From positions 64,001 to 128,000 of the forward strand of contig CAZLEV010000005.1 of the NCBI GenBank assembly GCA_964558645.1: a DNA stretch of 64,000 bases, in the 5' to 3' direction. The translations under genes and the position numbers were made by a program. Under the pieces are notes generated by a model that ran no database searches, was not told the DNA's origin, and saw only the letters and a program-made list of their open reading frames with translations. Shown piece by piece: positions 1-64,000 of the stretch (position 1 is the stretch's first letter; every line of letters begins with the position of its first letter). Origin of the DNA: an uncultured archaeon. Its GTDB lineage: Archaea > Asgardarchaeota > Thorarchaeia > Thorarchaeales > Thorarchaeaceae.

Positions 1-771
1 TTTGAAGCAGTCACCAAGCTCCCGATATAGAGTGCTCATGGCATGATAGGCAATATCAAGCCCCACGAAGTCACCCAAGGTGAATGGACCAGCCGGAAAC
101 TTCGCCTTTGTGGTCATTGCGGAGTCAATCTCCTCTTTGGTTGCCACCCCGTCCTCATACAGGAGTATTGCCTCTCTAAGAACGGGCATGAGAATGCGAT
201 TCACTATGAAACCCGGGCTGTCCTTGGCCTTCACAGGAATCTTTCCCTGCTTTTTGCCCACAGCCATGGCGGTTTCGATTGTTTCATCACTGGTCTTCTC
301 ACCAATCACCACTTCAATCAGCTTCATGGCCGCGACTGGAGAGAAGTAGTGCATACCAATGAACTTCTCTGGTCGCTTTGTTGCGCTAGCCAGCTCATCG
401 ATACTAAGTGAAGAGGTATTGGTAGCAAGTATGGTCTTTTCGGGAGCCTTCTCATCAACCTCAGCAAAGACCTTCTTCTTGACCTCCATATTCTCAAAGA
501 TGGCCTCAATCACGAGATCTGCATCTTTGACTGCTTCTTCTGTGTCAGTCGTCGCATGGAGCTTGCTCATCAAGCTCTCAGCCTCCGGAAGGCTAATCTT
601 GCCCTTTTCAATGCCCGTCATGACATCAGAGCGAATCCGCTCCATGCCCTTGTCCAGTATGTCCTGTTTAATGTCTACCAGTGTGACATCGTAGCCCTGC
701 CACGCCGAGACATAAGCAATTCCTGAACCCATGAGGCCGGAACCTATGACGGCAATGCGTTTTACATCCAC
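1..771 (-). CDS. hbd: 3-hydroxyacyl-CoA (3-hydroxybutyryl-CoA) dehydrogenase, 3' end runs off the window
   Basis: Not in the ORF track. Manual translation gives (M)DVKRIAVIGSGLMGSGIA (Rossmann GxGxxG), DADLVIEAIFE, LATNTSSL, GMHYFSP, PGFIVNRIL and GPFTLGDFVGLD. GGAGG SD at 780-784 lies upstream of GTG at 771. Confidence 0.93.
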   Translation of the reverse strand, partial: MDVKRIAVIGSGLMGSGIAYVSAWQGYDVTLVDIKQDILDKGMERIRSDVMTGIEKGKISLPEAESLMSKLHATTDTEEAVKDADLVIEAIFENMEVKKKVFAEVDEKAPEKTILATNTSSLSIDELASATKRPEKFIGMHYFSPVAAMKLIEVVIGEKTSDETIETAMAVGKKQGKIPVKAKDSPGFIVNRILMPVLREAILLYEDGVATKEEIDSAMTTKAKFPAGPFTLGDFVGLDIAYHAMSTLYRELGDCFK

Positions 772-783
772 GCTCAGCACCTC

Positions 784-1143
784 CTAGAAAGCGCCGGTCA
801 TGGCTTCAAGGATGAGATTTGCCAAAGGATTGCTTTCATGAGCATTGCCGATAACAACAAGACTGCCATCCTTCATGGTATCTCTGAACGGGGTTTCTCC
901 TGTGAAGATTCCCAAGATAGTCTCCGCACTGGCCTTATAGACCACGTCAGGGCTTGGATACACACCATCATGGAGGGTCATCCCATCTTTCGTGATGACT
1001 ATGTACTGATCGCCCTCGTTCGTGTGAAGCTGCAGTACCTTACCATCGTATGGCCCTACCCATTCTGCCAGGGTTTCCTTGAGATTTGGCTTGTCGCGGA
1101 CTTGTGCCATCAGGAATTGGAAGAATTCTTGTAATTGTGTCAC
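784..1143 (-). CDS. SCP2 sterol/lipid-binding domain protein
   Basis: 119 aa with the SCP2-like C-terminus PDVVYKASAETILGIFTGE...MKDGSLVVIGN; adjacent to a beta-oxidation gene. Confidence 0.75.
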   Translation of the reverse strand: MTQLQEFFQFLMAQVRDKPNLKETLAEWVGPYDGKVLQLHTNEGDQYIVITKDGMTLHDGVYPSPDVVYKASAETILGIFTGETPFRDTMKDGSLVVIGNAHESNPLANLILEAMTGAF

Positions 1144-1148
1144 TTTTC

Positions 1149-1421
1149 TCAGTCCTCCTTTTGCATCCAGTCTTCAATTGCCTCGTGGACTGCAGCATCT
1201 ACTGAACTTGCCCACATGTTTCCCATCCGTTCCTTGATCTTTTCAAGAAATGCGTCATACTTGTCGCCTTCCATGAGCAGAACAATCCGGCCCTTTCGGT
1301 CGTTAAGAAAGGCCTGGTGAGCCATCTTCTTTGTTGTCCAATACTCGTGCTCAATGTCACCTTCCTTAAGTCTTGGGTAGAATGGCCATTCTCCAGTGGG
1401 ATGATCTCTGTACTTCGCCAT
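1149..1421 (-). CDS. Small hypothetical protein: N-terminal WPF motif plus C-terminal RHH-like segment
   Basis: ATG at 1421 overlaps the upstream stop (TAATG) and has a GGAGG SD. C-terminus RIVLLMEGDKYDAF...AAVHEAIEDWM is RHH-like. Confidence 0.65.
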   Translation of the reverse strand: MAKYRDHPTGEWPFYPRLKEGDIEHEYWTTKKMAHQAFLNDRKGRIVLLMEGDKYDAFLEKIKERMGNMWASSVDAAVHEAIEDWMQKED

Positions 1422-1684
1422 TATTCCTTCCTCCATTTTTCAACAAGGTCGCCTGTAGCTTCCATGAAGCCGGGTCTGAAAGGCCACTGCACAACGTAGC
1501 GCATGCCCTTCACGCCATCAACCTCACCCTTGGACCATCTGCCCGTATAGACACGAGATCCTGTGTTGTTACAGAACATATTCATTACGACTTCAATGAA
1601 GCCCTCCGGCGTCAGATTTGCCTCATCAGCTAGCTCTACCATCTTCGCCTCTGTTTCTTTGTCAAAGTCAACCTCCATGCTCAT
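1421..1684 (-). CDS. Small hypothetical protein: N-terminal RHH-like segment plus C-terminal WPF motif
   Basis: ATGA overlap with the nitroreductase stop and a GGAGG SD. MEVDFDKETEAKMVELADEANLTPEGFIEVVM resembles a CopG-type RHH. Confidence 0.65.
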   Translation of the reverse strand: MSMEVDFDKETEAKMVELADEANLTPEGFIEVVMNMFCNNTGSRVYTGRWSKGEVDGVKGMRYVVQWPFRPGFMEATGDLVEKWRKE

Positions 1685-2448
1685 TCCTCCTTCCTGAATG
1701 CCATCCGCTTGTATGGATAGCCCCAACGCTCCTGGTACATCAGGCCCTCCAATGGGGGTCTGCTCGGACCAAGCTGCCGTGCCTGTATAGGCACTCCAAC
1801 ACAGAAGGCTGTCAGGGGCGTCCAGATAGGTGGAAGCCCAAGACGATCTCGTAGCAGCTCAGCATGCCTTGGATCTGAACATACAAGCGCCTCATATCCA
1901 CAGCCATAGCCAAGCTCTGTGGCAACCAGCCACATGTTCTGAACAGCCATTCCTGCAACGACCGATCCAAAGAGCTCGTTGGGATAGAGATAGCCAGCAT
2001 CATGCCACGACTCGCTAGCACATACCACAATGCATGTGTCGCTTTTTTCCGGATAGCGGAAGAGCTCGCCATCTCTGAGACGAGCATACACTGCAGCACG
2101 ATAGGGGTCAGTGATGAACCAGTTGCGGCCGCTTGTGAGCTCAAAGGGAGCTCCGCCAAAGGCCGTCTGTGCCATCTCTTGTGCGATGTCGGCCAAGAAT
2201 TCCTTTGTTTCTTGGTCGTCGCGAATCACGACGAACCTGATCATCAACATATTCTCCGGACTTGGCGCATGCCGCGCAGCATCGAGAATCATCTCAATGT
2301 GTTCGTCCGGGATTTTCTCACCTGTGAACTCTCGGATAGAACGCCTACTTCGGACAAGCCTGACCGAATCAAGCTCCTGAACGGTCTGCGTGTCATCAAT
2401 GGGTTCTCCTGAAGAGTCCGTCTTTTTCTCTGTGGTTCCTCCAGACAT
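1681..2448 (-). CDS. Nitroreductase family flavoprotein
   Basis: RRSIREF, ARHAPSPEN and MAVQNMWLVATELGYG are nitroreductase FMN-binding motifs. Confidence 0.9.
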   Translation of the reverse strand: MSGGTTEKKTDSSGEPIDDTQTVQELDSVRLVRSRRSIREFTGEKIPDEHIEMILDAARHAPSPENMLMIRFVVIRDDQETKEFLADIAQEMAQTAFGGAPFELTSGRNWFITDPYRAAVYARLRDGELFRYPEKSDTCIVVCASESWHDAGYLYPNELFGSVVAGMAVQNMWLVATELGYGCGYEALVCSDPRHAELLRDRLGLPPIWTPLTAFCVGVPIQARQLGPSRPPLEGLMYQERWGYPYKRMAFRKEE

Positions 2449-2485
2449 ATGATAAGACCACCTTAGTGTATCTAGTCGAATAACT

Positions 2486-2500
2486 CCTCGTTCTACGAGG
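2486..2500. promoter_or_regulatory. Inverted repeat CCTCGT-TCT-ACGAGG, candidate operator of the nitroreductase-hbd operon
   Basis: Perfect 6-bp inverted repeat between an AT-rich TATA-like box (about 2504-2516) and the ATG at 2448. Confidence 0.3.
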
Positions 2501-2707
2501 GCACATAAATGTATATCGAGAAGAGGTTAGTGAGGGGGAAACGCAGTTGAAGCTCGCGGTAAGAAGAAGAAAAGGTATCGAAGCATGAAAGCTCCCCCAG
2601 ATCTCCGAGAATAACAGAGACCCAGATGTAGGTATTGCTGAGAATATAGGCAGAGTATTGGTTCAACTACACAAGCTGAAATATGGAGCGAGAATGTCGA
2701 TTTTTCG

Positions 2708-2738
2708 GGGCGCACTGGACTCCCGGCCCCGTGCGCTC
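2708..2738. terminator. GC-rich hairpin downstream of the acd/pta-like operon
   Basis: GGGCGCAC...GTGCGCTC stem flanked by T-runs on the + strand; function not established. Confidence 0.3.
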
Positions 2739-2790
2739 TGCTTATTTTGAAAGAACAGGACCATCCGGTCCAGTCTTGATACAGTGGGGA

Positions 2791-3855
2791 CTAGACACCG
2801 AAGCATTTGAAGTCAATTGCATTACCCACTATCCGCTGAACAACAGCAATCTTTTCCTTATCCGCAGGATGAACAGAGCCTATGAGACCATCCACAATCT
2901 GGCCTGTGGAATAGGTATCCTTGTCTGTCATCATCACCGGTATACCAAGCTCACGGGCTCGAGCCACGGTAGAGAAATCAGGCCCAAGTCCACCAGTCAG
3001 AATGAGAAGATTCGTATCAGTTTCCAAAGCTGCCTGACATAGGTCAGCACGATCTCCACTGGTTATGACAGCCTTGTCCTTTGCCCGTCGGAACCATTTC
3101 AATGCGTTCTCAGGAATCATGCTTCCCACCACAAACTCGGGAATCAGAACGTCCAGCTTTTCTTCACCTAGAATCATCTGCCCATCAAGGGCGCGAAGAA
3201 TATCCCGAATTGAAGGGCTAAACAGCTCCTTCTGGTGATATATTACGCCGCAGAAATGAACACCACTATCTTCAAGGAACTTGCTGATCTTCTCAGTTAC
3301 AGTATTCTTGAGCATGGGCGGAACCATGTTGAGAATGACGCCAATCTCTTCTACACCATGCTGTTTGAAGAAGTCCCGTTGCAAGAGCACATCATCGATT
3401 GCACTGATATCAGGAAAGTGGACAAGGCAGACAACTGAGGCATCTAGATTATTGGCAATCTGCGGAGTTGAGAGTCCAACGTGAAGAAGATCCCACGGGG
3501 CAGCCGTCCCCTCTATAAGGACATAGTCAGCACTCTTAGAAACCTTCTCGTAGCACCCCAAGATTCGCTCCAGTAGTTCGTCATGTCCCACTCGTAGCAG
3601 CTCGTCGTAACTGGACAGGCTACGTACAATCGGGCAGATACAATGCAGGTCTTCATCCATTTCGAGGACTTCTTTCATGAGTGCTGCATCCTCGTCAACA
3701 GCATGCTCGGTATCACTCAGAGTATAGCTCTTCTCACCAGCGGGCTTGAAATATGACACTTTCTTACCCTGGTCAGTCAGTTTCTTAGCAACAGCCAACG
3801 CAACAAGGGTCTTCCCGCTAAGGGTCTCTCCGCTGATCACTATGCTCTTTGCCAT
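2791..3855 (-). CDS. Phosphotransacetylase N-terminal-like protein (BioD-like P-loop plus DRTGG domain)
   Basis: SGKT P-loop, YFKP, LIEG, ITSGDRAD and LILTGG; typical partner of ADP-forming acetyl-CoA synthetase. Confidence 0.88.
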   Translation of the reverse strand: MAKSIVISGETLSGKTLVALAVAKKLTDQGKKVSYFKPAGEKSYTLSDTEHAVDEDAALMKEVLEMDEDLHCICPIVRSLSSYDELLRVGHDELLERILGCYEKVSKSADYVLIEGTAAPWDLLHVGLSTPQIANNLDASVVCLVHFPDISAIDDVLLQRDFFKQHGVEEIGVILNMVPPMLKNTVTEKISKFLEDSGVHFCGVIYHQKELFSPSIRDILRALDGQMILGEEKLDVLIPEFVVGSMIPENALKWFRRAKDKAVITSGDRADLCQAALETDTNLLILTGGLGPDFSTVARARELGIPVMMTDKDTYSTGQIVDGLIGSVHPADKEKIAVVQRIVGNAIDFKCFGV

Positions 3856-3856
3856 T

Positions 3857-5983
3857 TCATTCGCCCCCGATTGTTATCTTCACGTCAACCGCACAGATTC
3901 CCTCTCCTTGTTCGTAACCAAAGAGAGGGTTGATGTCTAGTTCGACAATCTCTTCGAAATCGGTCACCAGCTGACTGATCCTCAGTATCGTGTCATGGAG
4001 AGCCTTGAGATCACTAGGAGGCTCTCCTCGAACGCCCTTCAGAAGAGTCCCAATCTTGGTCTCGTCCACTAGCTCCTCAGCATCGGTACGAGTCATAGGA
4101 GCAAGTCGGAATGCCACGTCTTTCAGATAGTTTACGAAGATTCCACCTGCTCCAAACATGATGAGCGGGCCAAACTGAATGTCGCGAGAGCATCCAACGA
4201 TGAGTTCCTTTCCCTGCTCAGCCATCTCCTGCACATCTACTCCATAGATGATCGCCTTTGGTCGTTGTGACTTGGCGTTGTTGAAGATCTGGCGGAAGGC
4301 ATCCTCAACCTCCTGGGGAGTCTTAAGCCCTATTCGAATCCCGCCTATGTCACTCTTGTGTACAATATCTGGGCTTGCAATCTTCATGACGACAGGGAAA
4401 CCAAGCTCCTCTGCGATCCCCTTTGCTTCTTCCGGGCTGGTAGCCAGACGCATCTTTGCAACAGAGATGCCGTATGCCTCAGCAATGGCATGAGCCTCGC
4501 TTCCAAGTAGAACACGCCGTCCATCTTCGCGGACTTTCTCAATGATTGCCTTCACAGCCTCTGTGTCGGCCTTGAAATGGGGAATTGCCTCGTCCTTCAG
4601 ACTGTCACGCCTTACTGTGTAGTGGTACAATTCAGCAAGAGCATTGACAGCCCTCTTCGGGAAGTCGAAATCGGGAATCTTCCCCTCGGTCAGTACTATT
4701 CGCGGGTACACCATGCTGTTCCCGCCCATGAATACTGCAAGCAACGGCTTTTCAGGATACTTCTGGTTGGCTTCCACCAGTGCTTGAGCGGTCTCAGTCA
4801 CCTGAGTCATTGCCTGAGGGGTCAGTAGAACAATGACTGAATCAACGTTCTCATCTCTGAGCGCTGCCTCTACACAGAGCTTGTAGTCTTCTGCACTTGC
4901 AGTCCCGAGAGCGTCGATAGGATTGTACACCGCAGCTGCAGGAGGGAGATTCTCTTTGAGATGCTTGATTGTGACTTGCGAGAGCTGTGCGACCTCTAAC
5001 CCGCTGGCCTCGCACGCATCAGTAGTCAATATGCCCGGGCCACCTGCATTGGTCACGATAGCAACCCTATTTCCTGCTGGAAGAGACATCTCATCGTAGA
5101 CGTTGGCTACATCGAAGAGCTCGGACATGCTGTCTGCTCGGCTGACTCCCACTTGCTTAAATGCAGTTTCATAGGCTGTATCACTGCCGGCCAGAGAACC
5201 GGTGTGGGACGAGGCGGCTCGTGCCCCGGCCTCACTAACCCCAGATTTCACCACAAAGATTGGCTTCTTGGGAACCACTTTCTTACAGACTTCCATGAAC
5301 TTCCTACCATCAACAACCGATTCAATGTAGAGAAGAATGAAGCTTGAATTGGGGTCTCGTCCAAAAGCCTCTATGAAGTCAGCTTCGTCAAGATGGGCCT
5401 TATTCCCCAAGCTGACAAACTTCGAGAACCCAATCTTCTCCATAAGGCTCCAGTCGAGAATTCCTGTCATAAGAGCTCCGGACTGTGAGGCAAACGCAAT
5501 GGTTCCCTTCAGAGGGGTACCTGCTGAGAACGAGGCATTGTAGGGTCGATGCATATTCATAAACCCAAGACAATTTGGACCTTGAATGACCATGCCATAT
5601 TTCTCAGCCAGCTCCACTAGCTTCTTCTCTGCCTCTTGCCCCTCGTGCCCAACCTCCTTGAACCCAGCTGAGATTATGACTAGGGCCTTTACTCCCTTCC
5701 TTCCGCACTCCTCGACAACAGTCAAGACAAACTTGGCGGGAATGACTATTACAGCCACGTCTACGTCGCTGGAGATATCACTTACCTTGCGATGTACTTG
5801 GTGATTAAGAATCTCTCCGCCCTTTGGGTTAATGAGATACAACCTGCCGTCAAACCCGCTGTCAATTATGTTTCGGACGACATCGTTACCCAGCTTTCCC
5901 CTCGTTGAAGATGCACCAATCACTGCGATCGACCGGGGATTGAATAAAACATCAATTCCTTCTTGCCTGTTCACGTCCGACAC
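3857..5983 (-). CDS. acdAB: Acetate--CoA ligase (ADP-forming), fused alpha/beta
   Basis: PRSIAVIGAS, GPNCLG, SQSGA, SHTGSLAG (phospho-His), NAGGPG, HKSDIGG and ELDINPL. Confidence 0.95.
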   Translation of the reverse strand: MSDVNRQEGIDVLFNPRSIAVIGASSTRGKLGNDVVRNIIDSGFDGRLYLINPKGGEILNHQVHRKVSDISSDVDVAVIVIPAKFVLTVVEECGRKGVKALVIISAGFKEVGHEGQEAEKKLVELAEKYGMVIQGPNCLGFMNMHRPYNASFSAGTPLKGTIAFASQSGALMTGILDWSLMEKIGFSKFVSLGNKAHLDEADFIEAFGRDPNSSFILLYIESVVDGRKFMEVCKKVVPKKPIFVVKSGVSEAGARAASSHTGSLAGSDTAYETAFKQVGVSRADSMSELFDVANVYDEMSLPAGNRVAIVTNAGGPGILTTDACEASGLEVAQLSQVTIKHLKENLPPAAAVYNPIDALGTASAEDYKLCVEAALRDENVDSVIVLLTPQAMTQVTETAQALVEANQKYPEKPLLAVFMGGNSMVYPRIVLTEGKIPDFDFPKRAVNALAELYHYTVRRDSLKDEAIPHFKADTEAVKAIIEKVREDGRRVLLGSEAHAIAEAYGISVAKMRLATSPEEAKGIAEELGFPVVMKIASPDIVHKSDIGGIRIGLKTPQEVEDAFRQIFNNAKSQRPKAIIYGVDVQEMAEQGKELIVGCSRDIQFGPLIMFGAGGIFVNYLKDVAFRLAPMTRTDAEELVDETKIGTLLKGVRGEPPSDLKALHDTILRISQLVTDFEEIVELDINPLFGYEQGEGICAVDVKITIGGE

Positions 5984-6143
5984 AACCTATTGAACGATAC
6001 CACACACGAAGTGCCAATGAATAGCAGATATAACTTCTCTCCTGACGGCCATGTCACTTAACCAAATAGAATGAATGAAGAGGAGACTCTTTTCCTCAAA
6101 CTTCAATCGTGCCACCTGTGTGGTTTTGCTCTCACCAAGACCA

Positions 6144-6192
6144 AGTATTAACCCGGTATTACTAGCATCCATATTGGAGTATGACAGTCATA
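6144..6192 (+). promoter_or_regulatory. Promoter region of the RHH gene: AGTATTA, GGTATTA and the palindrome TATGAC-A-GTCATA
   Basis: AGTATTA at 6144-6150; GGTATTA at 6155-6161; perfect inverted repeat at 6180-6192. Confidence 0.35.
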
Positions 6193-6269
6193 AGACCGAG
6201 ATGAGTACCGGGGTGACCCCTCAATGATGCTTCCTTGTGAAGGACACCCCGAACGTAAGGTGAGAGAAC

Positions 6270-6410
6270 ATGAAGCTAGTGACATTGCACGTACCTGAGA
6301 CGTACATTGACGGTCTAGAGAAACTTGTTGACAGCAACCTCTACCCCAACAGGTCGGAGGCCATCAGGATAGCGATCAGAGATCTGCTCAAGAGAGAACT
6401 CTGGGGCTAG
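6270..6410 (+). CDS. Ribbon-helix-helix (CopG/Arc/MetJ) regulator, CdrS/aCcr1-like
   Basis: Below the ORF-track cutoff. Translates as MKLVTLHVPETYIDGLEKLVDSNLYPNRSEAIRIAIRDLLKRELWG; AGGTGA SD upstream. Confidence 0.9.
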   Translation: MKLVTLHVPETYIDGLEKLVDSNLYPNRSEAIRIAIRDLLKRELWG

Positions 6411-6549
6411 GCGTCAACCGGGGCCAATCAAAGTTCACGGGATGCTGAGCTAGGAAATATTAATAGTGTATCTTAGCTCATAGTATATCTGGTGGGGTTC
6501 TGAAATTTCAATTGAGAACCCATGCCAGAATGCTATCGAGTTCCTAGCT

Positions 6550-7527
6550 ATGAACGCGACCACCCCCCTGCTCGTCCAGTCAGAAAATGGTCTGATGCGC
6601 CTGGTCAGGGGATGTCCCTGTTACATGGAATTCGGAAGAGAGAAGGTCTGCATCAATGACGACACCATAAGCCCTATCCGATCGATAGAAGTAGACCCTT
6701 CACTCATAATCAACTCATATTCGCTGAGAGATATCTTGGGCGGCAATGGAGAACCTAGAGAAACCTGCTATCTTCTAATTCATCTCGAAGACAGTGACGA
6801 TACGGTGTACTGTGTCAGTCAGTCACGCATGATAACAATAAACAAGACTCCAGTCAAGGCCACAGACATAGAGCAAGGTCTCGAGTTCCTAGCAAGAACT
6901 GAACCAACCGATGACGGAGTACTGTGCTCTACATGCCTCTACAAGTATCTGAAGACCACGAGCAGCAATTTCAACAACATCGTTTCTGATGAGGAAAAGA
7001 CTGAGGCCCTGTGCAGATATGTCAAGAGATTCTCGACCATGATGGCCTCTGGAGGAACTAACATCAATTATTTTCCCGACAACCCCGGCACGAATGCAGT
7101 CGAACAACGCATCAAAGAACTCAGAATCGAGAAACAAAAGATCTCATCTAAAGCATTGGGCACCGAGAAGGAAGGCCAAGTTCTTGCTGTATTGAACAGT
7201 GTTGTTCGTCTGGAGTCCGTCTTCTACTACCACGTTCTGGATGTCTGGGAAACCAGAGATCCTGCCGATATGGTAGAGGGCCTTCATGTTCTCAACAGCA
7301 TAACAGAGAGTCTGATGTCCACCGCGGACGAGGCCTGCAGAACAATATCAGATTCAATCAGCGATGAGAACCTTAACCTTGGTGATGTATTCCACCTTCT
7401 CTCTCGGAAGCAGGAAGAGGCAAAGAGAAACACCCGACAACTAAGGGGATTGAGCAGCATGCTTTCGGGAGCTGGCTTTTCAGACACAGGCAAAAGTCCT
7501 AATACGCTGGATGCAAGAAGGTCATAG
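6550..7527 (+). CDS. Uncharacterised Cys-rich protein (paralogue 1, RGCPCY family)
   Basis: 325-aa ORF that shares multiple motifs with the downstream ORF. Confidence 0.8.
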   Translation: MNATTPLLVQSENGLMRLVRGCPCYMEFGREKVCINDDTISPIRSIEVDPSLIINSYSLRDILGGNGEPRETCYLLIHLEDSDDTVYCVSQSRMITINKTPVKATDIEQGLEFLARTEPTDDGVLCSTCLYKYLKTTSSNFNNIVSDEEKTEALCRYVKRFSTMMASGGTNINYFPDNPGTNAVEQRIKELRIEKQKISSKALGTEKEGQVLAVLNSVVRLESVFYYHVLDVWETRDPADMVEGLHVLNSITESLMSTADEACRTISDSISDENLNLGDVFHLLSRKQEEAKRNTRQLRGLSSMLSGAGFSDTGKSPNTLDARRS

Positions 7528-7547
7528 GCACAGAGGAGGTCAGAGCG

Positions 7548-8519
7548 ATAGTCTTAGGAGAGAATGAACCCCAGAAGACTGAGTCCATCAGGCTAGTTCG
7601 AGGGTGCCCTTGCTACAAGGTATTCGGGGACGAGAAGCTCTGTGTAAATGATGACATCATCAGAGAGATGAATGTCATTCCAACCCATCCTAATCTGTTT
7701 GCGTTTCATTCGGACAAGGAGGGAATGGAACAAGAAAGGGCAGAAGAAGAGGACATCTGCTATTGCTCGATCTACATCAACTATCCAGACAATAGAGTAT
7801 ACTGCATCTCACAGGGGTGGGTCATCCGAATCCATGGGAAAGACGTACCAGCCTCAGACCTGGAAGATGCCCTACAATTCCTCTCCACGAAGGATTTGAA
7901 CGATAGCGCAGAGATATGCTCAGAATGCTTGTACAAGTTCCTCCTCACGCTTGCAGATACATTTGCAGATGCCATGACTCGGAAGGAGAAGACTGACGAG
8001 ATCAAGAGATACGTGGACAAGTTCTCGCTTATGATAGCAATCAAACACAGCCAGATGGACGAACAGATGGAAACAATCGGCAAGGAGGAGGACATCGAAG
8101 AAGACACCGATCACTTTGCCTTCCTCAGAGGATACCTGGTGCAGTTGATGGAGCAGCAGAACCGGTTCTCAAATCTACACAGTGATCTGAGATCTGAGGG
8201 AGCTGACCAATGGGTACTTCAGCTGGTAGAAATGCGAGAGAAGTTGGCTCGTCTTGAGTATCAGTTCTATAGCCAGACTCTATTACTGCGAGTCGTCAAT
8301 GACTTTAATCTCCTTCTCAAGATGCTATCCTTCATTCTGAAGACATCAGATGAGATACTACATATCAACGAGAGAATCCATGAAGAGATTCTATCAGAGA
8401 GGTTCAATGCCTTGGTAAGAAAGGACAAGCGCTTCGTGGGGCTCAAATCCTACGCTGAGAAGAGCCGCACAGTTGAGCACAACTTCGGTAACATACTCCA
8501 GATCCTATCAAGACTCTAA
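7548..8519 (+). CDS. Uncharacterised Cys-rich protein (paralogue 2, RGCPCY family); probable ATA start
   Basis: The track starts it at 7668, but the same frame upstream encodes IRLVRGCPCYKVFGDEKLCVNDD, homologous to paralogue 1. GGAGGT at 7535-7540 precedes an in-frame ATA at 7548. Confidence 0.78.
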   Translation: MVLGENEPQKTESIRLVRGCPCYKVFGDEKLCVNDDIIREMNVIPTHPNLFAFHSDKEGMEQERAEEEDICYCSIYINYPDNRVYCISQGWVIRIHGKDVPASDLEDALQFLSTKDLNDSAEICSECLYKFLLTLADTFADAMTRKEKTDEIKRYVDKFSLMIAIKHSQMDEQMETIGKEEDIEEDTDHFAFLRGYLVQLMEQQNRFSNLHSDLRSEGADQWVLQLVEMREKLARLEYQFYSQTLLLRVVNDFNLLLKMLSFILKTSDEILHINERIHEEILSERFNALVRKDKRFVGLKSYAEKSRTVEHNFGNILQILSRL

Positions 8520-8538
8520 TTGAAAGCGGCCGTGTTTC

Positions 8539-9486
8539 TCATGTGGATGTGCCGAACTCAGATGAGAGCCAGCGCACGTATTCTCTCACACCTCTTTCCA
8601 GAGGCGTCTTTGGCGCCCAACCCATCGACTTGAGAAGTGAGATATCTATATCAGTGATTACAACGTCCCCAGCCCATCCTCTCTCGGTACCCGTGTATTG
8701 GATGTCTGCATCTAGTCCAAGTTCATCAATCACGAGCTCTGCAATCCTTGAAACTCTGAGACGCTCGCCAGAGCTGACATTGATTGGCAGATGACCCTGC
8801 GTGGCAGTTTCACCTAGCAGGATTATAGCATCAATGGTATCGTCTACGTACATGTAGGCTTTCTCTTGAGTTCCGTCGCCTAAGACCTCTAGTCTTGAGG
8901 GATCCTGTTGTAGCTTGATGAAAAAGTCGTATATGACCCCGTGAGTGGAACGGGGACCGATTATATTACCGAGGCGAAGACTCACTGCATCAATTCCATA
9001 TAGCTCCGAGTACGAGTTCAGGTACATCTCAAAGGCCCCTTTGGCAGCGCCGTAGTTACTGATGGGTCTGAATGGCGTATCTTCGGGAGTAGGGAAGACA
9101 GCAGTCTCTCCATAGACTGTTCCACCAGAAGATGCAAAGAGGATACGTTGTACGTCGAATTTTCGGACCGCCTCTAGGACTTGCATGCCTCCTGCAACGT
9201 TGATCCAGAAGTCCGATAGGGGATGCTCCACGCTGAGGCGAACGTCAGGTTGAGCAGCGAGGTGGAAAACCAAATCCACGCCCTCCATTGCCCCCTCGAC
9301 TGTTTCGGAATCCGTGATTGAACCCTCAATGAAGACAAAGTCGGGTCGCTCGAGGTGATTCTTGATGTTGTCAAGGGACCCTCCCGACAGATCATCAAGG
9401 ACCTTCACATCATGCTTCTTCACAAGCCGGTCCACAAGATGACTTCCAATGAAACCAGCTCCGCCAGTGACCAGAACATTTGCCAT
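8539..9486 (-). CDS. galE: NAD-dependent epimerase/dehydratase (UDP-glucose 4-epimerase-like)
   Basis: MANVLVTGGAGFIGSHL, HLAA and YGAAK (SDR YxxxK). Confidence 0.9.
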   Translation of the reverse strand: MANVLVTGGAGFIGSHLVDRLVKKHDVKVLDDLSGGSLDNIKNHLERPDFVFIEGSITDSETVEGAMEGVDLVFHLAAQPDVRLSVEHPLSDFWINVAGGMQVLEAVRKFDVQRILFASSGGTVYGETAVFPTPEDTPFRPISNYGAAKGAFEMYLNSYSELYGIDAVSLRLGNIIGPRSTHGVIYDFFIKLQQDPSRLEVLGDGTQEKAYMYVDDTIDAIILLGETATQGHLPINVSSGERLRVSRIAELVIDELGLDADIQYTGTERGWAGDVVITDIDISLLKSMGWAPKTPLERGVREYVRWLSSEFGTST

Positions 9487-9520
9487 TCTGTTTCCCGATT
9501 CTGCAGAATGTTCAGTTTTC

Positions 9521-10132
9521 TTAAGTCTTGCTGGAACAGTCAGGTACCAGTGAGAGAATGCTACGGATGAAGCCTGCAGCCGTTGGACTCTCTTCAGTCT
9601 GATTCCATTTCTTGACAACAGCCCGATGGTTCCCAAGTACTGTCGTTATCTCTGTACCTAATCGTTCCAATTCTTCACGAGAGATCTTTGACCCTTTCCC
9701 CAGACCGGGGCATATATCACTCTTGGCGTTCAGACCCCAATGAAGTGTTTTGTTCTCTAGAGAGAAGTAGAAAGGGAAGGCTCTACATGCCATCGGTCGA
9801 ACTGCATGTATCATGCAGATGTCATCGTCAAGGAAGATACATTCCTCATTGGGTTGCTTCTTCAGAGCGATGTATGCAGAACCTTGTTCTGTATTGACAG
9901 ACGGAAAATCACGCAGTCCCTCTGGAACCTCGCCACCTTCTGGAAGCACATAGAAGTCTATGGCGCGAAGCAACCCGTTTGTGCCCAGTCCCAGACCCTG
10001 ACTGAGTTGTGCAATATCGAATGCTGTCAGAGTCACAACTATCTCTTCATCTCGACAACAAGCACCACACTGCTGGCATTCAAAACGTACACTCGAATCA
10101 AGAGGGGGTCGTTGGGATGGCAGTTGCTGCAA
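9521..10132 (-). CDS. YkgJ/CxxCxxCC family Zn- or Fe-S-chelating protein
   Basis: CQQCGACC, CIFL..DICMIH..RPMACRAFPF and CPG. Start position is approximate. Confidence 0.85.
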   Translation of the reverse strand: MQQLPSQRPPLDSSVRFECQQCGACCRDEEIVVTLTAFDIAQLSQGLGLGTNGLLRAIDFYVLPEGGEVPEGLRDFPSVNTEQGSAYIALKKQPNEECIFLDDDICMIHAVRPMACRAFPFYFSLENKTLHWGLNAKSDICPGLGKGSKISREELERLGTEITTVLGNHRAVVKKWNQTEESPTAAGFIRSILSLVPDCSSKT

Positions 10133-11303
10133 CTCCTTTCCTGAGGGTCCTGAGGTAGTTCTCAAGAATCGCCAGACCCTCCTCCATCTCTTCCATCGAC
10201 GCGGCATAGGTGAAGCGTAGATGATGGTCGAAATCGGCCCCGAATACTCTCCCAGGTGTGCATACAACACCAGTCTCTCTCAGAATGCGTTCGGCAAGCT
10301 CTTCACTACCTATGCCATAGGCTGAAAAATCAGGAAACACGTAGAATGCCCCAAGTGGATTTACACAGGCCACATCACCCATACCGCAGAAGATGCTCTT
10401 CATGCGGTCTCTTCTCCGCTGGTATTCTTGCCGCATCATCTCGACAGAGCTCTGGTCGCCAGTGAGTGCCTCAACTCCAGCAACCTGCACGAATGAGGTG
10501 GCACATGAGGTCGTATTCTGTTGGATTCGAACCATATTGTCGATTGTTTCCGAGTTTCCCACGGCATAACCCAATCGCCAACCGGTCATTGAGTATGTTT
10601 TCGAAAAACCGTTGACCACGAGGGTGCGTTCCATGGCCGGATCAATCTCCAGCATGGACACCTTTTCAGTCTCCTCGTAAATCAGACTCTCGTATATCTC
10701 ATCACTGAACACGACAAAATCGTGATCGCAAGCAAGTTCGTGGATTGCACGGAGATCGTTGCGACTCAAGACGCCCCCAGTGGGGTTGTTTGGACTATTG
10801 ATAACTAGGCCCCTACAGTCTGGTGTTATCTTCTCCTTCAGTGATTCAACATTGAATGTATATCGGGAATCTGTGGGTACGTCAATAGGTCTTCCACCGG
10901 CATTGCGTATCATAACTCGATAGCTTGGCCATGCTGGAGTTAGCATGATGACGTCATCACCAGCATCGATGGCGGATAGTATGCCCATGAATAGAGCCAT
11001 CTTGGCTCCCGGTGTCACAATGACGTTCTTTCGTCCAGCAATGCCGATTCCCCTCTCAGCATACAAGTCAGAGATGGCATCCAGCAAGGGGGGTATCCCG
11101 CGTGAGGAGACGTATTTCGTGACCCCGGCCTTGAGAGCACCAATCGCAGCATTGGTGATATTCGCAGGAGTAGGAAAATCTGGCTGGCCAACTTCAAAAT
11201 GGTAGATTCTTCTACCCTCTGCCTCTAAGCGAGATGCTAGCTCAAACATCCGCAGAGTTCCAGATGCGGGGATTCTTTGCATGTGATGCGAGGTCCAATC
11301 CAT
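10098..11303 (-). CDS. aspC: PLP-dependent class I/II aminotransferase (aspartate aminotransferase-like)
   Basis: GQPDF, NSPNNPTG, SDEIY and GFSKTYSMTGWRLG. Confidence 0.92.
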   Translation of the reverse strand: MDWTSHHMQRIPASGTLRMFELASRLEAEGRRIYHFEVGQPDFPTPANITNAAIGALKAGVTKYVSSRGIPPLLDAISDLYAERGIGIAGRKNVIVTPGAKMALFMGILSAIDAGDDVIMLTPAWPSYRVMIRNAGGRPIDVPTDSRYTFNVESLKEKITPDCRGLVINSPNNPTGGVLSRNDLRAIHELACDHDFVVFSDEIYESLIYEETEKVSMLEIDPAMERTLVVNGFSKTYSMTGWRLGYAVGNSETIDNMVRIQQNTTSCATSFVQVAGVEALTGDQSSVEMMRQEYQRRRDRMKSIFCGMGDVACVNPLGAFYVFPDFSAYGIGSEELAERILRETGVVCTPGRVFGADFDHHLRFTYAASMEEMEEGLAILENYLRTLRKGVAATAIPTTPS

Positions 11304-11378
11304 CGGCTTATCACCGCATTACTGACAAGCGGGGGGAATACCATTGCCAGCATAACAGCCCAGCAAAGAAACGTTATA

Positions 11379-12218
11379 TTACTTGTGGATGCGTACATGC
11401 TCTGAGAAGCTCTCAAACAGCCGCTCTTTCTGATTTTCGGTGCCCAGCACTCTTATCCGATCGGGCATAGCCTCACCCAACCCCTCTTCATATGCCCTTC
11501 GAACATAGGGTACATCCATGGGATCCAGTCCAAATAGACCTGAACAGAAAGCATCAACAGCAACGGGGTCTTCTCCTACAATGACACCACCAACGTGTAC
11601 TTTGTTTCGATCAATGCGGTCTCCCACAACTACATCCGTCAAGTCGACAATCGTCAGAGACGGCCTGAAAGCGACAAGTAGATCGAGAAGCACCTCGGTC
11701 AGGCGCTCATGATGCTTCGATTTGTCCTGCTCAGGAAGAAGGCCAAGTAGGTTCTTGATCGATGCACCGAGTCCAATCGAGGGGTCGGTTTTCGCAGTAC
11801 AAACGTTAACAATGAAGGGATTGAGAGCAAGAATATCAGGGATGGGCCTCTCGAAAAAAGCATGACCAGAGAATCTTGCAGGGACTGTATCGAGACTTGA
11901 TAGATTCACCAATCTAAAGCCCTCAAGCTGAAGCTGTGTATACTGCATCTGTTTGAAGGCATCTTCAGCCGTTCGTTTCGGGTTATCGCTCTCAATTATA
12001 GACACGTTTGCCGCATGCTTGAATATTCGAGCGACAGCCCTTGTCATCTCTAGTGATGTGTTGCCGGGAAGTGAAGGGGCATAGATGGAGGGTTTGACCA
12101 ACACCTGGCTGAGCGGAGCATCAAGGCGAATTGGCGATGAGAGTCTGGAAAGAGCGGCACCAAGGGTTTCCCAAGGGGTTCGCCTCACAGCGACTGCAAC
12201 TTCAGCAGATGTTTTCAT
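11379..12218 (-). CDS. DUF362 family protein
   Basis: VLVKPS, SIKNLLG, RPSLTIVD and DPVAVDA. Confidence 0.8.
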   Translation of the reverse strand: MKTSAEVAVAVRRTPWETLGAALSRLSSPIRLDAPLSQVLVKPSIYAPSLPGNTSLEMTRAVARIFKHAANVSIIESDNPKRTAEDAFKQMQYTQLQLEGFRLVNLSSLDTVPARFSGHAFFERPIPDILALNPFIVNVCTAKTDPSIGLGASIKNLLGLLPEQDKSKHHERLTEVLLDLLVAFRPSLTIVDLTDVVVGDRIDRNKVHVGGVIVGEDPVAVDAFCSGLFGLDPMDVPYVRRAYEEGLGEAMPDRIRVLGTENQKERLFESFSEHVRIHK

Positions 12219-12407
12219 AGGATGTAGTCATGGAGTTGAGCCTTTAAGTCAGACGTAAGGAGCGAAAGTCGCGAATGATTTCTTAGTACACCTCAACGAG
12301 GAGGAGGGGCAATCCAGTTGCCGGACTGATTGTGTTTGATAGGCTCTGTTTGAGTTTATGCTTCCCCGGATCCGAAGGCTCACAATTGTGTGATGATCTG
12401 TGGTCAT

Positions 12408-13793
12408 TCAGGCTCCAAAGAATAGCCTTCGTGCTCTCCGCCGACGTTCTTCCTCGCTCTCGTCGGATTCTGGCGGCGGCGGAGGAGGAGGAGTCTTTGC
12501 TTCCTTTGATTCGGAAGGCTCCGTTTCGTCCTCTTCCTCCTTCTCTCCGAACTCCTCTGAATCTTCAGAGTCAACGGTCGAGGGTTCATCATAAGGAGTC
12601 CAAAGGCTGGGTTCTTCTGATTCATCCTCTACAGGGCCGACTTCTGTCGGATCAGGGGGCTTCAAATCGTCTTCGTCGACATAACCTCTATGTGGTCCTT
12701 CGTCGACCTCAGCATCTTCATCGGGGTGAGTGACCTCATCCGCATCTGGTATCACCGATCGTTCATAGTCATGCCATGTGAATGAGCCAGAATCATCCGC
12801 CGCATCCTCAGACGCATCGTCTTCAGTGGTCTCGGCATCGGCCTCCACTTCGTCAGTGAACTCGTCCTCTTCAGATGGATGAGGCGATATCTCAACCCCA
12901 TATGATGAGAAAGCACGCTCCAGTTGATCAAGGGCTCCAGAAAGCCGCGGGTCTTCTCCTTCTGATGGCTCTTCGTCGTCGGTTTCGTCCCATTCAACCT
13001 TGGGAGACTCTGCCTCAGAAGAGGTGGATTCGATATCTACTTGAAAAGAGGCCTCATCTTCGGTTTCAGGCACCTCAGGTTCGTCGGGCACAGGTACAGG
13101 GGCTGAGTGTGCCTCCGATTCATGCTCTGCGTCTTCAATAATCAGATCTTGGGGTTCAGATAACTCGAACTCCTCGGAGAAGTCCCGTTCTGCATCGAAA
13201 TCTGGCTCTCGGCTCGCATCTTCGGATGTTCTCTCGATGTGGTCTATCGATGCCGACTCAACATCATCAAAGGCAGGTTCGATTCTCTCCTCTGCTTCCG
13301 CGTCTTCGGAGTCTTCATGAAGAAGGGGAGAGTCGGGAAGCTCCGCATCATCAGGTGCAACATAGTCGTCTTCAGGCGGTGCCTCAGTAGCAGAATCATC
13401 TGCAGGGTGGGTCTCACCAGAATACAAGTCCCCAGGGTCTGTAAGCGTTCGTGCAAGGGGAGAGTCCTCTACCATCGACTCTGCCTTTTCAAAGAAGTCC
13501 ACTCCAGAACCTTCTGTATGTGATGGTTCCTCTTCTCCTTCAGAGGAGAACTGGATACCCAATGCGTGACTAAGACATGACTCACACCGCTTGGCCGCGG
13601 CAATGAGAGCCTCGTGCATGAACTGATCTAGGGGCTTTGCCTTGTTTGGATTCCTGCTCCTCCACTTCAAGAAACTGTCAATCATGCGCAACGCGTCACG
13701 TACTCCGAGCCAGTACGACTCGTCTTTACTACTGAAACTCAACTGGAACACCAATACTGAGATGTCGGAATTGGAGAAAAGGCTTTCCGTCAT
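12408..13793 (-). CDS. Highly acidic, largely disordered protein with a small N-terminal helical domain, C-terminal polyproline and basic tail
   Basis: 461 aa, D/E/P-rich; ends KTPPPPPPPESDESEEERRRRARRLFFGA. Confidence 0.8.
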   Translation of the reverse strand: MTESLFSNSDISVLVFQLSFSSKDESYWLGVRDALRMIDSFLKWRSRNPNKAKPLDQFMHEALIAAAKRCESCLSHALGIQFSSEGEEEPSHTEGSGVDFFEKAESMVEDSPLARTLTDPGDLYSGETHPADDSATEAPPEDDYVAPDDAELPDSPLLHEDSEDAEAEERIEPAFDDVESASIDHIERTSEDASREPDFDAERDFSEEFELSEPQDLIIEDAEHESEAHSAPVPVPDEPEVPETEDEASFQVDIESTSSEAESPKVEWDETDDEEPSEGEDPRLSGALDQLERAFSSYGVEISPHPSEEDEFTDEVEADAETTEDDASEDAADDSGSFTWHDYERSVIPDADEVTHPDEDAEVDEGPHRGYVDEDDLKPPDPTEVGPVEDESEEPSLWTPYDEPSTVDSEDSEEFGEKEEEDETEPSESKEAKTPPPPPPPESDESEEERRRRARRLFFGA

Positions 13794-13811
13794 GAGATGG
13801 TCTGAACACGG

Positions 13812-14249
13812 TCATTTCTGCCTTTGTTCGAGCATCTCACCGACCAGGTCTCTGAAGATCTCCGCCAGCTCAGCGCACTTCGTCTGGTCCAGGCGACCAT
13901 CCGCCGTGAAGACGCGAGTTGGATATCTTTCACCCAGATTCTCACGCACATCATTCCTGTACTTTGTTTCTAGCTCGGGTGTGGACTCGGGAAGCACAAT
14001 CAAAGCAGCGGTCGCACCCTTATAACTCAAAGAAAAGAGGAGATCCATTGCTGTGTCCTTGGGAGACATGATGAGCGCACGCACATCAGAATCTAGAGTC
14101 TTCATGTCTGCCGAGCCTATTCGTATACCATCAACGACAATCGTCTGATCCATTAGAGCCGTAAGGACTCCCTCCAATAGTTCATCATCAGGACCGACTA
14201 TGGTTATCTTGAACGAGTACCTCGATTTCTTCGCGGGCATGCTCATCAC
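13812..14249 (-). CDS. Degenerate small-GTPase-like (Rab/Ras fold) protein lacking G motifs
   Basis: YSFKITIVG, GIRIGSADM..DSDVRALI, SYKGATAALIV and RENLG..YP follow the Rab order, but GxxxxGKS, DxxG and NKxD are absent. Confidence 0.6.
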   Translation of the reverse strand: MMSMPAKKSRYSFKITIVGPDDELLEGVLTALMDQTIVVDGIRIGSADMKTLDSDVRALIMSPKDTAMDLLFSLSYKGATAALIVLPESTPELETKYRNDVRENLGERYPTRVFTADGRLDQTKCAELAEIFRDLVGEMLEQRQK

Positions 14250-14393
14250 CTGTTCAGACTTGTTGCAAGAGTGATAGATACTTAGAGCTGACGAACTGTT
14301 GATATGTCTTATGAATACCTCAACCGCAGTAGGGAATCATGCAGCCATAGATTATTAAGAAAAGGGCAAGGGGCTTGATTCTAAGGGATTAGG

Positions 14394-14741
14394 TTGACAA
14401 CAAAGGCAGAAGTGTTCAAAACGTTAGAACCCGTTCAAGACCCTGAACACCCGGTATCCATTACTGACCCAAGGATGGCGATAGTAACCATGGACTACAT
14501 CAGTGTCGATGAGGATACTATCAGAGTAGAGTTCAAACCAACGGTTCCCTACTGTCCCATGGGCGGACTGATTGGGATTCTTATCAGGCACAGGTTAGAA
14601 GAAGTCTATCCTGATGCAGAGATCGAGGTCAGGGTTTTGCCGGGATCTCACAGTCAGGAAGAGGCAGTCAATAGCATGATAAATGACAACGCGAAGTATC
14701 AGAATGTTGTGGAACAACTGAAGCAACGAGATATGCTGTAG
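14394..14741 (+). CDS. DUF59/MIP18 Fe-S assembly protein, Cia2/CIAO2 (FAM96)-like
   Basis: DPEHP, FKPTVPYCPMGGLIG and PGSHSQEEAVN. Confidence 0.85.
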   Translation: MTTKAEVFKTLEPVQDPEHPVSITDPRMAIVTMDYISVDEDTIRVEFKPTVPYCPMGGLIGILIRHRLEEVYPDAEIEVRVLPGSHSQEEAVNSMINDNAKYQNVVEQLKQRDML

Positions 14742-14762
14742 AGAACTGCAGAGGTATCAAGA

Positions 14763-15110
14763 TTGAAGACCTCCGATTACATTTTGGGGGCAGGAGGCAT
14801 TCTGCTCATCGTCGGAGCAGTCCTAGTGGCATTTGCTGGATGGCAAGGAGAGAGTTTCATCATTTTGTTCCCCTTCTTCATCGCTGGAGACTTAGGCCCA
14901 ATCGTTGTCGTCTTCGTGGTTATCAGCTTACTACTACCCCTGATGCTTTTCGCACTGTTTCTGAGAAACGCCTCACAGGTGAGTAGGGGCCAGGTTCCTG
15001 ATTGGCGCCAGGGAGAAACATGCCCCGGCTGTGGAACTACTCTTCCACAGCAAGCAGAATTCTGTTACAAGTGCGGCCGACCTCTACACGAGAAACACGA
15101 TATGCGCTGA
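14763..15110 (+). CDS. Membrane protein with C-terminal zinc ribbon
   Basis: Two to three hydrophobic segments followed by CPGCG...FCYKCG. Confidence 0.8.
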   Translation: MKTSDYILGAGGILLIVGAVLVAFAGWQGESFIILFPFFIAGDLGPIVVVFVVISLLLPLMLFALFLRNASQVSRGQVPDWRQGETCPGCGTTLPQQAEFCYKCGRPLHEKHDMR

Positions 15111-15147
15111 CAAGTCATCAGTTAGACACCTTTGAGTGTGCAAAGCG

Positions 15148-15606
15148 TTGAAACGGAAGATACGATTCCTGAAGCCTTCAGATTTGGATGATGTGGAGAG
15201 AATAGAGAGCTTGTCATTTCCCGAGCCGTGGGACTTCGAGATTTTTGAGATTCTGGCGTCGTACCACGGCAGGGCGAAGAAGAGAGGGGGCGAGAAACTG
15301 TACATGTATGTGCTCGAAGAGAACGGCGTGACGGGGTATGTGGTCTGGGAAGAATCTGCAAACGAAGGACATATTCTAAACCTAGCAGTTCGAGAAGACA
15401 AGAGAGGCAGTGGTCGTGGAAGAGAACTGCTTCTCTTCGCCCTCAGAAGACAAGAGCTTAGTGGAATGACTTCTTGCATCCTCGAATGCAGAGAAAGCAA
15501 TGCAATTGCACGACGTTTCTATGAGAGCGTTGGCATGACCCAAGTGGATCGTGTCGCCGGATACTACGGAGATCAGGACGCCATCATCTACAGATGGGAC
15601 TTCTAG
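15148..15606 (+). CDS. rimI: RimI/Ard1-like GNAT N-acetyltransferase
   Basis: IESLSFPEPW, HILNLAV, RGSGRG, LECRESN..ARRFY and YYGD..DA. Start (TTG) is approximate. Confidence 0.88.
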   Translation: MKRKIRFLKPSDLDDVERIESLSFPEPWDFEIFEILASYHGRAKKRGGEKLYMYVLEENGVTGYVVWEESANEGHILNLAVREDKRGSGRGRELLLFALRRQELSGMTSCILECRESNAIARRFYESVGMTQVDRVAGYYGDQDAIIYRWDF

Positions 15607-18600
15607 CTGCGTCTTGATTCGACCAGACGCGGCCCGAGTACATCGTGATACAGCCTCAGATAGGCAGGGTCAGATGAAACCAACGCAACTGGACGACCTC
15701 CGTCTGTCGAACCACCTAGTAACAACTCCTTCTGGTCACAGAGCGCCATATCATACGGGTGGTCAGTTTCCCAGACTCTCCAGCCGGCAAGATTCTTGAG
15801 AGCAGCGGGTTGTTCTTCCGATCGGGGAACCACCAGAACCTTTCTTCGCGGAGTATTCACCTTCGCGAGCTTCTTAAGATCCAAGCTCTCAACGTTGACA
15901 ACAGATACGAGTACGGATTCTTCTGCACGCTCAGCCATCTCTACCATGTGAGCATAGATTTCATCTGCACCTGACACATACCACGTCTTCTCGCTCGGCA
16001 GAGTCAGTACAGACTTGCTTGCTGTGTGGATTGCGTCCAGAACATCCTTAGTATTCGTTGCGAGTTCCTTAGCTGTGTTGACGCTCTCCTCGATTCCCTG
16101 CTTGAGTTCCTTGCCGTCGTTTCTTATTGACGAAAGCAAGGTCTTTGCTGACTTGTCAGTGTCACTCTCAAAATGGTTGAGCAGATCATTGCGTTTCTCT
16201 GTCAAGGTTGACGTCTTGGTAGAAGCGTCGTTATTGGCCTTGGTGACGACTTCTCTCAGCTCCGTACCTTTCACACCCAGCTCGTTCCGCATCTCCTCGA
16301 CGAGCTGATATGCATCATTGCTCAGCTTGGTCTTGAGTTCGAGAGCAAGATTCTCAAACCTTCGAGACGCCGTCAGATTCGAGGACACAACTGCCTCACG
16401 GGTCTTCTCAAAGAGATCTTCACGGCGCCGCTCTAGCCTATTTGAGGCGTTCTCGACCAAGGATGTGTAGTCTGTTGTCAAAGACTCAACAGAATCCAAG
16501 TACTCCTCTCTGTCAGAAGTGAGAGACTCGATTATATCGGACTTTCTCTCCTGTGTCCAGACTCCCGCATCTTCGAGGTTCGCTTCAACCGTAGCTGTCA
16601 GTTTCTTTTCGAGGTTGGATACAGCCTCCGTTCCTGTCCTCAAGCGAGTCTTCGTGGCCTGTTGGAATTCATTAAGTCGGGCCTTGAATGACGAGCTGGT
16701 CTTCTCCAACAAGGTGTTTACTGACTTCTCGAACTGCTCCACTGTATGTTCGCCTCGATCACTGATACCATCCGAAACTTCCTCTGATGCTTTGGTTAGA
16801 TTCTGGCTTGCAAGCTGGATATCCTCAGTCAACTTGTTTCCCAAAGCCCCCGAGGAGGTAGACACATTCTCCAGCGCGTTTTCAACCCATTGCGCGGCTG
16901 CATCGAACGCTTCGTTTGCCTCGTCCCTTCGTTGCTCAATGGCTGCAGATATCTCGTCATTCACATCCCTGCGGATATCAATGATCTCCTTTTCACGCGC
17001 GACGAGCTGTTCCTGGTATGACTCCATACTTTCGATAGACCTATTGCTGATTTCAGTTGATAGTCTGTCAATCTTCTTGGTTGTGTCTGCAAGCAGACGC
17101 TGTTTGGCGTCAGCCTGCTCTGAAGCGTAGTTGTCCACAGTTGACCGCATACTCGCTGAAGTGCGAGCAAAGGAATTCTTGACTGATTCCCGAGTATCTG
17201 CGACTCTGTCCTGGATGTTGGACTGAGCACCCGTGACTGAGGTCTCGAACTCGCGAGACGTCTGGACAAGGTTTTCGCCCATCTGTTTTATCGTTCCGTG
17301 CCGTATCTGATCAAGATTGTCCTCTACAGCTTGGAGATTGGACTCGATCATTGAATGGGTACCGGCTAGTTTCTCAGATAGCTGAGCCTGCTTTTCGACA
17401 CTGAAGTCATTCAGGCTCTTGCGAGTCATGCTAACAGAGTTCACAATATCGTCAATACGGAGAGCAATCTCTGAAGTATACTCCTGCTGCAGCTTGAGGG
17501 AGTCTGCCTGTAGTGCTTCAATCTCTGTCTTGATGGAATTCTTGAATTCAGTATGAGCAGAGCTGATCAGATCGCGTGATTCCATCGTCTGACTGGTGAT
17601 AAGACCATTAAACGTTGATTCAAGGCTCTGGGTCAGGGCAATGAATTGACGAGTCATCTCCTCAAGATTGAGATGAAACTCGCCTCGAATCTCTTCGGCC
17701 TGACGGTCGATGCGTTGAACTTGATCATCAATGGTCGAATCAACCTCTTTCTGCACTCTATCGGCCTGAGAAGCGAGTGTTGATACGCTCTGTGCTAACC
17801 TGTCATCCAGTTGGGAGTTCAGCGTCTGGTAAAGATTCTTTGTTTCTTTGATGTTCTTCTGGATCTTTGAGCTGATCTCCGTGACAGTCTCTTCGAGTGT
17901 TTTGCCGAACCCGCTCTCCAAGTCGTTGACAAAGCGTGATACACCCGACAGGACTGTTTCATTCTTTGTCTTCACCGAGCTCTGTATCGTTCCGAATGAG
18001 GACTTGAGTCTGCTACTCATACTGCTCGTCAAGGACTTGAGCTCATCAGCCTGAACAGACAGAGTGTCATTGACATCGTTGATAACACCCTCCAGATTGG
18101 AGAAGACATCTTGTTCGCCTTCTTCAGCCCAAGAATCAAGCTTGGCCTGTAGCTTTGCCCTGACCTCCTCGATGCTTGCTTGCTCCGAAGCATTCTGCTC
18201 ATCGAGTAGTCTGATCACTTCAGCACGAGCTTCTGTAACATGTGCTCCAAATCTATTCTGCATACCAGCGACCAAGGTCTTCAGTTCATCATGATTCTCT
18301 GAAATCATAGACGCAAGACGTTCGAGATGACTTCCCAGTGCATTCTTGATGTCCTCCAAGTAGGCCACATCTGTGGCCTTAATCTGCTCAAACTGTGCAG
18401 CTATCGACTGACCCGAGGAGGCCATGTCAGCTTCCACTTCATCTTTCCATTTCTCAACCTCGTCAACAAGCTCGTCGGTTAAGGTCGCCGTAGTACCTAT
18501 TCTGTTCCCTGCCACACCAGCATATTCGCGAAAGTGTTCCCTGTTCACGTCAACAAGCTCGCTCAACGACTTCTCCGCGCTGACACGATTATTGCGAAGT

Positions 18601-19511
18601 TCCTCCGAGATATTCTCGACAACTTGGGCCAGACCCTCATCTACAGAGCCTAGGTTCTCAGTTGTACGTGAGACCGAATCCTCTATGGAAGACTTCATGT
18701 TTGCAGACATCTTCTCCAAAACACTCTGTAACGCCACCTGGGAATCAGTCATTGCTTTCTCGACCACCGTCTTGGCCTGGTCAACCAAGGCAACCGCCTT
18801 TTCTCTGAGTTGAGATGCATTCTCTGATGCACTTGTCTTGTCCTTGTCCAGTGTTTCTGAGAATAAACCCTCGATCTCCTCCAGAGAGGAATGCATCGTC
18901 GCCTGAATGGAATCGAGCTCAGCCTGCAGCGTGGAGAGCTGCTCGCCTAGGTCACTATCGAGGGTAGCACCCATTGCGTCCAATACGGACTCTACTCGCT
19001 CGGAGAACCCTGTCAAGACTTTGTCAGCAACACTGCCAACAATCTCAATCTGGGATTGTACATTGTCAAGCATCTCGTCTTCATATACATCGAGTTCGTC
19101 CTTTAAACCGGCAACGGCCGATTTCCGACCTTCCGTGAAATCCGTGGATGTTTCTTTAGCCAACTCCAGTTGCTTGTCGATCCTGTTCTGTATTTGGTCT
19201 TCAAGAGAACTGGCCTCTTCAACAAAGGATGACAAAGTGCTTCCGACGGCCAAACTAGGTGAAATGGCCTGATAGACGGGCACAATCCCCTCAATTTCTG
19301 TAACAAGCCCCTTCTTCACCAATCGGCTTAGCGTTCTCTTGACACTGCTGAGGGTGTCACCGGTTATCACTGAGAGAGCTCCGGCCGTCATGTTGCCACC
19401 AACATAGACTGGTAACAATACTTCAGCCTCTTTCTTCGTTACTCCCAGATTCTTCTCTATCGTCGACATTTGTTTCTCCAATGCTGTATCTCCACTCATA
19501 CTGCATTCCAC
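15603..19511 (-). CDS. TrmB-family protein: wHTH, about 1,080-aa helical rod, and C-terminal TrmB effector/PLD-like domain
   Basis: N-terminus LGVTKKEAEV...LSRLVKKGLV...VYQAISP; C-terminus WYVSGADEIYAHMVEMAERAEESVLVSV. Confidence 0.8.
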   Translation of the reverse strand: MECSMSGDTALEKQMSTIEKNLGVTKKEAEVLLPVYVGGNMTAGALSVITGDTLSSVKRTLSRLVKKGLVTEIEGIVPVYQAISPSLAVGSTLSSFVEEASSLEDQIQNRIDKQLELAKETSTDFTEGRKSAVAGLKDELDVYEDEMLDNVQSQIEIVGSVADKVLTGFSERVESVLDAMGATLDSDLGEQLSTLQAELDSIQATMHSSLEEIEGLFSETLDKDKTSASENASQLREKAVALVDQAKTVVEKAMTDSQVALQSVLEKMSANMKSSIEDSVSRTTENLGSVDEGLAQVVENISEELRNNRVSAEKSLSELVDVNREHFREYAGVAGNRIGTTATLTDELVDEVEKWKDEVEADMASSGQSIAAQFEQIKATDVAYLEDIKNALGSHLERLASMISENHDELKTLVAGMQNRFGAHVTEARAEVIRLLDEQNASEQASIEEVRAKLQAKLDSWAEEGEQDVFSNLEGVINDVNDTLSVQADELKSLTSSMSSRLKSSFGTIQSSVKTKNETVLSGVSRFVNDLESGFGKTLEETVTEISSKIQKNIKETKNLYQTLNSQLDDRLAQSVSTLASQADRVQKEVDSTIDDQVQRIDRQAEEIRGEFHLNLEEMTRQFIALTQSLESTFNGLITSQTMESRDLISSAHTEFKNSIKTEIEALQADSLKLQQEYTSEIALRIDDIVNSVSMTRKSLNDFSVEKQAQLSEKLAGTHSMIESNLQAVEDNLDQIRHGTIKQMGENLVQTSREFETSVTGAQSNIQDRVADTRESVKNSFARTSASMRSTVDNYASEQADAKQRLLADTTKKIDRLSTEISNRSIESMESYQEQLVAREKEIIDIRRDVNDEISAAIEQRRDEANEAFDAAAQWVENALENVSTSSGALGNKLTEDIQLASQNLTKASEEVSDGISDRGEHTVEQFEKSVNTLLEKTSSSFKARLNEFQQATKTRLRTGTEAVSNLEKKLTATVEANLEDAGVWTQERKSDIIESLTSDREEYLDSVESLTTDYTSLVENASNRLERRREDLFEKTREAVVSSNLTASRRFENLALELKTKLSNDAYQLVEEMRNELGVKGTELREVVTKANNDASTKTSTLTEKRNDLLNHFESDTDKSAKTLLSSIRNDGKELKQGIEESVNTAKELATNTKDVLDAIHTASKSVLTLPSEKTWYVSGADEIYAHMVEMAERAEESVLVSVVNVESLDLKKLAKVNTPRRKVLVVPRSEEQPAALKNLAGWRVWETDHPYDMALCDQKELLLGGSTDGGRPVALVSSDPAYLRLYHDVLGPRLVESRRS

Positions 19512-19534
19512 TCCATTGCTCAGAACGTATAGTT

Positions 19535-20350
19535 CTATTCGCTTGACCTCTCTCCCACTAGTTCAGAGATCTTCACAAAGACCTTGGCAAGAACGCCCGT
19601 TTCGATCGATCTGTCCGGCCCTTCGCTTATCGTCTCGACTATCACATGTGTGCTATCATCTAGGCGCTGCACAACGAAACTCTCGAAATGCGACTCCAGA
19701 ATCTCACCAAGTTCCTTCTCCATGTCGGAGGGGGGCACATCGCCCGCATTGATGTCCAACTCCCACCAGTTGATTGTCAGATCAGTAGACTCTGCTTCCA
19801 GATCGTAATATCGTGCAAACAGGTCCACGTACATACGGAATGTGTCATAATCGTCGATAGCATATTCTTCAGGATTGAGAACAACAATTCCACGAGAGAA
19901 ATCGAAATGGAACAAGAGGTCATCGCCCATGATAAGGAAGAGGTCATTGGCTCTCACTCGGGCCATTCGACTCCATATCTTGGTGAATCTTGATGTGAAC
20001 TGCCTTATCGAACTCATCCGCAGCGCAGAAAGCATGTCCTTTATGGGAAGACGTCTGTCACTCATACGTCGACCCTTACGCTCGAGAATGTACCTTCGCA
20101 GCTGTCCAAGGTACTGTGAATAGCAGAATGACGGCAGATCCTGAGTCTCTACACCGAGTTCGATGAACATGTTCAAGAGGTTTCTGTCTTTGCAGGATGG
20201 CCGAACAGTACAGCTCAGCCTGTCTTCTTGGCAAGCCTTGCACTTCTCCTCATAAAGGGAGATCAGCTCGGCAGCTAGCTCATTGTCTGCCGACTTGCCA
20301 AGGAGTCTAACGCGTTCAGCTAGTTCGTCTTTGTGCTGTTTAAGCTGCAT
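19535..20350 (-). CDS. Hypothetical protein with an N-terminal Cys cluster (putative Zn site)
   Basis: CKAC-x6-C-x5-C and FCY; ends 23 nt before the start of the TrmB-rod gene. Confidence 0.75.
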   Translation of the reverse strand: MQLKQHKDELAERVRLLGKSADNELAAELISLYEEKCKACQEDRLSCTVRPSCKDRNLLNMFIELGVETQDLPSFCYSQYLGQLRRYILERKGRRMSDRRLPIKDMLSALRMSSIRQFTSRFTKIWSRMARVRANDLFLIMGDDLLFHFDFSRGIVVLNPEEYAIDDYDTFRMYVDLFARYYDLEAESTDLTINWWELDINAGDVPPSDMEKELGEILESHFESFVVQRLDDSTHVIVETISEGPDRSIETGVLAKVFVKISELVGERSSE

Positions 20351-20487
20351 CTATTCTCAACTCAGGACTGTTTGATGACATATACAAATACTCTTGAGAG
20401 AGTGTTGTAGCACAATACCTAGGGTCTTGTGGTCAAGCTCTAAATGATGATAATATCAACGAAAAGATAAATCTATGGACATGTAAT

Positions 20488-21507
20488 CTAGTCGTCACTG
20501 ACTTCTTTCAGCTTTGTAGTCCATGTGCGTATGTCCTTGTTCAGTCTTGCAATGTCATTCTCATTCAACGTAGCAGTTGGCGGGTATGACTTCAGCTCTC
20601 GCGCCACTTTCCCGACTTGATGCAAGACAGGTGTGTGCATTGAAATCAGCTCTGTAAGCTCATCACGCACCCGTTCAAGAGCAGAACCCATATCTCTGGC
20701 CTCAGTCTTCGAATCGACCTTCTTCAGAAGGGTATCCATAAGTTCATCAACTGTTGATTCTGAAACGACCTTACTAGGCTCCGCGGGCTCCTTGGGGCTC
20801 TTCTTTTTAGCCTTAGACTTTTTTCCCGACTCTCGCGGTGATGACTCTGCAGAGTCGGCAAGTTGTTGAACAGATGAAATCACTTCATCAATCTTGTCAA
20901 GAGACTTGTTGTACTTCCTTTCGAGATCATCAAGCTGACGGACAAGGATTCCAACGATCTCTTTCGTATCTCCCTGCGCACTGGCCAGATCCTTCACTCT
21001 CTCTTCTAGAGTGGAGAGGCTGGCCACATATTGCTGCAAATCATCGATCTTCTTCCCCAACACCTCCGACTCCTTGCTCTCGCTGAGCTCCTCAACCTTT
21101 GACTGGAGCTCTTCTAGAAATTCGCTCATGCTCTCAATCTTTGCCTCAACATCAACGAGTTGTTTCTGGGTCTGATCTTCTGCCATCTTGGCGAGGATAC
21201 TCTGGAGCGATGATGTCACTGCGTTGACTTTTTCATCTATCTCTTCAATCTCCTTAGAGTTGTCCAGAGATGAAAGCTTCTTGTCAAGCTCCTTCATATT
21301 GTCCAGAAGATCATCCACTTTGGAGAGAGCTGCTACTTCTTTCTGTACGGCCTTGACCTCATCTGTCAGGGAATCAACAGTCTTGCTCATGTCAGCTAAA
21401 TCCGAGAGTGGTTTAAGTTCCTTGAATAGCTTATCTACTTCTTCAGACAGCTTGTCGACTTTTTTCTCAAGATTGTCCATTTGCTTTGACTGGTCTGTCG
21501 ACATCAT
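20488..21507 (-). CDS. Coiled-coil protein with a C-terminal helical domain
   Basis: About 220 aa of heptad-like K/E/L/D sequence, a basic linker, then a helical bundle. Confidence 0.8.
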   Translation of the reverse strand: MMSTDQSKQMDNLEKKVDKLSEEVDKLFKELKPLSDLADMSKTVDSLTDEVKAVQKEVAALSKVDDLLDNMKELDKKLSSLDNSKEIEEIDEKVNAVTSSLQSILAKMAEDQTQKQLVDVEAKIESMSEFLEELQSKVEELSESKESEVLGKKIDDLQQYVASLSTLEERVKDLASAQGDTKEIVGILVRQLDDLERKYNKSLDKIDEVISSVQQLADSAESSPRESGKKSKAKKKSPKEPAEPSKVVSESTVDELMDTLLKKVDSKTEARDMGSALERVRDELTELISMHTPVLHQVGKVARELKSYPPTATLNENDIARLNKDIRTWTTKLKEVSDD

Positions 21508-21611
21508 TTCCCCTCATTTCTGTGGAGCCAGTCTGAGAAAGAACACGAGTCAGTATTTAGCCTTTCGGGGGTCTTATGCGAAAAGAAGAAACAAGAAACA
21601 TGCAAGGAGTG

Positions 21612-22439
21612 TTACCCCTCCCGGATTATTTCAATACCCAGCTGTTCTAGCATCGGAATGAACATATCACGTTGCTTTGCATTCGTTCCCTTCCAGTCAA
21701 CTACGGCGGCAATGACCTTCTCTGCGGACCGATGAATCATCTGATCCACGACCTCCTCCGTTATGCCGTCCAGAGCATACTTGGGAGCCATATGCCCGAC
21801 CCTGTATTCCCCCGAGAGAACTAGTTTGTTGAACTTGCTAGCGTAGTGAGTGCCCCCAAATCCTATGACGCTTGCAGTCCCAATGGGAGCATCCGCACAC
21901 CTCATGACAGCCTCAGCAACGACACTTGCCCCCTCTTCATGCGTCCAGTAGTGTTCATCACTACCGAGCTCTACAAAGAGCATTGGTGTATCAAGTGCGG
22001 TGGGTCCGTGATGAGTTACCTCAAGCGAAACGTCGAAATCCGAGAGATTGCGCTCGTTTCTCTCGTGGTAAAGGGTTTGAAGTGCTACTGAGACCAAAGA
22101 TGCAACTGATACAGACAGCGAGTAGGGACGGCCTCCAAATGCAGCCTCAGCTCCAAGATTACCCGTGCTGTGAACAAGCAGAGATGGTTTTCCTGATTCG
22201 GAGCGATGACGAGAACAGAAAATGAAGACCTCAGCTTCCAAGTATCTCTCAAGATGGTCGGAATAGATGAGATCGCGATTAGACGTGACGAGCTGAACTG
22301 AGCCATTGTGCGCCATGACAGGATGACCGTCGAATTCACTCTCGGTCTCAGTGAACCCATGTTCATCTATGAGAGCTTGTCTTATCGTCTGGCTGGCCAA
22401 GTCATGCTCAGACGTCACGAGTATCCTCAGAACCAACAC
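21612..22439 (-). CDS. dtdA: D-aminoacyl-tRNA deacylase (archaeal DTD2/GEK1)
   Basis: SRHRSESG, VHSTGN, EVTHHGPT, FVELGS, GFGGTHYA and GHMAPKY. Confidence 0.93.
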   Translation of the reverse strand: MLVLRILVTSEHDLASQTIRQALIDEHGFTETESEFDGHPVMAHNGSVQLVTSNRDLIYSDHLERYLEAEVFIFCSRHRSESGKPSLLVHSTGNLGAEAAFGGRPYSLSVSVASLVSVALQTLYHERNERNLSDFDVSLEVTHHGPTALDTPMLFVELGSDEHYWTHEEGASVVAEAVMRCADAPIGTASVIGFGGTHYASKFNKLVLSGEYRVGHMAPKYALDGITEEVVDQMIHRSAEKVIAAVVDWKGTNAKQRDMFIPMLEQLGIEIIREG

Positions 22440-23697
22440 CTTCAGGTAAGTTAACGATGCACTCCTTGAGGAGGGGCTCCAGAGTCACACCCAGATCAAT
22501 CGTGACTTTCTTGCCCAGATTCTTGGCTATCTCAGCCTCAATGCGCCTCTTGAAGTCCTCAGCTTTTTCGAGCTGCTTCTTGATGTCGTCGCGAATTCGA
22601 AGCAGGTCGTTGTTATGATACTGAACATTCTTCTCTGCTTCTCGGACCATTCCCTCAAGTTCCGCGGTCTTACGGTATATCTCGGACCCGGCATACTCCT
22701 TCCTCTTGCGGTCTATCTCCTTTGCCTTGTCCTGGTATTCCTGTAGCTCGCCTTTCTTGATGAGCTCTATCTCCTCTATAGCCCTTCTTGCCAATCGATC
22801 TTTCAATGGGAATGCATCGCGCTCGATGGCGGTCTCCATCGCCTGCAAACCCTCCAGTAATCCCGGACAGCCATCGGGTTCCTCCACGATAGCCTCGAAG
22901 GGGTCATCGAAATAGTCTGTCAGGGCCTTCTGGCCAGATGGACTCACTCGGACACCGGTATCGTGCTGCAGAAACTTCTTGATAGGCTTCTTGAGTGTGT
23001 TCAGTTTCATCCTCAGAACGCTGCCGATATGCTCGGACTCTTCATCAAGACTGAGAACCTCAGAGACATTGGATTCGTTCTTGAACTTCTCCAGTTCTTT
23101 CTTTGCAGCCAGATAGTCCTCTTCCGCCTGTTTGATTTTCATCTTCGTCTGGCGTATGTCTTCCTGAATAATGTCCTTGCTGAAGGTGAGTTCCCGTAGG
23201 GTTTGGATGCGTTCAGCCGTACGTTCCAAGTCTTGTACCCAGCTGTACTCGTACAGGAGCTTCCCAATGATCTTCAGTTCCTTGCTCAGCTCTTTCATGT
23301 AATCATCCAGCTGCTTTATGGTGCCCTTGTGCTTCTTGTCCATGCGCTTGATCCAGCGAGCACCAGCCCCCCAGAGTTCTTGGATGAAGTGTTGAATCTC
23401 CTCCATCATCTGCTCAGTACTCTCGTAAGATATCTCTTGGCTGACGTCAAAATCCTCAACGACACTGTCAATCTTCAGGGCAAAACGTACTGCTATGCCT
23501 ACTGACTCTTGGTCTTCATCTTCGGCACTTGCTTCCCTCAGTTCTGATGCAACTGCCTGAACGTCCTTAAGGGCCCTGTCAACATTGCGGTAACTCCTCT
23601 CAGCCTTCTTCCTGAAGTCCTGCGACTTCTTCTCCAGTTCTCTGTTGTACCATAATTCCAGCTGCGCAAGAGTCAGTTCCGTCATTCCCGAAGACAC
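22408..23697 (-). CDS. Coiled-coil-rich hypothetical protein
   Basis: 429-aa K/E-rich helical ORF whose stop overlaps the dtdA start. Confidence 0.8.
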   Translation of the reverse strand: MSSGMTELTLAQLELWYNRELEKKSQDFRKKAERSYRNVDRALKDVQAVASELREASAEDEDQESVGIAVRFALKIDSVVEDFDVSQEISYESTEQMMEEIQHFIQELWGAGARWIKRMDKKHKGTIKQLDDYMKELSKELKIIGKLLYEYSWVQDLERTAERIQTLRELTFSKDIIQEDIRQTKMKIKQAEEDYLAAKKELEKFKNESNVSEVLSLDEESEHIGSVLRMKLNTLKKPIKKFLQHDTGVRVSPSGQKALTDYFDDPFEAIVEEPDGCPGLLEGLQAMETAIERDAFPLKDRLARRAIEEIELIKKGELQEYQDKAKEIDRKRKEYAGSEIYRKTAELEGMVREAEKNVQYHNNDLLRIRDDIKKQLEKAEDFKRRIEAEIAKNLGKKVTIDLGVTLEPLLKECIVNLPEGVGSEDTRDV

Positions 23698-23984
23698 CTA
23701 GACAAGTAGTCGCCTTCTGTGTGATTTATCAACTTTGCGAACTACTCAACTGCGCACCGGACTCCAACGTGCAGATAATGTTATTCATGCCACAGATTAC
23801 GTTTATAACACTCCAAAAGAAGGGATAGTCAGTAAATGAAACGTGGTCTCTAATGACGGAAATCATGGAAACCGGCCGACGCTTCCCACGACTGGACATT
23901 GCGTATGCAATCGAATGTATGTCATGAGGCAAAGGTCGCACAGGTTTCTACATCAAGAGGCTGAGTTACATAGACTCCGACTCA

Positions 23985-24656
23985 ATGGAACAACTGCTAC
24001 TCAAGAATCCAGCTGATAATCAGAGTGGGTTCTGGGTGTCATACAAATACAATGGTCAGCTATGCAGGGTGAGCTCCACAGAGACCGAGTGCTTCTCAGA
24101 TGTCAAGACGGCACCCGACGGCGAGAAGCTTATCGTGACCTTGGACCACACTCCTCTCGATTCGGTCGAGAAAGTCATGCGATTCAAAATAGAGCTCTGG
24201 AGCTTCGAGAAGCCTATGCTATTCATCAAGCACACATCGGCGAACATGAGTAAGGCACCTATCGAAGATCTAAAGCTCTTTAACCTCATGGACTTCGACC
24301 TCGGAGGACCAACTAGCTATAAAGATGACATGGGAGCGTTCGATGCCAAAGGCGGAGTCATGAGGGTCTGTGATGACACACCACTATGCGTAGTTCTGAC
24401 GTCTAGACCCACTCCCGATGGCTGGGAGATCTCGGCTCCAACGAAACTGCGACTTTCCGAGACTGACCGGGACCTCAAGAATAATCTTGAGCTTGGCCCA
24501 CAAGACGTTGCCACAGGGCTGCAATGGAACTTGGGCAACATCGATGCAGGCGAATCGAAATCAGTGTCCCTAGTGATGACGGTCGGACAGAATACTGAAG
24601 AGGCGGATAAGCTCCTTCCAAAGGCCTGGGAAGAGTTCGACACGAAGATACGATGA
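23985..24656 (+). CDS. Hypothetical beta-rich protein
   Basis: 223-aa ORF with MDFDLGG and GLQWNLGNIDAGES; no confident family. Confidence 0.7.
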   Translation: MEQLLLKNPADNQSGFWVSYKYNGQLCRVSSTETECFSDVKTAPDGEKLIVTLDHTPLDSVEKVMRFKIELWSFEKPMLFIKHTSANMSKAPIEDLKLFNLMDFDLGGPTSYKDDMGAFDAKGGVMRVCDDTPLCVVLTSRPTPDGWEISAPTKLRLSETDRDLKNNLELGPQDVATGLQWNLGNIDAGESKSVSLVMTVGQNTEEADKLLPKAWEEFDTKIR

Positions 24657-24743
24657 CGTCGGTGCGTAAAGCACTGCAGCACCGACCGAGAAAGGGAAGC
24701 CCCCTTTATCTTCTACGTGCGTGTCCCCTAGAGAAAAAAGTCA

Positions 24744-24771
24744 AGACGGGAAATCAAGAGACCTCCCGTCT
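24744..24771. terminator. Hairpin between convergent genes
   Basis: AGACGGGA...TCCCGTCT; an A-run at about 24734-24739 gives a U-tract on the minus strand. Confidence 0.45.
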
Positions 24772-24775
24772 CAGT

Positions 24776-25198
24776 TCACATGCTGTGTTGCGTTTCAAGG
24801 TGATGCACCAAGAGTCGTGCAGAAGAGCTTAGTTGAGCACTACGCCCTCTGTTCTCGGAATCACCACCATCCAACAGCCCCAGGTCCATGAGCGACCGCA
24901 AGTTCCACTTCGTCGTGGAATATGGCACATCTGTTCTCCTTGAGACCATGTCAGCCAAGGCCGTCACAGTCACATCATGATGGCGTAACAGTGAGGCACT
25001 CACTCTCAGAACCAGTTTCTGAGTGTCGCTCAACCTGGCCTCTGCTAGCTTGAGGAACGAAGCCACAACACTCTCGAAGGAAGGCATCTGATAGAAATAG
25101 CTGTCTCCGAAGACCTCACGGTCACTTGAGAACACATTCACCTCTGGGGTGAATTTCATTGTCACCCTTTCGGTCGCTGACCCGACACTGATGGGCAT
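24776..25198 (-). CDS. Winged-helix DNA-binding protein
   Basis: LSDTQKLVL..., TVTALAD...VPYSTTKWNLRSLMDLGLL and AQLS. Confidence 0.75.
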   Translation of the reverse strand: MPISVGSATERVTMKFTPEVNVFSSDREVFGDSYFYQMPSFESVVASFLKLAEARLSDTQKLVLRVSASLLRHHDVTVTALADMVSRRTDVPYSTTKWNLRSLMDLGLLDGGDSENRGRSAQLSSSARLLVHHLETQHSM

Positions 25199-25307
25199 CT
25201 GTTGCTGAATTGGTACCCATTTCGCTTTTTCACCTCATTCTCTTATTTGGGTCAGGTTTAGGTCTGCAGAATTCGCACTTAAACCTTGAGGAAAAGAGTA
25301 CGCGACA

Positions 25308-25802
25308 TCAGGTCATCTCTTCAGGAATCTCAAGACCTAAACTCTTGAGTTTGGCGAAACCCTTGCTGTAGAGGCTCATATGGTGACGTATGTCTTCCTC
25401 AGTGTCCGCGATGGCTTCAAGTGCACCTGCAATGTCGTCAAGTCCTCCAGCCCGGTAGTCATCCATCATCTCGGCAACAATGTCACTCATTCGCAACATT
25501 GCATCCTGTATCACCCCGCTCAGGCTGATCATTGACTGTACCGTCTCACGAGTAGAAGGGTCTGGCATATACGGGAGGAAATCCTCAAGCGCAATGCTTG
25601 CCTGTCTGCAACTCTCAATCCTGCCAGGTATCAGTTCGTCCTGCATCTTCTGCATCCATCCCAGCCGCTCTTCACTGGTCAAATCGCGAAGACTGGCGGG
25701 GGAGAAGTAGGTAGTCCAAGGGCCAAATTCCTCGGTCTCATAGTAGATCCAGTTGTCAAAGGCTGACAGCACTGTCTTCCATCCCACAGACATCTCGGAC
25801 AT
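25308..25802 (-). CDS. Hypothetical helical protein
   Basis: 164-aa ORF that fills the intergenic space. Confidence 0.7.
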   Translation of the reverse strand: MSEMSVGWKTVLSAFDNWIYYETEEFGPWTTYFSPASLRDLTSEERLGWMQKMQDELIPGRIESCRQASIALEDFLPYMPDPSTRETVQSMISLSGVIQDAMLRMSDIVAEMMDDYRAGGLDDIAGALEAIADTEEDIRHHMSLYSKGFAKLKSLGLEIPEEMT

Positions 25803-25844
25803 TTTTGTTCACATACTGGTATTTGCTTCATGTTTTAAAGTAAC

Positions 25845-26534
25845 GTGGAGGACATGGGTTATGACATGAACGACACAATTCAGCACATCCTTGGGCTGTT
25901 AAAGGAGAGTAAGGACCGAGATGTAGTCCTCCTTGCAGATACTGTAGATATGAGGTTGCTCCGAGAGCTAGGTATGAGAGATTTTGACGATGGACAGTGG
26001 ACCGTTACAAGGGAAGAGCGGATTGACCTCGCCGCGACAGCGGTCTCACATGGTATCGATGTGGAGAGAGTTGTGAAACTGATGAGTTGGAAAGACTTCG
26101 AGGGTTTCGTGGGGAGGGTCTTGGACGAGAATGGCTACATATATGCAGAGAGCTTCAGGAAGAGGGGAACTGACGAGACCGAAGGGATGGAGATCGATGT
26201 CGTAGGAGTGAAGGGGAACAGAATCCTCTCGTTGGATGCGAAGATGTGGGGAGACCGGTCAGGCAAGACATCAGCGCTTGCAGCTGCAGCAGAGAAACAG
26301 GCAACACGAACCAGCAAACTGGGGACCGAACTGGAGCGGCTTCAGAAGAAGATTGGAGTCTTGAGACCGGGTGAATACAATCTCTTACCTGCAATCGTGA
26401 CCTGGCTTGTTGAAGATATTCAGTTTCATGAGGGAGTGCCTATCGTACCGATATTCAAGCTCAATGCATTCCTTCTCGAGCTTGACAGGTTCACCCATTC
26501 CATGATAGGCTACAAGATCAAGGTGGATTCATAG
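25845..26534 (+). CDS. Restriction-endonuclease-like (Mrr/PD-(D/E)XK) domain protein
   Basis: WKDFEGFVGRVL..NGY and EIDVVG....ILSLDAKMW. Confidence 0.75.
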   Translation: MEDMGYDMNDTIQHILGLLKESKDRDVVLLADTVDMRLLRELGMRDFDDGQWTVTREERIDLAATAVSHGIDVERVVKLMSWKDFEGFVGRVLDENGYIYAESFRKRGTDETEGMEIDVVGVKGNRILSLDAKMWGDRSGKTSALAAAAEKQATRTSKLGTELERLQKKIGVLRPGEYNLLPAIVTWLVEDIQFHEGVPIVPIFKLNAFLLELDRFTHSMIGYKIKVDS

Positions 26535-27581
26535 TTTCAGTGTTTCTTTCGTCTTCTCGGGAAGAAGCAGCGTATTCTTTACCGTATCCAGTAGAAGCAC
26601 GGTGACCAACGTGTCAATCTCTGCTTCAAGTCCCTCTCTCATAGAAGGGTAGCTATAGAGATTTCGCTTCGTGGCCTCTGCCAATGATTCCACACGTTTC
26701 TCAGGACAATCAGGAAGCTCCTTTTCGAGTGCAGAAGCATCATGTGCAAGTCGCTTGATTACCGTGCCCAATATCGGGTCATTGACCGACTCTGCGGTCA
26801 TGCATGCCTTCCCAGCACCACAGGCCGGACCATCACAGTCAAAGCTACCATGAGCAAATATCAGCACGCTCCTATCTTGAGGAGTCCCTTCCAGCCAGAC
26901 TTCAAAGAAGGAGTCCAACTGCTGGGTCTCATCGGGTCTACCGCTGTACTGTGGGATGTGCCCACCGAGCGACTCGATAGCCATGGGCAGTCCTTCTGGT
27001 GTGGGAGGCGGCTCGACACGAGAGTCAGAGCAGACTGTCGCCAATACCTTCGGATCGATGTTTCTTGGCCGCTTCGTTTTGGCAGCAAGATCGGCCTCCA
27101 ACGAGAGGTCGCGGAGACCATCGTGGTCCAAAGCCTCAACCACTCCCCTGGTATAGTCAGCACTGAAACAAACAATGGGGATATTCTGAGCACCCGGATG
27201 GCGGACGAGGTTCCTCACGGACTCGTCACAGATTGACGGGTCTTCATTCTTGTCAAATGTCATGATGATGGCACGATGACGCGGAAAACCGCTGTTATAG
27301 GCAACAGGTCCACCGTAAAGGAACAGGGAGTCCTCCACGGGAAGAAGGGGAAATCCAGGAACTCGCGTTCCATGGAATGCGTCGCCCTGCAAAAGGGAGA
27401 GAAGTTCCAGGTCCTGCAGGCTGTGAGTGATGGGAGATATCAGCATATACTCGGGCGACTGGCCTCGTCTAGCAGTGTTCATCCTACGGACCAGTTCTGG
27501 ATCAGACAGTTTCTTCTGCAACTCTCGGTCTGCTATGGCCAGAACCTCGTTAATCACAACTCTACACCAAGATGCACGCAT
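26529..27581 (-). CDS. Divergent tandem beta-carbonic-anhydrase-like protein
   Basis: C-terminal half has VCSDSRV and H...CGA; N-terminal half RGQSPEY...GDAF is a degenerate copy. Confidence 0.55.
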   Translation of the reverse strand: MRASWCRVVINEVLAIADRELQKKLSDPELVRRMNTARRGQSPEYMLISPITHSLQDLELLSLLQGDAFHGTRVPGFPLLPVEDSLFLYGGPVAYNSGFPRHRAIIMTFDKNEDPSICDESVRNLVRHPGAQNIPIVCFSADYTRGVVEALDHDGLRDLSLEADLAAKTKRPRNIDPKVLATVCSDSRVEPPPTPEGLPMAIESLGGHIPQYSGRPDETQQLDSFFEVWLEGTPQDRSVLIFAHGSFDCDGPACGAGKACMTAESVNDPILGTVIKRLAHDASALEKELPDCPEKRVESLAEATKRNLYSYPSMREGLEAEIDTLVTVLLLDTVKNTLLLPEKTKETLKL

Positions 27582-27675
27582 ACAGTGCCTGACTTAACCG
27601 TTACGCCTCAGCAACATGTTCTTATGCTCCGTCTTGAGTGAGACCTCAGATTAGAGCACCACAGAGTGATGAACA

Positions 27676-28563
27676 ATGTTCCTGGGTATCAGCTATCATG
27701 AGAACATCAACAACTGGGCAACTAAGACTTTGTTGGAGGCGATGAAGGCCAAAGGTCATGATGTCTTGGCATTCAGGCTGCCGGATGTGGCTGCGGAGAT
27801 ACCCAACAAGTTCACTCATCTCGAAGACGAAGACATAACGCACATGGATGGGTTGATTGTTCGCACGGTAGGATTCGGAACAGGGGACCAGATAACTTTC
27901 CGCATCAGCCTCTTGGAGCACTTTGAGGACGCGGGCATCTACGTGATGAACCCAGCTTACTCCTTCAGAAGAGCCAAGGACAAGTATGCAACACTTACTA
28001 CTCTCAATAAGGCGGGTATCAGGGTACCGAAGACGTACATCGGCGAGAACCTAGAGGCGGCCATTGAGTTCGTGGAAGAAGTTGGAGATGTTGTTATCAA
28101 GCCGTTGATAGGTGCTAGAGGACTGGGAGCGATAAGGGCTCAACAAGAAGAGCTCACGTATCGTGCAATGAAGTTCATTCATCAGCTCGGGCAGGTCTTG
28201 TATGTACAAGAGATGATTGAGAAACCTGACCGAGATATTCGCGCGTTTGTGATAGGGGATCAAATGGTTGGCGCGATGTATCGGTATCTCCCTGAGGGGG
28301 CTGAAGATGAATGGCGAACCAACGTTCATGGTGGCGGACGCGCAGAAGTGGCAGACCTCGATGATGAATACATCGAGTGCGCAATCAAGACTGCCAAAGT
28401 GATGAAACTGGACTACACTGGTGTAGACATCATAGAATCACCTGATGGTCCATGTGTCATAGAAGCAAACGCAGCCCCTTCATGGAGTGCGCTATCGAGA
28501 GTCACAGACTTGGATGTGGCCTCGATGATTGTGGACAGATTGGTTGACCGGTGCAAGAGATGA
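27676..28563 (+). CDS. RimK/LysX/MptN-family ATP-grasp glutamate ligase
   Basis: KDKYAT, VIKPLIGARGLG, YVQE, DRDIRAFVIG, WRTNVHGGG, GVD and EANAAP. Confidence 0.9.
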   Translation: MFLGISYHENINNWATKTLLEAMKAKGHDVLAFRLPDVAAEIPNKFTHLEDEDITHMDGLIVRTVGFGTGDQITFRISLLEHFEDAGIYVMNPAYSFRRAKDKYATLTTLNKAGIRVPKTYIGENLEAAIEFVEEVGDVVIKPLIGARGLGAIRAQQEELTYRAMKFIHQLGQVLYVQEMIEKPDRDIRAFVIGDQMVGAMYRYLPEGAEDEWRTNVHGGGRAEVADLDDEYIECAIKTAKVMKLDYTGVDIIESPDGPCVIEANAAPSWSALSRVTDLDVASMIVDRLVDRCKR

Positions 28564-28586
28564 TTCTACTCCATCTCTACAAGGTT

Positions 28587-29342
28587 CTATTCTGTCTTCT
28601 TGGCAGCTGCCTCGACTTTCTTGACAAGGGCATCTACCTCATCGTCTGACAGAATGCGGAATCTCATCTCTTCAGAGTCAATCATTCCAACTTCGATCTG
28701 TGTACCCGAGTCTTCGTCAGAAGCGGAGCGGTCACCTGAAGCCTTCCTTATACCTGCCAGAGCAAGGTCAACAGCTTGATCTAGCTTGATTTTCTTCTTG
28801 TACTTGTCTTTGAAGAAATCGCGAACCATATCAGAGTCCTTGCCAATGGCTGTCGCCTTCCAGCCCCAAAATGACCCTGAGGGGTCGGTAGTGTATAGTT
28901 GTGGCCCGCTCTCGTCTATACCACCAACAATCAATGAAACGCCAAATGGCCTGACACCACCATACTGCGTGTGAAGCTGTTTGGTGTCACAGATGTCAAC
29001 AACGAGTGAATGAATCGATATAGGTTCATCATAACTCAAGCGATTGACTTGAGCCTGTACACGTGCCTGGTCAATGAGTTTTCTCGCGTCGGCATGCAGC
29101 CCTGCAATTCCTGTACCGACGTGGTCATCAATGATGAGGATTTTCTTCAGCGTGTCCAAATCAACCAGTGAATGGGGGGATCGCTTCTCGCCCGCGAGTA
29201 CAACTCCGTCTACAGCCTTCACACCAACAGCAAGAGGACCGTGCCGCACTGCCTCTGTTGCATATTCGACTTGGTAGAGTCGACCCTCAGGACTGAAAAC
29301 TGTGATTGCCCTATCGTAACCCATACTCTGTTGTGGAAACAT
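28587..29342 (-). CDS. psmA: 20S proteasome alpha subunit
   Basis: GYDRAITVFSPEGRLYQVEYA, RPFGVSLIVGG and TDPSG. Confidence 0.96.
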   Translation of the reverse strand: MFPQQSMGYDRAITVFSPEGRLYQVEYATEAVRHGPLAVGVKAVDGVVLAGEKRSPHSLVDLDTLKKILIIDDHVGTGIAGLHADARKLIDQARVQAQVNRLSYDEPISIHSLVVDICDTKQLHTQYGGVRPFGVSLIVGGIDESGPQLYTTDPSGSFWGWKATAIGKDSDMVRDFFKDKYKKKIKLDQAVDLALAGIRKASGDRSASDEDSGTQIEVGMIDSEEMRFRILSDDEVDALVKKVEAAAKKTE

Positions 29343-29453
29343 GCTTAGATATCACTCCAAGAGTGTCTAGCCTTCTGGCTGACTTGGTCAAAGAAACGAC
29401 AAGTGCAGGCAGTTTAAAAGGTTGTCTGTGTGTTTGTTTGACAGTTTGGAGTT

Positions 29454-30149
29454 CTATCGCCACTCCAGTCTCACATCAATTCCAGAGGGTGCCGAAGACA
29501 CAACCGAATCGAGCTCTTCCACATCGGGAGCTGTGAAGTCTTTGACCTCTTCAGGTCGAGTGCCATCAGAAGCCCGGTAGTTCTGGACCAGGTATGTCCC
29601 CTCGAAGCCCATGAATGAGAGTGTTTCCATAATGCCTGCAATGTCTTCGGGGGTCATGAGTGTGCCAACGTAAGTTGTTCGAGGCCAGAATGCCACGTCT
29701 GAGTCCATGAGCATTGTGATGCTTTTCTTCACCCTTGGCCACGGGTCCCCTCTGGTTCGGGCAATGGCCCGATACTTCTGAGGTATGGTCTTGAAATCAA
29801 GCCACACCGAATCCAGATAGGGCAAAGATCTCTCAAGGACAGTCGGAACTGAACCCTGAGTATTGAGGTTGATATGCTTGTCGGGATCCAGTGCCAGAAT
29901 CTTGAGCAGGTCAGGTAGATCCTTGTATACAGTTGGCTCTCCTCCCGTTATACAGTACCCGTCTGTCAGGTGCCCTTGAGCCTCGACAGCAATCTGTTCG
30001 GGAGTTCGCTCAATACCGGAGTCAAGGGGTATGAGCTCTGCATTCTGGCAGTATGGACAGTCAAAATTGCATCCTGCAGTGAAGATGACCGTAACCGGGA
30101 TATCGGGAACATCTACCAGGCTAATGTCTATCACTGTCCCCAGTCTCAT
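29454..30149 (-). CDS. Radical SAM protein, glycyl-radical activase (NrdG/PflA)-like
   Basis: GCNFDCPYCQN and ITGGEPT. Confidence 0.85.
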   Translation of the reverse strand: MRLGTVIDISLVDVPDIPVTVIFTAGCNFDCPYCQNAELIPLDSGIERTPEQIAVEAQGHLTDGYCITGGEPTVYKDLPDLLKILALDPDKHINLNTQGSVPTVLERSLPYLDSVWLDFKTIPQKYRAIARTRGDPWPRVKKSITMLMDSDVAFWPRTTYVGTLMTPEDIAGIMETLSFMGFEGTYLVQNYRASDGTRPEEVKDFTAPDVEELDSVVSSAPSGIDVRLEWR

Positions 30150-30385
30150 AGAATCAACACCCGCTACTGGATGCTGTATCTGATGGCATTTATTTCGCGT
30201 GGTATGGTCGAGCAATCTAACCTCTCAGTAGTGGTATATTCCGAGTCTTGGGTTTGTTAGTGCTAGAGTTGTGTAGTATCTCGGTCTTCCTACTGGTCAC
30301 CATATGAGGAAACGCCTCGGAACGCCAACATATGAGTAGTAACTCATAGGAGATATTCGGTCAATCTTACTAGAATACTTAACTA

Positions 30386-30688
30386 ATGCCCTCGAGGTAT
30401 CCTTGGTTGGGACCGGAAATGGAAAGTGCTGCCATAAACAGAGACCAGATTCTCAAGAGTACCTTGTTTCACATCCAGATTAAACGATGCGAATACATCG
30501 ATGATTTCCCAGAGGCTGTCACATCGATCTTCCAGAAGATGATTGATGAGAATGGCATTAAGGACTACAAGGATATGAAACGCAGACTGTACCGAATCGA
30601 TACCAACTTCTTCAAGATCAACCAGGACAAGGTGAAGAAGAAGGGCTTCTTTGAGAGCCTTTATGATAGGATAGCCAAAGCGGTCTAG
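30386..30688 (+). CDS. Small hypothetical protein with a C-terminal amphipathic helix
   Basis: 100 aa; ends KKKGFFESLYDRIAKAV. Confidence 0.7.
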   Translation: MPSRYPWLGPEMESAAINRDQILKSTLFHIQIKRCEYIDDFPEAVTSIFQKMIDENGIKDYKDMKRRLYRIDTNFFKINQDKVKKKGFFESLYDRIAKAV

Positions 30689-30880
30689 ATAGGATATCCT
30701 ATACCCCTCTTGCTCATTTGGTGCAAGGCTTTGATCTGCTAGCTCTGACGCCAGTTGTGGAGCAAATCAGAATCCACATGGAAGTTGTTCAGCAAAAGCA
30801 TAGTGCTGTCATGGGAAAACAGCAAGACTAAACTCATACCCCTGCTCTCACCAGGTTGCATCCCGCGGAGTGTTCTCTCT

Positions 30881-32494
30881 GTGCAAAGCCATTTGGTAGT
30901 ATTCGAACCTGAAGGACTCAGATTGTCTGTCCAAGATGGAACCACCGTGCTTGAAGCAGCAAGGCAAGCAGGGCTTCAAGTGGAATCACAGTGTGGTGGA
31001 AGGGGAACCTGTGGCAAATGCAGAGTATTCCTCAACCCAGCTGATAACCCAAGTGATGCAGAGGCCTCCATGCTGAGCAGACAGGAACTGGCACAAGGCA
31101 TGCGACTGGCATGCATCCAAGAGATACACAGTGATATGCGCATCGTGTTTCCCCAGGCGCTTGAGAAAGCCAAGATACTCACAGAGTCCGCCGGATGGGA
31201 TGCCCATGGAGTCCGACCAGATGGAGCCCGAGGGGAGTATGGTATCGCCATTGACTTGGGAACAACCACTGTCGTCTGTTATCTCGTGGATCTCCACGAA
31301 GGCACCCAGCTCGGACAGATGGCTTGCCTCAATCCTCAGATAATCTATGGCGAGGACGTGATGTCGAGGATAACCTACTCTCTCGAGAATGATGACGGGG
31401 GATGGCAACTTCAACAGCGAATCACCAAGAGAATAGACCAGATGATTGGAGACCTCTGCCGCGAGGCCTCTGTGGTGCCCCAGTCTGTGACCCGACTCAC
31501 AGTAGTTGGGAACACTGCGATGCATCATCTCTTCTTGGGGATAGACACCAAGACTCTAGGATTCTCACCCTATGTACCTGCAGTCTATGATGCCATGCAG
31601 ACGTCTGCCTTGGAGCTGGGAATCACAACACTCGATGCGGCAAGTGTGTACTGCCCCCCGAACATTGCAGGTTTCGTTGGCGGAGACACCGTATCGTTCA
31701 TTCTCTCCCAGAGATTCGACCAGAATGAAGGACACGTAGTCGGCATCGATATTGGCACCAACGGAGAGATCGTGATTGTGGATGAGGGGGACATCTACTG
31801 CTGTTCTGCAGCTGCCGGGTCCGCGTTCGAGGGAGCCACCATACATCAGGGAATGAGAGGACAGGAGGGAGCCATTGAATACGTCAAAATCAGGAATGCT
31901 GACGAGGCTCCTGAGATAGCAACAATTGGACGAACGAGTCCGCGGGGAATCTGTGGGTCAGCAATCGTGGACCTGGTGGCAGAGATGAGACTTACCTCGT
32001 TGCTCGATGAGAGTGGGAGATTCGGGAGATCTGAGAGAATTGAGCAGGACGAGTCCCTCGGCCGAGTCTATATTGTTGCAGATGCAGACGAGAATGGTGC
32101 CGAAGAGCGAATAGTATTCACACAGAAGGATGTCAGACAGGTTCAGCTAGCTAAGGCAGCCATCCAAGCTGGGACCAAGATTGGGCTGGCTGCTGCAGAT
32201 GTGGATCCCGAAGACATCGACATGATCTTCCTTGCAGGTGCCTTCGGCAACTACATCCGCCCCGAGAGTGCCATTGAGATAGGGCTGATTCCCTCTCTCC
32301 CTCGGCAGAGAATCTTGCCGGTGGGCAATGCGGCGGGAGACGGTGCTCGCAGGATGACACTGTCTCGCGAACAGAGAAGGATTGCCGAGAGAATCGCCGG
32401 AAGTGTGCAGTATATCGAACTAGCAGGTAGAGAAGGTTTCCAAGAAGAGTTTCTGGCCTCCACAGTGCTCAGACCTTGGGTGCTTGGCAACTAG
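30881..32494 (+). CDS. ASKHA-type ATPase with an N-terminal [2Fe-2S] ferredoxin (RACo/RamA-like corrinoid reductive activator)
   Basis: CGGRGTCGKC..RLAC, IDLGTT, YGEDVMSRI, DIGTNGE, GICGS and AGAFG. GTG at 30881 follows GGAGTG. Confidence 0.92.
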   Translation: MQSHLVVFEPEGLRLSVQDGTTVLEAARQAGLQVESQCGGRGTCGKCRVFLNPADNPSDAEASMLSRQELAQGMRLACIQEIHSDMRIVFPQALEKAKILTESAGWDAHGVRPDGARGEYGIAIDLGTTTVVCYLVDLHEGTQLGQMACLNPQIIYGEDVMSRITYSLENDDGGWQLQQRITKRIDQMIGDLCREASVVPQSVTRLTVVGNTAMHHLFLGIDTKTLGFSPYVPAVYDAMQTSALELGITTLDAASVYCPPNIAGFVGGDTVSFILSQRFDQNEGHVVGIDIGTNGEIVIVDEGDIYCCSAAAGSAFEGATIHQGMRGQEGAIEYVKIRNADEAPEIATIGRTSPRGICGSAIVDLVAEMRLTSLLDESGRFGRSERIEQDESLGRVYIVADADENGAEERIVFTQKDVRQVQLAKAAIQAGTKIGLAAADVDPEDIDMIFLAGAFGNYIRPESAIEIGLIPSLPRQRILPVGNAAGDGARRMTLSREQRRIAERIAGSVQYIELAGREGFQEEFLASTVLRPWVLGN

Positions 32495-32512
32495 AGGGAC
32501 GTAAGGCTGTTT

Positions 32513-33598
32513 CTAGGGCTCTAATCCGTGAAGCGGAAAGACCAGTTTCTTCAACAGAGCGACATTCTTCCGCATGATGTCCCAGGTCTCCCTGTCATCA
32601 TGTTCGAAGGGAGGGGTCTGTGTCGGGGGAACATAGTCATTGCCAGTCAGTACTGCTAGAACCACACAGGCGCCCCACGCGAGAGAATCAGGATCATATC
32701 CACCACCAGAGAGGACGCCAAGCCTTCCGTCAGAGTATCGGTGTGCAAAGTCGTGAATCTGTTCAGCAACATACCGGATTGTGTCCATACTGAGATTCAT
32801 ATGCGTCAGGGGATCCCGATAGTGGGCGTCGAACCCCGGAAGGAACAATATGAACTCAGGCTGGAATGAATCAACGAGAGGCGGCACGAGTTCGTCGAAG
32901 GCAAACTTGTAGACATCGTCACCTGAATCCATCGGGAACCACATGTTGATGTTGTAGCCTCTGCCCTCACCCTCACCAATATCCTCTATATGCCCATCAT
33001 GGGGGTACATCCATTCAGGGTCTTCATGAAACGAGATCTGCATGACATTGGGTGATTCGTAGCAGTAGGTCTGCGTACCGTTTCCATGATGTGCATCGAA
33101 GTCTGCAATGAGAATCCTCTCGAATCCATTCAAGGTGAGTTCGTGGACAGCTGCCGCAATATCATTGAAGACACAGAAACCACCACCAGCGTCATATGTT
33201 GCGTGATGGAATCCCCCGGTTGGTGAGAAGAAGTGGTCAATAGAACCGGACAGGATAGCCCGGACTCCCCAGACGGTGGCACCGGATACGCTGAGTGCGT
33301 TCTCATAGACACCCTTGAAACCGGGAGTATCGACAGCTACATCGCCCACTCCTGACACCGATATCTCTCTGACACGGGTGATATACTCCTGGGAGTGGAC
33401 AGCCTCTAGAATGGCCCGGGGCAGTATGTCGGTCTCGATGAGTTCAACAAGCGATGGGTCAAAACACCCCGCCTCCTCTACACTCTCCTTGATGTAGGTG
33501 AAGCGATTCTTCCTGATAGGATGGCGGCGTCCGTAGTCGTGACTGTCAAATGTAGAAGACCAAAGGAAACCTGTTCTGCAGCTGCGTCCGTCTTTCAT
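32513..33598 (-). CDS. Histone deacetylase/AcuC family protein
   Basis: GGFHHA, GFCVFND, DFDAHHGNG, GFDAHYRDPL and GGGY. Confidence 0.93.
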   Translation of the reverse strand: MKDGRSCRTGFLWSSTFDSHDYGRRHPIRKNRFTYIKESVEEAGCFDPSLVELIETDILPRAILEAVHSQEYITRVREISVSGVGDVAVDTPGFKGVYENALSVSGATVWGVRAILSGSIDHFFSPTGGFHHATYDAGGGFCVFNDIAAAVHELTLNGFERILIADFDAHHGNGTQTYCYESPNVMQISFHEDPEWMYPHDGHIEDIGEGEGRGYNINMWFPMDSGDDVYKFAFDELVPPLVDSFQPEFILFLPGFDAHYRDPLTHMNLSMDTIRYVAEQIHDFAHRYSDGRLGVLSGGGYDPDSLAWGACVVLAVLTGNDYVPPTQTPPFEHDDRETWDIMRKNVALLKKLVFPLHGLEP

Positions 33599-33760
33599 CG
33601 CACGTCATTTCATTGACCGTCTTATATCGGTTGACATGTAGTCAGCCAGAAGAGTGAGGAAACTCAGAAGATGTGTCGGATCAGACGACCTTTGACAATC
33701 CTTTTCTCTCTCTGTGCCAGAAGAGCACCGTGCTGGTCGCAGTATACGAGAGGATGTCAC

Positions 33761-34564
33761 ATGGATGAACAGACAGTACAAGAGAAGTTCGGTGCGGTAC
33801 GGGATATGCTCCGAGAGAAGAGAATCGTCGTTGCATTCAGCGGAGGGGTCGACAGTACGGTACTGGCACATATTGCACGGCAAGCTGCAGCTGAGACCCT
33901 TCTCCTCACGGTCGATATGCAGACAGTTCCCCAGTTTGAGATTGAACAGGCTGTTGAGCTGGCTCAGCGTCTTGGAATAGAGCACAAGGTCATCAGATTT
34001 GACTGGACAGCCGACGCATCTCTGTCAGCCAATCCGCCAGACAGGTGCTATCACTGCAAGAGAAGTCTCGCTCGGCTCTGGTTGGAAGTCAGAGATGAGC
34101 GAGGGATGGATATGGTGGTGGAGGGAACCAATGCGAGTGACCTCAAGGGACACCGACCGGGCCTGCATGCACTGGAGGAGATGGGAGTATCTTCACCATT
34201 TCTCGCGGCAGGAATCGGAAAAGGGGAGATCCGAAAGTACGCACGTGAACACGACCTTGGCATAGCAGAGAGACCGCCTCAAGCCTGTCTAGCCACCAGG
34301 TTTCCACCAACCACCGAGATAACAGAAGAACGCCTAGCCATGATAGAAACAGTAGAGAACAAGATACGAGAGTTGTACGAACTAGACTGTGTCCGTGCAC
34401 GCTATCACGGAGAGATTGTAAGAATCGAGGTGCCTCCAGAGTACATCTTTCAGTTCGGATCTGGCTCACAGGCGCATCAACTGGTCCAAGCGGCCAAAGA
34501 GGCAGGTTTCAAGTATGTAACATTGGACCTGGAGGGCTATCGTTCGGGTTCAACCAGCGTCTAG
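33761..34564 (+). CDS. larE: ATP-dependent sulfur transferase LarE
   Basis: PP-loop AFSGGVDS, CYHCK, EGTNASD, RPG, ACLATRFP and DLEGYRSGS. Confidence 0.92.
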   Translation: MDEQTVQEKFGAVRDMLREKRIVVAFSGGVDSTVLAHIARQAAAETLLLTVDMQTVPQFEIEQAVELAQRLGIEHKVIRFDWTADASLSANPPDRCYHCKRSLARLWLEVRDERGMDMVVEGTNASDLKGHRPGLHALEEMGVSSPFLAAGIGKGEIRKYAREHDLGIAERPPQACLATRFPPTTEITEERLAMIETVENKIRELYELDCVRARYHGEIVRIEVPPEYIFQFGSGSQAHQLVQAAKEAGFKYVTLDLEGYRSGSTSV

Positions 34565-34579
34565 CGGCCGTCATCTGAG

Positions 34580-34741
34580 TCATTCAGAGCTCACTTCTTC
34601 CTCCTCTGTCCATCGCTTCACCATCCCGTAGAGGAGCTCGATCTGCTCATCAGAGAGCATCGGCAGCTTCGATACAATGAGATTCCGTTTCATCTTATGG
34701 GACACGAATTTCGCACGTAGCTCCTTACCTCTTCCAGTCAC
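34580..34741 (-). CDS. Small hypothetical protein (53 aa)
   Basis: Not in the track. GGAGTG SD, then GTG at 34741: MTGRGKELRAKFVSHKMKRNLIVSKLPMLSDEQIELLYGMVKRWTEEEEVSSE. Starts just after the peptidase stop. Confidence 0.6.
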   Translation of the reverse strand: MTGRGKELRAKFVSHKMKRNLIVSKLPMLSDEQIELLYGMVKRWTEEEEVSSE

Positions 34742-34757
34742 TTCAGCACTCCCTTCT

Positions 34758-35954
34758 CTATTCGATACATATCAGCTCGGTCTGGGGATGGGAGAGAAAC
34801 TCGCATCCCTTGGAAGTCACAACTATGTCTTCCTCAAGACTCACCTGACCATAGTTCTCTGTGGTGACATAGAGCTCCAGCGTAAAGACATTGCCCTTTT
34901 CAAGAACACCCTTCGGACTATCACCATAGCGATCCCAGAGAGGGCCCAACAACGTGCCACCATCATGAGCCTGTCGTCCAACTTGGTGGCCCAGGGCATG
35001 TTTGTATTCGTCATACCCCTGGTCTTGGACATGACCACGAGCTATGGCATCAACCTCATGCCCGACTTTGCCTGGTGCAATGAAGCGTGCTGCCGATTGG
35101 ATGGCATCCCTCACTGTCTCAAAGGCGGTTTCTACCTCTTCAGGAACGTCCTTTGGATTCCCAAAGAAGAACATTCGCTGAATGTCCGAACAGTAGTCAT
35201 TCCATCGCACTCCAAAATCGAAGTGTAACAGATGGCCTACCTTTGTCTTGTTTTCAGTGGGTCCCGAATGCCCAAACTCTTTGTCTGGACCAGCATCTAC
35301 CGCAGGATTGTGATCAGGATTCCAAGCGCTGCTAACGCCACGAGTCTCCATTGCAGCGTGGAACATCTTGTATATCTCGAGTTCGGTCATACCAACACGA
35401 ACCTTCTCCCTCATCTCATCATAGATCGACTCAGTGATCTTGACGGCCTTTCTAATCCGCTCTACTTCTGATATGGTCTTTCGACCACGGAGCTTGCTGA
35501 CGAGCTCCTCGGCACTGACTAGTCGATCATCCATCAGTGCTTCTGACAGGTAGCCCTTCAGAATCCGAAACATCCCCACAGTCAGTCCATCAGCGGCCAC
35601 ATCATTCTTGCTGTAGTTGACTGCAATCTCCTTAGGATTGAGGCGTCTCAGCTCCTCGATCAGTGGTGCTCCAACGGACTCCACGTAAGGAACCACTCTG
35701 TCGAACAGGTTCTTTGATCGTATTGCATCCGCATCGAAACTCCCGACAATTGCCACCTTCTCACCTGTCTTGGTGAAGAGCAAGCCCGATTGCCAGACCA
35801 GATCGCAGTCCAAGACCAATGGCAAGACAGGGTCTTTGATCTGTGAGGTTTCGCGAACCCATACCAGCCAAGCATCAAGCCCCAGCTCCTTCAGTATATC
35901 GCAGGCCTGATTGACCTTCTCACTCTCTATACTCGCCATTGCCGGATCACTCAC
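34758..35954 (-). CDS. pepQ: Xaa-Pro aminopeptidase/dipeptidase (M24)
   Basis: HFDFGV..YCSDIQR, HALGHQVG..AHDG, FTLE and LEEDIVVT. Confidence 0.9.
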   Translation of the reverse strand: MSDPAMASIESEKVNQACDILKELGLDAWLVWVRETSQIKDPVLPLVLDCDLVWQSGLLFTKTGEKVAIVGSFDADAIRSKNLFDRVVPYVESVGAPLIEELRRLNPKEIAVNYSKNDVAADGLTVGMFRILKGYLSEALMDDRLVSAEELVSKLRGRKTISEVERIRKAVKITESIYDEMREKVRVGMTELEIYKMFHAAMETRGVSSAWNPDHNPAVDAGPDKEFGHSGPTENKTKVGHLLHFDFGVRWNDYCSDIQRMFFFGNPKDVPEEVETAFETVRDAIQSAARFIAPGKVGHEVDAIARGHVQDQGYDEYKHALGHQVGRQAHDGGTLLGPLWDRYGDSPKGVLEKGNVFTLELYVTTENYGQVSLEEDIVVTSKGCEFLSHPQTELICIE

Positions 35955-36046
35955 TCCATCTGAGAGATGAACCCTCTGAATAATCTTCTCGAATAGAAGA
36001 ACACGACAGACTGATTAATCATACGTGAAGAACCGACACCTGAGGC

Positions 36047-36460
36047 TTGACGTTGACAGAAGACTTCACACTTCGACTTGATGCAATTCAACCAAGTCAA
36101 CTCTACATAAGCAGACTGAAGCTATCCATGGTCGAAGAGATGATAGACACACGAGGAATCGAGAAGCTTGAGCCAATTCCCATCAAGCTGCTACGGGGAC
36201 TCCTGATGGCAACTGATGGTCATACTCGCGGAGTAGCGCTGCATCGTCGAGGCCATGAAGAGGTCAAGTGTTGCTGGGAAGACACCAAACTGGACTGGAG
36301 GGCGTATTCAATATGTGTGGACTGGTGCCTTGAAGAGGGGATAACGTCTATGCTAGACCTGAACAATCGGATTGTTAATCATGATGACTTTGAGACTCTC
36401 TGGCTCGAACGCTGCCGAGTCATGCACGAAGAATTGACCAGTGATAACACTGAACAATAA
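36047..36460 (+). CDS. Stand-alone ParB/sulfiredoxin-fold protein
   Basis: IQPSQLY, PIPI and TDGHTR. Confidence 0.7.
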   Translation: MTLTEDFTLRLDAIQPSQLYISRLKLSMVEEMIDTRGIEKLEPIPIKLLRGLLMATDGHTRGVALHRRGHEEVKCCWEDTKLDWRAYSICVDWCLEEGITSMLDLNNRIVNHDDFETLWLERCRVMHEELTSDNTEQ

Positions 36461-36596
36461 CTCAGAGCCACAGAAACCGACCTCCTTGCAGGTCCATCTG
36501 ATTGAGATAGCATGTGAGCCCAATCACAGAGGAGGCTGCGGTACTTGCCTATTCTGTACACTTCCTCGAACCACATCTGGTTCCGTATACACATAG

Positions 36597-37394
36597 CTAC
36601 CGGTCTTCATCAAGATATCCCATAATATGGGCAATCTTCCGATAACTCTCTGGGAGCTCGTATTCTGGCTGAATTCTGCGGCCATGCGGCAGGCCTGAAC
36701 CAGTCTTCTCAACATGCCTAAGCCCTTCAATCAGAGAAGGCAATCTCTCTCGTGGTGCTGAGAATATCATCTCGTCTGCCTCTGCTGCAGCCGACCAACG
36801 GTCTCCGCGGCACGGTACGGCAACTTGGCAGTTTCCACTCTTAATGGCCGGAACCACAGCGTAGACACAGGCGGCGTGACTAGATAGAGAACAGGGAAGA
36901 CTATAGCCCTCCTTGTACTCCCTTGCCAGAAGCAACAGATTCAGTTGCTCAGAATTGCAGTAAATCATGATAAGGTCAGGTTCAAAGCTTGCCGATTTGA
37001 GAGGGGCCGAGACCACACCAATGTACTTGCCGAGCTCCAATCGAGGAAACTGCTCCGCATAGTGCCGACCTGCCTCCAAGGTCTCCACATCCACAGGGAA
37101 GCGATTGTGGCCCTCCAGGAAGTATTCAGGAGGCTCGGCCAGCCCATATCCTACAACAGGTTCGAAACACCAGTTGTCCTCCTTGAGCATTACAATCTCT
37201 GTTCCCTCACGTCGAGACTTCTGGTAGGCTTGACAGAGCGACAGATGATTACCGGAATCCCGGAGGGGCCTGTACGCACTCGTCGGAATGTCGCTCTCTG
37301 TCTTCAGTAGCTTCAGTGCCAGTGGATGAGACTGCAATCTCAGTTTCGCTTCAAGCTCTTCCCCATAGTTCCTGTAGTTCTCAGCTATTCCCAT
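36597..37394 (-). CDS. DUF169 family protein
   Basis: PLALK, LCQA, FEPDLIMIY, HAAC and PCRGDR. Confidence 0.85.
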   Translation of the reverse strand: MGIAENYRNYGEELEAKLRLQSHPLALKLLKTESDIPTSAYRPLRDSGNHLSLCQAYQKSRREGTEIVMLKEDNWCFEPVVGYGLAEPPEYFLEGHNRFPVDVETLEAGRHYAEQFPRLELGKYIGVVSAPLKSASFEPDLIMIYCNSEQLNLLLLAREYKEGYSLPCSLSSHAACVYAVVPAIKSGNCQVAVPCRGDRWSAAAEADEMIFSAPRERLPSLIEGLRHVEKTGSGLPHGRRIQPEYELPESYRKIAHIMGYLDEDR

Positions 37395-37462
37395 GTTTGC
37401 TCCCGTCTTTCAAGTACGAAGAGCAGTATGTGGCCCATAAAGGTACTCCCATACGATGCGGG

Positions 37463-38209
37463 TTATTCCGGATACACTACATTCTCTGTGATTGCTTGGT
37501 AAAAGTCATCTATTGGAGTAGTCATGAGCCCATTTGCATTCAACCAGTAGCCTGTTTCAGCGAAACCTGTGATCTCTGGATGGTCATATTCGGTGAACTG
37601 TCCAGTCCACGTACCATTCTGCAGAAAGACCATCTGATCCGACTCGGTATATCCGATGTAGAAGAATGTGTTGTCGTCGAAGAAGATGCTGACGTAGAAG
37701 TCTATTGGCCAAGTCGATGGAAAATCGGCCGGATGCTCGGTGGCGTCCGGCATCTGAGCGATTGCGTCATCTACCAGAGAACCGCTCAGAATGTCCCATT
37801 CGTCTGGGGATATCTCGCCGTGACCTGTTATGTCTGCAGTGTATGGTGCGAAGAGAACATCGATGGTGCTGGTTCCTGCATGTCTTGACATCTTGACCCC
37901 ATCAACGAAAGCATCAGGTGCAGTCTCTTGATAATGCTGTGTGAGACGCTCATTAACAAATGACGAATTACACATCCAGTAGAATACGACATCATCCCGT
38001 CGGCTGTTGATATACTCTGCCGCCCTTGCCCCAAGACCTTCCTGTGTTCCGTCAGGGACTCCTGTCTGGTCAGTTGGTCGAAAGATGGATAGAGCGAGAA
38101 AGCCCGATATCACAATCACTGCAATAATGATTGATGCAGTTGTCACCTTCCCCAATGTAGTTTCATACCACTTCAGTCTCAACACCTGACCATACATCTT
38201 AACAAACAA
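37463..38209 (-). CDS. Membrane-anchored extracellular hypothetical protein
   Basis: N-terminal TM (ASIIIAVIVISGFLALSIF) followed by an acidic soluble domain; start uncertain. Confidence 0.75.
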   Translation of the reverse strand: MFVKMYGQVLRLKWYETTLGKVTTASIIIAVIVISGFLALSIFRPTDQTGVPDGTQEGLGARAAEYINSRRDDVVFYWMCNSSFVNERLTQHYQETAPDAFVDGVKMSRHAGTSTIDVLFAPYTADITGHGEISPDEWDILSGSLVDDAIAQMPDATEHPADFPSTWPIDFYVSIFFDDNTFFYIGYTESDQMVFLQNGTWTGQFTEYDHPEITGFAETGYWLNANGLMTTPIDDFYQAITENVVYPE

Positions 38210-38331
38210 ATATCAATCTACGCTTTGAATAGGCTGTTCAAGAGTTTGAACAGTACCTTATCCTCGCTGGCACAGTTCCACTAACGAGGAGTTGAAAACT
38301 GAGGAGAATCGGTAAACACAATGATAGGGGC

Positions 38332-38438
38332 TTCACATTGATCGTGGGGATCCCGGTGCTTTTCTATGTCATGAGGCCTATTTAGAGGTATACCGGGATG
38401 ATTCCCCATAAGACGTGAATCACCACCTTGAATAGGCT
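38332..38438 (+). ncRNA. Candidate structured RNA (long hairpin plus possible H-type pseudoknot)
   Basis: Nested stems TTCAC/GTGAA, GTGGGGA/TCCCCAT, TCCCGGT/ACCGGGA and TTCTA/TAGAG. The loop GGCCTATTTA is complementary to downstream TGAATAGGCT. Confidence 0.35.
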
Positions 38439-38480
38439 CCGCGGATAGGATAGTCTGTGGAAATGCAGGAGAGGTGAACG

Positions 38481-38882
38481 GTGATCCGGATTCCCATTGA
38501 GTATCTCTGGCTAGCCATAATCACCGGGGGATTGTATCTCTATCTAGAACACAGGGACGTTCGATTCGGAAATCTGCCTCTGACTTTCATCCTAGCCCTC
38601 ATCTGGTCTGCGTGGAGCCTCTTCATTGTCATCTCCGTCGGACCACACCTCACAGGCCCGTTTGCTCCTGATCCGCCGGGTCTGACTCCAAGCCCTTCAC
38701 TGATAAGAGCCACCATCTTCACATTCATGATTGCTCCCACTGTCCTCCTGCTTTGGTTCATGGTAGAGACCCAGCTTCTGACATTGCTAGAGCACAACAG
38801 AGATAGTAACTCGAACCATAGAGTTAAATATCTTCACAATAGTTATTTCGTGAAGGTCAGGTGCGACCGAGATGACAGATAA
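38481..38882 (+). CDS. Small membrane protein (about 3 TM)
   Basis: Hydrophobic segments; GGAGAGGTGA SD before GTG. Confidence 0.6.
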   Translation: MIRIPIEYLWLAIITGGLYLYLEHRDVRFGNLPLTFILALIWSAWSLFIVISVGPHLTGPFAPDPPGLTPSPSLIRATIFTFMIAPTVLLLWFMVETQLLTLLEHNRDSNSNHRVKYLHNSYFVKVRCDRDDR

Positions 38883-39111
38883 ACCTGTGACGACCATTGA
38901 TTGTGTAGGACTCTACTGTCCACAACCCATCTTTCAGACAAGAGAGGGAATCGAGTCAGTAGAGATCGGTGAAGTAGTGGAGATTCTTGCAGATGACCCA
39001 GGAGCGGAGTCCGACTTGAAACGGTTCACAAAGAGGACTGGCCATGAGCTCGTTTCATTCCAGAAGCTGGAAGATGGAGTCCTCCGATTCCTGATCAGAC
39101 GAAAGAAGTAG
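38872..39111 (+). CDS. tusA: TusA/SirA sulfur carrier
   Basis: IDCVGLYCPQP (CPxP) and LADDPGA..DL. Confidence 0.92.
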   Translation: MTDKPVTTIDCVGLYCPQPIFQTREGIESVEIGEVVEILADDPGAESDLKRFTKRTGHELVSFQKLEDGVLRFLIRRKK

Positions 39112-39126
39112 TGGAAGGAAGAGAGA

Positions 39127-40305
39127 ATGAACAGCGTCTACCTGGACTATCACTCGTCGAAACCGACAGACAAGAGAGTAATTGACGAGATGATGCCCTA
39201 TTTCACAGAGCTATACGGGAACCCATCGTCGCTTCATAAGATAGGGGACCTCGCCTCCGATGCGATGGAGGCAAGCAGAAAGAAAGTGGCGGATTTCATC
39301 AATGCAGATGAAGACGAGATTGTATTCACAGGTAGTGCCACTGAGGCCACAAACATGGCGCTCATCGGCTATGCGATGAAGAACAAGCGGAAGGGCAAGC
39401 ACATCATCATAACCGAGGTCGAGCACATCTCAATCCGCAACATAGCCAAGTATCTTGAAGCGAATGGCTTCGATGTGTCACGGGTCCCTGTGGACCAATA
39501 TGGCATGGTGGCACCGGACAAGATTGAACGGAGGATTCGCGATGACACTATCCTCATCAGTGTGATCTATGCCAGCAACGAGATAGGTACAATCCAGCCA
39601 ATCAAGGCCATAGGTGAGATTGCAGCTAAGCATGATGTTGCATTTCACTCGGACGCTGTCGCAGCCGAGGGACTGGTCCCTCTCGATGTAAGACGTGACG
39701 GCATCAACCTGATGACACTGTCAGCAAATGATTTGTATGGCCCTCGAGGGGTCGGGGCGCTCTACATGCAGAAACGCTACAGGGTGAATCCGATTATAAT
39801 CGGCGGGGGACAAGAGAGAGGACTGCGGTCCGGCTCTGAAGACGTTCCCGGAATCGTTGGGATGGGAGCAGCCGCAACGCTTATGCAGAGGGAGATGAAG
39901 GACGAACTGAAGCGCATGGAGTCATTTCGAAACAGGACTATAGATACAATCCTTCAGGAAGTGCCCGATTCCTATCTGAACGGTCATCCAACTGAGAGAC
40001 TGGCAAGCAACTCACACCTCAGGTTCGACGGTATTGAAGGAGAGGCATTGCTACTCTCATTCAAAGATCACGATATTGCAGTGTCAACGGGCTCGGCGTG
40101 TACCTCAAAGACCCTTGAGGCATCCCACACACTCATTGCCACTGGTCTGACCCACGAAGAGGCCCACGGGTCACTGCAGCTGACAACCGGAAGATTCACT
40201 GAAGACTCTGACATTGATAGAGTGCTTGATGCGACCCCTGACATAGTTAGCAATCTCAGAAGACTGTCACCCATCTACAACGAGAAGAAGGTGTTTGTAA
40301 GATGA
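39127..40305 (+). CDS. iscS: IscS/NifS-family cysteine desulfurase homologue with the PLP Lys replaced by Asp
   Basis: VYLDY, YGNPSS, SNEIGT, RSGS and STGSACTS. It has LSANDLYGPRG in place of SxHKxYGPKG. Confidence 0.9.
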   Translation: MNSVYLDYHSSKPTDKRVIDEMMPYFTELYGNPSSLHKIGDLASDAMEASRKKVADFINADEDEIVFTGSATEATNMALIGYAMKNKRKGKHIIITEVEHISIRNIAKYLEANGFDVSRVPVDQYGMVAPDKIERRIRDDTILISVIYASNEIGTIQPIKAIGEIAAKHDVAFHSDAVAAEGLVPLDVRRDGINLMTLSANDLYGPRGVGALYMQKRYRVNPIIIGGGQERGLRSGSEDVPGIVGMGAAATLMQREMKDELKRMESFRNRTIDTILQEVPDSYLNGHPTERLASNSHLRFDGIEGEALLLSFKDHDIAVSTGSACTSKTLEASHTLIATGLTHEEAHGSLQLTTGRFTEDSDIDRVLDATPDIVSNLRRLSPIYNEKKVFVR

Positions 40306-41081
40306 AACCTACCAAATATTCAGACAAAGTATTAGACCACTTCAGAAACCCACGTAATGTCGGCGTACTCGAAGGCGATGATGTCTCAGTAGGGAGGGTT
40401 GGAAATCCGACCTGTGGAGACCAGATGGAGGTCTTCATCAAAGTACAAGACGACCGCATCGTGGACGCAAGATTCAGGACCTTTGGCTGCGGCTCAGCTA
40501 TTGCAACCAGTAGCATGGTCACGGAGATGGCAAAAGGGATGACATTGGACGAGGCCCTTGACATAGAAAGAGCAGATGTCGCAACAGAGCTCGAGGGTCT
40601 ACCACCAATAAAGATGCACTGCTCAAACCTTGCTGCTGACGCACTTCATGAGGCAATCAAGGCATACCGGGCCAGAGAGGGAAAGGAACTGTCCGAGGCG
40701 ATCGAAGATAATGGTCCGGAGCCCTCGTGTCTCATTGGCAAAGACGAGTATCTTGACAAGGGAGTCTACCTGGATGTTGCGGATACTGATGATTTCTCGG
40801 GCAAGAGAGTCATCGTTCTCCACACGGGCGGCGAGTCAGTAGATGCTGCACTAGAGCTCACGTCCCAGACCGACCGCGTTGTTCTGATAACACCAGAGAG
40901 AAATATAGTGACAACTGAGGATCTTGCAGAAGAGCTACGCAGGTCGTCGGTCAAGGTTATCACTGAGTCAAGAGTTCTCGAGGTCTTGGGCGACTACGAA
41001 GTCGAAAAGGTCCGTGTGCATAATCTAGACGAGGATGAGGAATACGACCTCTTCGTAGACGCAGTGGTCATCATCGAGTAG
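40302..41081 (+). CDS. iscU: IscU/NifU scaffold fused to a degenerate TrxB NADPH-binding domain
   Basis: HFRNPRNVG, GNPTCGD, FGCGSA and KMHCSNLA, followed by about 115 aa resembling the thioredoxin reductase middle domain. Confidence 0.9.
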   Translation: MKPTKYSDKVLDHFRNPRNVGVLEGDDVSVGRVGNPTCGDQMEVFIKVQDDRIVDARFRTFGCGSAIATSSMVTEMAKGMTLDEALDIERADVATELEGLPPIKMHCSNLAADALHEAIKAYRAREGKELSEAIEDNGPEPSCLIGKDEYLDKGVYLDVADTDDFSGKRVIVLHTGGESVDAALELTSQTDRVVLITPERNIVTTEDLAEELRRSSVKVITESRVLEVLGDYEVEKVRVHNLDEDEEYDLFVDAVVIIE

Positions 41082-41224
41082 AACGACTGGGCTTCACGTT
41101 GACCCGTTCACAGAATATACTGGAAGCATGACCTCATCAGGAATCGAAGGTATCTCGCTGAATACTAGGACACCAATATTCATAGATTACTCATATAAGT
41201 CGACCAAAGCTGCGTGGAAGAGCC

Positions 41225-41689
41225 ATGAACACAATACGACGAGCAAGAGAATCAGACCATGCTGCGCTCACGAATATGTATCAGGACGACATCGAGTCTG
41301 ACGAGATGGCGGCTCAACGATTTGCTGACGACCTCATCTACAAGATGAATACACTCCTCTGCCTCGAAGAAGAAGAGATTCTGGGGACGGTGAGCTGGGA
41401 GGTTAGAGGCGGGCTTGAGGACGGAGTCATTGAACTGATAGGATTGGGGGTAGATCAAGAATCTCGTCGCAAGGGCATTGCCACAGACCTTGTCAACGAG
41501 CTCATCAGAGATGCTAAGGAGTACTATGAGTCCATGGGACATACGCTAAGGTTTGTCTATCTGTTCATGGAGGCCAGTAACGAGGCGGCACGCTCTTTCT
41601 ACCTACAAGTTGGGTTCACCGAAGTCTCCGAGATACCGAATATGTTCATCCACGATGACGGAAGTATATGGACGAAACTCCTGGAATGA
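41225..41689 (+). CDS. GNAT acetyltransferase
   Basis: LGVDQESRRKGIA and SNEAARSFYLQVGF. Confidence 0.88.
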   Translation: MNTIRRARESDHAALTNMYQDDIESDEMAAQRFADDLIYKMNTLLCLEEEEILGTVSWEVRGGLEDGVIELIGLGVDQESRRKGIATDLVNELIRDAKEYYESMGHTLRFVYLFMEASNEAARSFYLQVGFTEVSEIPNMFIHDDGSIWTKLLE

Positions 41690-41694
41690 CACGC

Positions 41695-42507
41695 TCAAGG
41701 CGTGACTCGCGTCATCCGAGTACTTCTACGTTCTAGGGCAGCTGCGAGTTGACCAGGTTGCATCATCGAGAGAAGAGATATCTCCAGACCTCTATCCAGC
41801 CGGCCTGCTAATGGTAGTAGCGAACGCAATTTTCCCTGCATCGCACCACTTGCGTCCCGTCCGGCCCGTGCATCGATCTGTTGGAGAACTGCATCAATCT
41901 CTTTCAGACTGATCTCGGATATAAGAGAAGCCGCATCGTCCTTCGTGGGATCCCCATCATAGACTCCATCTACGTCCATGGCAAAGAGGAGACGCTGTGC
42001 ATCCAGTTCCTTTGCAAGAATGACTGCCAGTTGGTCCCCGCTTCCCACACTGAATCCCATCGCTCTATCGAAGATCATGTCCCCACCGAGCAGAATCGTC
42101 ATCCCGAGCTCAAGATAACCTCTCAGTGATTCAAGGAAATACTCCTCCATCCGCATCTTGTTTGAGACTACCATTGACGACGGATGGAAGAGGTTGACGG
42201 GTATCTCTGCTACCTGAAACGCCCCGACTATGTCCATTCTGAGTTCATTCACTGTTGTCTGGGTCTTCGAGATCGGGAGCAACTGTTCAGGTGACTCGAA
42301 GCCCTTGTGAAGTCGATGCTCGATGACTGGCGGATGCCCAAAGGACCCAACACCGTGGACGACGATGAGGGACTCGAGTAGACCCGCATCAAGACAGTGA
42401 CGAATCTCCTGGACTACCGCCTTCAGAGTATCTTCTCGCAGTGTGTACGGCTTGGACTTGTCTGTCAGGAGAGAGCCACCCAGTTTCAGGACAGTAAGGT
42501 CCTTCAT
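41695..42507 (-). CDS. ipk: Isopentenyl phosphate kinase
   Basis: LKLGGSLLTDK, HGVGSFGH (IPK His), SGD, DVDGVY and DASGAMQGK. Confidence 0.9.
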   Translation of the reverse strand: MKDLTVLKLGGSLLTDKSKPYTLREDTLKAVVQEIRHCLDAGLLESLIVVHGVGSFGHPPVIEHRLHKGFESPEQLLPISKTQTTVNELRMDIVGAFQVAEIPVNLFHPSSMVVSNKMRMEEYFLESLRGYLELGMTILLGGDMIFDRAMGFSVGSGDQLAVILAKELDAQRLLFAMDVDGVYDGDPTKDDAASLISEISLKEIDAVLQQIDARAGRDASGAMQGKLRSLLPLAGRLDRGLEISLLSMMQPGQLAAALERRSTRMTRVTP

Positions 42508-42517
42508 TCTGTGACCC

Positions 42518-43318
42518 TCAGAGAATGGTCAAGAGTGGGAATGGCCACAATGCCGGAGCAAAGAGGAACATCATCGCCAGAACCACTGCTATTCCGAGAG
42601 AGACCGTCCAGTTATCAAGATTCGGCGGAGTGATAGCCTCAAGTATCATGGCAATGACACTCAACAGAATCACAGGAAGCAATAGTCCCGCAAGGTCATA
42701 GGAATACTGGATAGAATAGATGGCCATCAGTGTGAAACTGAAGAGGAACGAACCAAGAAACATACCCACCGAGCCGGCCAGAGTCTTCTCCGATCCGCCA
42801 ATGCCGAACTTTCTGTCGCCCCCGTACTTGCGGCCAATGATATCAGCAAGCCCATCACCACCTGCAAGACAGCCAAAGATGACAAGCGCATTTAGATTGC
42901 CGCTTGGTTCAGTGAACCAGAGTATTGTCGTGATCACTATGATGATGGCATAGTACAGTGTCCCCTTCAGAAGCTCAGCGGGGTCCCCCGAGCGCGACAT
43001 CGAAGCGACAAATGCCTCATTCTCGACCTTGCCGGTCCCTATACCTACAAAGAGTAGGACGAATAAGATGGGAACGACGGCAGCCAGATAGCGGCTGAAG
43101 AAAGTTCCCGAGTACAAGAGCCATGTCGCCACAAAGACCGGGGCCGCAAAGATGTGCACCAGCTTTCGGGTCACATCCGAAGAAAGCTTACCGCTCTTCT
43201 GGATTGCACCATTGATCTGCACCACCATCATCACTGCAATGATGGAGATGAACATCGCTATGAGGTCCCAGACAATCGCCAGACCTTCACCTAACGGATT
43301 GAACACCATACTTCTCAT
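42518..43318 (-). CDS. CTP-dependent prenol kinase (phytol/farnesol/dolichol kinase family)
   Basis: TRKLVHI, SRSGDPAELLKGTLYY, GDGLADIIG, KTLAGS and DN. Confidence 0.87.
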   Translation of the reverse strand: MRSMVFNPLGEGLAIVWDLIAMFISIIAVMMVVQINGAIQKSGKLSSDVTRKLVHIFAAPVFVATWLLYSGTFFSRYLAAVVPILFVLLFVGIGTGKVENEAFVASMSRSGDPAELLKGTLYYAIIIVITTILWFTEPSGNLNALVIFGCLAGGDGLADIIGRKYGGDRKFGIGGSEKTLAGSVGMFLGSFLFSFTLMAIYSIQYSYDLAGLLLPVILLSVIAMILEAITPPNLDNWTVSLGIAVVLAMMFLFAPALWPFPLLTIL

Positions 43319-43462
43319 CTCCAGAGGAAATCTTCTGCAGAGTTGTGCCTTGTCCGTGCTATAAGTGTGTTGCAGAAAGCGAATTGTTCTTCGTCAAGAG
43401 TCGAGCTGTGAGCCTATCACCAGATGAACCAGCAGTGGATTGCTCAGAAGCAACTCTTCATG

Positions 43463-43747
43463 TTATGCAATCTTCAGGTGTAGTCGGTTTAGGGTCCGCC
43501 AGTTATCGCGAATGGCAGATATCTCGTGAAGCCTCTCCGGGTTGGCCACATACTTCTGTGATCGCATATCCTGAAAGTCTGGAACCGCCCTGCAAATCTT
43601 GTGCTTGCATAACCGTCGTATTGCAAAGTTGACTGTTCGTCGAGCAAGCTTGGAGGACTCGGATATCTCGATTGACGACAGCGGCCCCTCCTCAGCAAGC
43701 CTGTCCAGCACAACCAGACAGCTCTTGGACAACAACACTTCTGTCAT
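43463..43747 (-). CDS. Small winged-helix regulator
   Basis: EGPLSSIEISESSKLARRTVNFAIRRL...PDFQDMRSQKY. Confidence 0.8.
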   Translation of the reverse strand: MTEVLLSKSCLVVLDRLAEEGPLSSIEISESSKLARRTVNFAIRRLCKHKICRAVPDFQDMRSQKYVANPERLHEISAIRDNWRTLNRLHLKIA

Positions 43748-43800
43748 GATTATCACAACCGCATCTGTAATCTGTGGGAGCCAATCTGACAACAAATACA

Positions 43801-43876
43801 GCAATATTTTTGCTTCCTGTTGCCAGTTTATGACTCCTGATAGCAAGTATGGCAACATTTATTTTAAATTTTGCCA
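43801..43876. promoter_or_regulatory. Divergent promoter with GGCAA/TTGCC inverted repeats
   Basis: TGGCAA(43850)-N15-TTGCCA(43871) surrounds a TATA-like TTTTAAA. TGTTGCCA (43818) mirrors TGGCAACA (43850). GCAA-N5-TTGC occurs at 43801. Confidence 0.5.
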
Positions 43877-43961
43877 CCCTAGCAAGAGAGTGACAGGCAT
43901 AGAAACATCCTTCATAGCCATTCGCATCGTAACGCTCTTTGAACATCAAGGAAGTGCTCAT

Positions 43962-45056
43962 CTGAAGAGACCGAAGATAGACGAAGAAGACCTGAAGATT
44001 CTCGAGTTATTGGACCGACTGGGTGCGAAGGCCTCTGCGCGAGAGATCAGTCAGCACCTTGACAAGGCTCCAAGAACTGTGAGATATCGTCTGAACCGAC
44101 TGAAGGAAAAGGGGTATCTGATAGGGATGCGCCTCCAAGCCCACGAGCGAAGGCTAGGCCTCGGAGAGAACATTCTCTTTCTGGAGGAAAAGAAGGGCAA
44201 AGCGAAGGAGCTTCGGGCTCTCATCGAGAAGATACCCTGTTTCTATTGGTACTCTCCCACGTTCGGTCGCTATAACGGATACATGGTTCACTCTATGTAC
44301 CCACTCACGACGCCAAACATGAATCGCGACCTAGCACAGGAGATGGAGAGAGGGGGACTAGTCGAGCGCTTTGACGTCTTCGACATTGTTGACTATCACC
44401 TGAAGAGAGCAGACCTCAGATACTATGATCAAGAGGAGGGTTGGCAGTGGGACTGGAATAGATGGTATCACCAGCTCCACGAGGATATCTCTGCACAGAG
44501 AGAGAACCCTTTGCCGATGAATCTCGGGCCGCCGCTCAGCGATTTCGATCACATTGATGTGCAGATTCTGAAGACTCTCACAGCAGAACCGGAGATGACG
44601 CTCCGAGACCTCAGCGGAACAGTAGACCTCTCTGAGTCGCAGGTCAACAAGAGAGTCAAACGTCTCGAACGGGAAGGTATCATCAAGGAGTACAGGCCAA
44701 TCATAGACCTTTTCGAAGATATCATGCATGTCACGTTGATCATCGAGATGCACAATGATGCAGGTTCACTCATTCACGCACTGAACCGACTCCCATTTAG
44801 AAGTGGATTTGCAGTGGACCCACCGGACCGCTGGTCAGTGAAGATTGAGCTCTCGGCGGAGGACACGTTACATCTTCTTGAAGGCCTGGATGGAATCAGA
44901 GACCTGATTGATGACTATATGTTCCAGATTGAGATACCTGTGAAGAAGACAGAGCACGAGAACTTCTGTGACAGGTTCAATCCTGACACGAAGACATGGG
45001 ATCTGCCCGTGATGGAATATGTGTCCATTATTCGTGAATACGCAGCGAGTCATTGA
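43962..45056 (+). CDS. Tandem Lrp/AsnC-family transcriptional regulator; probable CTG start
   Basis: Two HTH units: IDEEDLKIL...PRTVRYRLNRLKEKG and DHIDVQIL...SESQVNKRVKRLEREGII. Confidence 0.85.
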   Translation: MKRPKIDEEDLKILELLDRLGAKASAREISQHLDKAPRTVRYRLNRLKEKGYLIGMRLQAHERRLGLGENILFLEEKKGKAKELRALIEKIPCFYWYSPTFGRYNGYMVHSMYPLTTPNMNRDLAQEMERGGLVERFDVFDIVDYHLKRADLRYYDQEEGWQWDWNRWYHQLHEDISAQRENPLPMNLGPPLSDFDHIDVQILKTLTAEPEMTLRDLSGTVDLSESQVNKRVKRLEREGIIKEYRPIIDLFEDIMHVTLIIEMHNDAGSLIHALNRLPFRSGFAVDPPDRWSVKIELSAEDTLHLLEGLDGIRDLIDDYMFQIEIPVKKTEHENFCDRFNPDTKTWDLPVMEYVSIIREYAASH

Positions 45057-45133
45057 TGCGCACAGCGGAGTACCAGAAGCCAGTTCCCAGCGAGAGTGGT
45101 GATTTGTACTTACATGCTGCACCTGGCAGAGAT

Positions 45134-46339
45134 TCAAAACAGCATCTTCAGCCCCGTTAGTGTATGTCGCGTTACCACGCGTTTCATGATGGCCATTCTT
45201 AGGTTGGAGTAAGGTCTGAGTCCACCTATGAGGTCAGTCATGTGCTCTCTGATGACCTCATCCTCTGCGGCCATCTGTACAATGCGCTCCATGTTATCCT
45301 GGGAGTTGAAGAGGAGGTTGGCAAGGAAGTTCGCAGCCCCGAGTTGCTTGCCAATATCTTTCTTCCAGCGGCGTTCGTATTCACGGGTCCCGTCTGCACG
45401 GCCTGTCGATATGTCCTTGACAGTGTCTGCGGCAATCTGGCCAGTCTCGATGGCGTAACATATCCCCTCACCTGTGGCGGGGGACACGAAACCAGCAGCA
45501 TCGCCAACCAGCATGATTCTCTTTGTCACCGTATTCCCGATTGGGCCCTTAAGAGGAACACGCATGGCGGTCTCCTCGCTTAGGTTCAGTCTGATATCAT
45601 ATCGCTCCTCAAACTCGTGGGTGAATACAGACCAGGCATGTCTCAGATCACCCGCAAAGGGCATCAAGCACCCCATTCCAAGCGATGCCTCACCCTTCTT
45701 TGGGAAACACCACGCATAGCCGTGCTCAAGGCCACCGAAGTAGATTTGGATGCATATCCGGTCAGACTCATAGGGGCCATGGGTGATTCGGAGGATATCA
45801 TCATCATCCATCGGGACACGAGCCTCGATGCACAGGCCGATCTCATCATCCTTCCAGCGTTTCTTGATTCCCGAAACACGAGCAACCCGACTGTTCACCC
45901 CATCGGCACCCACGAGATATGATGCTCGGTAGGTCTTCCCGTCATCACCGAAGACAGCCACATCGCTGCTACTCTCCGATACTTCGATGACCTTGACACC
46001 TGTGACCACTTCCGCTCCGGCCTCAACAGCCTTCTCCAACAGGTAGTTGTCAAAGACTCTGCGTTTCACGGTATAGCCCGTGACCTGATCTTTCGCACAG
46101 ATGACCTTTCTCCGGGATGGGGAGAATACATGCGATCCACAGGCAATCCGATCGATTGCGGGTGCGATATCGAAGTCTAAAAGGTCAGGAAGACCAGCAC
46201 GGAATCCACCACCACAGGCCTTCCTCCGGGGGTGGGTAACCTTGTCCAACAGGAGAACGTCCAGTCCATGCTGAGCGGCGCGCCTGGCGCAGGATGAACC
46301 AGCAGGGCCGCCGCCAGCAATTACGACATCGTATGTCAA
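45134..46339 (-). CDS. Geranylgeranyl reductase family FAD oxidoreductase
   Basis: GGGPAG, KACGG, GADG, YAWCFPK and LVGDAAGFVSPATGEGI. Confidence 0.9.
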   Translation of the reverse strand: MTYDVVIAGGGPAGSSCARRAAQHGLDVLLLDKVTHPRRKACGGGFRAGLPDLLDFDIAPAIDRIACGSHVFSPSRRKVICAKDQVTGYTVKRRVFDNYLLEKAVEAGAEVVTGVKVIEVSESSSDVAVFGDDGKTYRASYLVGADGVNSRVARVSGIKKRWKDDEIGLCIEARVPMDDDDILRITHGPYESDRICIQIYFGGLEHGYAWCFPKKGEASLGMGCLMPFAGDLRHAWSVFTHEFEERYDIRLNLSEETAMRVPLKGPIGNTVTKRIMLVGDAAGFVSPATGEGICYAIETGQIAADTVKDISTGRADGTREYERRWKKDIGKQLGAANFLANLLFNSQDNMERIVQMAAEDEVIREHMTDLIGGLRPYSNLRMAIMKRVVTRHTLTGLKMLF

Positions 46340-46446
46340 TGTATGTCGCTTCCTCTTCGGCTCGTATGCTACCGACCGACTATTATCTGTTTTCAACAAA
46401 AGCCTAAGCGGTATACGACACCTGCCGAAGTATAGATGAGGAATCC

Positions 46447-48831
46447 TCAGCCACGACGCGAGCGAACCACAGGAATACCAAACACAATGATCACCACAAG
46501 GGAACCCAGAGTTACCAGTAGACTACCAACCGAGAGGAGGAAGCCAGGCGGGATCAGGCCGCCACTTCTCTCCCATACAGTCACAAGAACAGTATCGGAC
46601 ACCTCATGGCCGCCCACATCAGTGACGACAAGCGTGAAATTATAGATGCCGCGGGTGAGTCCATCGATACCTACTCGAATGATGCTCCCGTTCCATCTAC
46701 CAGAATCCAACTCTGTACCATTTCGAAGAATCCAGTAGCGCGCTGGATACTCGTCTGTGGCATTCCATCCAATCTCGACGCCTGTTTCATTCTCCCTGAC
46801 TGAAATATCAGGGTGATCAAGTATGGTGGGAGGAATCGTATCATTCACAACCCTGACTGTGGTCGTGCCTTCTGCAGCTAGGCCCCCGATGTCCTCCACA
46901 ACCAGACGGTATTCGTGAACACCCAAGCCCAACCCATCCACGCTGCATTCAATGGCGCCGCCGCCCCATGCTTCTCGCTCCATGACAAGCCCGTTACAGT
47001 AGACCGTGTAGCGAACTGGATGCTCATCGAATGCGGACCATGACAGACGGTGACCGGTCGTTCCAACCTGGTATATCAGATCTTCAGGAGATGAGAAAAT
47101 CTCCGGGTACGCACCATCGTAGTGATTCGCACCAAAGTAGCTGGGGTTGCGAGTCAGCTCTGTGAATTCACCTGCAATATAACGTGACACATTGAATGGA
47201 CCAGAGGTCACCATCGGCTCATCGGGAGGTTGAGGGTTCCATAGGTTCCATTGATCAGGGGGCATGTCCTCGAACACATGCATCGGAATCACAGGTTTGT
47301 ATCCCACAACGTGTAGATGCCAGAAAGACTCAGTGTTGAACTCGATAACAAACCTGTACGTTGACAGGGTATACACCGCCGCCATCTCTTGCAGGTCAGT
47401 CCCGTACGGGTTTCCATACCCCTCACGGTAGAAATTGAGCGAAAATACCACATCAGATGCCGTGAGAGGCACTCCATCTGTCCAGGTGGCGTTCTGGACC
47501 ATGTTGAATGTGAACCGTGTATGACCAACAGGAACCGCCGGATTGTCCTCATTGGTCTGAGCAGTATAGCTCTCTACAAGCCAGAGAACGTCTCGCCCGA
47601 CCGGCCCTCTTCTTATCAGGCTGTCATATAACTCGTTGAGCATGCCCATGGTGTATGACCAGCTTGCCACCATGAAGTTGAAGGTCTCAACATCGAGTGG
47701 ATTGCTCAGGCGGAAGGTGCCGCCAAAGGGGCCACCCTCAGCCTCTCTGAGATGAACCCTGTAGTTGGTCCACCACCCGTGCACGCCCTCACTCACATCA
47801 TTGACATGGCCCTCGAATCGGTCGGTTCGGTAGGCAGAGAACACGACACTCTCATAGCAGACAATCACGGGACTCGAATGGACCCATATCTCCTGCATGG
47901 CGAACGCTGCATCATAGACCTCCTCGTAAGAGGTTGAGTGAAGCAGCTGGTCCCTCCAGCCATCATAGGTCGCATTCTGCCAGCAGGGGAAGTTATAGTA
48001 ATCCTCATCAGCGTTCTCAGACCAGTAGTCGTAGGCCAGCCAGTCAACGTCGAAATCTGTGAAACTGGCACCAAGAAAGACCATGTCGTAGTCTCCGTGA
48101 TAATGGAGTCGCTGGAGGATGTCGTAGAAGTCTGTTGGTACACAGGTCGCATCGATATGTAAGTCCTGAAGGGCCTCCGCTACGATATTCCCTACACCGA
48201 TTCCAGTACTCGAAGTCTGGGCCACTTCGATGATAACGTCAAACGCGTCACCATTTGGTGCGTCCCGAAAACCATCATTGTCCCAGTCGTGGAACCCAGC
48301 CCGATCGAGTAGTTGATTGCCAAGTTCGATGTTTCCGTCATAGTAGGTATAGGGCAGGTGACCCTCGACACTAAAGGGGTTGATCTTCGGAACGCACGAG
48401 TCCAGTGGGTCAGCCATTCCTAACCATATCTCTTCGCAGATTCTGTGCTTGTCAGTGGCAAAAGAGACAGCCCTTCGGAAGGCAGTGATATTGAAAGGAT
48501 ACTTGTCGCATTTGATGGTGATGTAACCATATCCGTTCCGAGGCGTGCGTGCAACTCGAATATTCTCGGCAGCCTCCAGAGTGGGCAGGAAGAATGGGTC
48601 AACCATGTCCCCAACGATGTCTATCTCATCATCTTGGAGTGCGAGCACCTGCTGTTCACCACCCTCAATCACTTTGTAAAGAAGCTTGTCGACATAGGGA
48701 CCGGAAGAGGCTGGGGTCTGAGCCGCCGTCGAGGGTGCAAGTATGAATCCAGTTGCGAGTATTCCAATAACCGCAACAAAGGCGAGATGAGTCGCGTGCC
48801 GCATTGCTTTCACGATTGCCTGACCTTTCAT
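46447..48831 (-). CDS. Family 5 (peptide/nickel) ABC substrate-binding protein with two Ig-like repeats and a C-terminal TM anchor
   Basis: Signal peptide, FRRAVS, WTDGVPLTASDVVFS and SGPF; two repeats of W.A.DE.P..Y...NG....W.G..I...DGL..G.Y...LVV.D.GG; terminal TM plus RSRR. Confidence 0.88.
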   Translation of the reverse strand: MKGQAIVKAMRHATHLAFVAVIGILATGFILAPSTAAQTPASSGPYVDKLLYKVIEGGEQQVLALQDDEIDIVGDMVDPFFLPTLEAAENIRVARTPRNGYGYITIKCDKYPFNITAFRRAVSFATDKHRICEEIWLGMADPLDSCVPKINPFSVEGHLPYTYYDGNIELGNQLLDRAGFHDWDNDGFRDAPNGDAFDVIIEVAQTSSTGIGVGNIVAEALQDLHIDATCVPTDFYDILQRLHYHGDYDMVFLGASFTDFDVDWLAYDYWSENADEDYYNFPCWQNATYDGWRDQLLHSTSYEEVYDAAFAMQEIWVHSSPVIVCYESVVFSAYRTDRFEGHVNDVSEGVHGWWTNYRVHLREAEGGPFGGTFRLSNPLDVETFNFMVASWSYTMGMLNELYDSLIRRGPVGRDVLWLVESYTAQTNEDNPAVPVGHTRFTFNMVQNATWTDGVPLTASDVVFSLNFYREGYGNPYGTDLQEMAAVYTLSTYRFVIEFNTESFWHLHVVGYKPVIPMHVFEDMPPDQWNLWNPQPPDEPMVTSGPFNVSRYIAGEFTELTRNPSYFGANHYDGAYPEIFSSPEDLIYQVGTTGHRLSWSAFDEHPVRYTVYCNGLVMEREAWGGGAIECSVDGLGLGVHEYRLVVEDIGGLAAEGTTTVRVVNDTIPPTILDHPDISVRENETGVEIGWNATDEYPARYWILRNGTELDSGRWNGSIIRVGIDGLTRGIYNFTLVVTDVGGHEVSDTVLVTVWERSGGLIPPGFLLSVGSLLVTLGSLVVIIVFGIPVVRSRRG

Positions 48832-49031
48832 ATATTTGCCAACATTCTAGAAAAAGCCTTCCGTACTGAGGATTGCATCTCGATGGAGAAAGCTTGTGGA
48901 GATACTGGTCTGTCTTCTCTGTCCTGACTCGCGGACAACTACTAATGTCAGCACGGCAGCAGATGCCGACAGAAACCATAAGTGTGTGAAAGACCATTAG
49001 AAAGATTAGAGAAGTAGGTTGGTTAGTCCAA

Positions 49032-51878
49032 GTGAGATACCGCGTCCACGTCCTGATTATCGTCTGTATGCTCGCCAGTGTGATGTTTATCGCAACTGAC
49101 GTGCAGCGGACATCTGAGAAGAGAGTCCTTGAGGAAGAGAACGAGACAGCCCTCGATGCTGAGTCTACAGTATCGATCCGCTTTCGGAAGGAGCTATCCC
49201 AGCAGGAGATGCTGTCCTTTGAGAGGATGGGAATCCGATTTGGACCCGAGCCCAAGCATATCGGAGGGGTGTATGTGGTAGAGGCATCCCAACGCGCCAT
49301 AGAGCTGGCTCGGAGTCATGCACTCTTCGAGAACGCAGAACCTCTGACACGGCAAAAGCTGGTCCTTCCCAGAGATGTGTCAGCCCAGCAGACCTATGCA
49401 GACTTGGCATGGAACCTTCAGGACCACTATGGCGTGAACACGACTGGAGAGGGAATCCTCATCGCAGACCTCGACACCGGTATCCAGTGGACCCATCCTG
49501 ACTTCTATTTTGCTGATGGCACGCCAGTCTCCTGGACAGATGTCAACACGAACGGCGTCTTCACGCCAGCAGTTGACGGTGTTGAATACAATGGCGTCGG
49601 CGGTATTCAGTCGGACGAGCTACTTCGGATGATTGACGTGAACAATGACGGCTCCTTCCAGACAGACATCGACTGGCTCTGGATAGACAACGGTACAGTC
49701 CCTGGAGTGCTGGATAAGAGTGACACCAAGTTCGTTGCTGAGGATACAGATGGGGACACCGTACTCGATCTCACCGAGCAATTGGTACCGATGTTGACCC
49801 CGAAGACGAAGTATCTCGTTCACAAGCCCTCCGCTATTCAGTGCTGGGAGCGAGGCGTGAACCTCACATCAACCACCTTCAAGGACACAGATGGCCACGG
49901 TACCAGCGTAGCGGGGATTCTGAACGGTGGACAGCTTGGCTATCACAAGTACTTGGGTCTCGCACCAATGGCAGAACTCATGGCCATCAACATCTTCGGA
50001 TCAGACGGACTAACGGTGGAAGAAGGGCTGATCTGGGCCAAGGACCACGGGGCCGATGTCATTCTCATCGAGATCGGAGCCTGGAGCTACGAGTACCTCG
50101 ATGGGACGAGCAATGTAGAGGTCATGATTGACCAGCTGGTTGCTGACGGCATCCCGGTCATCGTGCCTGCCGGAAACCTGTACGGGCAGAAACGACACGC
50201 AGAGCTGCATGTTCAGCAGAACACCAACGCGATTGCGCATTTCGTCGCTCCAAGCTCGGCAGGGACTATCACGAAGCTGTACATCACAGTACTCGCAAAC
50301 GTCTCCCTGAGCAATGCAATTGTGGATCTCTTTGAACCGACGGCGACTGGCAGCAACCACATACCCCTGACAACCATCGGAAGTGGATACAAGAACTGGG
50401 CCACATTGGTGACAGCCAATTTCACTCTAGACTCCTTCAGGTCGGCCTCTGCACGGGGTACGCACATGTTGGCGTTCCACCTCTCCGGCACCATCATGCA
50501 TGACAAGGCGTGGCTCCTCAACATCAATAATAATCTCGCAACCAACTATCAGTTCTATATAGCCGACGACCAGACAGGATGGGGAGGGGGAGCCGAATGG
50601 CAGAATGGCTTGTCTGATGCTCACACCATCTCATGGCCATCTACGGCGGACTCTGCCATCAGTGTCGGGGCTTATAGCTCACGGGGATTCTCTGGAACCA
50701 GCCTAGGAGATATTGCGCCCTATTCATCCGAGGGGCCTCGGGTGGACGGATCGGTGAAGATGTCCGTTGCTGCCCCGGGAAACTGGGATGTCGTTTCGTC
50801 ATACTCGAATGACTCGACCTGGCCCAGCTGGGTGACACAGGGCTACAACGGTCTACCCGTATACTCGGTACATGGAGGAAACCTACTGTTCTCAGGCACT
50901 TCCGCCGCAGGGCCCCATGTGGCAGCGGCCGCGGCACTCATGCTTCAGGTGAACGGCAGATGCGGGAGTCTGGTCAAGCAGATAGTCGAGGCAACAGCAT
51001 ATAACGACACAAACGTGGGCTCCGTACCCAACTCGAGGTGGGGTTATGGTAAGCTCAACGTCTGCGCTGCGGTCGAGGAGGCGCAAAACCTCCCGGTCAT
51101 CAAGAGCGTGAGTATGCTCCCAGAAGGTCCGATGTATTATGAGACTGCGAATGTCTCTGCTAGGGTGGTCTACGCTGACTCTGTAGACATCGTGTATTCA
51201 AACGACTCTTGGTCCAGCAACGCCACCGTGACGACCACACATGCTGGAGAGTGGTATAATGGGAGTATCTCGATGCATCCCTACCTTACACAGGTGGACT
51301 GGAAGATTATCGCGACGAACTCCTCGGGCATCGCACCCCTGATCGTGTCAGGACAGTACATGGTGGGGGACAACCTGCCACCAGTGGTCCACAGCATACA
51401 GAGGAACGCAACGACTGTCTATAGTGGAGATGTGGTCGAGGTGACAGTCAATATCACGGAACCCGGGTCTGCAAGCGGCATCGCGTCGGTGCTTCTGGAG
51501 TACTCAACCAACAACTGGACCACCTACACGCAGCTTACTATGAGTCTGGACTCAGGATTCTACGTCGTCATTCTGCCGTCGTTTGCGGCCGGTAGCAATG
51601 TCAGTTATCGTGTCTGGTCAATGGACTCAGCAGGTAACAGCATGTACTCATCGTCCGACTGGTATGTGGTGCAGTCCTCAACAACAACCACAACAACAAC
51701 CACGACGACCACTACCACAACAACCACAACAACTGCCACCACGAGTACGACTACAACAACCACAAGCACCACAACGCCACCAGCCACGCTTCCAGACAGT
51801 TCGTTGTATCTCGCCGTTGGCTTTGCCGTTGCCATGGTGATTGCAGTCATCCTTGCAGTGAGGAAACGCCGGCGATGA
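49032..51878 (+). CDS. Membrane-anchored S8 subtilisin-like serine protease
   Basis: Catalytic triad DLDTG / DGHGTSVAG / FSGTSAAGPHVA, AGN oxyanion motif, Thr linker, TM and RKRRR. Confidence 0.92.
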   Translation: MRYRVHVLIIVCMLASVMFIATDVQRTSEKRVLEEENETALDAESTVSIRFRKELSQQEMLSFERMGIRFGPEPKHIGGVYVVEASQRAIELARSHALFENAEPLTRQKLVLPRDVSAQQTYADLAWNLQDHYGVNTTGEGILIADLDTGIQWTHPDFYFADGTPVSWTDVNTNGVFTPAVDGVEYNGVGGIQSDELLRMIDVNNDGSFQTDIDWLWIDNGTVPGVLDKSDTKFVAEDTDGDTVLDLTEQLVPMLTPKTKYLVHKPSAIQCWERGVNLTSTTFKDTDGHGTSVAGILNGGQLGYHKYLGLAPMAELMAINIFGSDGLTVEEGLIWAKDHGADVILIEIGAWSYEYLDGTSNVEVMIDQLVADGIPVIVPAGNLYGQKRHAELHVQQNTNAIAHFVAPSSAGTITKLYITVLANVSLSNAIVDLFEPTATGSNHIPLTTIGSGYKNWATLVTANFTLDSFRSASARGTHMLAFHLSGTIMHDKAWLLNINNNLATNYQFYIADDQTGWGGGAEWQNGLSDAHTISWPSTADSAISVGAYSSRGFSGTSLGDIAPYSSEGPRVDGSVKMSVAAPGNWDVVSSYSNDSTWPSWVTQGYNGLPVYSVHGGNLLFSGTSAAGPHVAAAAALMLQVNGRCGSLVKQIVEATAYNDTNVGSVPNSRWGYGKLNVCAAVEEAQNLPVIKSVSMLPEGPMYYETANVSARVVYADSVDIVYSNDSWSSNATVTTTHAGEWYNGSISMHPYLTQVDWKIIATNSSGIAPLIVSGQYMVGDNLPPVVHSIQRNATTVYSGDVVEVTVNITEPGSASGIASVLLEYSTNNWTTYTQLTMSLDSGFYVVILPSFAAGSNVSYRVWSMDSAGNSMYSSSDWYVVQSSTTTTTTTTTTTTTTTTTTATTSTTTTTTSTTTPPATLPDSSLYLAVGFAVAMVIAVILAVRKRRR
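51681..51776 (+). repeat. ACN-codon low-complexity tract (poly-Thr linker)
   Basis: acaacaaccacaacaacaacc... encodes about 30 Thr. Confidence 0.9.
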
Positions 51879-52005
51879 CCATCTGACAGGAACAGGGGCA
51901 TACCAAGGAGAATCTGCAAGAGGCTAGCGACGCATATGACCGGGCCCGTGACCTGTGTGTCAGCCTGTGATTAGTCACTGTACAATACTGCCTGCGTCAG
52001 ATGGC

Positions 52006-52878
52006 TCAAGAGTCGGCGGATGAAGTGTCCAGTTCCTGAAACCTGCTCAAGAAGACGACACCAAACATGCCGCAGATGAGGCCTAGAGCATAGAACGGCA
52101 CACTGGTCATGGTCTGCCCGAATATGTAGAGTCCGCCAAAGATCACAGCGAACATACTGATTGTGCCGGTGATAGCGTTGAATCGGGCGGCTGGGTTGCG
52201 CTGGAGACCTATCGAGACCGTGTAGACCCCTGCAGAAAAGGTGAAGACGCCCAATAGGACGAGGGGAATGAGTCCGTTGATGAAGCCTTCAATGATGTCC
52301 GAGCCTGTGAACAATGCCAGCGTGAACCACTGAGTGTACTGTGAGGCCAGGGCCTGCAAGACAGACGTGATAGGAGCCCAGAGCATTGCTGCCCTGCGGG
52401 TGGCGGGCACCATCACTCCCACGGCAATCAGCATGACAACAGAGTAGAGGAGAATGCTGTCGTACGAAGTGAACATGGTTGGTTCCGTGACCCCTCCGAG
52501 GGCGATGAATACGGGAGTGAGGATGAGCATGAAGACACCGATGATCGTCCGAGAGTCTATCTCTTCACCCAGTCTGCGGTTTGATAAGACTACGAGCGCG
52601 ATGAGGCCCACATTCATCAAGGGCTGGACCACAACGATTCCCGCCATCTGGGTTGCAAGAAGATAGGCGAGTCCTCCAGCCAGTGACATCAGGAACCCGA
52701 GAAGCCATCTCCTGTTTCTGAAGAGAGCTCCCGTCTGGCCTATGGCGCCAGATATCTCGATGTCCTCCATGGTACCGAGGGCCTCTTTCTGGATGATAGG
52801 GGCAATATTCCACATCAGGGATGTGATGATAGCGAGGAGGATTCCAAGGAACACACCGGTCACAATGAACTGCAACAT
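52006..52878 (-). CDS. DMT/EamA-superfamily membrane transporter
   Basis: About 9 TM; IVVVQPL and LGEEI. Confidence 0.75.
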   Translation of the reverse strand: MLQFIVTGVFLGILLAIITSLMWNIAPIIQKEALGTMEDIEISGAIGQTGALFRNRRWLLGFLMSLAGGLAYLLATQMAGIVVVQPLMNVGLIALVVLSNRRLGEEIDSRTIIGVFMLILTPVFIALGGVTEPTMFTSYDSILLYSVVMLIAVGVMVPATRRAAMLWAPITSVLQALASQYTQWFTLALFTGSDIIEGFINGLIPLVLLGVFTFSAGVYTVSIGLQRNPAARFNAITGTISMFAVIFGGLYIFGQTMTSVPFYALGLICGMFGVVFLSRFQELDTSSADS

Positions 52879-53185
52879 CAGGCATCATGGGCACGGCGTC
52901 GCTGGATTCCTAAAAAGATATGGCATCGACTGGAGATGGGTCCGAGTCAGAAAAGCAACAGAGGAAGGAACGCATAAGACGAGGCAAAGTGGAACCTGTC
53001 CCCACCACATTCCGTGCCACTGCTTCTCATTAAAACCAGCTCCTAGCACTCTACTACCGGGGTACTATTGTGCAACTCCCCGCACAAGGTTTGCGAACCA
53101 TGTACAGCATTGCTCATAACACTCATATGGCTGCTCATGCCATATCTATTGAGGAAGCGTTCCAACTATGGGAGATGGGTAACGA

Positions 53186-53599
53186 ATGCGCTTCGAAGGC
53201 AGTGAAACGATCGAACTACCAGAGTCCACCGAGTGGCAGACGGTCCGCGACAGGATTGCCACGTGGCGGAACACGCGGGCGGGTCACGAGTATCGCATCG
53301 TTGAGAGCGCTCCAGGAAGGGTGGTCTTGGAGAGGACATGGACATCAACGACGAGCGTAGTGTGCATCGTCCTCACGGTGGTGTTCATGCTGTCCACCCA
53401 TTTCTTCACCCTCCTGACCATCGGGCTACCCCTGGTCATCGCGATGGTATACCTCATGCAGGACAAGATCCGAATCGAGGTGCTCTTTGCGGACTCAAGG
53501 GTAGATCTGCACCTAGGGGCCACACAGCGAGCGGAAGCAGAGTGGGACCTTGACTCATTGGTGAATGCACTCGAGGACCTGAAGACGTGCAGTAGATGA
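53186..53599 (+). CDS. Hypothetical membrane protein (2 TM)
   Basis: Central hydrophobic hairpin. Confidence 0.6.
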   Translation: MRFEGSETIELPESTEWQTVRDRIATWRNTRAGHEYRIVESAPGRVVLERTWTSTTSVVCIVLTVVFMLSTHFFTLLTIGLPLVIAMVYLMQDKIRIEVLFADSRVDLHLGATQRAEAEWDLDSLVNALEDLKTCSR

Positions 53600-53612
53600 C
53601 CTGACAGTAGAG

Positions 53613-54398
53613 TCAAATAAGGAAGAGCCGCAGAAGTGTCACAAGGCCAAGTAAGACTGAACATGTCCCAACCACTCTTCGCGCCCTTCTGTCATCAAGC
53701 TTACGCACAAACAGTGCTCCCACAGGGGCTGCCAGTGCGCCAGTCACCACCATGATGAGGGCCGCCTGCATGACAAGCGTCACCTGATAGATGTCAGAGA
53801 GTACAACGTACATGAGGAACGCGATGGAGGAGATGGTTGCCTCTGAGAATTGAGTGATGCCCACCGAACTCTTGACCTCGCTGCCAGTCATGATCTGCAC
53901 ACTGGTCACAATGGGACCGTAGCCGCCGCCAGAGATGGCCTTGTTGAAACCGCCAAGGCCGCTGGCCAGATAGAGTTTCCACCACCCGCCGCTGAAGCTG
54001 ACTTTGAAGCGGACAACGATGCCGACAATGAGCATCATCAGCCCGATGTACGTGAGCATGAACCAATCTGGAAGGGTCACAGCCAGGGTCGCTGAGATGA
54101 CTGCGCCAATGACACCGATGGTCGTGAAGAGGAGGTAGATTCGGGCCTCTCGCTGGTCAGGCGACGTGAATTCGATGTTTCTGAACAGGCGATGAAAGAT
54201 GGAACCGCTGAGTCCTGCCACTGTCTGAGAGAGAAGCAGCAAGGGCACAACTATGAGGGGGTCGAACCCGATGAGGATGAAGATGGGGGTGAGAAGGCTG
54301 TAGCCCATGCCGAAGGCGTTGTCCACGAAACTTCCAATGAAGCCGAGGATGATTATGGCAAGCAGAAGGGGTGTGCCCGGGTCGGTCAGGACCTGCAT
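53613..54398 (-). CDS. TSUP/TauE-SafE sulfite exporter family permease
   Basis: VDNAFGMGY..LTP and GFNKAISGGGYGP. Confidence 0.88.
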   Translation of the reverse strand: MQVLTDPGTPLLLAIIILGFIGSFVDNAFGMGYSLLTPIFILIGFDPLIVVPLLLLSQTVAGLSGSIFHRLFRNIEFTSPDQREARIYLLFTTIGVIGAVISATLAVTLPDWFMLTYIGLMMLIVGIVVRFKVSFSGGWWKLYLASGLGGFNKAISGGGYGPIVTSVQIMTGSEVKSSVGITQFSEATISSIAFLMYVVLSDIYQVTLVMQAALIMVVTGALAAPVGALFVRKLDDRRARRVVGTCSVLLGLVTLLRLFLI

Positions 54399-54726
54399 GG
54401 CTATCACAGTCCGACTCGGCTTCTTGAAGCTTCTTCTTTTTGGTTTTACGTTTCCCCTCGTACTCCCCCCGAAACGGACAGGCATCAATGCATATGCTGG
54501 TCCTGAGCCATGGACTCGGCTTTCTCGTCAGAGCAGTCGGCTGCTTGAAGCACGAGAGAGAGGGCAAGAAGAGCGTTCAGTGATACTCTAAGAGGAACCG
54601 TGAGTGAGTCGCTCGCGGAGTATCATACATCCAGGGATTCCTGGCCTTGCATCAAGGCAACCTCCAAGGGATTTAGCATCTACGCTGTTTGATCAGGTAT
54701 CTTCCTCGTGATTTGAGTATGCACTG

Positions 54727-55773
54727 TCATATCCAGCCAAAGAGAGCCACATAGGCCACTCCCGCTATGAGAGAAAACAGGAAGAAGATAACCGTATAGA
54801 TGAGAACGCCTCTCCATTTGAAGAACCGACTGTTCGGGGCCATTGATACAAAGTCATAAGGCTGTCCCATCATGAAGGCCAATGCAGTTGACCGCGACAT
54901 TCCCTTTGCAAGAAGCGTACTTGTTAGTACAATCTCAACAAGCGTGGGTGTGTAAAGGGGACCACCAAGAAGCGATCCGAAAAATATACCCAACCACCCA
55001 GTGAAGTACGAAACAATCCATTCGCTAGGAAGAAAAGCAGCAATGTAGCTGACGATAATCAGCCCGATGAGTAGATAAGCAAGAATCGATTTCATCAAGA
55101 ACCATATATTGTTGTATACATTTCGAACTCGATCATTAATTGTCTTTGTCAGTAGTAGCTTCTTGGCTTTTCCTACTCGTACATCATCATACTGCTTCTG
55201 AAGATCTCTTGCGAGCTTCGTTCGATCAAATACAAATCCACACAAAACAGCAGCGATCATGGAAAAGAACAGTCTGAACAAGCCAAGATCCCAACCCAGA
55301 TAATCGCCTGTCAAAAGAATGGTGATCAAATTGGCAGCTGGAGCCATCAGAAAGAAGGTCATCGCAACGCCAACAGTTGCGCCACTCATTAGAATTGAAA
55401 CATAGATGGGTATTACCGAGCAACTACATGTTATGAACAGGGGGGATAGGAGTGCAGCAAGCAAGTAGTTCCTTAGACCGTGAGACCCAAGATACTTGAC
55501 AATCATATCCTCTTTTACATACTCCTGGATAGCCCCCCCAATGAAGAAGGCCAACAATAATGAAGACCATGCATTCCTTCCGTAATCAATTATGTACCTT
55601 ATCGGAATCTCGTACAATGGAAATTGACTGTAATCAATGGTCTGAGAAGGTGGTGGTGTAGATAAGAGCTCTATCTTATTGATGACGAACGCACACACGA
55701 CCGCACCAAACACAATGATTAGCAGAATAGTAGTGAGATGAATTCCATCAGTACTCTCTGACTGCTCTTCCGT
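54727..55773 (-). CDS. ArsP/DUF318-family permease; probable ACG start (track start 55713)
   Basis: TCSCSVIP, AMTFFLMAP and GMS...ALAF. The in-frame N-terminal TM extends upstream of GTG 55713. Confidence 0.82.
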   Translation of the reverse strand, partial: TEEQSESTDGIHLTTILLIIVFGAVVCAFVINKIELLSTPPPSQTIDYSQFPLYEIPIRYIIDYGRNAWSSLLLAFFIGGAIQEYVKEDMIVKYLGSHGLRNYLLAALLSPLFITCSCSVIPIYVSILMSGATVGVAMTFFLMAPAANLITILLTGDYLGWDLGLFRLFFSMIAAVLCGFVFDRTKLARDLQKQYDDVRVGKAKKLLLTKTINDRVRNVYNNIWFLMKSILAYLLIGLIIVSYIAAFLPSEWIVSYFTGWLGIFFGSLLGGPLYTPTLVEIVLTSTLLAKGMSRSTALAFMMGQPYDFVSMAPNSRFFKWRGVLIYTVIFFLFSLIAGVAYVALFGWI

Positions 55774-55815
55774 ACTGGTTCTCTCCTGTCAATTCAGACT
55801 TAGGCACAAAAATGC

Positions 55816-56112
55816 TTATCCTGACAAGATTTGCTTAATCGCTCGATTTATTTGTTTCTGGGTCGGAACATCGCCTTCTGACACAACATACTCATTGATG
55901 ATGACAGCAGGTCCCTTCAAAGATCCGTACGTCTCCAGTGTTGTCTTATCTGTTAAGGAAATATGTTCAATCGAACTGTCATAGTCACCAAGTGCTGCTA
56001 ATGCCTCCTCGATGTTCTTCTTGGTCTTTCTGCATCGGTCACAAGGAGTCTCTGGGCCAGCAATCTTAACGATGATCTTTTGCATGTTGGTTCTGTGACT
56101 GGAGTCGTTCAT
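55816..56112 (-). CDS. Small thioredoxin-like protein (MTH895/thioredoxin_3 family)
   Basis: PCDRC (CxxC), YG...PAVIIN and GDVP; classic partner of ArsP permeases. ATG at 56085 is an alternative start. Confidence 0.85.
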   Translation of the reverse strand: MNDSSHRTNMQKIIVKIAGPETPCDRCRKTKKNIEEALAALGDYDSSIEHISLTDKTTLETYGSLKGPAVIINEYVVSEGDVPTQKQINRAIKQILSG

Positions 56113-56651
56113 TGTGACTAGTCTACGGAGATAGAACCTATTTGAGCTTTCTTACACTTCAAGACGTTGCCGCCCATCTTTGTGATGAGAGGAGTGGGGG
56201 ATGTACTGGTATCGATGAAGGAGTGACCGAGTATGCTGGAGACATGGAAGGATATAGCCAGAGCCGGGTCTGCACTGCTCTCTGTGATTCTCGTGCTTCA
56301 GGCTCCGATGGTATGGGTGTATCTGGAAACGCCAACCTCGTACTAATGGTGCGTCTAAAGGTTGTTTCCAACAAGAGAATCTGGGAACCGGTGTGCTCAT
56401 ATGCTTGAAGGATGGCTTGGTCAGTGTGATTTGCCGCAGATATCGTGGATTGAGCAAGAAGGATCCTTTCTGTAGTTCAATATGGCAAAAGATGACAAGG
56501 GATCACATCTGGGTAACAGGAGGGATTGTGTAACTACATCTTTCTGTCATTCGACTACTGCCCACGTGGTCGTGTTTAGGCCGTGCGCGGACGATGCTCA
56601 CCGATAGACTAAATATAGACTATCTCTCGATTAGGCATAGGGTGTTGAGAT

Positions 56652-58544
56652 TTGGTTTTAAGAGGAGATGACGCGGAATATCAGGAAGCAATCCGGTTCT
56701 GGGAGGGGCAAAGCGATACAAACAAACGAATAATCCTTCAGACCCTTGTAGAAAATAGCTGGGACTTCGAGGGGGTTACAGAGGAGTATGGTAGCAAGAT
56801 AGCTCGTATTCCCCTTTCTGTCTTGCAGGCGGAGTATAAGAGGCTGAATCTGACTCCTAGGCGATTGGAGAAAGAATTCCGAGATCCGTTGAAGGCAACT
56901 CCTTTGAAGAATACTCTGAAGCGTTTGAGTCAGACCTGTACCGCAGAGGAGGCGATCGCAGAGTTAGTAGACAATGTCTTCGACAACTTTGCGAGGAAAC
57001 GTCATGAACGTACAACGGATCTCTTGGAAATCGGCATTCACTTCCTCTCTCGTGAGGGGGAACACTACGACGAGATAATCCTCAGGGAGAATAGTGGGGG
57101 GGTCAGGAATGATGAGCTTCTCCCGTTGGTTCGGTTGGGGGACTCGGCGACTGCCGGAGCACGCACGATCGGTGCATGGGGACAAGGATCGAAGATTGCA
57201 TGCTTTGCCCTAGCAGATGAAATAGAGATTTTTACCCATCATCCTGCCCATCGTCCGGTCTGTATTCATTTCCCAGACGGATGGCTAAAGGAAGAACACC
57301 CACGATACAAAGACTGGGAAGTGAAAGTATACGAAGCTGAGGATGTACCTAGTGGGACAACGGTATTTCGTTTCTGTAACTTGAAGACAACGGCAAGAAC
57401 GGCTGACCTGACAGCTATCAAGAAATACCTTGAGAGAATCTATTCCTACAAAATCCAGGATTGGAGAGAACAGGGTACCACGATTGATATCCGATTAGAA
57501 GATACACTGAGCGATGTATCCTATGAAATTGAACCCGTTTTCACTGTTGATATTCTCGAGGAAGAGAGGGGCTTCTGTTGGTTTCCTGATTATGCACCAT
57601 TGGAGGTGACTCATGTGCTCGAAAGCGAAACGCCGTTGGGTGAGAAGATCGAAGTCAAGGTAAGGATGGTTTGTGGTATACTGAGTGATTCGAAGTCGGA
57701 CCTAGGGGGAGTATATATGTACGGTAATAAGCGACTCTTCACACCAAAGCCGGAAACTGATGAAAGGGTGGGTTACGGTCTAGATGTTCAGGGAAGGAGA
57801 GGCAAGATTCAGAAATATCGGCCCTCGCTCTATCGTCTTTTGACATTTGTCTTCTTCGAAAGCGAGGAACAGGAGTCTGAGTATATACCTTGGGCTGCAC
57901 CTCTCAAGAACCGGTATAATCCAAGTAACGTCTTTCATGATGAAATAATCCAGATTCTCTACAGAATAGTCTATCCGTATAGTCTTGTATGCGAAGGTCT
58001 AGAGAGGGAAATGCTACCATTCTTTTCCAAAAGATGGGACGCTCTTGGCCGCCAAGAGAAGAAGAACCTAGTGGAATCATTCTTTGGCGGAGACGTGAAT
58101 CCCGAGGAAGTAGTCAAATACCATATCATTGAAGGCAACCTGGACAATCTTCGTCAGTTCCCTTTTGAACAAGTAAAGGGAATCAGCGACTTGCCCTTCG
58201 GGCAAGTAAAATCTTCAACAGTGAAGAAGTTCCTAGAAAAAGTCAAAGATGAGAAGTTCAACGTTGGAAGGAGAGAGTTCTTCTTGGCATTCTTCTCGGG
58301 CACGGTGAATCGACTAGTCGGTGAAGGAGTGCTCGACATAGACTTACCCGCACCAGATCCAGATCATATCAATATGGAGTACATAGAGAGTTGCCTTGAG
58401 CAGATGGAGCAGCTGTACGAGTCGGGGACAATCAAGCTTGAGATGGATGAGAAGGAGAAACTACAGAAGAAACTCAATCTACCAGAAGAGGCATCTGTAG
58501 CTGAGATTATCGATGCACTTGCAAAGAAAGAACTCGGCATCTAG
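56652..58544 (+). CDS. GHKL (HATPase_c/MORC-like) ATPase
   Basis: AIAELVDN (motif I), ENSGG (II), IGAWGQGSK (III) and SGTTV (IV); S5-like GVYMYGNKRLF. Confidence 0.85.
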   Translation: MVLRGDDAEYQEAIRFWEGQSDTNKRIILQTLVENSWDFEGVTEEYGSKIARIPLSVLQAEYKRLNLTPRRLEKEFRDPLKATPLKNTLKRLSQTCTAEEAIAELVDNVFDNFARKRHERTTDLLEIGIHFLSREGEHYDEIILRENSGGVRNDELLPLVRLGDSATAGARTIGAWGQGSKIACFALADEIEIFTHHPAHRPVCIHFPDGWLKEEHPRYKDWEVKVYEAEDVPSGTTVFRFCNLKTTARTADLTAIKKYLERIYSYKIQDWREQGTTIDIRLEDTLSDVSYEIEPVFTVDILEEERGFCWFPDYAPLEVTHVLESETPLGEKIEVKVRMVCGILSDSKSDLGGVYMYGNKRLFTPKPETDERVGYGLDVQGRRGKIQKYRPSLYRLLTFVFFESEEQESEYIPWAAPLKNRYNPSNVFHDEIIQILYRIVYPYSLVCEGLEREMLPFFSKRWDALGRQEKKNLVESFFGGDVNPEEVVKYHIIEGNLDNLRQFPFEQVKGISDLPFGQVKSSTVKKFLEKVKDEKFNVGRREFFLAFFSGTVNRLVGEGVLDIDLPAPDPDHINMEYIESCLEQMEQLYESGTIKLEMDEKEKLQKKLNLPEEASVAEIIDALAKKELGI

Positions 58545-58559
58545 TGGAGAAAGCAGCAG

Positions 58560-59060
58560 ATGCGATACAGAAGTGTGACGGAAAAGGACATTCTGTTCAT
58601 TCTTGAGGAATCGATTAGTAAGTTGCCGCATCATCCTTGGATCCAGACCGAGAGTGACATAAAATGCGCACTTTATACCGCGTTTTACAATATGATTTCA
58701 GTCCGAATAGCCAATCTCGAGAGCTGTGGTTGGCGAGTCATTACGGAGTATCCATTACCCGACGGCAAGTATGTCGATTTTGCTGTTCTCCACAACGGCC
58801 ATCCGTGTTTGTTTGTTGAGATAAAATACATCAAGAATTTCACAACTAAGGAAATCGCGGATATTCGGGAGGACTACTTGAAGAGAAAATCCTTTCTGAT
58901 CAGCGAAGAAGTCAAGCTGCTACAGCTTGTTGCAAGTGAGTTTGACGGGGACTACGAAGAGGTGATTTGCGAGAAGATGATAAGAGCATATGGCGAACTC
59001 TATGAGGGGGGTCTGGGAGGAAAGGCATACATCATATATATTCGGATTCCAAGTGGCTGA
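58560..59060 (+). CDS. PD-(D/E)XK-type nuclease
   Basis: TESD, EYP...YVDFAVL......FVEIKY and a downstream helix DY.KR. Confidence 0.72.
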   Translation: MRYRSVTEKDILFILEESISKLPHHPWIQTESDIKCALYTAFYNMISVRIANLESCGWRVITEYPLPDGKYVDFAVLHNGHPCLFVEIKYIKNFTTKEIADIREDYLKRKSFLISEEVKLLQLVASEFDGDYEEVICEKMIRAYGELYEGGLGGKAYIIYIRIPSG

Positions 59061-59085
59061 GGCAGAAACTACAGAAAGCGCATTG

Positions 59086-59472
59086 CTACTCCGTTAGTAC
59101 ACTCTTCTGACGACTGTCAAGCAAAAGCAAGAAGTCATCAAGCGATCTGATCCTCGTGTGGATCAGGGATATGCCTCGGTTAAGGTGAGCCTTGAGATAG
59201 GCTTCAGCCTTTTCGAAGTCGATTTCATCTGCAGATAACCGTTCGATCAGAAGAGATCTGAAAGCATTATCCCATTTTCCCGTTAAAGAGTACCTATTCA
59301 GTTCTTTGCCATCTTCATCGAAGTCGAAACTTGGAAACCCCTCTTTCTCCATCGAATAGCAGAGAGCAACTCGACACAGAAGATTCGGTGTTATTCCTGT
59401 CCTCCGCCTCAAGACAGTTAGTTTGGAGGTTGACGACCGACTGACCTTGATTTTCTTGAATTCCAGCTTCAT
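59086..59472 (-). CDS. dndE: DNA phosphorothioation protein DndE
   Basis: TGITPNLLCRVALCYS, GKELNRYSLTG and KAHLNRG; ATGA-coupled to dndD. Confidence 0.93.
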   Translation of the reverse strand: MKLEFKKIKVSRSSTSKLTVLRRRTGITPNLLCRVALCYSMEKEGFPSFDFDEDGKELNRYSLTGKWDNAFRSLLIERLSADEIDFEKAEAYLKAHLNRGISLIHTRIRSLDDFLLLLDSRQKSVLTE

Positions 59473-61460
59473 CCGCAGGTCCTCCTGGTCGTTGCTATTG
59501 TACGGCGTTCGGCACCATCAAACTGAAGATGGTATTCCTGAGATATGATGGGGCGGATCTTCTTTCCAACCTCTTCGGTAACTTCAGTTTCCGTAGCGAA
59601 CATTACTATCTGTGGACCTGCAAGTGGAATGAATTTCGAGATCACAGAGGCACGATGTTCCTCATCTAGTCGGGAGAATGGAGTATCAATGAAGACTGGC
59701 AGACTTCTCTTCGATATTTTAGAGATGGCGCCCAGTAGTGCATATATGTAGATTTGTTGTTCTCCTGAAGAAAGGACCGACGAGCCGGTTGTCCTGCCAT
59801 CGCTATGCTGGATACTGACATCAAGTGCATCCCTTCCAATTTCAACGGCACGGAGTCGTTTGTTACGGGGTCGCATGTTGTTGTAAATCTGCTTGAACTC
59901 TGCAGTCAGTTCTTCTGCATAAAATGAATGAAGTTCTCTCTTGAATTCTTTGACTACCCCACGGAGTCTGTCAACTAGTGCAAGTTTCCGTTTGTGCTTC
60001 TCGGCCGCCTCTGTTTCTTTCATTGCCTTGTTCTGACGGTTCCTAAGCTGCTCAATGTCAACAATGAGCGAATCAAGCTCGTCCTGAAGCTCGTTTTTCT
60101 CCCGTTCGATCTTCTCAAGGTCCCGTATAGAATCACGCAAATCGCTCACAAGAGGTTTGAGACTCTCATCTGTGGGCATTCGAGAGAGGTCATCGCGTAC
60201 TTGCTCCAGTGAGGCTTCTACTTGGCCGTATTCGCTTACATAGTCTCTGAATTCCTGAAGAGCTGTCGGCGCATCATGGGTAAGTAGTCTGACTACCCGG
60301 TCGGTTTCGAAAGAAGATAGCTTGTGACGAAGCGGAATATTGTGACTATTCTCAAGTCTGCTGGATATCGCATCCAGAATGTCCTCAGCTATGCGCTCCT
60401 TCTGGGAAGAGGATAAATCAAGTGAGTCGAACACGCCATCGGAAGCCATTGAGCTAGCAAGTTCCTTCTTGCCATCCTTCATCTTTCTGACTACTGCATT
60501 AGATGATATTATATCCGCTTCTCTCTTTAGAACCTCGACGGTCTTCTTCTTCAACGATGGGGCGAAAACAAACGGGAGAGCATTTGAGAAAAGCTCTAGT
60601 ATTGCTCGCTCTAATGTTTCTTTCTCAACAAGGAGATGTCGCTCTTGACGGTGAAGCTCGTTCCTTTGCTCAGCATACTCTGAGCCCTGCCTCGAAAGCC
60701 TTAGCTCCTGTTCCGTAATGGAAGCCTGGATATCGATGAGAAGGCCGTCGATTTCGGCTAGTCTCTCATGAATCCACTCGCTCCTCTCAGTCAACTCATT
60801 TATCTCATTCTCTAGCTTCTCGAACACAGAGAAGTCGGCCTGAATCTCCTTCTTGTTCAACCAGTACATGTATCTAGGCAAGTCGGAATCCAGTTGATTG
60901 ACAACATCGATTCCCACCAGAGTTTCAAATCCGTCTCTGAAAATCTTCTGTGGGCCGCGGGCTCCAGATAGTCGGTCTATTCGTTCCCCGTCGAAGAATA
61001 TCAGCTGGGCGAGTCCTGCAGGCACAAAATTCAGAAGGAATTCCTGAGGATAAGTGAGTTCCTTCTCTGGTTCTCCTCCCTGTAGAATTGATGCTCTGAG
61101 GTCCTCAATCACACCACCGTCTCTTTGAGTCCATGCGCGGGATATCCGGAGACGGTAATCGATACCTCGCTCAGCATAGGCTATTTCCAACTCTATTGAT
61201 GAAGTGTCGGCGGAGTTTCCGCCTGATATTCGCTGCTTGATGAAATCCTGGTAATCCGCTTCTTTCATCTTGATCCCTCGGAAGAAAGGGCCGTAGATGC
61301 AAAGAGAGATTGCCTGAAACAGTGTGCTCTTACCGGCGCCATTCTTCCCAGTGAAGAGAATCAACGAAGGTGATTGTTTTTCGTCTTCACAGGACAGACT
61401 GAAGCTATAAGATCCTCGATATGGACCGAAGTTCCGAATGTCTACAGAACGCACCCTCAT
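59469..61460 (-). CDS. dndD: DNA phosphorothioation SMC-like ATPase DndD
   Basis: NFGPY, GKNGAGKST, FFDGERI, coiled coil, LSSGEQQ, FIDTPFSRLD and ATETE. Confidence 0.95.
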   Translation of the reverse strand: MRVRSVDIRNFGPYRGSYSFSLSCEDEKQSPSLILFTGKNGAGKSTLFQAISLCIYGPFFRGIKMKEADYQDFIKQRISGGNSADTSSIELEIAYAERGIDYRLRISRAWTQRDGGVIEDLRASILQGGEPEKELTYPQEFLLNFVPAGLAQLIFFDGERIDRLSGARGPQKIFRDGFETLVGIDVVNQLDSDLPRYMYWLNKKEIQADFSVFEKLENEINELTERSEWIHERLAEIDGLLIDIQASITEQELRLSRQGSEYAEQRNELHRQERHLLVEKETLERAILELFSNALPFVFAPSLKKKTVEVLKREADIISSNAVVRKMKDGKKELASSMASDGVFDSLDLSSSQKERIAEDILDAISSRLENSHNIPLRHKLSSFETDRVVRLLTHDAPTALQEFRDYVSEYGQVEASLEQVRDDLSRMPTDESLKPLVSDLRDSIRDLEKIEREKNELQDELDSLIVDIEQLRNRQNKAMKETEAAEKHKRKLALVDRLRGVVKEFKRELHSFYAEELTAEFKQIYNNMRPRNKRLRAVEIGRDALDVSIQHSDGRTTGSSVLSSGEQQIYIYALLGAISKISKRSLPVFIDTPFSRLDEEHRASVISKFIPLAGPQIVMFATETEVTEEVGKKIRPIISQEYHLQFDGAERRTIATTRRTCG

Positions 61461-62860
61461 CGATCAAGCTTCCTCCTAGTAGCAAGCACTTCCTCTTTCG
61501 ACCGCCATTCCTCAGAGAAGACTCGGTCGATATGTTCCATCATCGAAGATCTTCTCGCTAGACCCTGCTTCAACGCCTCCAAATCAAGTAATTTCTTGAC
61601 AAGATCTAGTGGCACATTCTCTTTCTCACAGAGGCTCTGAAGAATATCCTGCTCTTTCATTCCGAAGGTGACTATGTCGTCCGTCTTCCACTCCAAGTCC
61701 TTATCCATCTCTTCTCGATATATTTTTGGAACACGATCAAGCCAATCTGCACGCTCCAATCGCCAGATACGGCGGATTGCATGTAATTCATCAGAGCGAA
61801 TAACCACGAAGGTATCCAGACCTGTTTCATCTATCTTCTTCTGAACTCTTAGCACCATTCTTAGTATCTTCTCACACACATCAAGCCTGTATGGGCCTGG
61901 AACGATGGCACTGGAATCATTTCGCATGAAAGAAACACGGCCGTTTCGTCTTTTGTACTGGCGATATTCCTTCTTCTTCTCCGGATTAGTAGTCATATGC
62001 AAGAAGTCCCTTATCTCGAGAAGATCACTCATCCAACCTCTTCTGGTGTCAATTAGATGTTCCATGGATCTATCGCTTTCCACGAGCGTACAGACCCAGC
62101 ATCCGAAACGCGAGTTACCACAAGGAGGCGTCTTTGTGTCAACAACCATAGGGCACTCTCCGCCCTCGGCATCTTTATAGAGATCAAACAGGGCGTAGTT
62201 ATCACCGCCCCAAGGGGAACTCTCTTCCAGTAGATAACCCCAAACTTCGTCTACACTAAACTCCTTGATAGGAGCATAGACATAAGCTCCCGCAAAGTGT
62301 GTATGTTTGAGGAGCTTCGGCCTTTTCGTTTCTCTCAAACTGAGTACTTGATCGCGTGTGGCACTTTCACCCTGTCTGACACCCAATACGATTATCACTT
62401 CGCCATGATACGCAATCTTCTCCTCAATGAATCTGTTCGATGGTCGTATCTTCAAACGATCCGTACACCAGCGAAATTTCTGGGTTGGAGCAGGATATCC
62501 TCTCCCAATAAGGTTCACCCAGAAACTATCATTTATGGCGGGCTGAACCAATGCAATCTCAAATGGGAGATTCGCATCCTCGGCCGCATTCTTCATTCTT
62601 GAGAGAGAATCGCGTAGGTAGTCGAGGACAACAGGGTTCTCTACGAATGTATCGGAGGATATGACATAGAGCTTCTTTTGCAGCTTCTTTCTCGGCAATT
62701 CGGACAGTGCAGACCAGACCATCTGTAAAGCCGCTGTGGAGTCCTTGCCCCCGCTGTAACCAACTATCCACGGGCGGTCGTCCGCAAGAAATAAGCTTCT
62801 GATTTCCTCGTATATGTTACTGAGCCGCCACTCATCTATGATCACCGATGTTTCACTCAT
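61457..62860 (-). CDS. dndC: DNA phosphorothioation sulfurtransferase DndC (PAPS-reductase family, Fe-S)
   Basis: GYSGGKDS, FWVNLIGRGYPAP..FRWCTDRLKI, ECP and CGNSRFGCWVCT. Confidence 0.96.
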   Translation of the reverse strand: MSETSVIIDEWRLSNIYEEIRSLFLADDRPWIVGYSGGKDSTAALQMVWSALSELPRKKLQKKLYVISSDTFVENPVVLDYLRDSLSRMKNAAEDANLPFEIALVQPAINDSFWVNLIGRGYPAPTQKFRWCTDRLKIRPSNRFIEEKIAYHGEVIIVLGVRQGESATRDQVLSLRETKRPKLLKHTHFAGAYVYAPIKEFSVDEVWGYLLEESSPWGGDNYALFDLYKDAEGGECPMVVDTKTPPCGNSRFGCWVCTLVESDRSMEHLIDTRRGWMSDLLEIRDFLHMTTNPEKKKEYRQYKRRNGRVSFMRNDSSAIVPGPYRLDVCEKILRMVLRVQKKIDETGLDTFVVIRSDELHAIRRIWRLERADWLDRVPKIYREEMDKDLEWKTDDIVTFGMKEQDILQSLCEKENVPLDLVKKLLDLEALKQGLARRSSMMEHIDRVFSEEWRSKEEVLATRRKLDR

Positions 62861-63169
62861 TGACGACGACCCCGACTTCCAAGACGCTCTGCCATTTTCT
62901 CTCTGAGTTCATACTCCCTGAAATGCCTTTTCCTTTCGGGCCTCAGATTCGCAAAGGAACAGCACTCATGGGAGTATCTGTTACTCCTATGTGAGCATCT
63001 GTACATCAAGCTTCCCAATTCCATTTCCCTCATCATGTGTGTTCCACTTGCTGCAATAAAAGGTCGTCAATTCCCTGAATCTCTCATCATTGATTTCGAA
63101 GAATCATGAGATCATGTAGCTCTGCTTGTCTTCTCATACACTATACCTGGTGATTCCCCAAGAGCTCGT

Positions 63170-63802
63170 CTATTCGTACTCATTCGACAAGAACTGCTTG
63201 GGTATTTCTGCAAGTACCTTCTTCTCGAACTGCTCTCTGACTCTAACAAAGTCAAGAGCAATGTACTCAGGCGCGTGTGACCTCATCTTCCACTCTACAA
63301 ACCTGCTGCTCGCAAGTTTGTCGATGAAGGATATGTCCCCATCTTCTCTTGCGGCATCAGAGTAGTACGGAAACACGACATTGGTTACGAAATCGTCATC
63401 GAGGATTATGTCAAGAAAGTCGTAAAGCTTCCGCCTGTATTCAACTTCCCTTTCTTGATCCAGATCCTCGTTCCTTGATAACCACAGGAGAAGAAGTGCA
63501 TTGCGAAGCATGTTTACTTCTTTCTCTACATTGGCACTGAACTCATAGCTGCCGTCGCAAGGGAACTCGTCAACTTCCAACGGAGGAAGTTTGACGGTTG
63601 AGTAGAGCCCGTAGAAGACTGTTAGAAGGAGGATGTCCACCTTCCTGGGTCCGCTAAGGTAGTCAGTTTCGTTGTACTGATCACGTCCCTCCTTCCCGGC
63701 TGCTGGAGATTCAGCAGTCTGCTCACCCACCGCCTTCAGAAGACTCTCAAGTTGTTTCGGCATTCTGATATTACCTTTTAACTGCATGTTCCCAGACCTC
63801 AC
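63170..63802 (-). CDS. Dnd-associated hypothetical protein (PbeD/DndE-like candidate)
   Basis: GTGA-coupled to the upstream ABC/SMC ATPase and located directly upstream of dndC. Confidence 0.6.
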   Translation of the reverse strand: MRSGNMQLKGNIRMPKQLESLLKAVGEQTAESPAAGKEGRDQYNETDYLSGPRKVDILLLTVFYGLYSTVKLPPLEVDEFPCDGSYEFSANVEKEVNMLRNALLLLWLSRNEDLDQEREVEYRRKLYDFLDIILDDDFVTNVVFPYYSDAAREDGDISFIDKLASSRFVEWKMRSHAPEYIALDFVRVREQFEKKVLAEIPKQFLSNEYE

Positions 63803-64000
63803 TTCGGATTCTCGATTTTTTCGACCTCTGCAGAGAAATACTCAGCAAAATCATCAAGCTCGGTGGGCAAACAAAGCAGCATGACTTGTGGATGATTGTT
63901 CACCAAATGCTTTGCAAGGGCAGCTCTGTGACTTCCAACATTGCCCACAGGCGTGTCGATAATGATGGGATCAACCTGGCTCATTGCCTCCGCGAAGAGA
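63799..64000 (-). CDS. C-terminus of a second SMC/DndD-like ATPase (PbeC-like candidate), partial
   Basis: Frame is open to the window edge: LFAEAMSQVDPIIIDTPVGNV..HR...QVMLL..PTE, a Walker B/D-loop region parallel to DndD PVFIDTPFSRLD...QIVMFATETE. Confidence 0.7.
   Translation of the reverse strand, partial: LFAEAMSQVDPIIIDTPVGNVGSHRAALAKHLVNNHPQVMLLCLPTELDDFAEYFSAEVEKIENPK

What the first reader, a model, noticed from the sequence alone, without database searches (positions are those of the whole stretch)
40302..41081. Novel IscU fusion to a disarmed thioredoxin-reductase NADPH domain
Seen: after a complete IscU (three Cys), IGKDEYLDKGVYLDVADTDDFSGKRVIVLHTGGESVDAALELTSQTDRVVLI...VLEVLGDYEVEKVRVHN...DLFVDAVVI tracks the TrxB middle domain (PGEEEFxGRGVSYCAxCD..FxGKxVxVVGGGxSAxEEALxL...VxEIxGDxxVxxVxxxN...LxVDGVFI). 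The CxxC, GxGxxA and HRR motifs are lost. Inference: a pseudo-enzyme docking or regulatory domain. Together with the Lys-less IscS and TusA, this looks like an undescribed variant Fe-S/sulfur-relay operon.
Basis: partly seen in the sequence, partly recalled or inferred. Interest (0 to 1): 0.75.

Follow-up and report, generated by a model that had tools for sequence, protein, structure and literature searches.

The report
IscU scaffold with relic reductase domain
This Asgard (Thor-type) archaeon's only iron-sulfur scaffold protein, IscU, ends in a conserved but cofactor-less leftover of a flavin reductase. Related archaea still carry that reductase whole on IscU, which hints at how this minimal Fe-S assembly system once obtained electrons.

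Summary
ORF 40302-41081 (+) encodes 259 aa: a complete IscU (residues 1-127), a disordered linker, and a C-terminal domain (144-259). The C-terminal domain is the NAD(P)H-binding domain of the thioredoxin-reductase fold and lacks its nucleotide motifs.

It is not a one-off. The same ~260-aa protein sits after a PLP-lysine-less IscS (SSND motif) and TusA in hundreds of Thor-, Loki-, Hel- and Sigyn-type Asgard genomes. These include Lokiarchaeum ossiferum and Prometheoarchaeum syntrophicum. It also occurs in many anaerobic bacteria (WOR-3, Syntrophus/Smithella, Coriobacteriia and others).

Jordarchaeia, Methanoperedens and ANME-2 carry IscU fused to the complete reductase (~444 aa, FAD and GxGxxA motifs intact, no CxxC). 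The short form aligns as that protein minus both FAD segments.

The relic is under purifying selection (dN/dS 0.03-0.12) and is strongly acidic (net charge -17 here).

Best reading: a catalytically dead docking module, probably binding the conserved basic patch of the dead IscS. That function is inferred, not shown.

The canonical cassette has a fourth gene, DsrE-like, which this genome lacks.

I found no paper describing any of this. The scan has already reported the same fusion on at least eight other genomes.

The parts
38872..39111 (+). TusA-type sulfur carrier (79 aa, CPxP motif 'YCPQP'), first gene of the cassette
   Evidence: Pfam TusA E 6.9e-23. It is conserved upstream of the IscS/IscU pair in most related loci.
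39127..40305 (+). IscS/MisS-like protein (392 aa) of the Archaeoglobus fulgidus 'inactive' type. The PLP lysine is replaced by Asp (LSANDLYGP). H205 is Asn, Q183 is Ala and R354 is Gln. The loop Cys (GSACTS) is kept.
   Evidence: The best solved relative is A. fulgidus IscS2 (4eb5_A), E 2.1e-131, with the same S-N-D motif. Residue census over 74 cassette IscS aligned to E. coli IscS.
40302..40682 (+). IscU/MisU scaffold domain (residues 1-127) with cluster ligands C38, C63, C107 plus D40 and H106
   Evidence: Pfam NifU_N E 1.2e-49. PDB 7c8m E 1.9e-50 and 4eb5_C E 1.1e-45. The ligand columns are invariant in alignment A2.
40683..40730 (+). Variable, acidic linker (residues 128-143), predicted disordered. 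Cys143 is conserved only in Thor-type sequences.
   Evidence: pLDDT is below 50 for residues 127-142. Linker identity is 12-19% between Thor and Loki forms. The Cys is not conserved in Loki-type sequences.
40731..41081 (+). Relic NAD(P)H-binding domain of a TrxR-type (FNR-like) flavoreductase (residues 144-259, plus the stop codon). It has no FAD domain. GxGxxA is replaced by HTGGES and HRR by TPE. Net charge is -17, and it carries a conserved acidic hairpin 'NLDEDEEY'.
   Evidence: TIGR01292 positions 119-232, E 1.8e-13. Foldseek hits to 2zbw, 3f8r, 3lzw and 4o5q. Alignment to full-length fusions. dN/dS 0.03-0.12. Charge.

Best explanation
**What it is.** The gene encodes the scaffold of a minimal (MIS-type) Fe-S assembly pair, MisS/MisU in the naming of the review PMC13066941. 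The IscU domain is intact and should assemble clusters together with the adjacent IscS-like protein. That protein cannot make persulfide from cysteine because it lacks the PLP lysine. By analogy with A. fulgidus, it serves as a structural partner and a Cys ligand.

**The C-terminal domain.** It is the leftover NAD(P)H-binding domain of a thioredoxin-reductase-fold, ferredoxin-NADP-reductase-like flavoprotein that was once fused whole to IscU. Jordarchaeia, Methanoperedens and ANME-2/Methanosarcinales still have that complete fusion. In the lineage leading to this protein, both segments of the FAD domain were deleted and the dinucleotide-binding loop decayed. The domain can therefore no longer bind FAD or NAD(P)H or pass electrons.

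**Why it persists.** It is kept under purifying selection and became highly acidic.

**Inferred role (not shown).** It acts as a tethered docking module. It would hold the scaffold on the conserved basic patch of the IscS partner, or occupy that patch. In the bacterial ISC system this is the surface that binds the acidic partners ferredoxin, CyaY/frataxin and IscX. A possible further role is in iron or partner recruitment.

**Shown versus inferred.** Shown: fold, loss of motifs, conservation, distribution, and the existence of complete fusions. Inferred: the order of events (complete fusion first) and the docking role.
For: **Fold and motif loss**
- Fold and loss of motifs.
- Across the family the first Gly of GxGxxA is replaced by H, Y, F, E or D, and the loop carries D/E.

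**Complete fusion exists**
- L036:1501-2847 (Freyarchaeum/Jordarchaeia) encodes 448 aa. TIGR01292 covers profile positions 1-300 at 226 bits, alongside the NifU match. It has GGGPAG, GNGDQA and GIYAAGD motifs.
- More than 100 clusters of ~444 aa come from Jordarchaeia, Methanoperedens and ANME-2.

**Relatedness of the relic to the complete fusion**
- The window protein aligns to these as IscU + NAD domain with both FAD segments missing. It shares the 'L-D-E-D/N-E' hairpin, which none of the 34 free TrxR-like sequences aligned show except free_P0304, a sequence that groups inside the ANME-type full-length fusion clade.
- The NAD domain of the Freyarchaeum protein finds the window's C-domain as its best hit in this genome (E 5e-16), ahead of the genome's own TrxRs.
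- An HMM of relic domains scores seven of the twelve complete fusions tested at 78-86 bits, with three of the other five at 64-74 bits. The best free relative among 1.84 billion representatives scores 77.5 bits.
- In the ML tree the relic clade is monophyletic (100/100). Its sister is the clade of complete fusions, with weak support of 56. A tree holding all fused forms together is not rejected (p-AU 0.355).

**Constraint**
- dN/dS is 0.03-0.12 for the relic and 0.014-0.056 for the IscU domain.
- The fusion is present in 79 of 85 genomes of the family, in five further Asgard families and in many bacteria.

**Docking idea**
- The relic's mean net charge is -12.6 (n=77). The NAD domains of complete fusions average -4.2 and free homologues -1.6.
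- The cassette IscS keeps basic residues at E. coli positions R112 (74/74), R116 (67/74), R220 (68/74), R225 (60/74) and R237 (68/74).

**Other**
- No separate FAD-domain-only gene exists in this genome.
- The electron donor of MIS is stated to be unknown (PMC13066941).
Against: - No experiment or complex model supports the docking role. The tools here fold single chains only.
- AlphaFold gives no fixed arrangement of the two domains (pTM 0.50).
- The tree does not resolve the position of the relic clade with confidence: support is 56 and the stem is long (0.89). 'Derived from the complete fusion' therefore rests mainly on the shared architecture, junctions and hairpin motif.
- Basic residues on IscS may be conserved for other reasons.
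- Thor proteins are acidic in general (IscS is -11 over 392 aa), though far less so per residue.
- The assignment of that patch to ferredoxin, CyaY and IscX binding comes from my knowledge of the E. coli literature and was not re-read here.
Confidence: 0.6

Rival explanations
1. The acidic relic works like frataxin/CyaY. It binds Fe2+ on its carboxylate-rich surface and hands it to the IscU site, acting as a built-in iron donor rather than a mere clamp.
For: The domain has strong net negative charge (-17 here, mean -12.6) and a conserved D/E-rich hairpin and loop. It is about 116 residues, close to the roughly 106 residues I recall for CyaY (from memory, not checked here). No frataxin-like gene is in the cassette.
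Against: No metal-binding motif is conserved. The acidic positions vary between lineages. There is no experimental or structural support. This reading overlaps with the docking explanation and does not exclude it.
Confidence: 0.15
2. The relic promotes dimerisation of two IscU domains so that two [2Fe-2S] clusters can be coupled into a [4Fe-4S] cluster.
For: IscU dimers are proposed to couple clusters (Methanothrix IscU, summarised in PMC13066941). The closest solved IscU relatives are those dimeric archaeal IscUs (7c8m).
Against: In low-Mr TrxR-fold enzymes the dimer interface is made by the FAD domains, which are missing here (general knowledge of the fold). A domain with net charge -17 is unlikely to self-associate without counter-charges.
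Confidence: 0.1
3. The domain still binds a nucleotide or related ligand and acts as a redox or energy sensor that regulates the scaffold.
For: The Rossmann-type fold is retained with high model confidence. The third Gly (G176) and the Ser/Ala at the end of the loop are mostly kept.
Against: The first Gly of GxGxxA is replaced by varied bulky or acidic residues, and the loop carries D/E that would repel pyrophosphate. The HRR / 2'-phosphate site is gone and is not replaced by any conserved residues.
Confidence: 0.08
4. The domain is a neutral evolutionary remnant or an annotation/assembly artefact with no function.
For: It has lost all the catalytic motifs of its parent family.
Against: dN/dS is 0.03-0.12. 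The reading frame is intact in hundreds of species, including closed genomes. The architecture is conserved across Archaea and Bacteria.
Confidence: 0.03

Closest known systems
Archaeoglobus fulgidus IscS2-IscU pair (PDB 4EB5, 4EB7, 4HVK; 4R5F), a MIS-type (MisS/MisU) minimal Fe-S system
   Same: The IscS partner is the closest solved relative (E 2.1e-131) and has the same Lys-to-Asp change at the PLP site and a retained loop Cys. The IscU domain is 63% identical to 4eb5_C in the Foldseek alignment, with the same ligands. It is a two-gene core without HscAB, Fdx or IscA in the operon.
   Different: A. fulgidus IscU is 153 aa and has no reductase-derived domain. The cassette here adds TusA and, in most genomes, a DsrE-like protein.
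Complete IscU-flavoreductase fusions (~444 aa) of Jordarchaeia/Freyarchaeum, Methanoperedens and ANME-2/Methanosarcinales (unnamed; annotated 'NifU' or 'thioredoxin reductase')
   Same: The N-terminal IscU, the junction into the NAD(P)H domain, the acidic 'EDE' hairpin and the lack of CxxC are all shared. In Freyarchaeum the neighbour is also an SSND-type IscS.
   Different: They keep both FAD-domain segments and a GxGxxA loop, so they are presumably active reductases. The window protein has lost all of these.
TrxR-type ferredoxin-NADP+ reductases (Thermus thermophilus 2ZBW, Bacillus subtilis YumC 3LZW, Bacillus cereus FNR2 6GAS) and low-Mr thioredoxin reductases
   Same: The fold and sequence of the NAD(P)H domain match: 26-31% identity and rmsd 1.6-2.8 A over about 120 residues. 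The FNR-type lack of CxxC is shared.
   Different: There is no FAD domain, no dinucleotide loop and no 2'-phosphate site, and the domain hangs on IscU.
NifU (three-domain scaffold with a central redox-active ferredoxin-like domain)
   Same: In concept, both are IscU-type scaffolds carrying an extra redox module in the same polypeptide (PMC13066941).
   Different: The appended domains are unrelated. NifU's extra domains bind Fe-S clusters, whereas the module here is flavoprotein-derived and, in the short form, cofactor-less.
Acidic partners of IscS in the bacterial ISC system (ferredoxin, CyaY/frataxin, IscX)
   Same: This is analogy only. Both are small acidic modules proposed to bind a basic patch on IscS, and that patch is conserved as basic in the cassette IscS.
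   Different: There is no sequence or fold relationship. Binding is not shown here.

Membership tests
IscU / NifU_N scaffold (PF01592; MisU in the MIS nomenclature) | Profile match over the whole domain | tested here: met
   Pfam E 1.2e-49 over residues 5-127. TIGR03419 scores 185.7 bits, just under its 187.9 cut-off.
IscU / NifU_N scaffold (PF01592; MisU in the MIS nomenclature) | Three cluster-ligand Cys plus the conserved Asp and His | tested here: met
   C38, C63, C107, D40 and H106 are invariant in 50 sequences.
MIS-type minimal system (MisS + MisU) | Adjacent IscS-like and IscU-like genes without HscAB, Fdx or IscA in the operon | tested here: met
   IscS and IscU overlap by 4 nt. The neighbours are TusA, a GNAT and others. 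No MIS-specific phylogeny was made.
Low-Mr thioredoxin reductase (TIGR01292) | FAD-binding domain (N- and C-terminal segments, GxGxxG) | tested here: not met
   Only profile positions 119-232 of 300 are matched, at 49.9 bits against a cut-off of 343. Both FAD segments are absent in the alignment.
Low-Mr thioredoxin reductase (TIGR01292) | Redox-active CxxC in the NADPH domain | tested here: not met
   The sequence is 'GVYLDVADTD' where TrxR has 'GVSYCATCDG'.
Low-Mr thioredoxin reductase (TIGR01292) | NADPH motifs GxGxxA and HRR | tested here: not met
   HTGGES and TPE stand at these positions. They are degenerate across the family.
TrxR-type ferredoxin-NADP+ reductase | NAD(P)H-domain fold without CxxC | tested here: met
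   The best solved relatives are 2zbw, 6gas and 3lzw.
TrxR-type ferredoxin-NADP+ reductase | FAD cofactor domain | tested here: not met
   It is absent from the protein. No FAD-domain-only gene exists in the genome.
A. fulgidus-type PLP-lysine-less IscS (partner gene) | Lys206 (E. coli numbering) replaced by Asp, with the loop Cys328 retained | tested here: met
   D in 72 of 74 and E in 2 of 74 cassette IscS. C328 in 74 of 74. Also H205N in 74 of 74 and Q183A in 73 of 74. The best PDB hit is 4eb5_A.
A. fulgidus-type PLP-lysine-less IscS (partner gene) | No PLP binding and no desulfurase activity | not testable with these tools
This needs biochemistry.
TusA sulfur carrier (PF01206) | Profile match and the CPxP active-site Cys | tested here: met
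   Pfam E 6.9e-23. 'LYCPQP' is in the translation.

The most novel reading that the evidence does not exclude
The complete IscU-flavoreductase fusions identify a TrxR-fold, FNR-like flavoprotein as the long-sought electron donor of the ancient MIS Fe-S assembly system. The relic in Thor- and Lokiarchaeia and in many anaerobic bacteria would then be its docking half. After loss of redox chemistry it was re-used as a tethered acidic, frataxin/ferredoxin-site-like module that positions IscU on a catalytically dead IscS, within a TusA-DsrE sulfur-relay cassette. If so, this would be a distinct, widespread and undescribed sub-type of Fe-S biogenesis machinery, present in the cultured relatives of the eukaryotic host lineage.
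Probability: 0.3. Interest if true: 0.8.

Novelty: new variant of a known kind. Interest (0 to 1): 0.6.

Why it matters
- **A concrete candidate for a missing electron donor.** MIS (IscS/IscU-only) systems are thought to be very old and are the least studied Fe-S machineries. A 2026 review states that their electron donor is unknown (PMC13066941). A scaffold fused to a complete flavoreductase in Jordarchaeia and methane-cycling archaea gives a testable candidate.
- **A case of a dead enzyme domain kept for another purpose.** The short form shows such a domain retained for a non-catalytic job in the only IscU of these genomes.
- **It can be tested in culture.** The fusion is present in the two cultured Asgard archaea.
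- **A wider unit that seems unrecognised.** The four-gene cassette (TusA, DsrE-like, dead IscS, IscU-relic) is shared by phylogenetically distant anaerobes. I found no description of it as a unit.
- **A practical correction.** Public annotations of these proteins are inconsistent. The L. ossiferum protein is named 'Ferredoxin--NADP reductase', which it cannot be.

Tried and rejected
1. **Tree of NAD(P)H domains.** The relic clade is solid, but its attachment to the complete fusions has only weak support (56). The AU test merely fails to reject a single fused clade (p 0.355). It is not proof.
2. **Exhaustive HMMER search with the C-domain.** Beyond the fusion family it returned mostly fragments. 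These were 5'-truncated ORFs starting at 'MHCSNLAAD' and odd hybrids (P0075, P0278: half a TusA joined to part of the relic; P0270: IscS C-terminus joined to the relic's end). I regard them as gene-calling or assembly products and drew nothing from them.
3. **A conserved fourth cluster ligand in the linker.** Cys143 is nearly invariant in Thor-type sequences but absent or displaced in Loki-type ones. Rejected as a general feature.
4. **A split FAD-domain partner encoded elsewhere.** tblastn with the FAD segments of the complete fusion finds only ordinary full-length flavoproteins in this genome.
5. **Co-occurrence of the fusion with the IscS K-to-D change.** All 74 cassette IscS have it, but so do IscS next to an unfused IscU (L035) and next to the complete fusion. 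The change is therefore not specific to the fusion.
6. **Literature.** Six full-text searches found no description of either fusion or of the cassette. Garcia et al. 2022, the paper that defined MIS, is not held. Prior mention there cannot be excluded.
7. **AlphaFold models.** Neither the short form (pTM 0.50) nor the complete form (pTM 0.60) shows a fixed inter-domain arrangement. No mechanism could be read from them.
Full report
**1. The observation**

The + strand ORF 40302..41081 encodes 259 aa. Its ATG overlaps the stop codon of the upstream IscS-like gene (39127..40305) by four bases. TusA (38872..39111) lies just before that gene.

Pfam places NifU_N on residues 5-127 (E 1.2e-49). NCBIfam places the thioredoxin-disulfide reductase model TIGR01292 on residues 146-257. 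That match covers profile positions 119-232 of 300 at E 1.8e-13 and 49.9 bits, against a cut-off of 343.

A search of solved structures with the C-terminal 122 residues alone finds TrxR-like and ferredoxin-NADP+ reductase chains first (2zbw E 7.6e-8, 6gas E 2e-7, 3lzw, AhpF).

An AlphaFold2 model built on 50 homologues shows two folded domains joined by a disordered linker. Residues 127-142 have pLDDT below 50, and the C-domain has pLDDT 83-91. Foldseek aligns the C-domain to the NAD(P)H domains of 2zbw, Sulfolobus TrxR-B3, B. subtilis FNR and AhpF. These alignments cover about 120 residues at rmsd 1.6-2.8 A, with E 3e-12 to 5e-11.

**2. Motifs**

- The IscU part has C38, C63, C107, D40 and H106, all invariant in 50 relatives.
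- In the C-domain the dinucleotide loop GxGxxA reads H-T-G-G-E-S.
- Across the family the first glycine is H, Y, F, E or D, and the loop carries acidic residues.
- The HRR site reads T-P-E.
- There is no CxxC.
- There is no FAD domain at all.
- The domain therefore cannot be a reductase.

**3. Not a one-off**

A word-indexed protein search with the C-domain found 75 clusters (90% identity), mostly about 259 aa (range 143-286). All named ones were 'Candidatus Thorarchaeota'.

A six-frame search of 400 genomes of the phylum gave the following:
- Full-length matches (residues 1-259, 55-95% identity) in 79 of 85 genomes of the window's family.
- Full-length matches in five further families.
- One isolated match in a sixth family.

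Exact look-ups name two of these proteins:
- Lokiarchaeum ossiferum UYP44078.1, 280 aa, annotated 'Ferredoxin--NADP reductase'.
- Prometheoarchaeum syntrophicum QEE15270.1, 275 aa, annotated 'scaffold protein'.

A scan of one genome per prokaryotic species found 200 confirmed loci, of which the best 80 were kept:
- Most of the 80 are Asgard: Thor, Promethearchaeota/Loki, Hel and Sigyn, plus MAGs labelled Hermod and Odin.
- About 27 are bacterial: WOR-3 (including a closed chromosome, CP070664.1), Stahlbacteria, Deltaproteobacteria, Syntrophus, Smithella, Deferrimicrobium, Actinobacteria/Coriobacteriia (contigs up to 816 kb), Eubacteriales, Spirochaetota, Fibrobacterota and Aerophobetes.
- Two more carry Thermoplasmata and Bathyarchaeota labels.

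In these loci the protein is 257-270 aa. Wherever the flank is present, it follows an IscS with the S-S-N-D motif and a TusA. Earlier notes of this scan had said that bacteria carry it. I tested that claim here, and it holds.

**4. Where the domain came from**

One Asgard genome lacking the short form (family f16) has a 448-aa ORF, L036:1501-2847. Protein names point to Freyarchaeum/Jordarchaeia. In this ORF, IscU is followed by a complete TrxR-like flavoprotein:
- TIGR01292 covers profile positions 1-300 at 226 bits.
- It has the FAD motif GGGPAG, the NAD motif GNGDQA and the C-terminal GIYAAGD.
- It has 'YYYV' instead of CxxC.
- The neighbouring IscS also has the S-S-N-D motif.

More than 100 clusters of this ~444-aa architecture exist in Jordarchaeia, Methanoperedens, Methanosarcinales and ANME-2.

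Aligned to them, the window protein is IscU plus the NAD(P)H domain, with both FAD segments cut out exactly at the two crossover strands. It shares an acidic hairpin ('L-D-E-D/N-E') with the complete fusions. None of the 34 free TrxR-like sequences aligned have it except free_P0304, which groups inside the ANME-type full-length fusion clade.

Further evidence for the relationship:
- The NAD domain of the complete fusion hits the window's C-domain as its best match in this genome (E 5e-16), ahead of the genome's two true TrxRs.
- An HMM of relic domains scores seven of the twelve complete fusions tested at 78-86 bits, and three of the other five at 64-74 bits. The best free relative from an exhaustive search of 1.84 billion representatives scores 77.5 bits.
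- In a maximum-likelihood tree the relic clade is monophyletic (100/100) on a long stem. Its sister is the clade of complete fusions, but with support of only 56.
- A tree holding all fused forms together is not rejected (p-AU 0.355).

I conclude, with good but not complete confidence, that the short form descends from a complete IscU-flavoreductase fusion through loss of the FAD domain. The CxxC was therefore not 'lost' from a thioredoxin reductase. The parent was FNR-like.

**5. Is the relic functional?**

Pairwise Nei-Gojobori estimates for close Thor-type pairs give dN/dS of 0.03-0.12 for the relic. The IscU domain gives 0.014-0.056. The linker is free to vary: 12-19% identity between Thor and Loki forms.

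Together with retention across two domains of life, this excludes a decaying remnant.

The relic is strikingly acidic:
- Net charge is -17 over 116 residues here.
- The mean is -12.6 in 77 loci.
- NAD domains of the complete fusions average -4.2.
- Free homologues average -1.6.

**6. The partner and the cassette**

The IscS-like protein is closest to A. fulgidus IscS2 (4eb5_A, E 2.1e-131), which has the same Lys-to-Asp replacement.

In 74 cassette IscS aligned to E. coli IscS:
- K206 is D (72) or E (2).
- H205 is N in all 74.
- Q183 is A in 73.
- R354 is E, Q, L, V or A.
- The loop Cys328 is invariant.
- The basic residues at positions 112, 116, 220, 225 and 237 are mostly kept as K or R.

The same S-S-N-D IscS also sits next to an unfused 149-aa IscU in another Asgard genome (L035). 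So the lysine loss is a property of this IscS clade, not of the fusion.

Most cassettes contain a fourth gene between TusA and IscS. It encodes a ~120-aa DsrE-family protein (Pfam DsrE E 3.5e-16, motif 'VCEAS'). It is present in 57 of 80 loci and in 10 of 12 loci fetched earlier. In the window TusA and IscS abut, with only 15 bases between the genes (39112-39126). The gene is also missing in the two closest relatives, and only a 31%-identical paralogue exists elsewhere in the genome.

**7. Genomic setting**

- This is the only NifU_N gene in the 93%-complete genome.
- A SufB/SMS-type scaffold gene is present.
- Two desulfurase-like genes with an intact H-K motif exist elsewhere. One is fused to a SelD-like N-terminus on contig 12. 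The other is SufS-like, on contig 6.
- No FAD-domain-only gene was found.

**8. Mechanism**

Shown:
- An intact scaffold domain.
- A dead partner desulfurase.
- A cofactor-less, acidic, selectively constrained reductase relic on a flexible tether.

Inferred:
- In the complete fusions the flavoprotein feeds electrons to the nascent cluster. This is the role played by ferredoxin reductase and ferredoxin in ISC, and the donor is unknown for MIS (PMC13066941).
- In the short form only the docking half survives. It now binds the basic patch of IscS, or another cassette protein. That would hold or position IscU, and perhaps gate iron entry.

The tools here cannot model complexes. The single-chain models show no fixed domain arrangement (pTM 0.50 for the short form and 0.60 for the complete form). 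The functional part therefore remains a hypothesis.

Rivals are a frataxin-like iron donor, a dimerisation module, a ligand sensor and a neutral remnant. They are scored in the report sections.

**9. Novelty**

Six full-text searches found no paper describing the short fusion, the complete fusion or the four-gene cassette. The paper that defined MIS is not held.

The proteins are in public databases under generic or wrong names.

The same fusion has been reported by this scan on at least eight other genomes, with the same general reading. My results agree with those notes independently on fold, origin, acidity and bacterial distribution.

I class it as a new variant of a known kind: a MIS-type IscS/IscU system with a relic reductase domain and a TusA/DsrE front end.

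Noticed in passing
window 39111-39127 (junction of TusA and IscS); compare L060:995-1369, L076:1020-1382: The usual cassette has a ~120-aa DsrE-family gene ('VCEAS' motif) between TusA and IscS. It is present in 57 of 80 loci and in 10 of 12 loci fetched earlier. It is deleted in this genome and in its two closest relatives. Only a 31%-identical paralogue exists, at G000:C21:26359-26673.
   Followed up: partly
L036:1501-2847 (G117, Freyarchaeum/Jordarchaeia); proteins P0076-P0195: A 448-aa IscU fused to a complete CxxC-less TrxR-like flavoprotein. The same ~444-aa architecture is common in Methanoperedens and ANME-2/Methanosarcinales. Its NAD(P)H site lacks the HRR motif, so the electron donor (NADH, F420H2 or other) is open.
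   Followed up: partly
G000:C12:109400-110800 (outside the window): The genome's best E. coli-IscS-like gene (44% identity, intact 'AGHK' PLP motif) continues in the same frame into a SelD-like N-terminus ('GLGCACKL'). This looks like a NifS-like/selenophosphate-synthetase fusion, probably serving selenium metabolism rather than Fe-S assembly.
   Followed up: no
The IscS here lacks the PLP lysine, H205, Q183 and R354, so it is unlikely to act as a cysteine desulfurase. The H-K-bearing genes on contigs 12 and 6 are better candidates.
   Followed up: partly
P0200 = L023:7018-7857 (Lokiarchaeum ossiferum UYP44078.1): The orthologue in the cultured L. ossiferum is annotated 'Ferredoxin--NADP reductase', although it has no FAD domain and no nucleotide loop. 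Loki-type orthologues also carry a short C-terminal tail with a Cys (e.g. '...CADDD').
   Followed up: no
P0075, P0278, P0270 (metagenome contigs): These are short ORFs in which half a TusA, or the C-terminus of IscS, is joined directly to part of the relic domain. They are probably deletion variants or assembly chimeras within the cassette.
   Followed up: no
L039 (G117:C1:1936785-1937156): The Freyarchaeum genome has a second IscS/IscU pair with a canonical 'SGHK' IscS. The IscU match there contains an in-frame TAA.
   Followed up: no
window 38481-38882 (+) and 37463-38209 (-): Two ORFs just upstream of TusA have no Pfam match. One is a 133-aa hydrophobic protein whose end overlaps the TusA start. 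The other is a 248-aa protein with an N-terminal hydrophobic stretch.
   Followed up: no

Follow-up and report, generated by a model that had tools for sequence, protein, structure and literature searches.

The 64,000-nucleotide stretch of DNA analysed here (the window), from an Asgard archaeon, encodes a MORC-family ATPase followed by a small standalone nuclease. We read the pair as an autonomous defence cassette, housed in a dnd-pbe island, in which the MORC protein would license the nuclease, and we give this reading a probability of about one half. The pair is probably an antiviral module of the kind foreseen in 2008, when prokaryotic MORC proteins were predicted to run restriction-type defence (PMC2292703). 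The features of the locus, labelled G000, are the following.

56610..56617, + strand: TATA-like box TAAATATA, candidate archaeal promoter of the pair, putatively assigned by reading the sequence
56652..58544, + strand: P0001, MORC-family GHKL+S5 ATPase, 630 aa, TTG start (Pfam HATPase_c_3, PDB profile, AF2 model)
56652..56876, + strand: N-terminal four-helix extension of P0001, residues 1-75 (alignments; model helices H7-67)
56877..57551, + strand: GHKL (Bergerat) ATP-binding domain, residues ~76-300 (invariant columns, MORC4 alignment)
57552..57941, + strand: S5-type transducer domain with invariant K419, residues ~301-430 (alignments, MORC4)
57942..58421, + strand: helical C-terminal module, residues ~431-590, ~160 aa (model; no Pfam match)
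58422..58541, + strand: C-terminal strand-helix-helix tail, residues ~591-630 (conserved between clades)
58560..59060, + strand: P0002, small standalone PD-(D/E)XK nuclease, 166 aa (invariant residues, predicted fold)
59086..59472, - strand: dndE, convergent context gene (Pfam, PADLOC, NCBIfam)
59469..61460, - strand: dndD, context gene (PADLOC, NCBIfam)
61457..62860, - strand: dndC, context gene (PADLOC, NCBIfam)
63170..63802, - strand: pbeD-like context gene (43% identity to the gene after pbeC in locus L001)

The two ORFs of the pair lie on the same strand with an intergenic gap of 15 nt, and the nuclease stop is 25 nt from the stop of the convergent dndE (59086). These distances agree with the two-gene unit described in a first-pass annotation of the locus, and Pfam, PADLOC and NCBIfam identify the neighbouring dndCDE genes without ambiguity. 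Homologues were found for both ORFs, which are therefore real genes and not chance ORFs. Close homologues of the ATPase begin at the aligned position, supporting its TTG start, which lies 34 nt downstream of the TATA-like box. A scan for bacterial-type promoters and terminators in this archaeal host gave nothing relevant at the pair, and an Rfam search of 55600-59200 returned no RNA match. The GC content drops from ~0.55 to 0.42-0.48 near 54.5 kb of the window; tRNAs were looked for as an island border, and none marks one.

On its sequence motifs and predicted structure, P0001 belongs to the prokaryotic MORC proteins as Iyer et al. 2008 defined them (PMC2292703). The best solved relatives, retrieved by sequence with a family profile against the PDB, are MORC4, MORC3 and MORC2 (E 1e-10 to 1e-6). 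HATPase_c_3 is the sole Pfam match (residues 97-200, E 6.5e-8), and none of the NCBIfam and PADLOC models matches the protein. A search of 1.84 billion representatives yielded 212 relatives at E <= 1e-3, ten of them at E <= 1e-30, with a common core spanning residues ~75-480.

All three GHKL motifs by which prokaryotic MORC proteins are recognised are present in P0001: motif I (E104/N108), motif II (E146-N-S-G-G150) and motif III (G174-x-W-G-x-G179). Residues E104, D107, N108, D111, G174, G177, G353, R361 and K419 are invariant in alignments of 33 and of 10 members. The first-pass annotation had singled out ENSGG as a variant motif II, and this is what we find: HMMER places E146-G150 against motif II of human MORC4 (DDGCG), so that D is replaced by E and G by S in the motif. 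ENSGG is the motif II consensus across the whole P0001 family.

The S5-fold domain contains the conserved basic residue that is also expected of a MORC (K419). The MORC-specific S5 motif has been defined as GhXhhpXXRhl (PMC2292703), and the stretch GVYMYGNKRLF (residues 353-363) matches this signature at 10 of its 11 positions, with G353 and R361 invariant. HMMER pairs the same stretch with GIMMYHNNRLIK of MORC4, a pairing that is not significant for the stretch alone.

Ahead of the GHKL core stand ~75-80 conserved residues, in keeping with the N-terminal extension of ~75 aa that had been annotated. Conservation within the close clade is seen at W17, R64-L65 and P69, and a Pfam search with the extension gave no match. 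The C-terminal module is all-helical in the model, as had been suggested, but at about 200 aa it is not the small one that had been envisaged. The strand-helix-helix tail with which the protein ends is a possible dimerising, DNA-binding end, and by eye it resembles a ribbon-helix-helix. This resemblance is an impression only, unsupported by Pfam, by a PDB profile search and by hhalign against DndE. A sequence resembling the tail is found as a separate gene of ~100 aa in clade C (see below).

The AF2 model of P0001 has a pLDDT of 92. Residues 67-521 of the model superpose on the ATPase module of SMCHD1 with a Z score of 17.5, and on TRAP1/Hsp90 with a Z score of about 17. The part that aligns with the ATPase and middle domains of SMCHD1, TRAP1 and Hsp90 together, at Z about 17, covers residues 83-516 and so takes in the S5-fold domain.

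Sequence searches with P0002 returned a faint NERD match in Pfam and one close homologue, and none of the PADLOC and NCBIfam models matches it. Residues E31, D33, W58, D73, E87, K89, D105 and K108 are invariant in four cassette partner proteins, and the pattern E / (P)D / ExK / D..K is kept in eight partners, three of which are encoded upstream of the MORC gene. The catalytic residues predicted from this invariance are E31, D73, E87 and K89. The partner nuclease of clade B matches Pfam HSDR_N at 25.6 bits.

The model of P0002 has a pLDDT of 75.5. Its Foldseek matches are EcoT38I, BstEII, SfsA, NucS and HamA, with E values of ~2e-3 to 8e-3 and none at or below 1e-3. A structure search independent of Foldseek (VIA) gave BglII with a Z score of 9.7 (rmsd 3.9 over 130 residues), followed by OkrAI (8.9), BamHI (8.5) and BstYI (8.1). 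Judged by the invariant E-D-ExK residues and the predicted structure, P0002 has the restriction-endonuclease fold and is a member of the PD-(D/E)XK superfamily, as the first-pass annotation had proposed. It is a bare catalytic domain devoid of a reader domain.

The cassette of MORC gene and nuclease gene, with a spacing of 3-15 nt, is conserved in four Asgard genomes, G000, G325, G183 and G226, and in the metagenome contig L043. In L031, L044 and L047 a nuclease of the same family precedes the MORC gene, and a REase partner accompanies the MORC gene at eight loci in all. A quick tree of the family splits the ingroup into five clades and leaves the backbone unresolved; the nuclease partner is found in four of them. 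No fusion of ATPase and nuclease was found among the longer relatives, which is weak evidence.

Clade A (46-51% identity) comprises G000, G325 (whose locus is L001) and three metagenomic proteins, P0008, P0010 and P0011. G325 is, like G000, a Thor-type MAG, and it belongs to the same archaeal family as G000 and to another genus; the two cassettes are 46% identical in the MORC protein and 39% in the nuclease. Clade B (about 28% identity) comprises G183, G226 and L043, in which the gap between MORC and nuclease is 3 nt in the two genomes and 8 nt in the contig.

The distribution of the cassette is sporadic. The clade A pair is present in 2 of the 87 genomes of the class and missing from both congeners of G000, while the MORC family as a whole occurs in 5 of the 400 genomes of the phylum. 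A scan of the genome collection for close relatives found just the G325 locus and a weak match in Dehalococcoidia; the first metagenome scan for close relatives found none.

The gene neighbourhoods of the family contain restriction nucleases and DNA methylases, as described for prokaryotic MORC genes. N6_N4, C5 or Dam methylases lie near the MORC gene in clade C, L015, L029, L047 and L032/L033/L037. At the seven metagenome loci of clade C the order is N6_N4 methylase, HEPN-type protein, MORC and the ~100-aa protein, and the HEPN-type protein belongs to MtlR/DUF4145 and carries an RNDFAH motif. L047 has the order C5 methylase, nuclease and MORC, whereas in L032, L033 and L037 the MORC gene comes first and the methylase follows. 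L015, which comes from a further Asgard genome, and a locus on a Natronorubrum plasmid both show a methylase-MORC-methylase order. The MORC gene of the plasmid adjoins dptFGH; the large defence island around it includes Dam, DUF262, HNH and TIR genes, and no dndCDE is present within 30 kb.

The MORC core thus remains constant while the effector and the methylase are swapped, suggesting a sensing or regulatory part for the ATPase and an effector part for the small protein. This constancy, together with the precedents of MutL-MutH and of the fused defence proteins discussed below, leads us to the autonomous reading. In agreement with it, the clade B loci have no adjacent methylase, and neither DndC nor SspD is found in G183 and G226 (99% and 93% complete), so that the cassette can stand alone. 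Since most of the other clades carry a modification gene, a cassette with no such partner must protect self DNA by some other means. The sample of contexts behind the autonomous reading is small and partly made up of kin.

In the mechanism that we envisage, the MORC ATPase would dimerise on binding ATP and clamp DNA, by analogy with MORC, MutL and Hsp90, and the C-terminal contact between its chains would be constitutive. P0002 would be the effector, a minimal DNase of restriction-endonuclease fold. Lacking a domain with which to read DNA itself, the nuclease is most likely recruited and licensed by the ATPase, much as MutH is by MutL. A common division of labour may hold across the family: sensing or regulation would fall to the ATPase and execution to the small protein, be it a nuclease or a HEPN protein.

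The best mechanistic precedent for a version split over two proteins is the MutL-MutH pair, in which a dimer of a GHKL+S5 ATPase activates a separate small endonuclease of restriction fold, and this endonuclease reads an epigenetic mark. The same arrangement, a GHKL+S5 ATPase with a small REase-fold nickase, could also point to a DNA transaction outside defence, either nicking and repair in the manner of MutL-MutH or the maintenance of a mobile element, and Iyer et al. allow for the occasional recruitment of MORC proteins to repair (PMC2292703). We consider such a role very unlikely. The pair is an accessory one, limited to the 2 of 87 related genomes given above, no MutS-like partner is seen, and the gene surroundings consist of defence islands and R-M genes. 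Moreover, Pfam and NCBIfam detect no MutL_C or MutH match in the pair, MutL itself appearing as a weak match to the N-terminal GHKL region.

The position of the pair next to dndCDE raises the question of whether it takes part in phosphorothioate (PT) immunity. Past the window end, the contig of G000 continues with pbeC (622 aa), a 56-aa ORF of pbeB size and pbeA (670 aa). The L001 genes matching PADLOC PbeC and PbeA share 48% and 50% identity with pbeC and pbeA of G000, respectively. The Dnd module of G000 therefore already has a described partner at its side.

Both clade A members with gene context (2/2) lie in a dndCDE-pbeABCD island, within about 6 kb. The gene order differs between the two: the G000 pair converges on dndE, whereas in L001 dndE-D-C on the - strand are followed on the + strand by pbeA, pbeC, pbeD, an IS, MORC and nuclease. 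The island genes of G000 and L001 are 59% (DndC), 57% (DndE), 50% (PbeA), 48% (PbeC), 43% (PbeD) and 33% (DndD) identical. The MORC and nuclease identities fall within this range, indicating that the linkage to the island is old; the pair has diverged together with the dnd-pbe island. That both clade A cassettes are tied to dnd-pbe islands is an observation that runs against autonomy, which explains it only as co-residence in an island.

A serious but less likely alternative is that the pair performs restriction coupled to PT, with Dnd standing in for the methylase and the pair forming a second restriction arm beside PbeABCD. Tentatively, its target would then be DNA that lacks phosphorothioate or bears a foreign PT pattern. 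Several observations speak for such coupling. The cassettes of clade A are found near dndCDE-pbeABCD in two gene orders, with an IS between in L001, and the cassette and island genes are similarly diverged. The linkage gains weight from the rarity of dndC, which is present in 9 of 400 phylum genomes and in 4 of 87 class genomes. In addition, the other clades usually have an adjacent DNA-modification gene, a place that Dnd alone could fill here, and nucleases at Dnd loci may be the real restriction components according to Rakesh et al. 2024 (PMC10853773).

Other results argue against the coupling. The linkage is known from two genomes of one archaeal family and possibly stems from a single acquisition, and seven other dnd-positive Asgard genomes do not have the pair. 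Clade B occurs with no known phosphorothioate system. The pair forms a transcription unit of its own, convergent with the dnd genes, in an island that contains pbeABCD already, and no PT-reader or known effector model was detected in it with Pfam or PADLOC.

The phosphorothioate-dependent effectors described so far are DndFGH, PbeABCD, SspE and SspFGH. None of them is related in sequence to the pair. No PADLOC family matches P0001 or P0002 at E <= 0.1, although the neighbours match DndC, DndD and DndE strongly; this check of novelty, proposed in the first-pass annotation, found no model for the cassette. Co-occurrence with dndCDE, another check proposed there, is seen in clade A (2/2) and not in clade B, with DndC or SspD in 0 of 2 genomes. 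A new PT-sensing module is a possibility favoured by the dnd-pbe islands of clade A and disfavoured by the small number of cases (n = 2), the presence of pbeABCD and the lack of a PT-reader domain. The other proposal of the first-pass annotation, an independent and undescribed two-gene system, fits best. Its independence is supported by clade B, but MORC genes in such company have been described by comparative genomics since 2008, and the fused GHKL-nuclease proteins VcSduA and Tiamat are demonstrated defences.

Rakesh et al. 2024 (PMC10853773) describe standalone REases that border Dnd loci, frequently encoded on the other strand, and propose that they act as backup suicide effectors. The position of P0002, at the Dnd border and on the opposite strand, matches this class; MORC or GHKL partners are absent from the main text of that paper. 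If the pair served this purpose, it would degrade DNA indiscriminately once a virus inhibits Dnd-Pbe, resulting in abortive infection, and the HEPN RNase that takes the place of the nuclease in clade C would fit the logic of a toxic effector. We regard this role as unlikely: it shares the weak dnd linkage of the PT-coupled alternative, in clade B there is no Dnd system that a backup could serve, and none of the data presented here bear on a trigger.

Returning to the autonomous cassette, its closest counterparts are among the MORC and paraMORC restriction-modification operons of Iyer, Abhiman and Aravind (2008), in which MORC genes associated with restriction endonucleases or methylases and lacking a helicase form a minority class (PMC2292703). 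Common to these operons and to the cassette family are the GHKL and S5 domains, the MORC signature, nucleases and methylases, a sporadic and laterally mobile distribution and the absence of a helicase. The Asgard pair differs from them in ENSGG, the N-terminal helical extension, the C-terminal tail, the host and the dnd-pbe neighbour. That study was purely comparative genomics, and a cassette of an ATPase with a nuclease of ~170 aa is not named in it (PMC2292703).

Two experimentally studied systems join the same activities in a single polypeptide. VcSduA/paraMORC3 of Shedu type I-D places a PD-(D/E)XK nuclease under the control of a GHKL ATPase that has a middle domain (PMC12137116; 10.1101/2023.08.10.552793), and antiphage activity requires both active sites (PMC12137116). 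Unlike the two ORFs described here, VcSduA is one chain, and its nuclease is of the DUF4263 type. P0002 has no Pfam match to DUF4263 at E <= 0.1, and E. coli SduA appears as a weak Foldseek match (rank 38, E 0.033) and outside the VIA top 50.

Tiamat consists of a GHL ATPase and a NOV_C PD-(D/E)xK nuclease, and its role in defence, which needs both active sites, has been shown experimentally (10.64898/2026.09.30.754977). It resembles the cassette in the ATPase-DNase theme, in its methylase and nuclease neighbours and in the swapping of effectors among Tiamat-like proteins. In contrast to the split pair, Tiamat is a fused and much larger protein from another GHL clade, on the Hsp90/SACSIN side. 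No NOV_C/DUF3883 match was found in P0001 or P0002 with Pfam, and PADLOC gave none.

The cassette is unnamed and absent from PADLOC 2.0, although comparative genomics had described its kind by 2008 (PMC2292703). Neither Asgard archaea nor dnd-pbe islands had such a cassette on record before. The defence role of prokaryotic MORC proteins is still called proposed in a preprint dated October 2026. One ATPase with one bare nuclease is about the smallest possible MORC version, and such a near-minimal cassette would offer an uncluttered setting in which to study the licensing of a nuclease by a MORC clamp. Prokaryotic MORC ATPases are regarded as the source of the eukaryotic MORC silencers.

Should the dnd linkage be functional, the pair would represent a new effector class for phosphorothioate immunity and would bear on the view, argued in print, that Dnd has restriction partners other than DndFGH and PbeABCD. 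It might then act as a third restriction arm that reads the Dnd phosphorothioate as the self mark in place of the methylase of its relatives, a notion that we hold with reserve. If this were true, MORC-type ATPases would be general readers of epigenetic marks supplied by the island.

Beyond nucleases and methylases, the neighbours of the cassette include IS elements, a PHP-SMC ATPase and other defence or mobile genes. A fused nucleotidyltransferase domain is found in 6 of 33 members of the MORC family.

Just upstream of the MORC–nuclease pair, the window carries a stretch of low GC content (0.42–0.46) with the following content:

54727-56112, ArsP-type permease and small thioredoxin

Between this stretch and the MORC gene, no convincing gene is found in the 540-nt gap (56113-56651).

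In the sister dnd–pbe island, which comes from another genus of the same archaeal family, pbeD is separated from the MORC gene by an IS with an rve integrase and an HTH (L001:9028-9867). Transposition has therefore either joined the two modules or split them apart. A different arrangement is observed in a related Thor-type genome, G363, where a 388-aa and a 369-aa gene, with the sizes of DndA and DndB, flank dndCDE (L025:8574-14647). Both the pbe genes and the MORC pair are absent at this locus, which thus represents a distinct island type within the same archaeal family.

On metagenome contigs L034-L036 and L038-L042, a four-gene operon is conserved (for example, L036:428-4167), with the following genes:

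N6_N4 DNA methylase, ~330 aa
HEPN-type protein, ~165 aa, with matches to MtlR/DUF4145 and an RNDFAH motif
MORC ATPase, ~585 aa
~100-aa protein, with a C-terminus similar to the tail of the window ATPase

In appearance this operon resembles an R-M system whose effector would be an RNase.

At L031:5826-9734, a DUF6996-DUF6997-DUF7226 protein (442 aa) is followed by the nuclease and then by the MORC gene, after which a convergent gene encodes a zinc-hook SMC-like ATPase. This is a further variant architecture. A distant family member of 622 aa is encoded on the Natronorubrum aibiense plasmid NZ_CP045489.1 (locus L029; positions within the locus, 7856-11784), flanked by two Dam-type methylases and oriented divergently to dptF-dptG-dptH, in an island that also contains DUF262, HNH, TIR, PLD, and helicase genes. 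In the broad family alignment, 6 of the 33 members contain a Pol-beta-type nucleotidyltransferase domain; it is probably this domain that gives the six their matches to PDC-S09 and PDC-M05A, both candidate models in PADLOC.

Two viral contigs each carry a gene for an outgroup GHKL protein of ~530 aa (L009:2310-3902 and L010:7971-9569). One of these genes adjoins a tape-measure gene, indicating that relatives also occur in phages or prophages.

What the first reader, a model, noticed from the sequence alone, without database searches (positions are those of the whole stretch)
59086..64000. DNA phosphorothioation locus (pbeC/pbeD-like, then dndCDE) in a probable Asgard archaeon, with no dndA or dndB
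Seen: dndC-dndD-dndE coupled by ATGA overlaps, preceded on the same strand by a second SMC-type ATPase C-terminus and a coupled 210-aa gene. No desulfurase follows dndE. Known: haloarchaeal dndCDEA-pbeABCD provides PT-dependent antiviral defence. Inference: an Asgard Dnd-Pbe-like system lacking local DndA and carrying an extra MORC-nuclease module. A pbeA-like helicase/PLD gene should lie just beyond the window.
Basis: partly seen in the sequence, partly recalled or inferred. Interest (0 to 1): 0.8.

Follow-up and report, generated by a model that had tools for sequence, protein, structure and literature searches.

The report
Dnd-Pbe phosphorothioate defence island, Asgard
An Asgard archaeon (probably Thorarchaeota) carries a horizontally acquired island with a complete, already described DNA-sulfur-marking antiviral system (dndCDE plus pbeABCD), so it is a new host lineage for a known system; the one less ordinary feature is an ATPase-nuclease gene pair that travels with it.

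Summary
dndC, dndD and dndE pass NCBI's curated equivalog cut-offs and are joined by ATGA overlaps. The truncated ATPase at the window edge is the C-terminus of a 622-aa PbeC-type ABC ATPase with an invariant mid-coil CxxC. The 210-aa gene is a PbeD, meaning a divergent DndE.

No dndA or dndB lies in the island. A housekeeping NifS-NifU pair sits 19 kb upstream and could supply sulfur.

The island is about 14.5 kb, has lower GC than its flanks, and is absent from both same-genus genomes. DndC occurs in 9 of 400 genomes of the phylum. Three genomes of the same family carry close copies, two of them with dndA.

The convergent "MORC-nuclease" pair is a GHKL ATPase (Hsp90/TRAP1/SMCHD1-like, not specifically MORC) plus a PD-(D/E)xK nuclease. 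Its only close relative in the phylum also sits beside Dnd-Pbe, and a distant pair sits 5 kb from a pbe-methylase island. Other distant pairs have no such neighbours, so coupling is unproven.

Verdict: a new member of a known kind, of modest interest. An earlier scan note describes Pbe with an Hsp90-like ATPase in another genome.

The parts
63799..64000 (-). pbeC, C-terminal 66 codons. The gene runs on to L001:11667, which is window-equivalent 65667, for 622 aa. It is a CxC/Zn-hook-type ABC ATPase.
   Evidence: PADLOC PbeC 2.2e-24 for the full length. Walker A DGxTGKTT, GGYSGR, Walker B IIIDTP and a mid-coil PPxCQIC are invariant in 4 Thor-family homologues. Beyond the window on the same strand lie pbeB (56 aa, L001:11674-11844) and pbeA (L001:11851-13863, probable true start at L001:13647).
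63170..63802 (-). pbeD, a divergent (clade-2) DndE. The probable start is the ATG at 63787, giving 205 aa.
   Evidence: No Pfam, PADLOC or NCBIfam hit. There are 37 representatives among 1.84 billion proteins. AF2 gives pLDDT 88.9 with two beta-alpha-alpha repeats. The top two of 48,161 PDB chains are DndE 5wtu_A and 7x4e_A (Z 4.5, 102-106 residues aligned).
62861..63169 (-). 309-bp spacer between pbeD and dndC. It is the likely promoter region of dndCDE.
   Evidence: It is the only long gap in the minus-strand cluster. Promoter function is inferred, not tested.
61457..62860 (-). dndC, a PP-loop ATPase / sulfurtransferase
   Evidence: TIGR03183 542.5 bits. SGGKDS at residue 36 and a Cys cluster at 236/247/254/257.
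59469..61460 (-). dndD, a coiled-coil ABC ATPase without a Zn hook
   Evidence: TIGR03185 371 bits. Walker A GKNGAGKS, and no mid-protein cysteines.
59086..59472 (-). dndE (clade-1)
   Evidence: TIGR03184 76.1 bits, PF08870 6.2e-23, PADLOC DndE 6.1e-35.
58560..59060 (+). 166-aa PD-(D/E)xK nuclease, partner of the GHKL ATPase and convergent with dndE
   Evidence: E31, D33, D73 and E87-x-K89 are invariant in 4 homologues. The 188-aa partner in the distant pairs hits Pfam HSDR_N at 1.3e-5, 25.6 bits, above the cut-off.
56652..58544 (+). 630-aa GHKL ATPase (HATPase_c_3) with an Hsp90/SMCHD1-like middle domain
   Evidence: PF13589 6.5e-8. The Bergerat motifs are conserved. AF2 pLDDT is 71.6. TRAP1 N+M gives Z 17.4 and the SMCHD1 ATPase Z 16.7.
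54727..55713 (-). ArsP-type permease, at the left end of the low-GC island
   Evidence: PF03773 5.7e-51. GC is 0.44 against 0.55 for the neighbouring TauE gene. Same-genus DNA similarity stops at about 53620.
39127..41081 (+). NifS-type cysteine desulfurase plus NifU scaffold, the candidate sulfur donor acting in trans
   Evidence: TIGR03402 NifS 451 bits and TIGR03235 DndA 344 bits, both below their cut-offs; NifU 3.2e-55. It is 40% identical to the DndA of related loci. It lies in DNA shared at 77-91% with both same-genus genomes.

Best explanation
A low-GC island of about 14.5 kb, acquired horizontally by an Asgard archaeon (earlier scan notes say Thorarchaeota), encodes a complete phosphorothioate (PT) defence system of the DndCDE-PbeABCD type. 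Inferred mechanism: a housekeeping NifS/IscS-type desulfurase supplies persulfide sulfur. DndC, with the DndD-DndE DNA-scanning pair, writes PT into host DNA as the self mark. The Pbe complex stops replication of unmarked invading DNA. That complex consists of the Zn-hook ABC ATPase PbeC, its own DndE-like partner PbeD, the small protein PbeB, and the HKD-nuclease/SF2-helicase PbeA. The convergent GHKL-ATPase/PD-(D/E)xK-nuclease pair is most likely a self-contained two-gene restriction-like module that shares the defence island and moves with it. Shown here: gene identities, motifs, folds, island limits and distribution. Inferred only: PT synthesis, the sulfur donor, antiviral activity, and any cross-talk with the GHKL pair.
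For: dndC, dndD and dndE exceed the curated equivalog cut-offs and keep their catalytic motifs. PbeA, PbeB, PbeC and PbeD are all present and intact. Three related genomes of the same family carry the same genes at 43-62% identity. G325 has dndCDEA, divergent pbeABCD, a transposase, and then the GHKL-nuclease pair. G322 and G331 have pbeABCD. The island has GC 0.42-0.48 against 0.52-0.55 in the flanks, and it has no DNA match in either same-genus genome although both flanks match at 77-91%. True DndC occurs in 9 of 400 genomes of the phylum. NifS-type desulfurases 40-50% identical to the relatives' DndA exist in trans. Published work shows that IscS can replace DndA and that DndA is present in only 32% of Dnd-bearing taxa (PMC10853773). 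dndCDEA-pbeABCD gave about 10^4-fold protection that depended on PT (PMC6459918). For the autonomy of the GHKL pair: distant GHKL-nuclease pairs in two other genomes of the phylum (family f22) and on metagenome contigs have no dnd or pbe nearby.
Against: No PT chemistry or expression data exist. dndA is present in the two related loci where the region after dndE is visible (G325, G363), so its absence here could be a recent loss that disables marking. The PbeD-DndE structural match is weak in absolute terms (Z 4.5), and a sequence-profile comparison found nothing. The mechanism of Pbe itself is disputed: replication block without cleavage (PMC6459918) versus HKD-mediated cleavage or suicide (PMC10853773). 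The genome bin has 6.3% estimated contamination.
Confidence: 0.8

Rival explanations
1. The GHKL ATPase and its PD-(D/E)xK nuclease are a functional third arm of the system. In this reading they form an ATP-driven restriction or suicide effector that reads the PT mark or is licensed by the Pbe complex, so that Dnd, Pbe and GHKL-nuclease make up one composite system.
For: In the phylum, close homologues of the ATPase (E <= 1e-15, 46% identity) occur only in G000 and G325. Both lie within 2 kb of Dnd-Pbe despite a rearrangement and an intervening transposase, and their divergence is similar to that of the dnd/pbe genes. A distant pair (31% identity) lies 5 kb from a pbeA-pbeC-methylase island on metagenome contig L127. 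Only 4 relatives exist among 5.8 billion proteins. In G322 and G331 the slot next to pbeABCD holds a GmrSD/SspE-like nuclease instead. An earlier scan note reports an Hsp90-like ATPase joined to Pbe in another genome (untested). PMC10853773 notes standalone REase genes at the edges of Dnd systems, sometimes on the opposite strand.
Against: G000 and G325 may represent a single inherited linkage. Distant pairs in G183, G226 and L138, and about ten further GHKL loci, show no dnd or pbe nearby, although most of those contigs are short. G322 and G331 have pbeABCD without the pair. The pair is on the opposite strand, so it is not co-transcribed. Defence genes cluster in islands regardless of function.
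Confidence: 0.2
2. The locus is a decaying or silent remnant. Under this reading the loss of dndA, replaced by the convergent GHKL pair, abolished PT marking, and the PT-dependent Pbe module is therefore inert.
For: The related loci G325 and G363 keep dndA directly after dndE. Here only 25 bp separate dndE from the convergent gene. Xiong et al. showed that Pbe needs PT.
Against: All seven dnd/pbe genes are full-length open frames with intact motifs and translational coupling. Most Dnd systems lack a linked dndA and use IscS/NifS. Two NifS-type enzymes are available.
Confidence: 0.1
3. Dnd and Pbe are adjacent but functionally decoupled. PT would serve epigenetic or redox roles, while the Pbe (CxC-ABC) module would act as an abortive-infection or suicide system released by a viral trigger through PbeB.
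For: This is the model proposed in PMC10853773. Only 42% of PbeAC pairs have dndCD nearby, and DndCD and PbeAC similarity correlates poorly (rho 0.107). G363 has dndBCDEA without pbe, and G322 shows pbe without a visible dnd. PbeA keeps the HKD catalytic His and Lys in all three homologues.
Against: Experimental PT-dependence of Pbe in the haloarchaeal system. Here, and in G325, the two modules are adjacent and diverged to a similar degree.
Confidence: 0.15
4. The contig is bacterial contamination binned into an Asgard genome.
For: Estimated contamination is 6.3%. The nearest DndC sequences outside Asgard are bacterial at 43-47% identity.
Against: Both flanks of the island on the same 239-kb contig match the two same-genus genomes at 77-91% DNA identity. 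The closest dnd and pbe homologues (46-62%) are in genomes of the same family.
Confidence: 0.02

Closest known systems
DndCDEA-PbeABCD of Haloterrigena jeotgali A29 (Xiong et al. 2019, PMC6459918)
   Same: The same seven core genes are present. dndC-D-E are in that order. PbeA is a helicase, PbeB is tiny (56 vs 66 aa), PbeC is a coiled-coil ABC ATPase and PbeD is small. There is no dndB and no dndFGH nearby.
   Different: There is no dndA in the cluster. Here pbeABCD lies upstream of dndCDE on the same strand rather than after dndCDEA. PbeD is 205-210 aa rather than 152 aa. The host is Asgard, not a haloarchaeon. The proteins are too diverged for PADLOC to recognise PbeD, and PbeC scores only 2e-24.
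Tandem DndD-DndE and CxC-ABC-ATPase-DndE anchored systems (Krishnan et al. 2024, PMC10853773)
   Same: All of the following match: an HKD endoDNase fused to an SF2 helicase, a fast-evolving small protein, an ABC ATPase with a cysteine Zn hook at the coiled-coil apex, a cognate divergent double-RHH DndE, and adjacency to a canonical DndDE module. This arrangement is reported in 936 bacterial and 41 archaeal taxa.
   Different: The hook here reads CxxC (CQIC), not the eponymous CxC. The held text of that paper does not name Asgard lineages and does not mention a GHKL ATPase partner.
dnd systems that use housekeeping IscS in place of DndA (cited in PMC10853773, refs 15 and 18)
   Same: dndCDE have no linked desulfurase. 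A NifS/IscS-type enzyme is encoded elsewhere, next to its Fe-S scaffold.
   Different: Those bacterial systems usually keep dndB. Substitution has not been shown for an archaeal NifS.
Prokaryotic MORC/paraMORC GHKL ATPases in restriction-modification operons (Iyer, Abhiman & Aravind 2008, PMC2292703)
   Same: Both have an N-terminal GHKL ATPase with intact ATP-binding motifs, a following transducer-like domain, and operonic coupling to an E-D-ExK restriction-fold nuclease. paraMORC3 has such a nuclease fused.
   Different: There is no Pfam MORC S5 hit. The best structural matches are Hsp90/TRAP1 N+M and SMCHD1, tied (Z 16.7-17.4). There is a long helical C-terminal region. No helicase or methylase lies in the pair's own operon. 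The family is very rare.

Membership tests
Dnd phosphorothioate modification module (DndABCDE) | DndC PP-loop ATPase/sulfurtransferase | tested here: met
   TIGR03183 542.5 bits against a cut-off of 290.4. SGGKDS and a four-Cys cluster are present.
Dnd phosphorothioate modification module (DndABCDE) | DndD coiled-coil ABC ATPase paired with DndE | tested here: met
   TIGR03185 371 bits (cut-off 245.85) and TIGR03184 76.1 bits (cut-off 71.85). ATGA coupling.
Dnd phosphorothioate modification module (DndABCDE) | DndA cysteine desulfurase in the operon | tested here: not met
   None lies in the island. NifS-type genes lie 19 kb away and on contig C12. DndA is dispensable when IscS/NifS substitutes (PMC10853773).
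Dnd phosphorothioate modification module (DndABCDE) | DndB regulator | tested here: not met
   TIGR03233 has no match in the 92.8%-complete genome. DndB is also absent from the haloarchaeal system, so it is optional.
Dnd phosphorothioate modification module (DndABCDE) | PT linkages present in genomic DNA | not testable with these tools
   This needs LC-MS/MS or iodine-cleavage sequencing.
PbeABCD / CxC-ABC-ATPase-DndE anchored system | PbeA: HKD (PLD-fold) nuclease fused to an SF2 helicase | tested here: met
   PADLOC PbeA 9.9e-45, with ResIII, Helicase_C and PLDc_2. H93, K95 and GSxN are invariant, and the helicase motifs PPGTGKT, DECH, SAT and QKxGRAxR are present.
PbeABCD / CxC-ABC-ATPase-DndE anchored system | Small fast-evolving protein (PbeB) between pbeA and pbeC | tested here: met
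   A 56-aa ORF lies at L001:11674-11844. It is conserved at 31-48% identity in the same position in G325, G322 and G331.
PbeABCD / CxC-ABC-ATPase-DndE anchored system | ABC ATPase with a cysteine Zn hook at the coiled-coil apex, which is absent from DndD | tested here: met
   PPxCQIC near residue 346 of 622 is invariant in 4 homologues. DndD has no mid-protein Cys. The motif is CxxC rather than literally CxC. Zinc binding was not tested.
PbeABCD / CxC-ABC-ATPase-DndE anchored system | Cognate clade-2 DndE (two RHH repeats, longer than clade-1) directly after the ATPase | tested here: met
   The AF2 model (pLDDT 88.9) has two beta-alpha-alpha units plus extra helices. Ranks 1 and 2 of 48,161 chains are DndE 5wtu_A and 7x4e_A, and tandem-RHH TraY is at rank 6. 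Caveat: Z is only 4.5. Foldseek and hhalign gave no significant match.
PbeABCD / CxC-ABC-ATPase-DndE anchored system | PT-dependent antiviral activity | not testable with these tools
   This needs a challenge assay.
MORC / paraMORC GHKL ATPases | GHKL Bergerat ATP-binding motifs | tested here: met
   PF13589. ExxxDNxxDN, ENSGG and GxWGxG are conserved in 7 sequences.
MORC / paraMORC GHKL ATPases | S5-fold transducer domain and MORC-specific signature | tested here: inconclusive
   No Morc6_S5 hit. The model aligns equally to TRAP1/Hsp90 N+M (Z 17.4) and the SMCHD1 ATPase module (Z 16.7). The middle region has moderate confidence.
MORC / paraMORC GHKL ATPases | Operonic link to a restriction-fold nuclease | tested here: met
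   The partner gene starts 16 nt after the ATPase stop. The pair recurs in G325, G183, G226, L138, L127 and L142.
DndFGH restriction module | DndH (dnd_assoc_3) present | tested here: inconclusive
   TIGR03238 found nothing in the genome, but the control genomes also gave no hit.

The most novel reading that the evidence does not exclude
The rare GHKL-ATPase/PD-(D/E)xK-nuclease pair is an undescribed accessory effector of Pbe (CxC-ABC) systems. It would be co-inherited with Dnd-Pbe in Thorarchaeota and recur next to Pbe elsewhere, adding an Hsp90/SMCHD1-like ATP-driven nuclease arm to phosphorothioate- or methylation-based immunity in the closest archaeal relatives of eukaryotes.
Probability: 0.2. 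Interest if true: 0.6.

Novelty: new member of a known kind. Interest (0 to 1): 0.36.

Why it matters
It places a complete PT-based Dnd-Pbe defence system in Thorarchaeota-type Asgard archaea. For Asgard, I found on record only a dndCD pair in Heimdallarchaeota LC_3 without pbe (supplement of PMC6459918), and no mention in the Asgard defence survey PMC11291487. Practical consequences: DNA from such lineages may carry PT, which affects iodine/Tris cleavage, long-read signal, and any future genetics or virus-host work in Asgard archaea. The locus also gives a natural test of whether an archaeal NifS can feed DndC. It offers a diverged set of PbeABCD proteins for resolving the disputed Pbe mechanism. 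The co-travelling GHKL-nuclease pair is a candidate new defence module worth a direct test.

Tried and rejected
- Profile-profile comparison of the shallow PbeD alignment with 64 DndE sequences gave no signal. Foldseek against the PDB gave nothing below E = 2, and an HMM search of PDB sequences gave nothing. Only the exhaustive structural search placed DndE on top.
- PbeD, the 166-aa nuclease and orf252 have no Pfam, PADLOC, NCBIfam or PHROG hits.
- orf252 (L001:13883-14641, upstream of pbeA) was considered as an eighth component because a homologue follows dndA in G363. I rejected this: the family occurs in 11 of 400 genomes and only 2 of those have DndC, and it is probably separated from the true pbeA start by about 235 bp. 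The Atlas gave only weak nuclease leads at 0.79.
- A literal MORC assignment was rejected because Hsp90/TRAP1 and SMCHD1 tie. PADLOC gave the ATPase no hit to any defence-system model.
- The DndC donor could not be identified. The quick tree groups the Thor clade with another Asgard family and two gammaproteobacterial MAGs against Bacillota. The sample was chosen by shared peptide words, lacks haloarchaea, and the careful tree search did not finish.
- VPS28 was not found.
- No tRNA or integrase marks the island ends.
Full report
**What is at the coordinates.**
- The minus strand of window 59086-64000 carries five ORFs in a row: a 66-codon open C-terminus, then 210, 467, 663 and 128 aa.
- The last three are DndC, DndD and DndE by NCBI's curated equivalog models: 542.5, 371 and 76.1 bits, each above its cut-off. 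Pfam and PADLOC agree.
- Both internal junctions are ATGA overlaps.
- DndC keeps the SGGKDS PP-loop and a four-cysteine cluster. DndD keeps Walker A, the signature motif and Walker B, and has no cysteines in its coiled coil.
- Dnd naming by PADLOC alone is unsafe. The true DndD scores higher on a 'PbeC' model (1.4e-136) than on any DndD model. I therefore assigned the two ATPases by NCBIfam, position and motifs.

**Beyond the window.**
- The window is G000:C5:64001-128000. I fetched C5:118001-138000 as L001, where window coordinate = L001 coordinate + 54000.
- The truncated ATPase is a 622-aa protein (L001:9799-11667) with PADLOC PbeC 2.2e-24.
- It has an invariant PPxCQIC motif in the middle of the coiled coil, plus invariant Walker A, signature-like GGYSGR and Walker B, across four homologues of the same family.
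- Upstream lies a 56-aa ORF (L001:11674-11844). It is conserved at the same position in three related genomes.
- Upstream of that lies a 670-aa ORF (L001:11851-13863), whose real start is probably 72 codons in. It scores PADLOC PbeA 9.9e-45, with ResIII, Helicase_C and PLDc_2.
- In it the HKD histidine, lysine and GSxN are invariant, and all SF2 helicase motifs are present.
- This is exactly the gene set that Krishnan et al. define for Pbe: an HKD-SF2 protein, a small protein, a Zn-hook ABC ATPase and a cognate DndE (PMC10853773).

**The 210-aa protein.**
- It has no hit in any HMM library.
- A word-based search of 5.8 billion proteins found two relatives.
- An exhaustive profile search of 1.84 billion representatives found 37.
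- With 35 sequences, AlphaFold2 gave pLDDT 88.9 and pTM 0.87. The model has two successive strand-helix-helix units followed by extra helices.
- Foldseek found nothing significant.
- Aligning the model to each of 48,161 PDB representatives put the two DndE structures, 5wtu_A and 7x4e_A, at ranks 1 and 2. Both have Z 4.5, cover 102 of 104 and 106 of 114 residues, and stand 1.1 Z above rank 3. The tandem ribbon-helix-helix protein TraY is at rank 6.
- The Z score is low. However, the rank, the coverage and the genomic position after the Zn-hook ATPase together support a clade-2 DndE, that is PbeD.
- Homologues start at the ATG 15 nt inside the ORF.

**dndA and dndB.**
- dndE is followed after 25 bp by the stop of a convergent gene.
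- DndB (TIGR03233) has no match in the genome, which is 92.8% complete.
- Seven or more class-V aminotransferase genes exist.
- The two closest to the DndA of related loci are a NifS-SelD fusion on contig C12 (46-50% identity) and a NifS at window 39127-40305 (40% identity). The latter is followed by NifU.
- The NifS-NifU pair lies in DNA shared with both same-genus genomes, so it is a core gene and not part of the island.
- Published work shows that IscS can replace DndA, and that only 32% of Dnd-bearing taxa have DndA.
- The missing dndA is therefore ordinary. The sister loci G325 and G363 do keep it, so loss here may be recent.

**Host and island.**
- The genome encodes a full-length actin at 438 bits on Pfam Actin, and two TRAPP-domain proteins. 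No control prokaryote matched the TRAPP family.
- Earlier scan notes call the genome Thorarchaeota. I tested only the Asgard-level markers.
- Window 36001-53620 and L001 from about 16900 onward match the two same-genus genomes at 77-91% DNA identity. Nothing between those points matches.
- GC is 0.42-0.48 across L001:700-15000 against 0.52-0.55 outside.
- True DndC is found in 9 of 400 genomes of the phylum, and neither same-genus genome has it. Close PbeC homologues occur in four genomes, all of the same family.
- In a quick DndC tree the four sequences of this family form a clade (SH-aLRT 99). That clade joins another Asgard family and two gammaproteobacterial MAGs against Bacillota (SH-aLRT 100). 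A ninth Asgard sequence sits separately. This implies at least two acquisitions in the phylum.
- The taxon sample is biased, so no donor can be named.

**Related loci.**
- G325:C12 reads dndA-E-D-C on one strand, then pbeA-B-C-D divergently, then an rve transposase, then the GHKL ATPase and its 166-aa partner.
- G363:C16 reads dndB-C-D-E-A.
- G322 and G331 show pbeABCD next to a GmrSD-type (DUF262/DUF1524) gene.

**The convergent pair.**
- The 630-aa protein has HATPase_c_3 and conserved Bergerat motifs.
- Its model (pLDDT 71.6) aligns over residues 67-457 to TRAP1/Hsp90 N+M (Z 17.4) and to the SMCHD1 ATPase module (Z 16.7). These are tied. 'GHKL ATPase' is therefore justified and 'MORC' is not specifically justified.
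- The 166-aa partner keeps E, D, D and ExK residues across four homologues. In distant pairs the partner passes Pfam HSDR_N, the nuclease core of type I restriction enzymes.
- The ATPase family is rare, with four relatives among 5.8 billion proteins.
- Its only close copy in 400 genomes of the phylum is the one beside Dnd-Pbe in G325.
- A 31%-identical pair lies 5 kb from a pbeA-pbeC-methylase island on metagenome contig L127.
- In contrast, pairs in G183, G226 and L138, and about ten further loci, show no dnd or pbe, although most of those contigs are short.
- I read the pair as an autonomous restriction-like module resident in the same island. I give 0.2 probability that it is functionally coupled.
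- GHKL-plus-nuclease modules in restriction contexts are known in general (PMC2292703). No paper in the held library links GHKL with DndD/DndE.

**Novelty.**
- The tandem DndDE plus CxC-ABC/DndE arrangement is described for 936 bacterial and 41 archaeal taxa.
- dndCD in Heimdallarchaeota LC_3, without pbe, is listed in the 2019 supplement.
- The Asgard defence survey's text and held supplements do not mention Dnd or Pbe.
- This is therefore a new member of a known kind in a new lineage. The GHKL-nuclease companion is the only element that might be new.

Noticed in passing
P0020-P0043 (relatives of the protein at window 63170-63802): Of 35 members of the PbeD-like family, 10 are about 350-400 aa and carry a Schlafen AlbA_2 domain, and 3 carry a Swt1-like HEPN domain. 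In other lineages this DndE-like DNA binder is therefore fused directly to putative nucleic-acid-targeting effector domains.
   Followed up: partly
L001:13883-14641 (-), 20 bp upstream of the pbeA ORF: A 252-aa protein of unknown family has an N-terminal domain of about 95 aa and a C-terminal domain that also occurs alone or with other N-termini. It is present in 11 of 400 genomes of the phylum, and in G363 it directly follows dndA. There are only weak language-model leads to NucS/BglII-type nucleases.
   Followed up: partly
L112:2977-4842 (-) and L113:1868-3706 (+): In G322 and G331 a GmrSD-type protein (GmrSD_N + GmrSD_C, the architecture shared with SspE) lies directly beside pbeABCD. This is the position where G000 and G325 have the GHKL-nuclease pair.
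   Followed up: no
L094:4898-8459: In G363 the dndBCDEA operon is followed by the orf252 homologue, a DpnII-like (GATC) restriction endonuclease and an N4/N6 methyltransferase. G325 has a BglII-like endonuclease next to dndA. GATC-related enzymes next to Dnd recall the GpsATC motif of the haloarchaeal system.
   Followed up: no
window 51673-51785: A short element of about 60-100 bp matches many different contigs of both same-genus genomes at 75-97% identity. It is probably a dispersed repeat or miniature mobile element.
   Followed up: no
G000:C12:109484-111712 (L004:1483-3711): A 742-aa fusion of a NifS-type cysteine desulfurase (or selenocysteine lyase-like enzyme) with the selenophosphate synthetase SelD.
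   Followed up: no
L127:4746-5270: On the metagenome contig carrying pbeA-pbeC, a 174-aa protein with a PC4-type ssDNA-binding domain follows the putative pbeD. It precedes two DNA methyltransferases and a DUF6996/6997/7226 restriction-like gene.
   Followed up: no
window 59469-61460: PADLOC 'PbeC' model PDLC02756 scores the genuine DndD at 1.4e-136, above every DndD model. PADLOC PbeC and DndD models therefore cross-react, and automatic Pbe calls need checking.
   Followed up: partly
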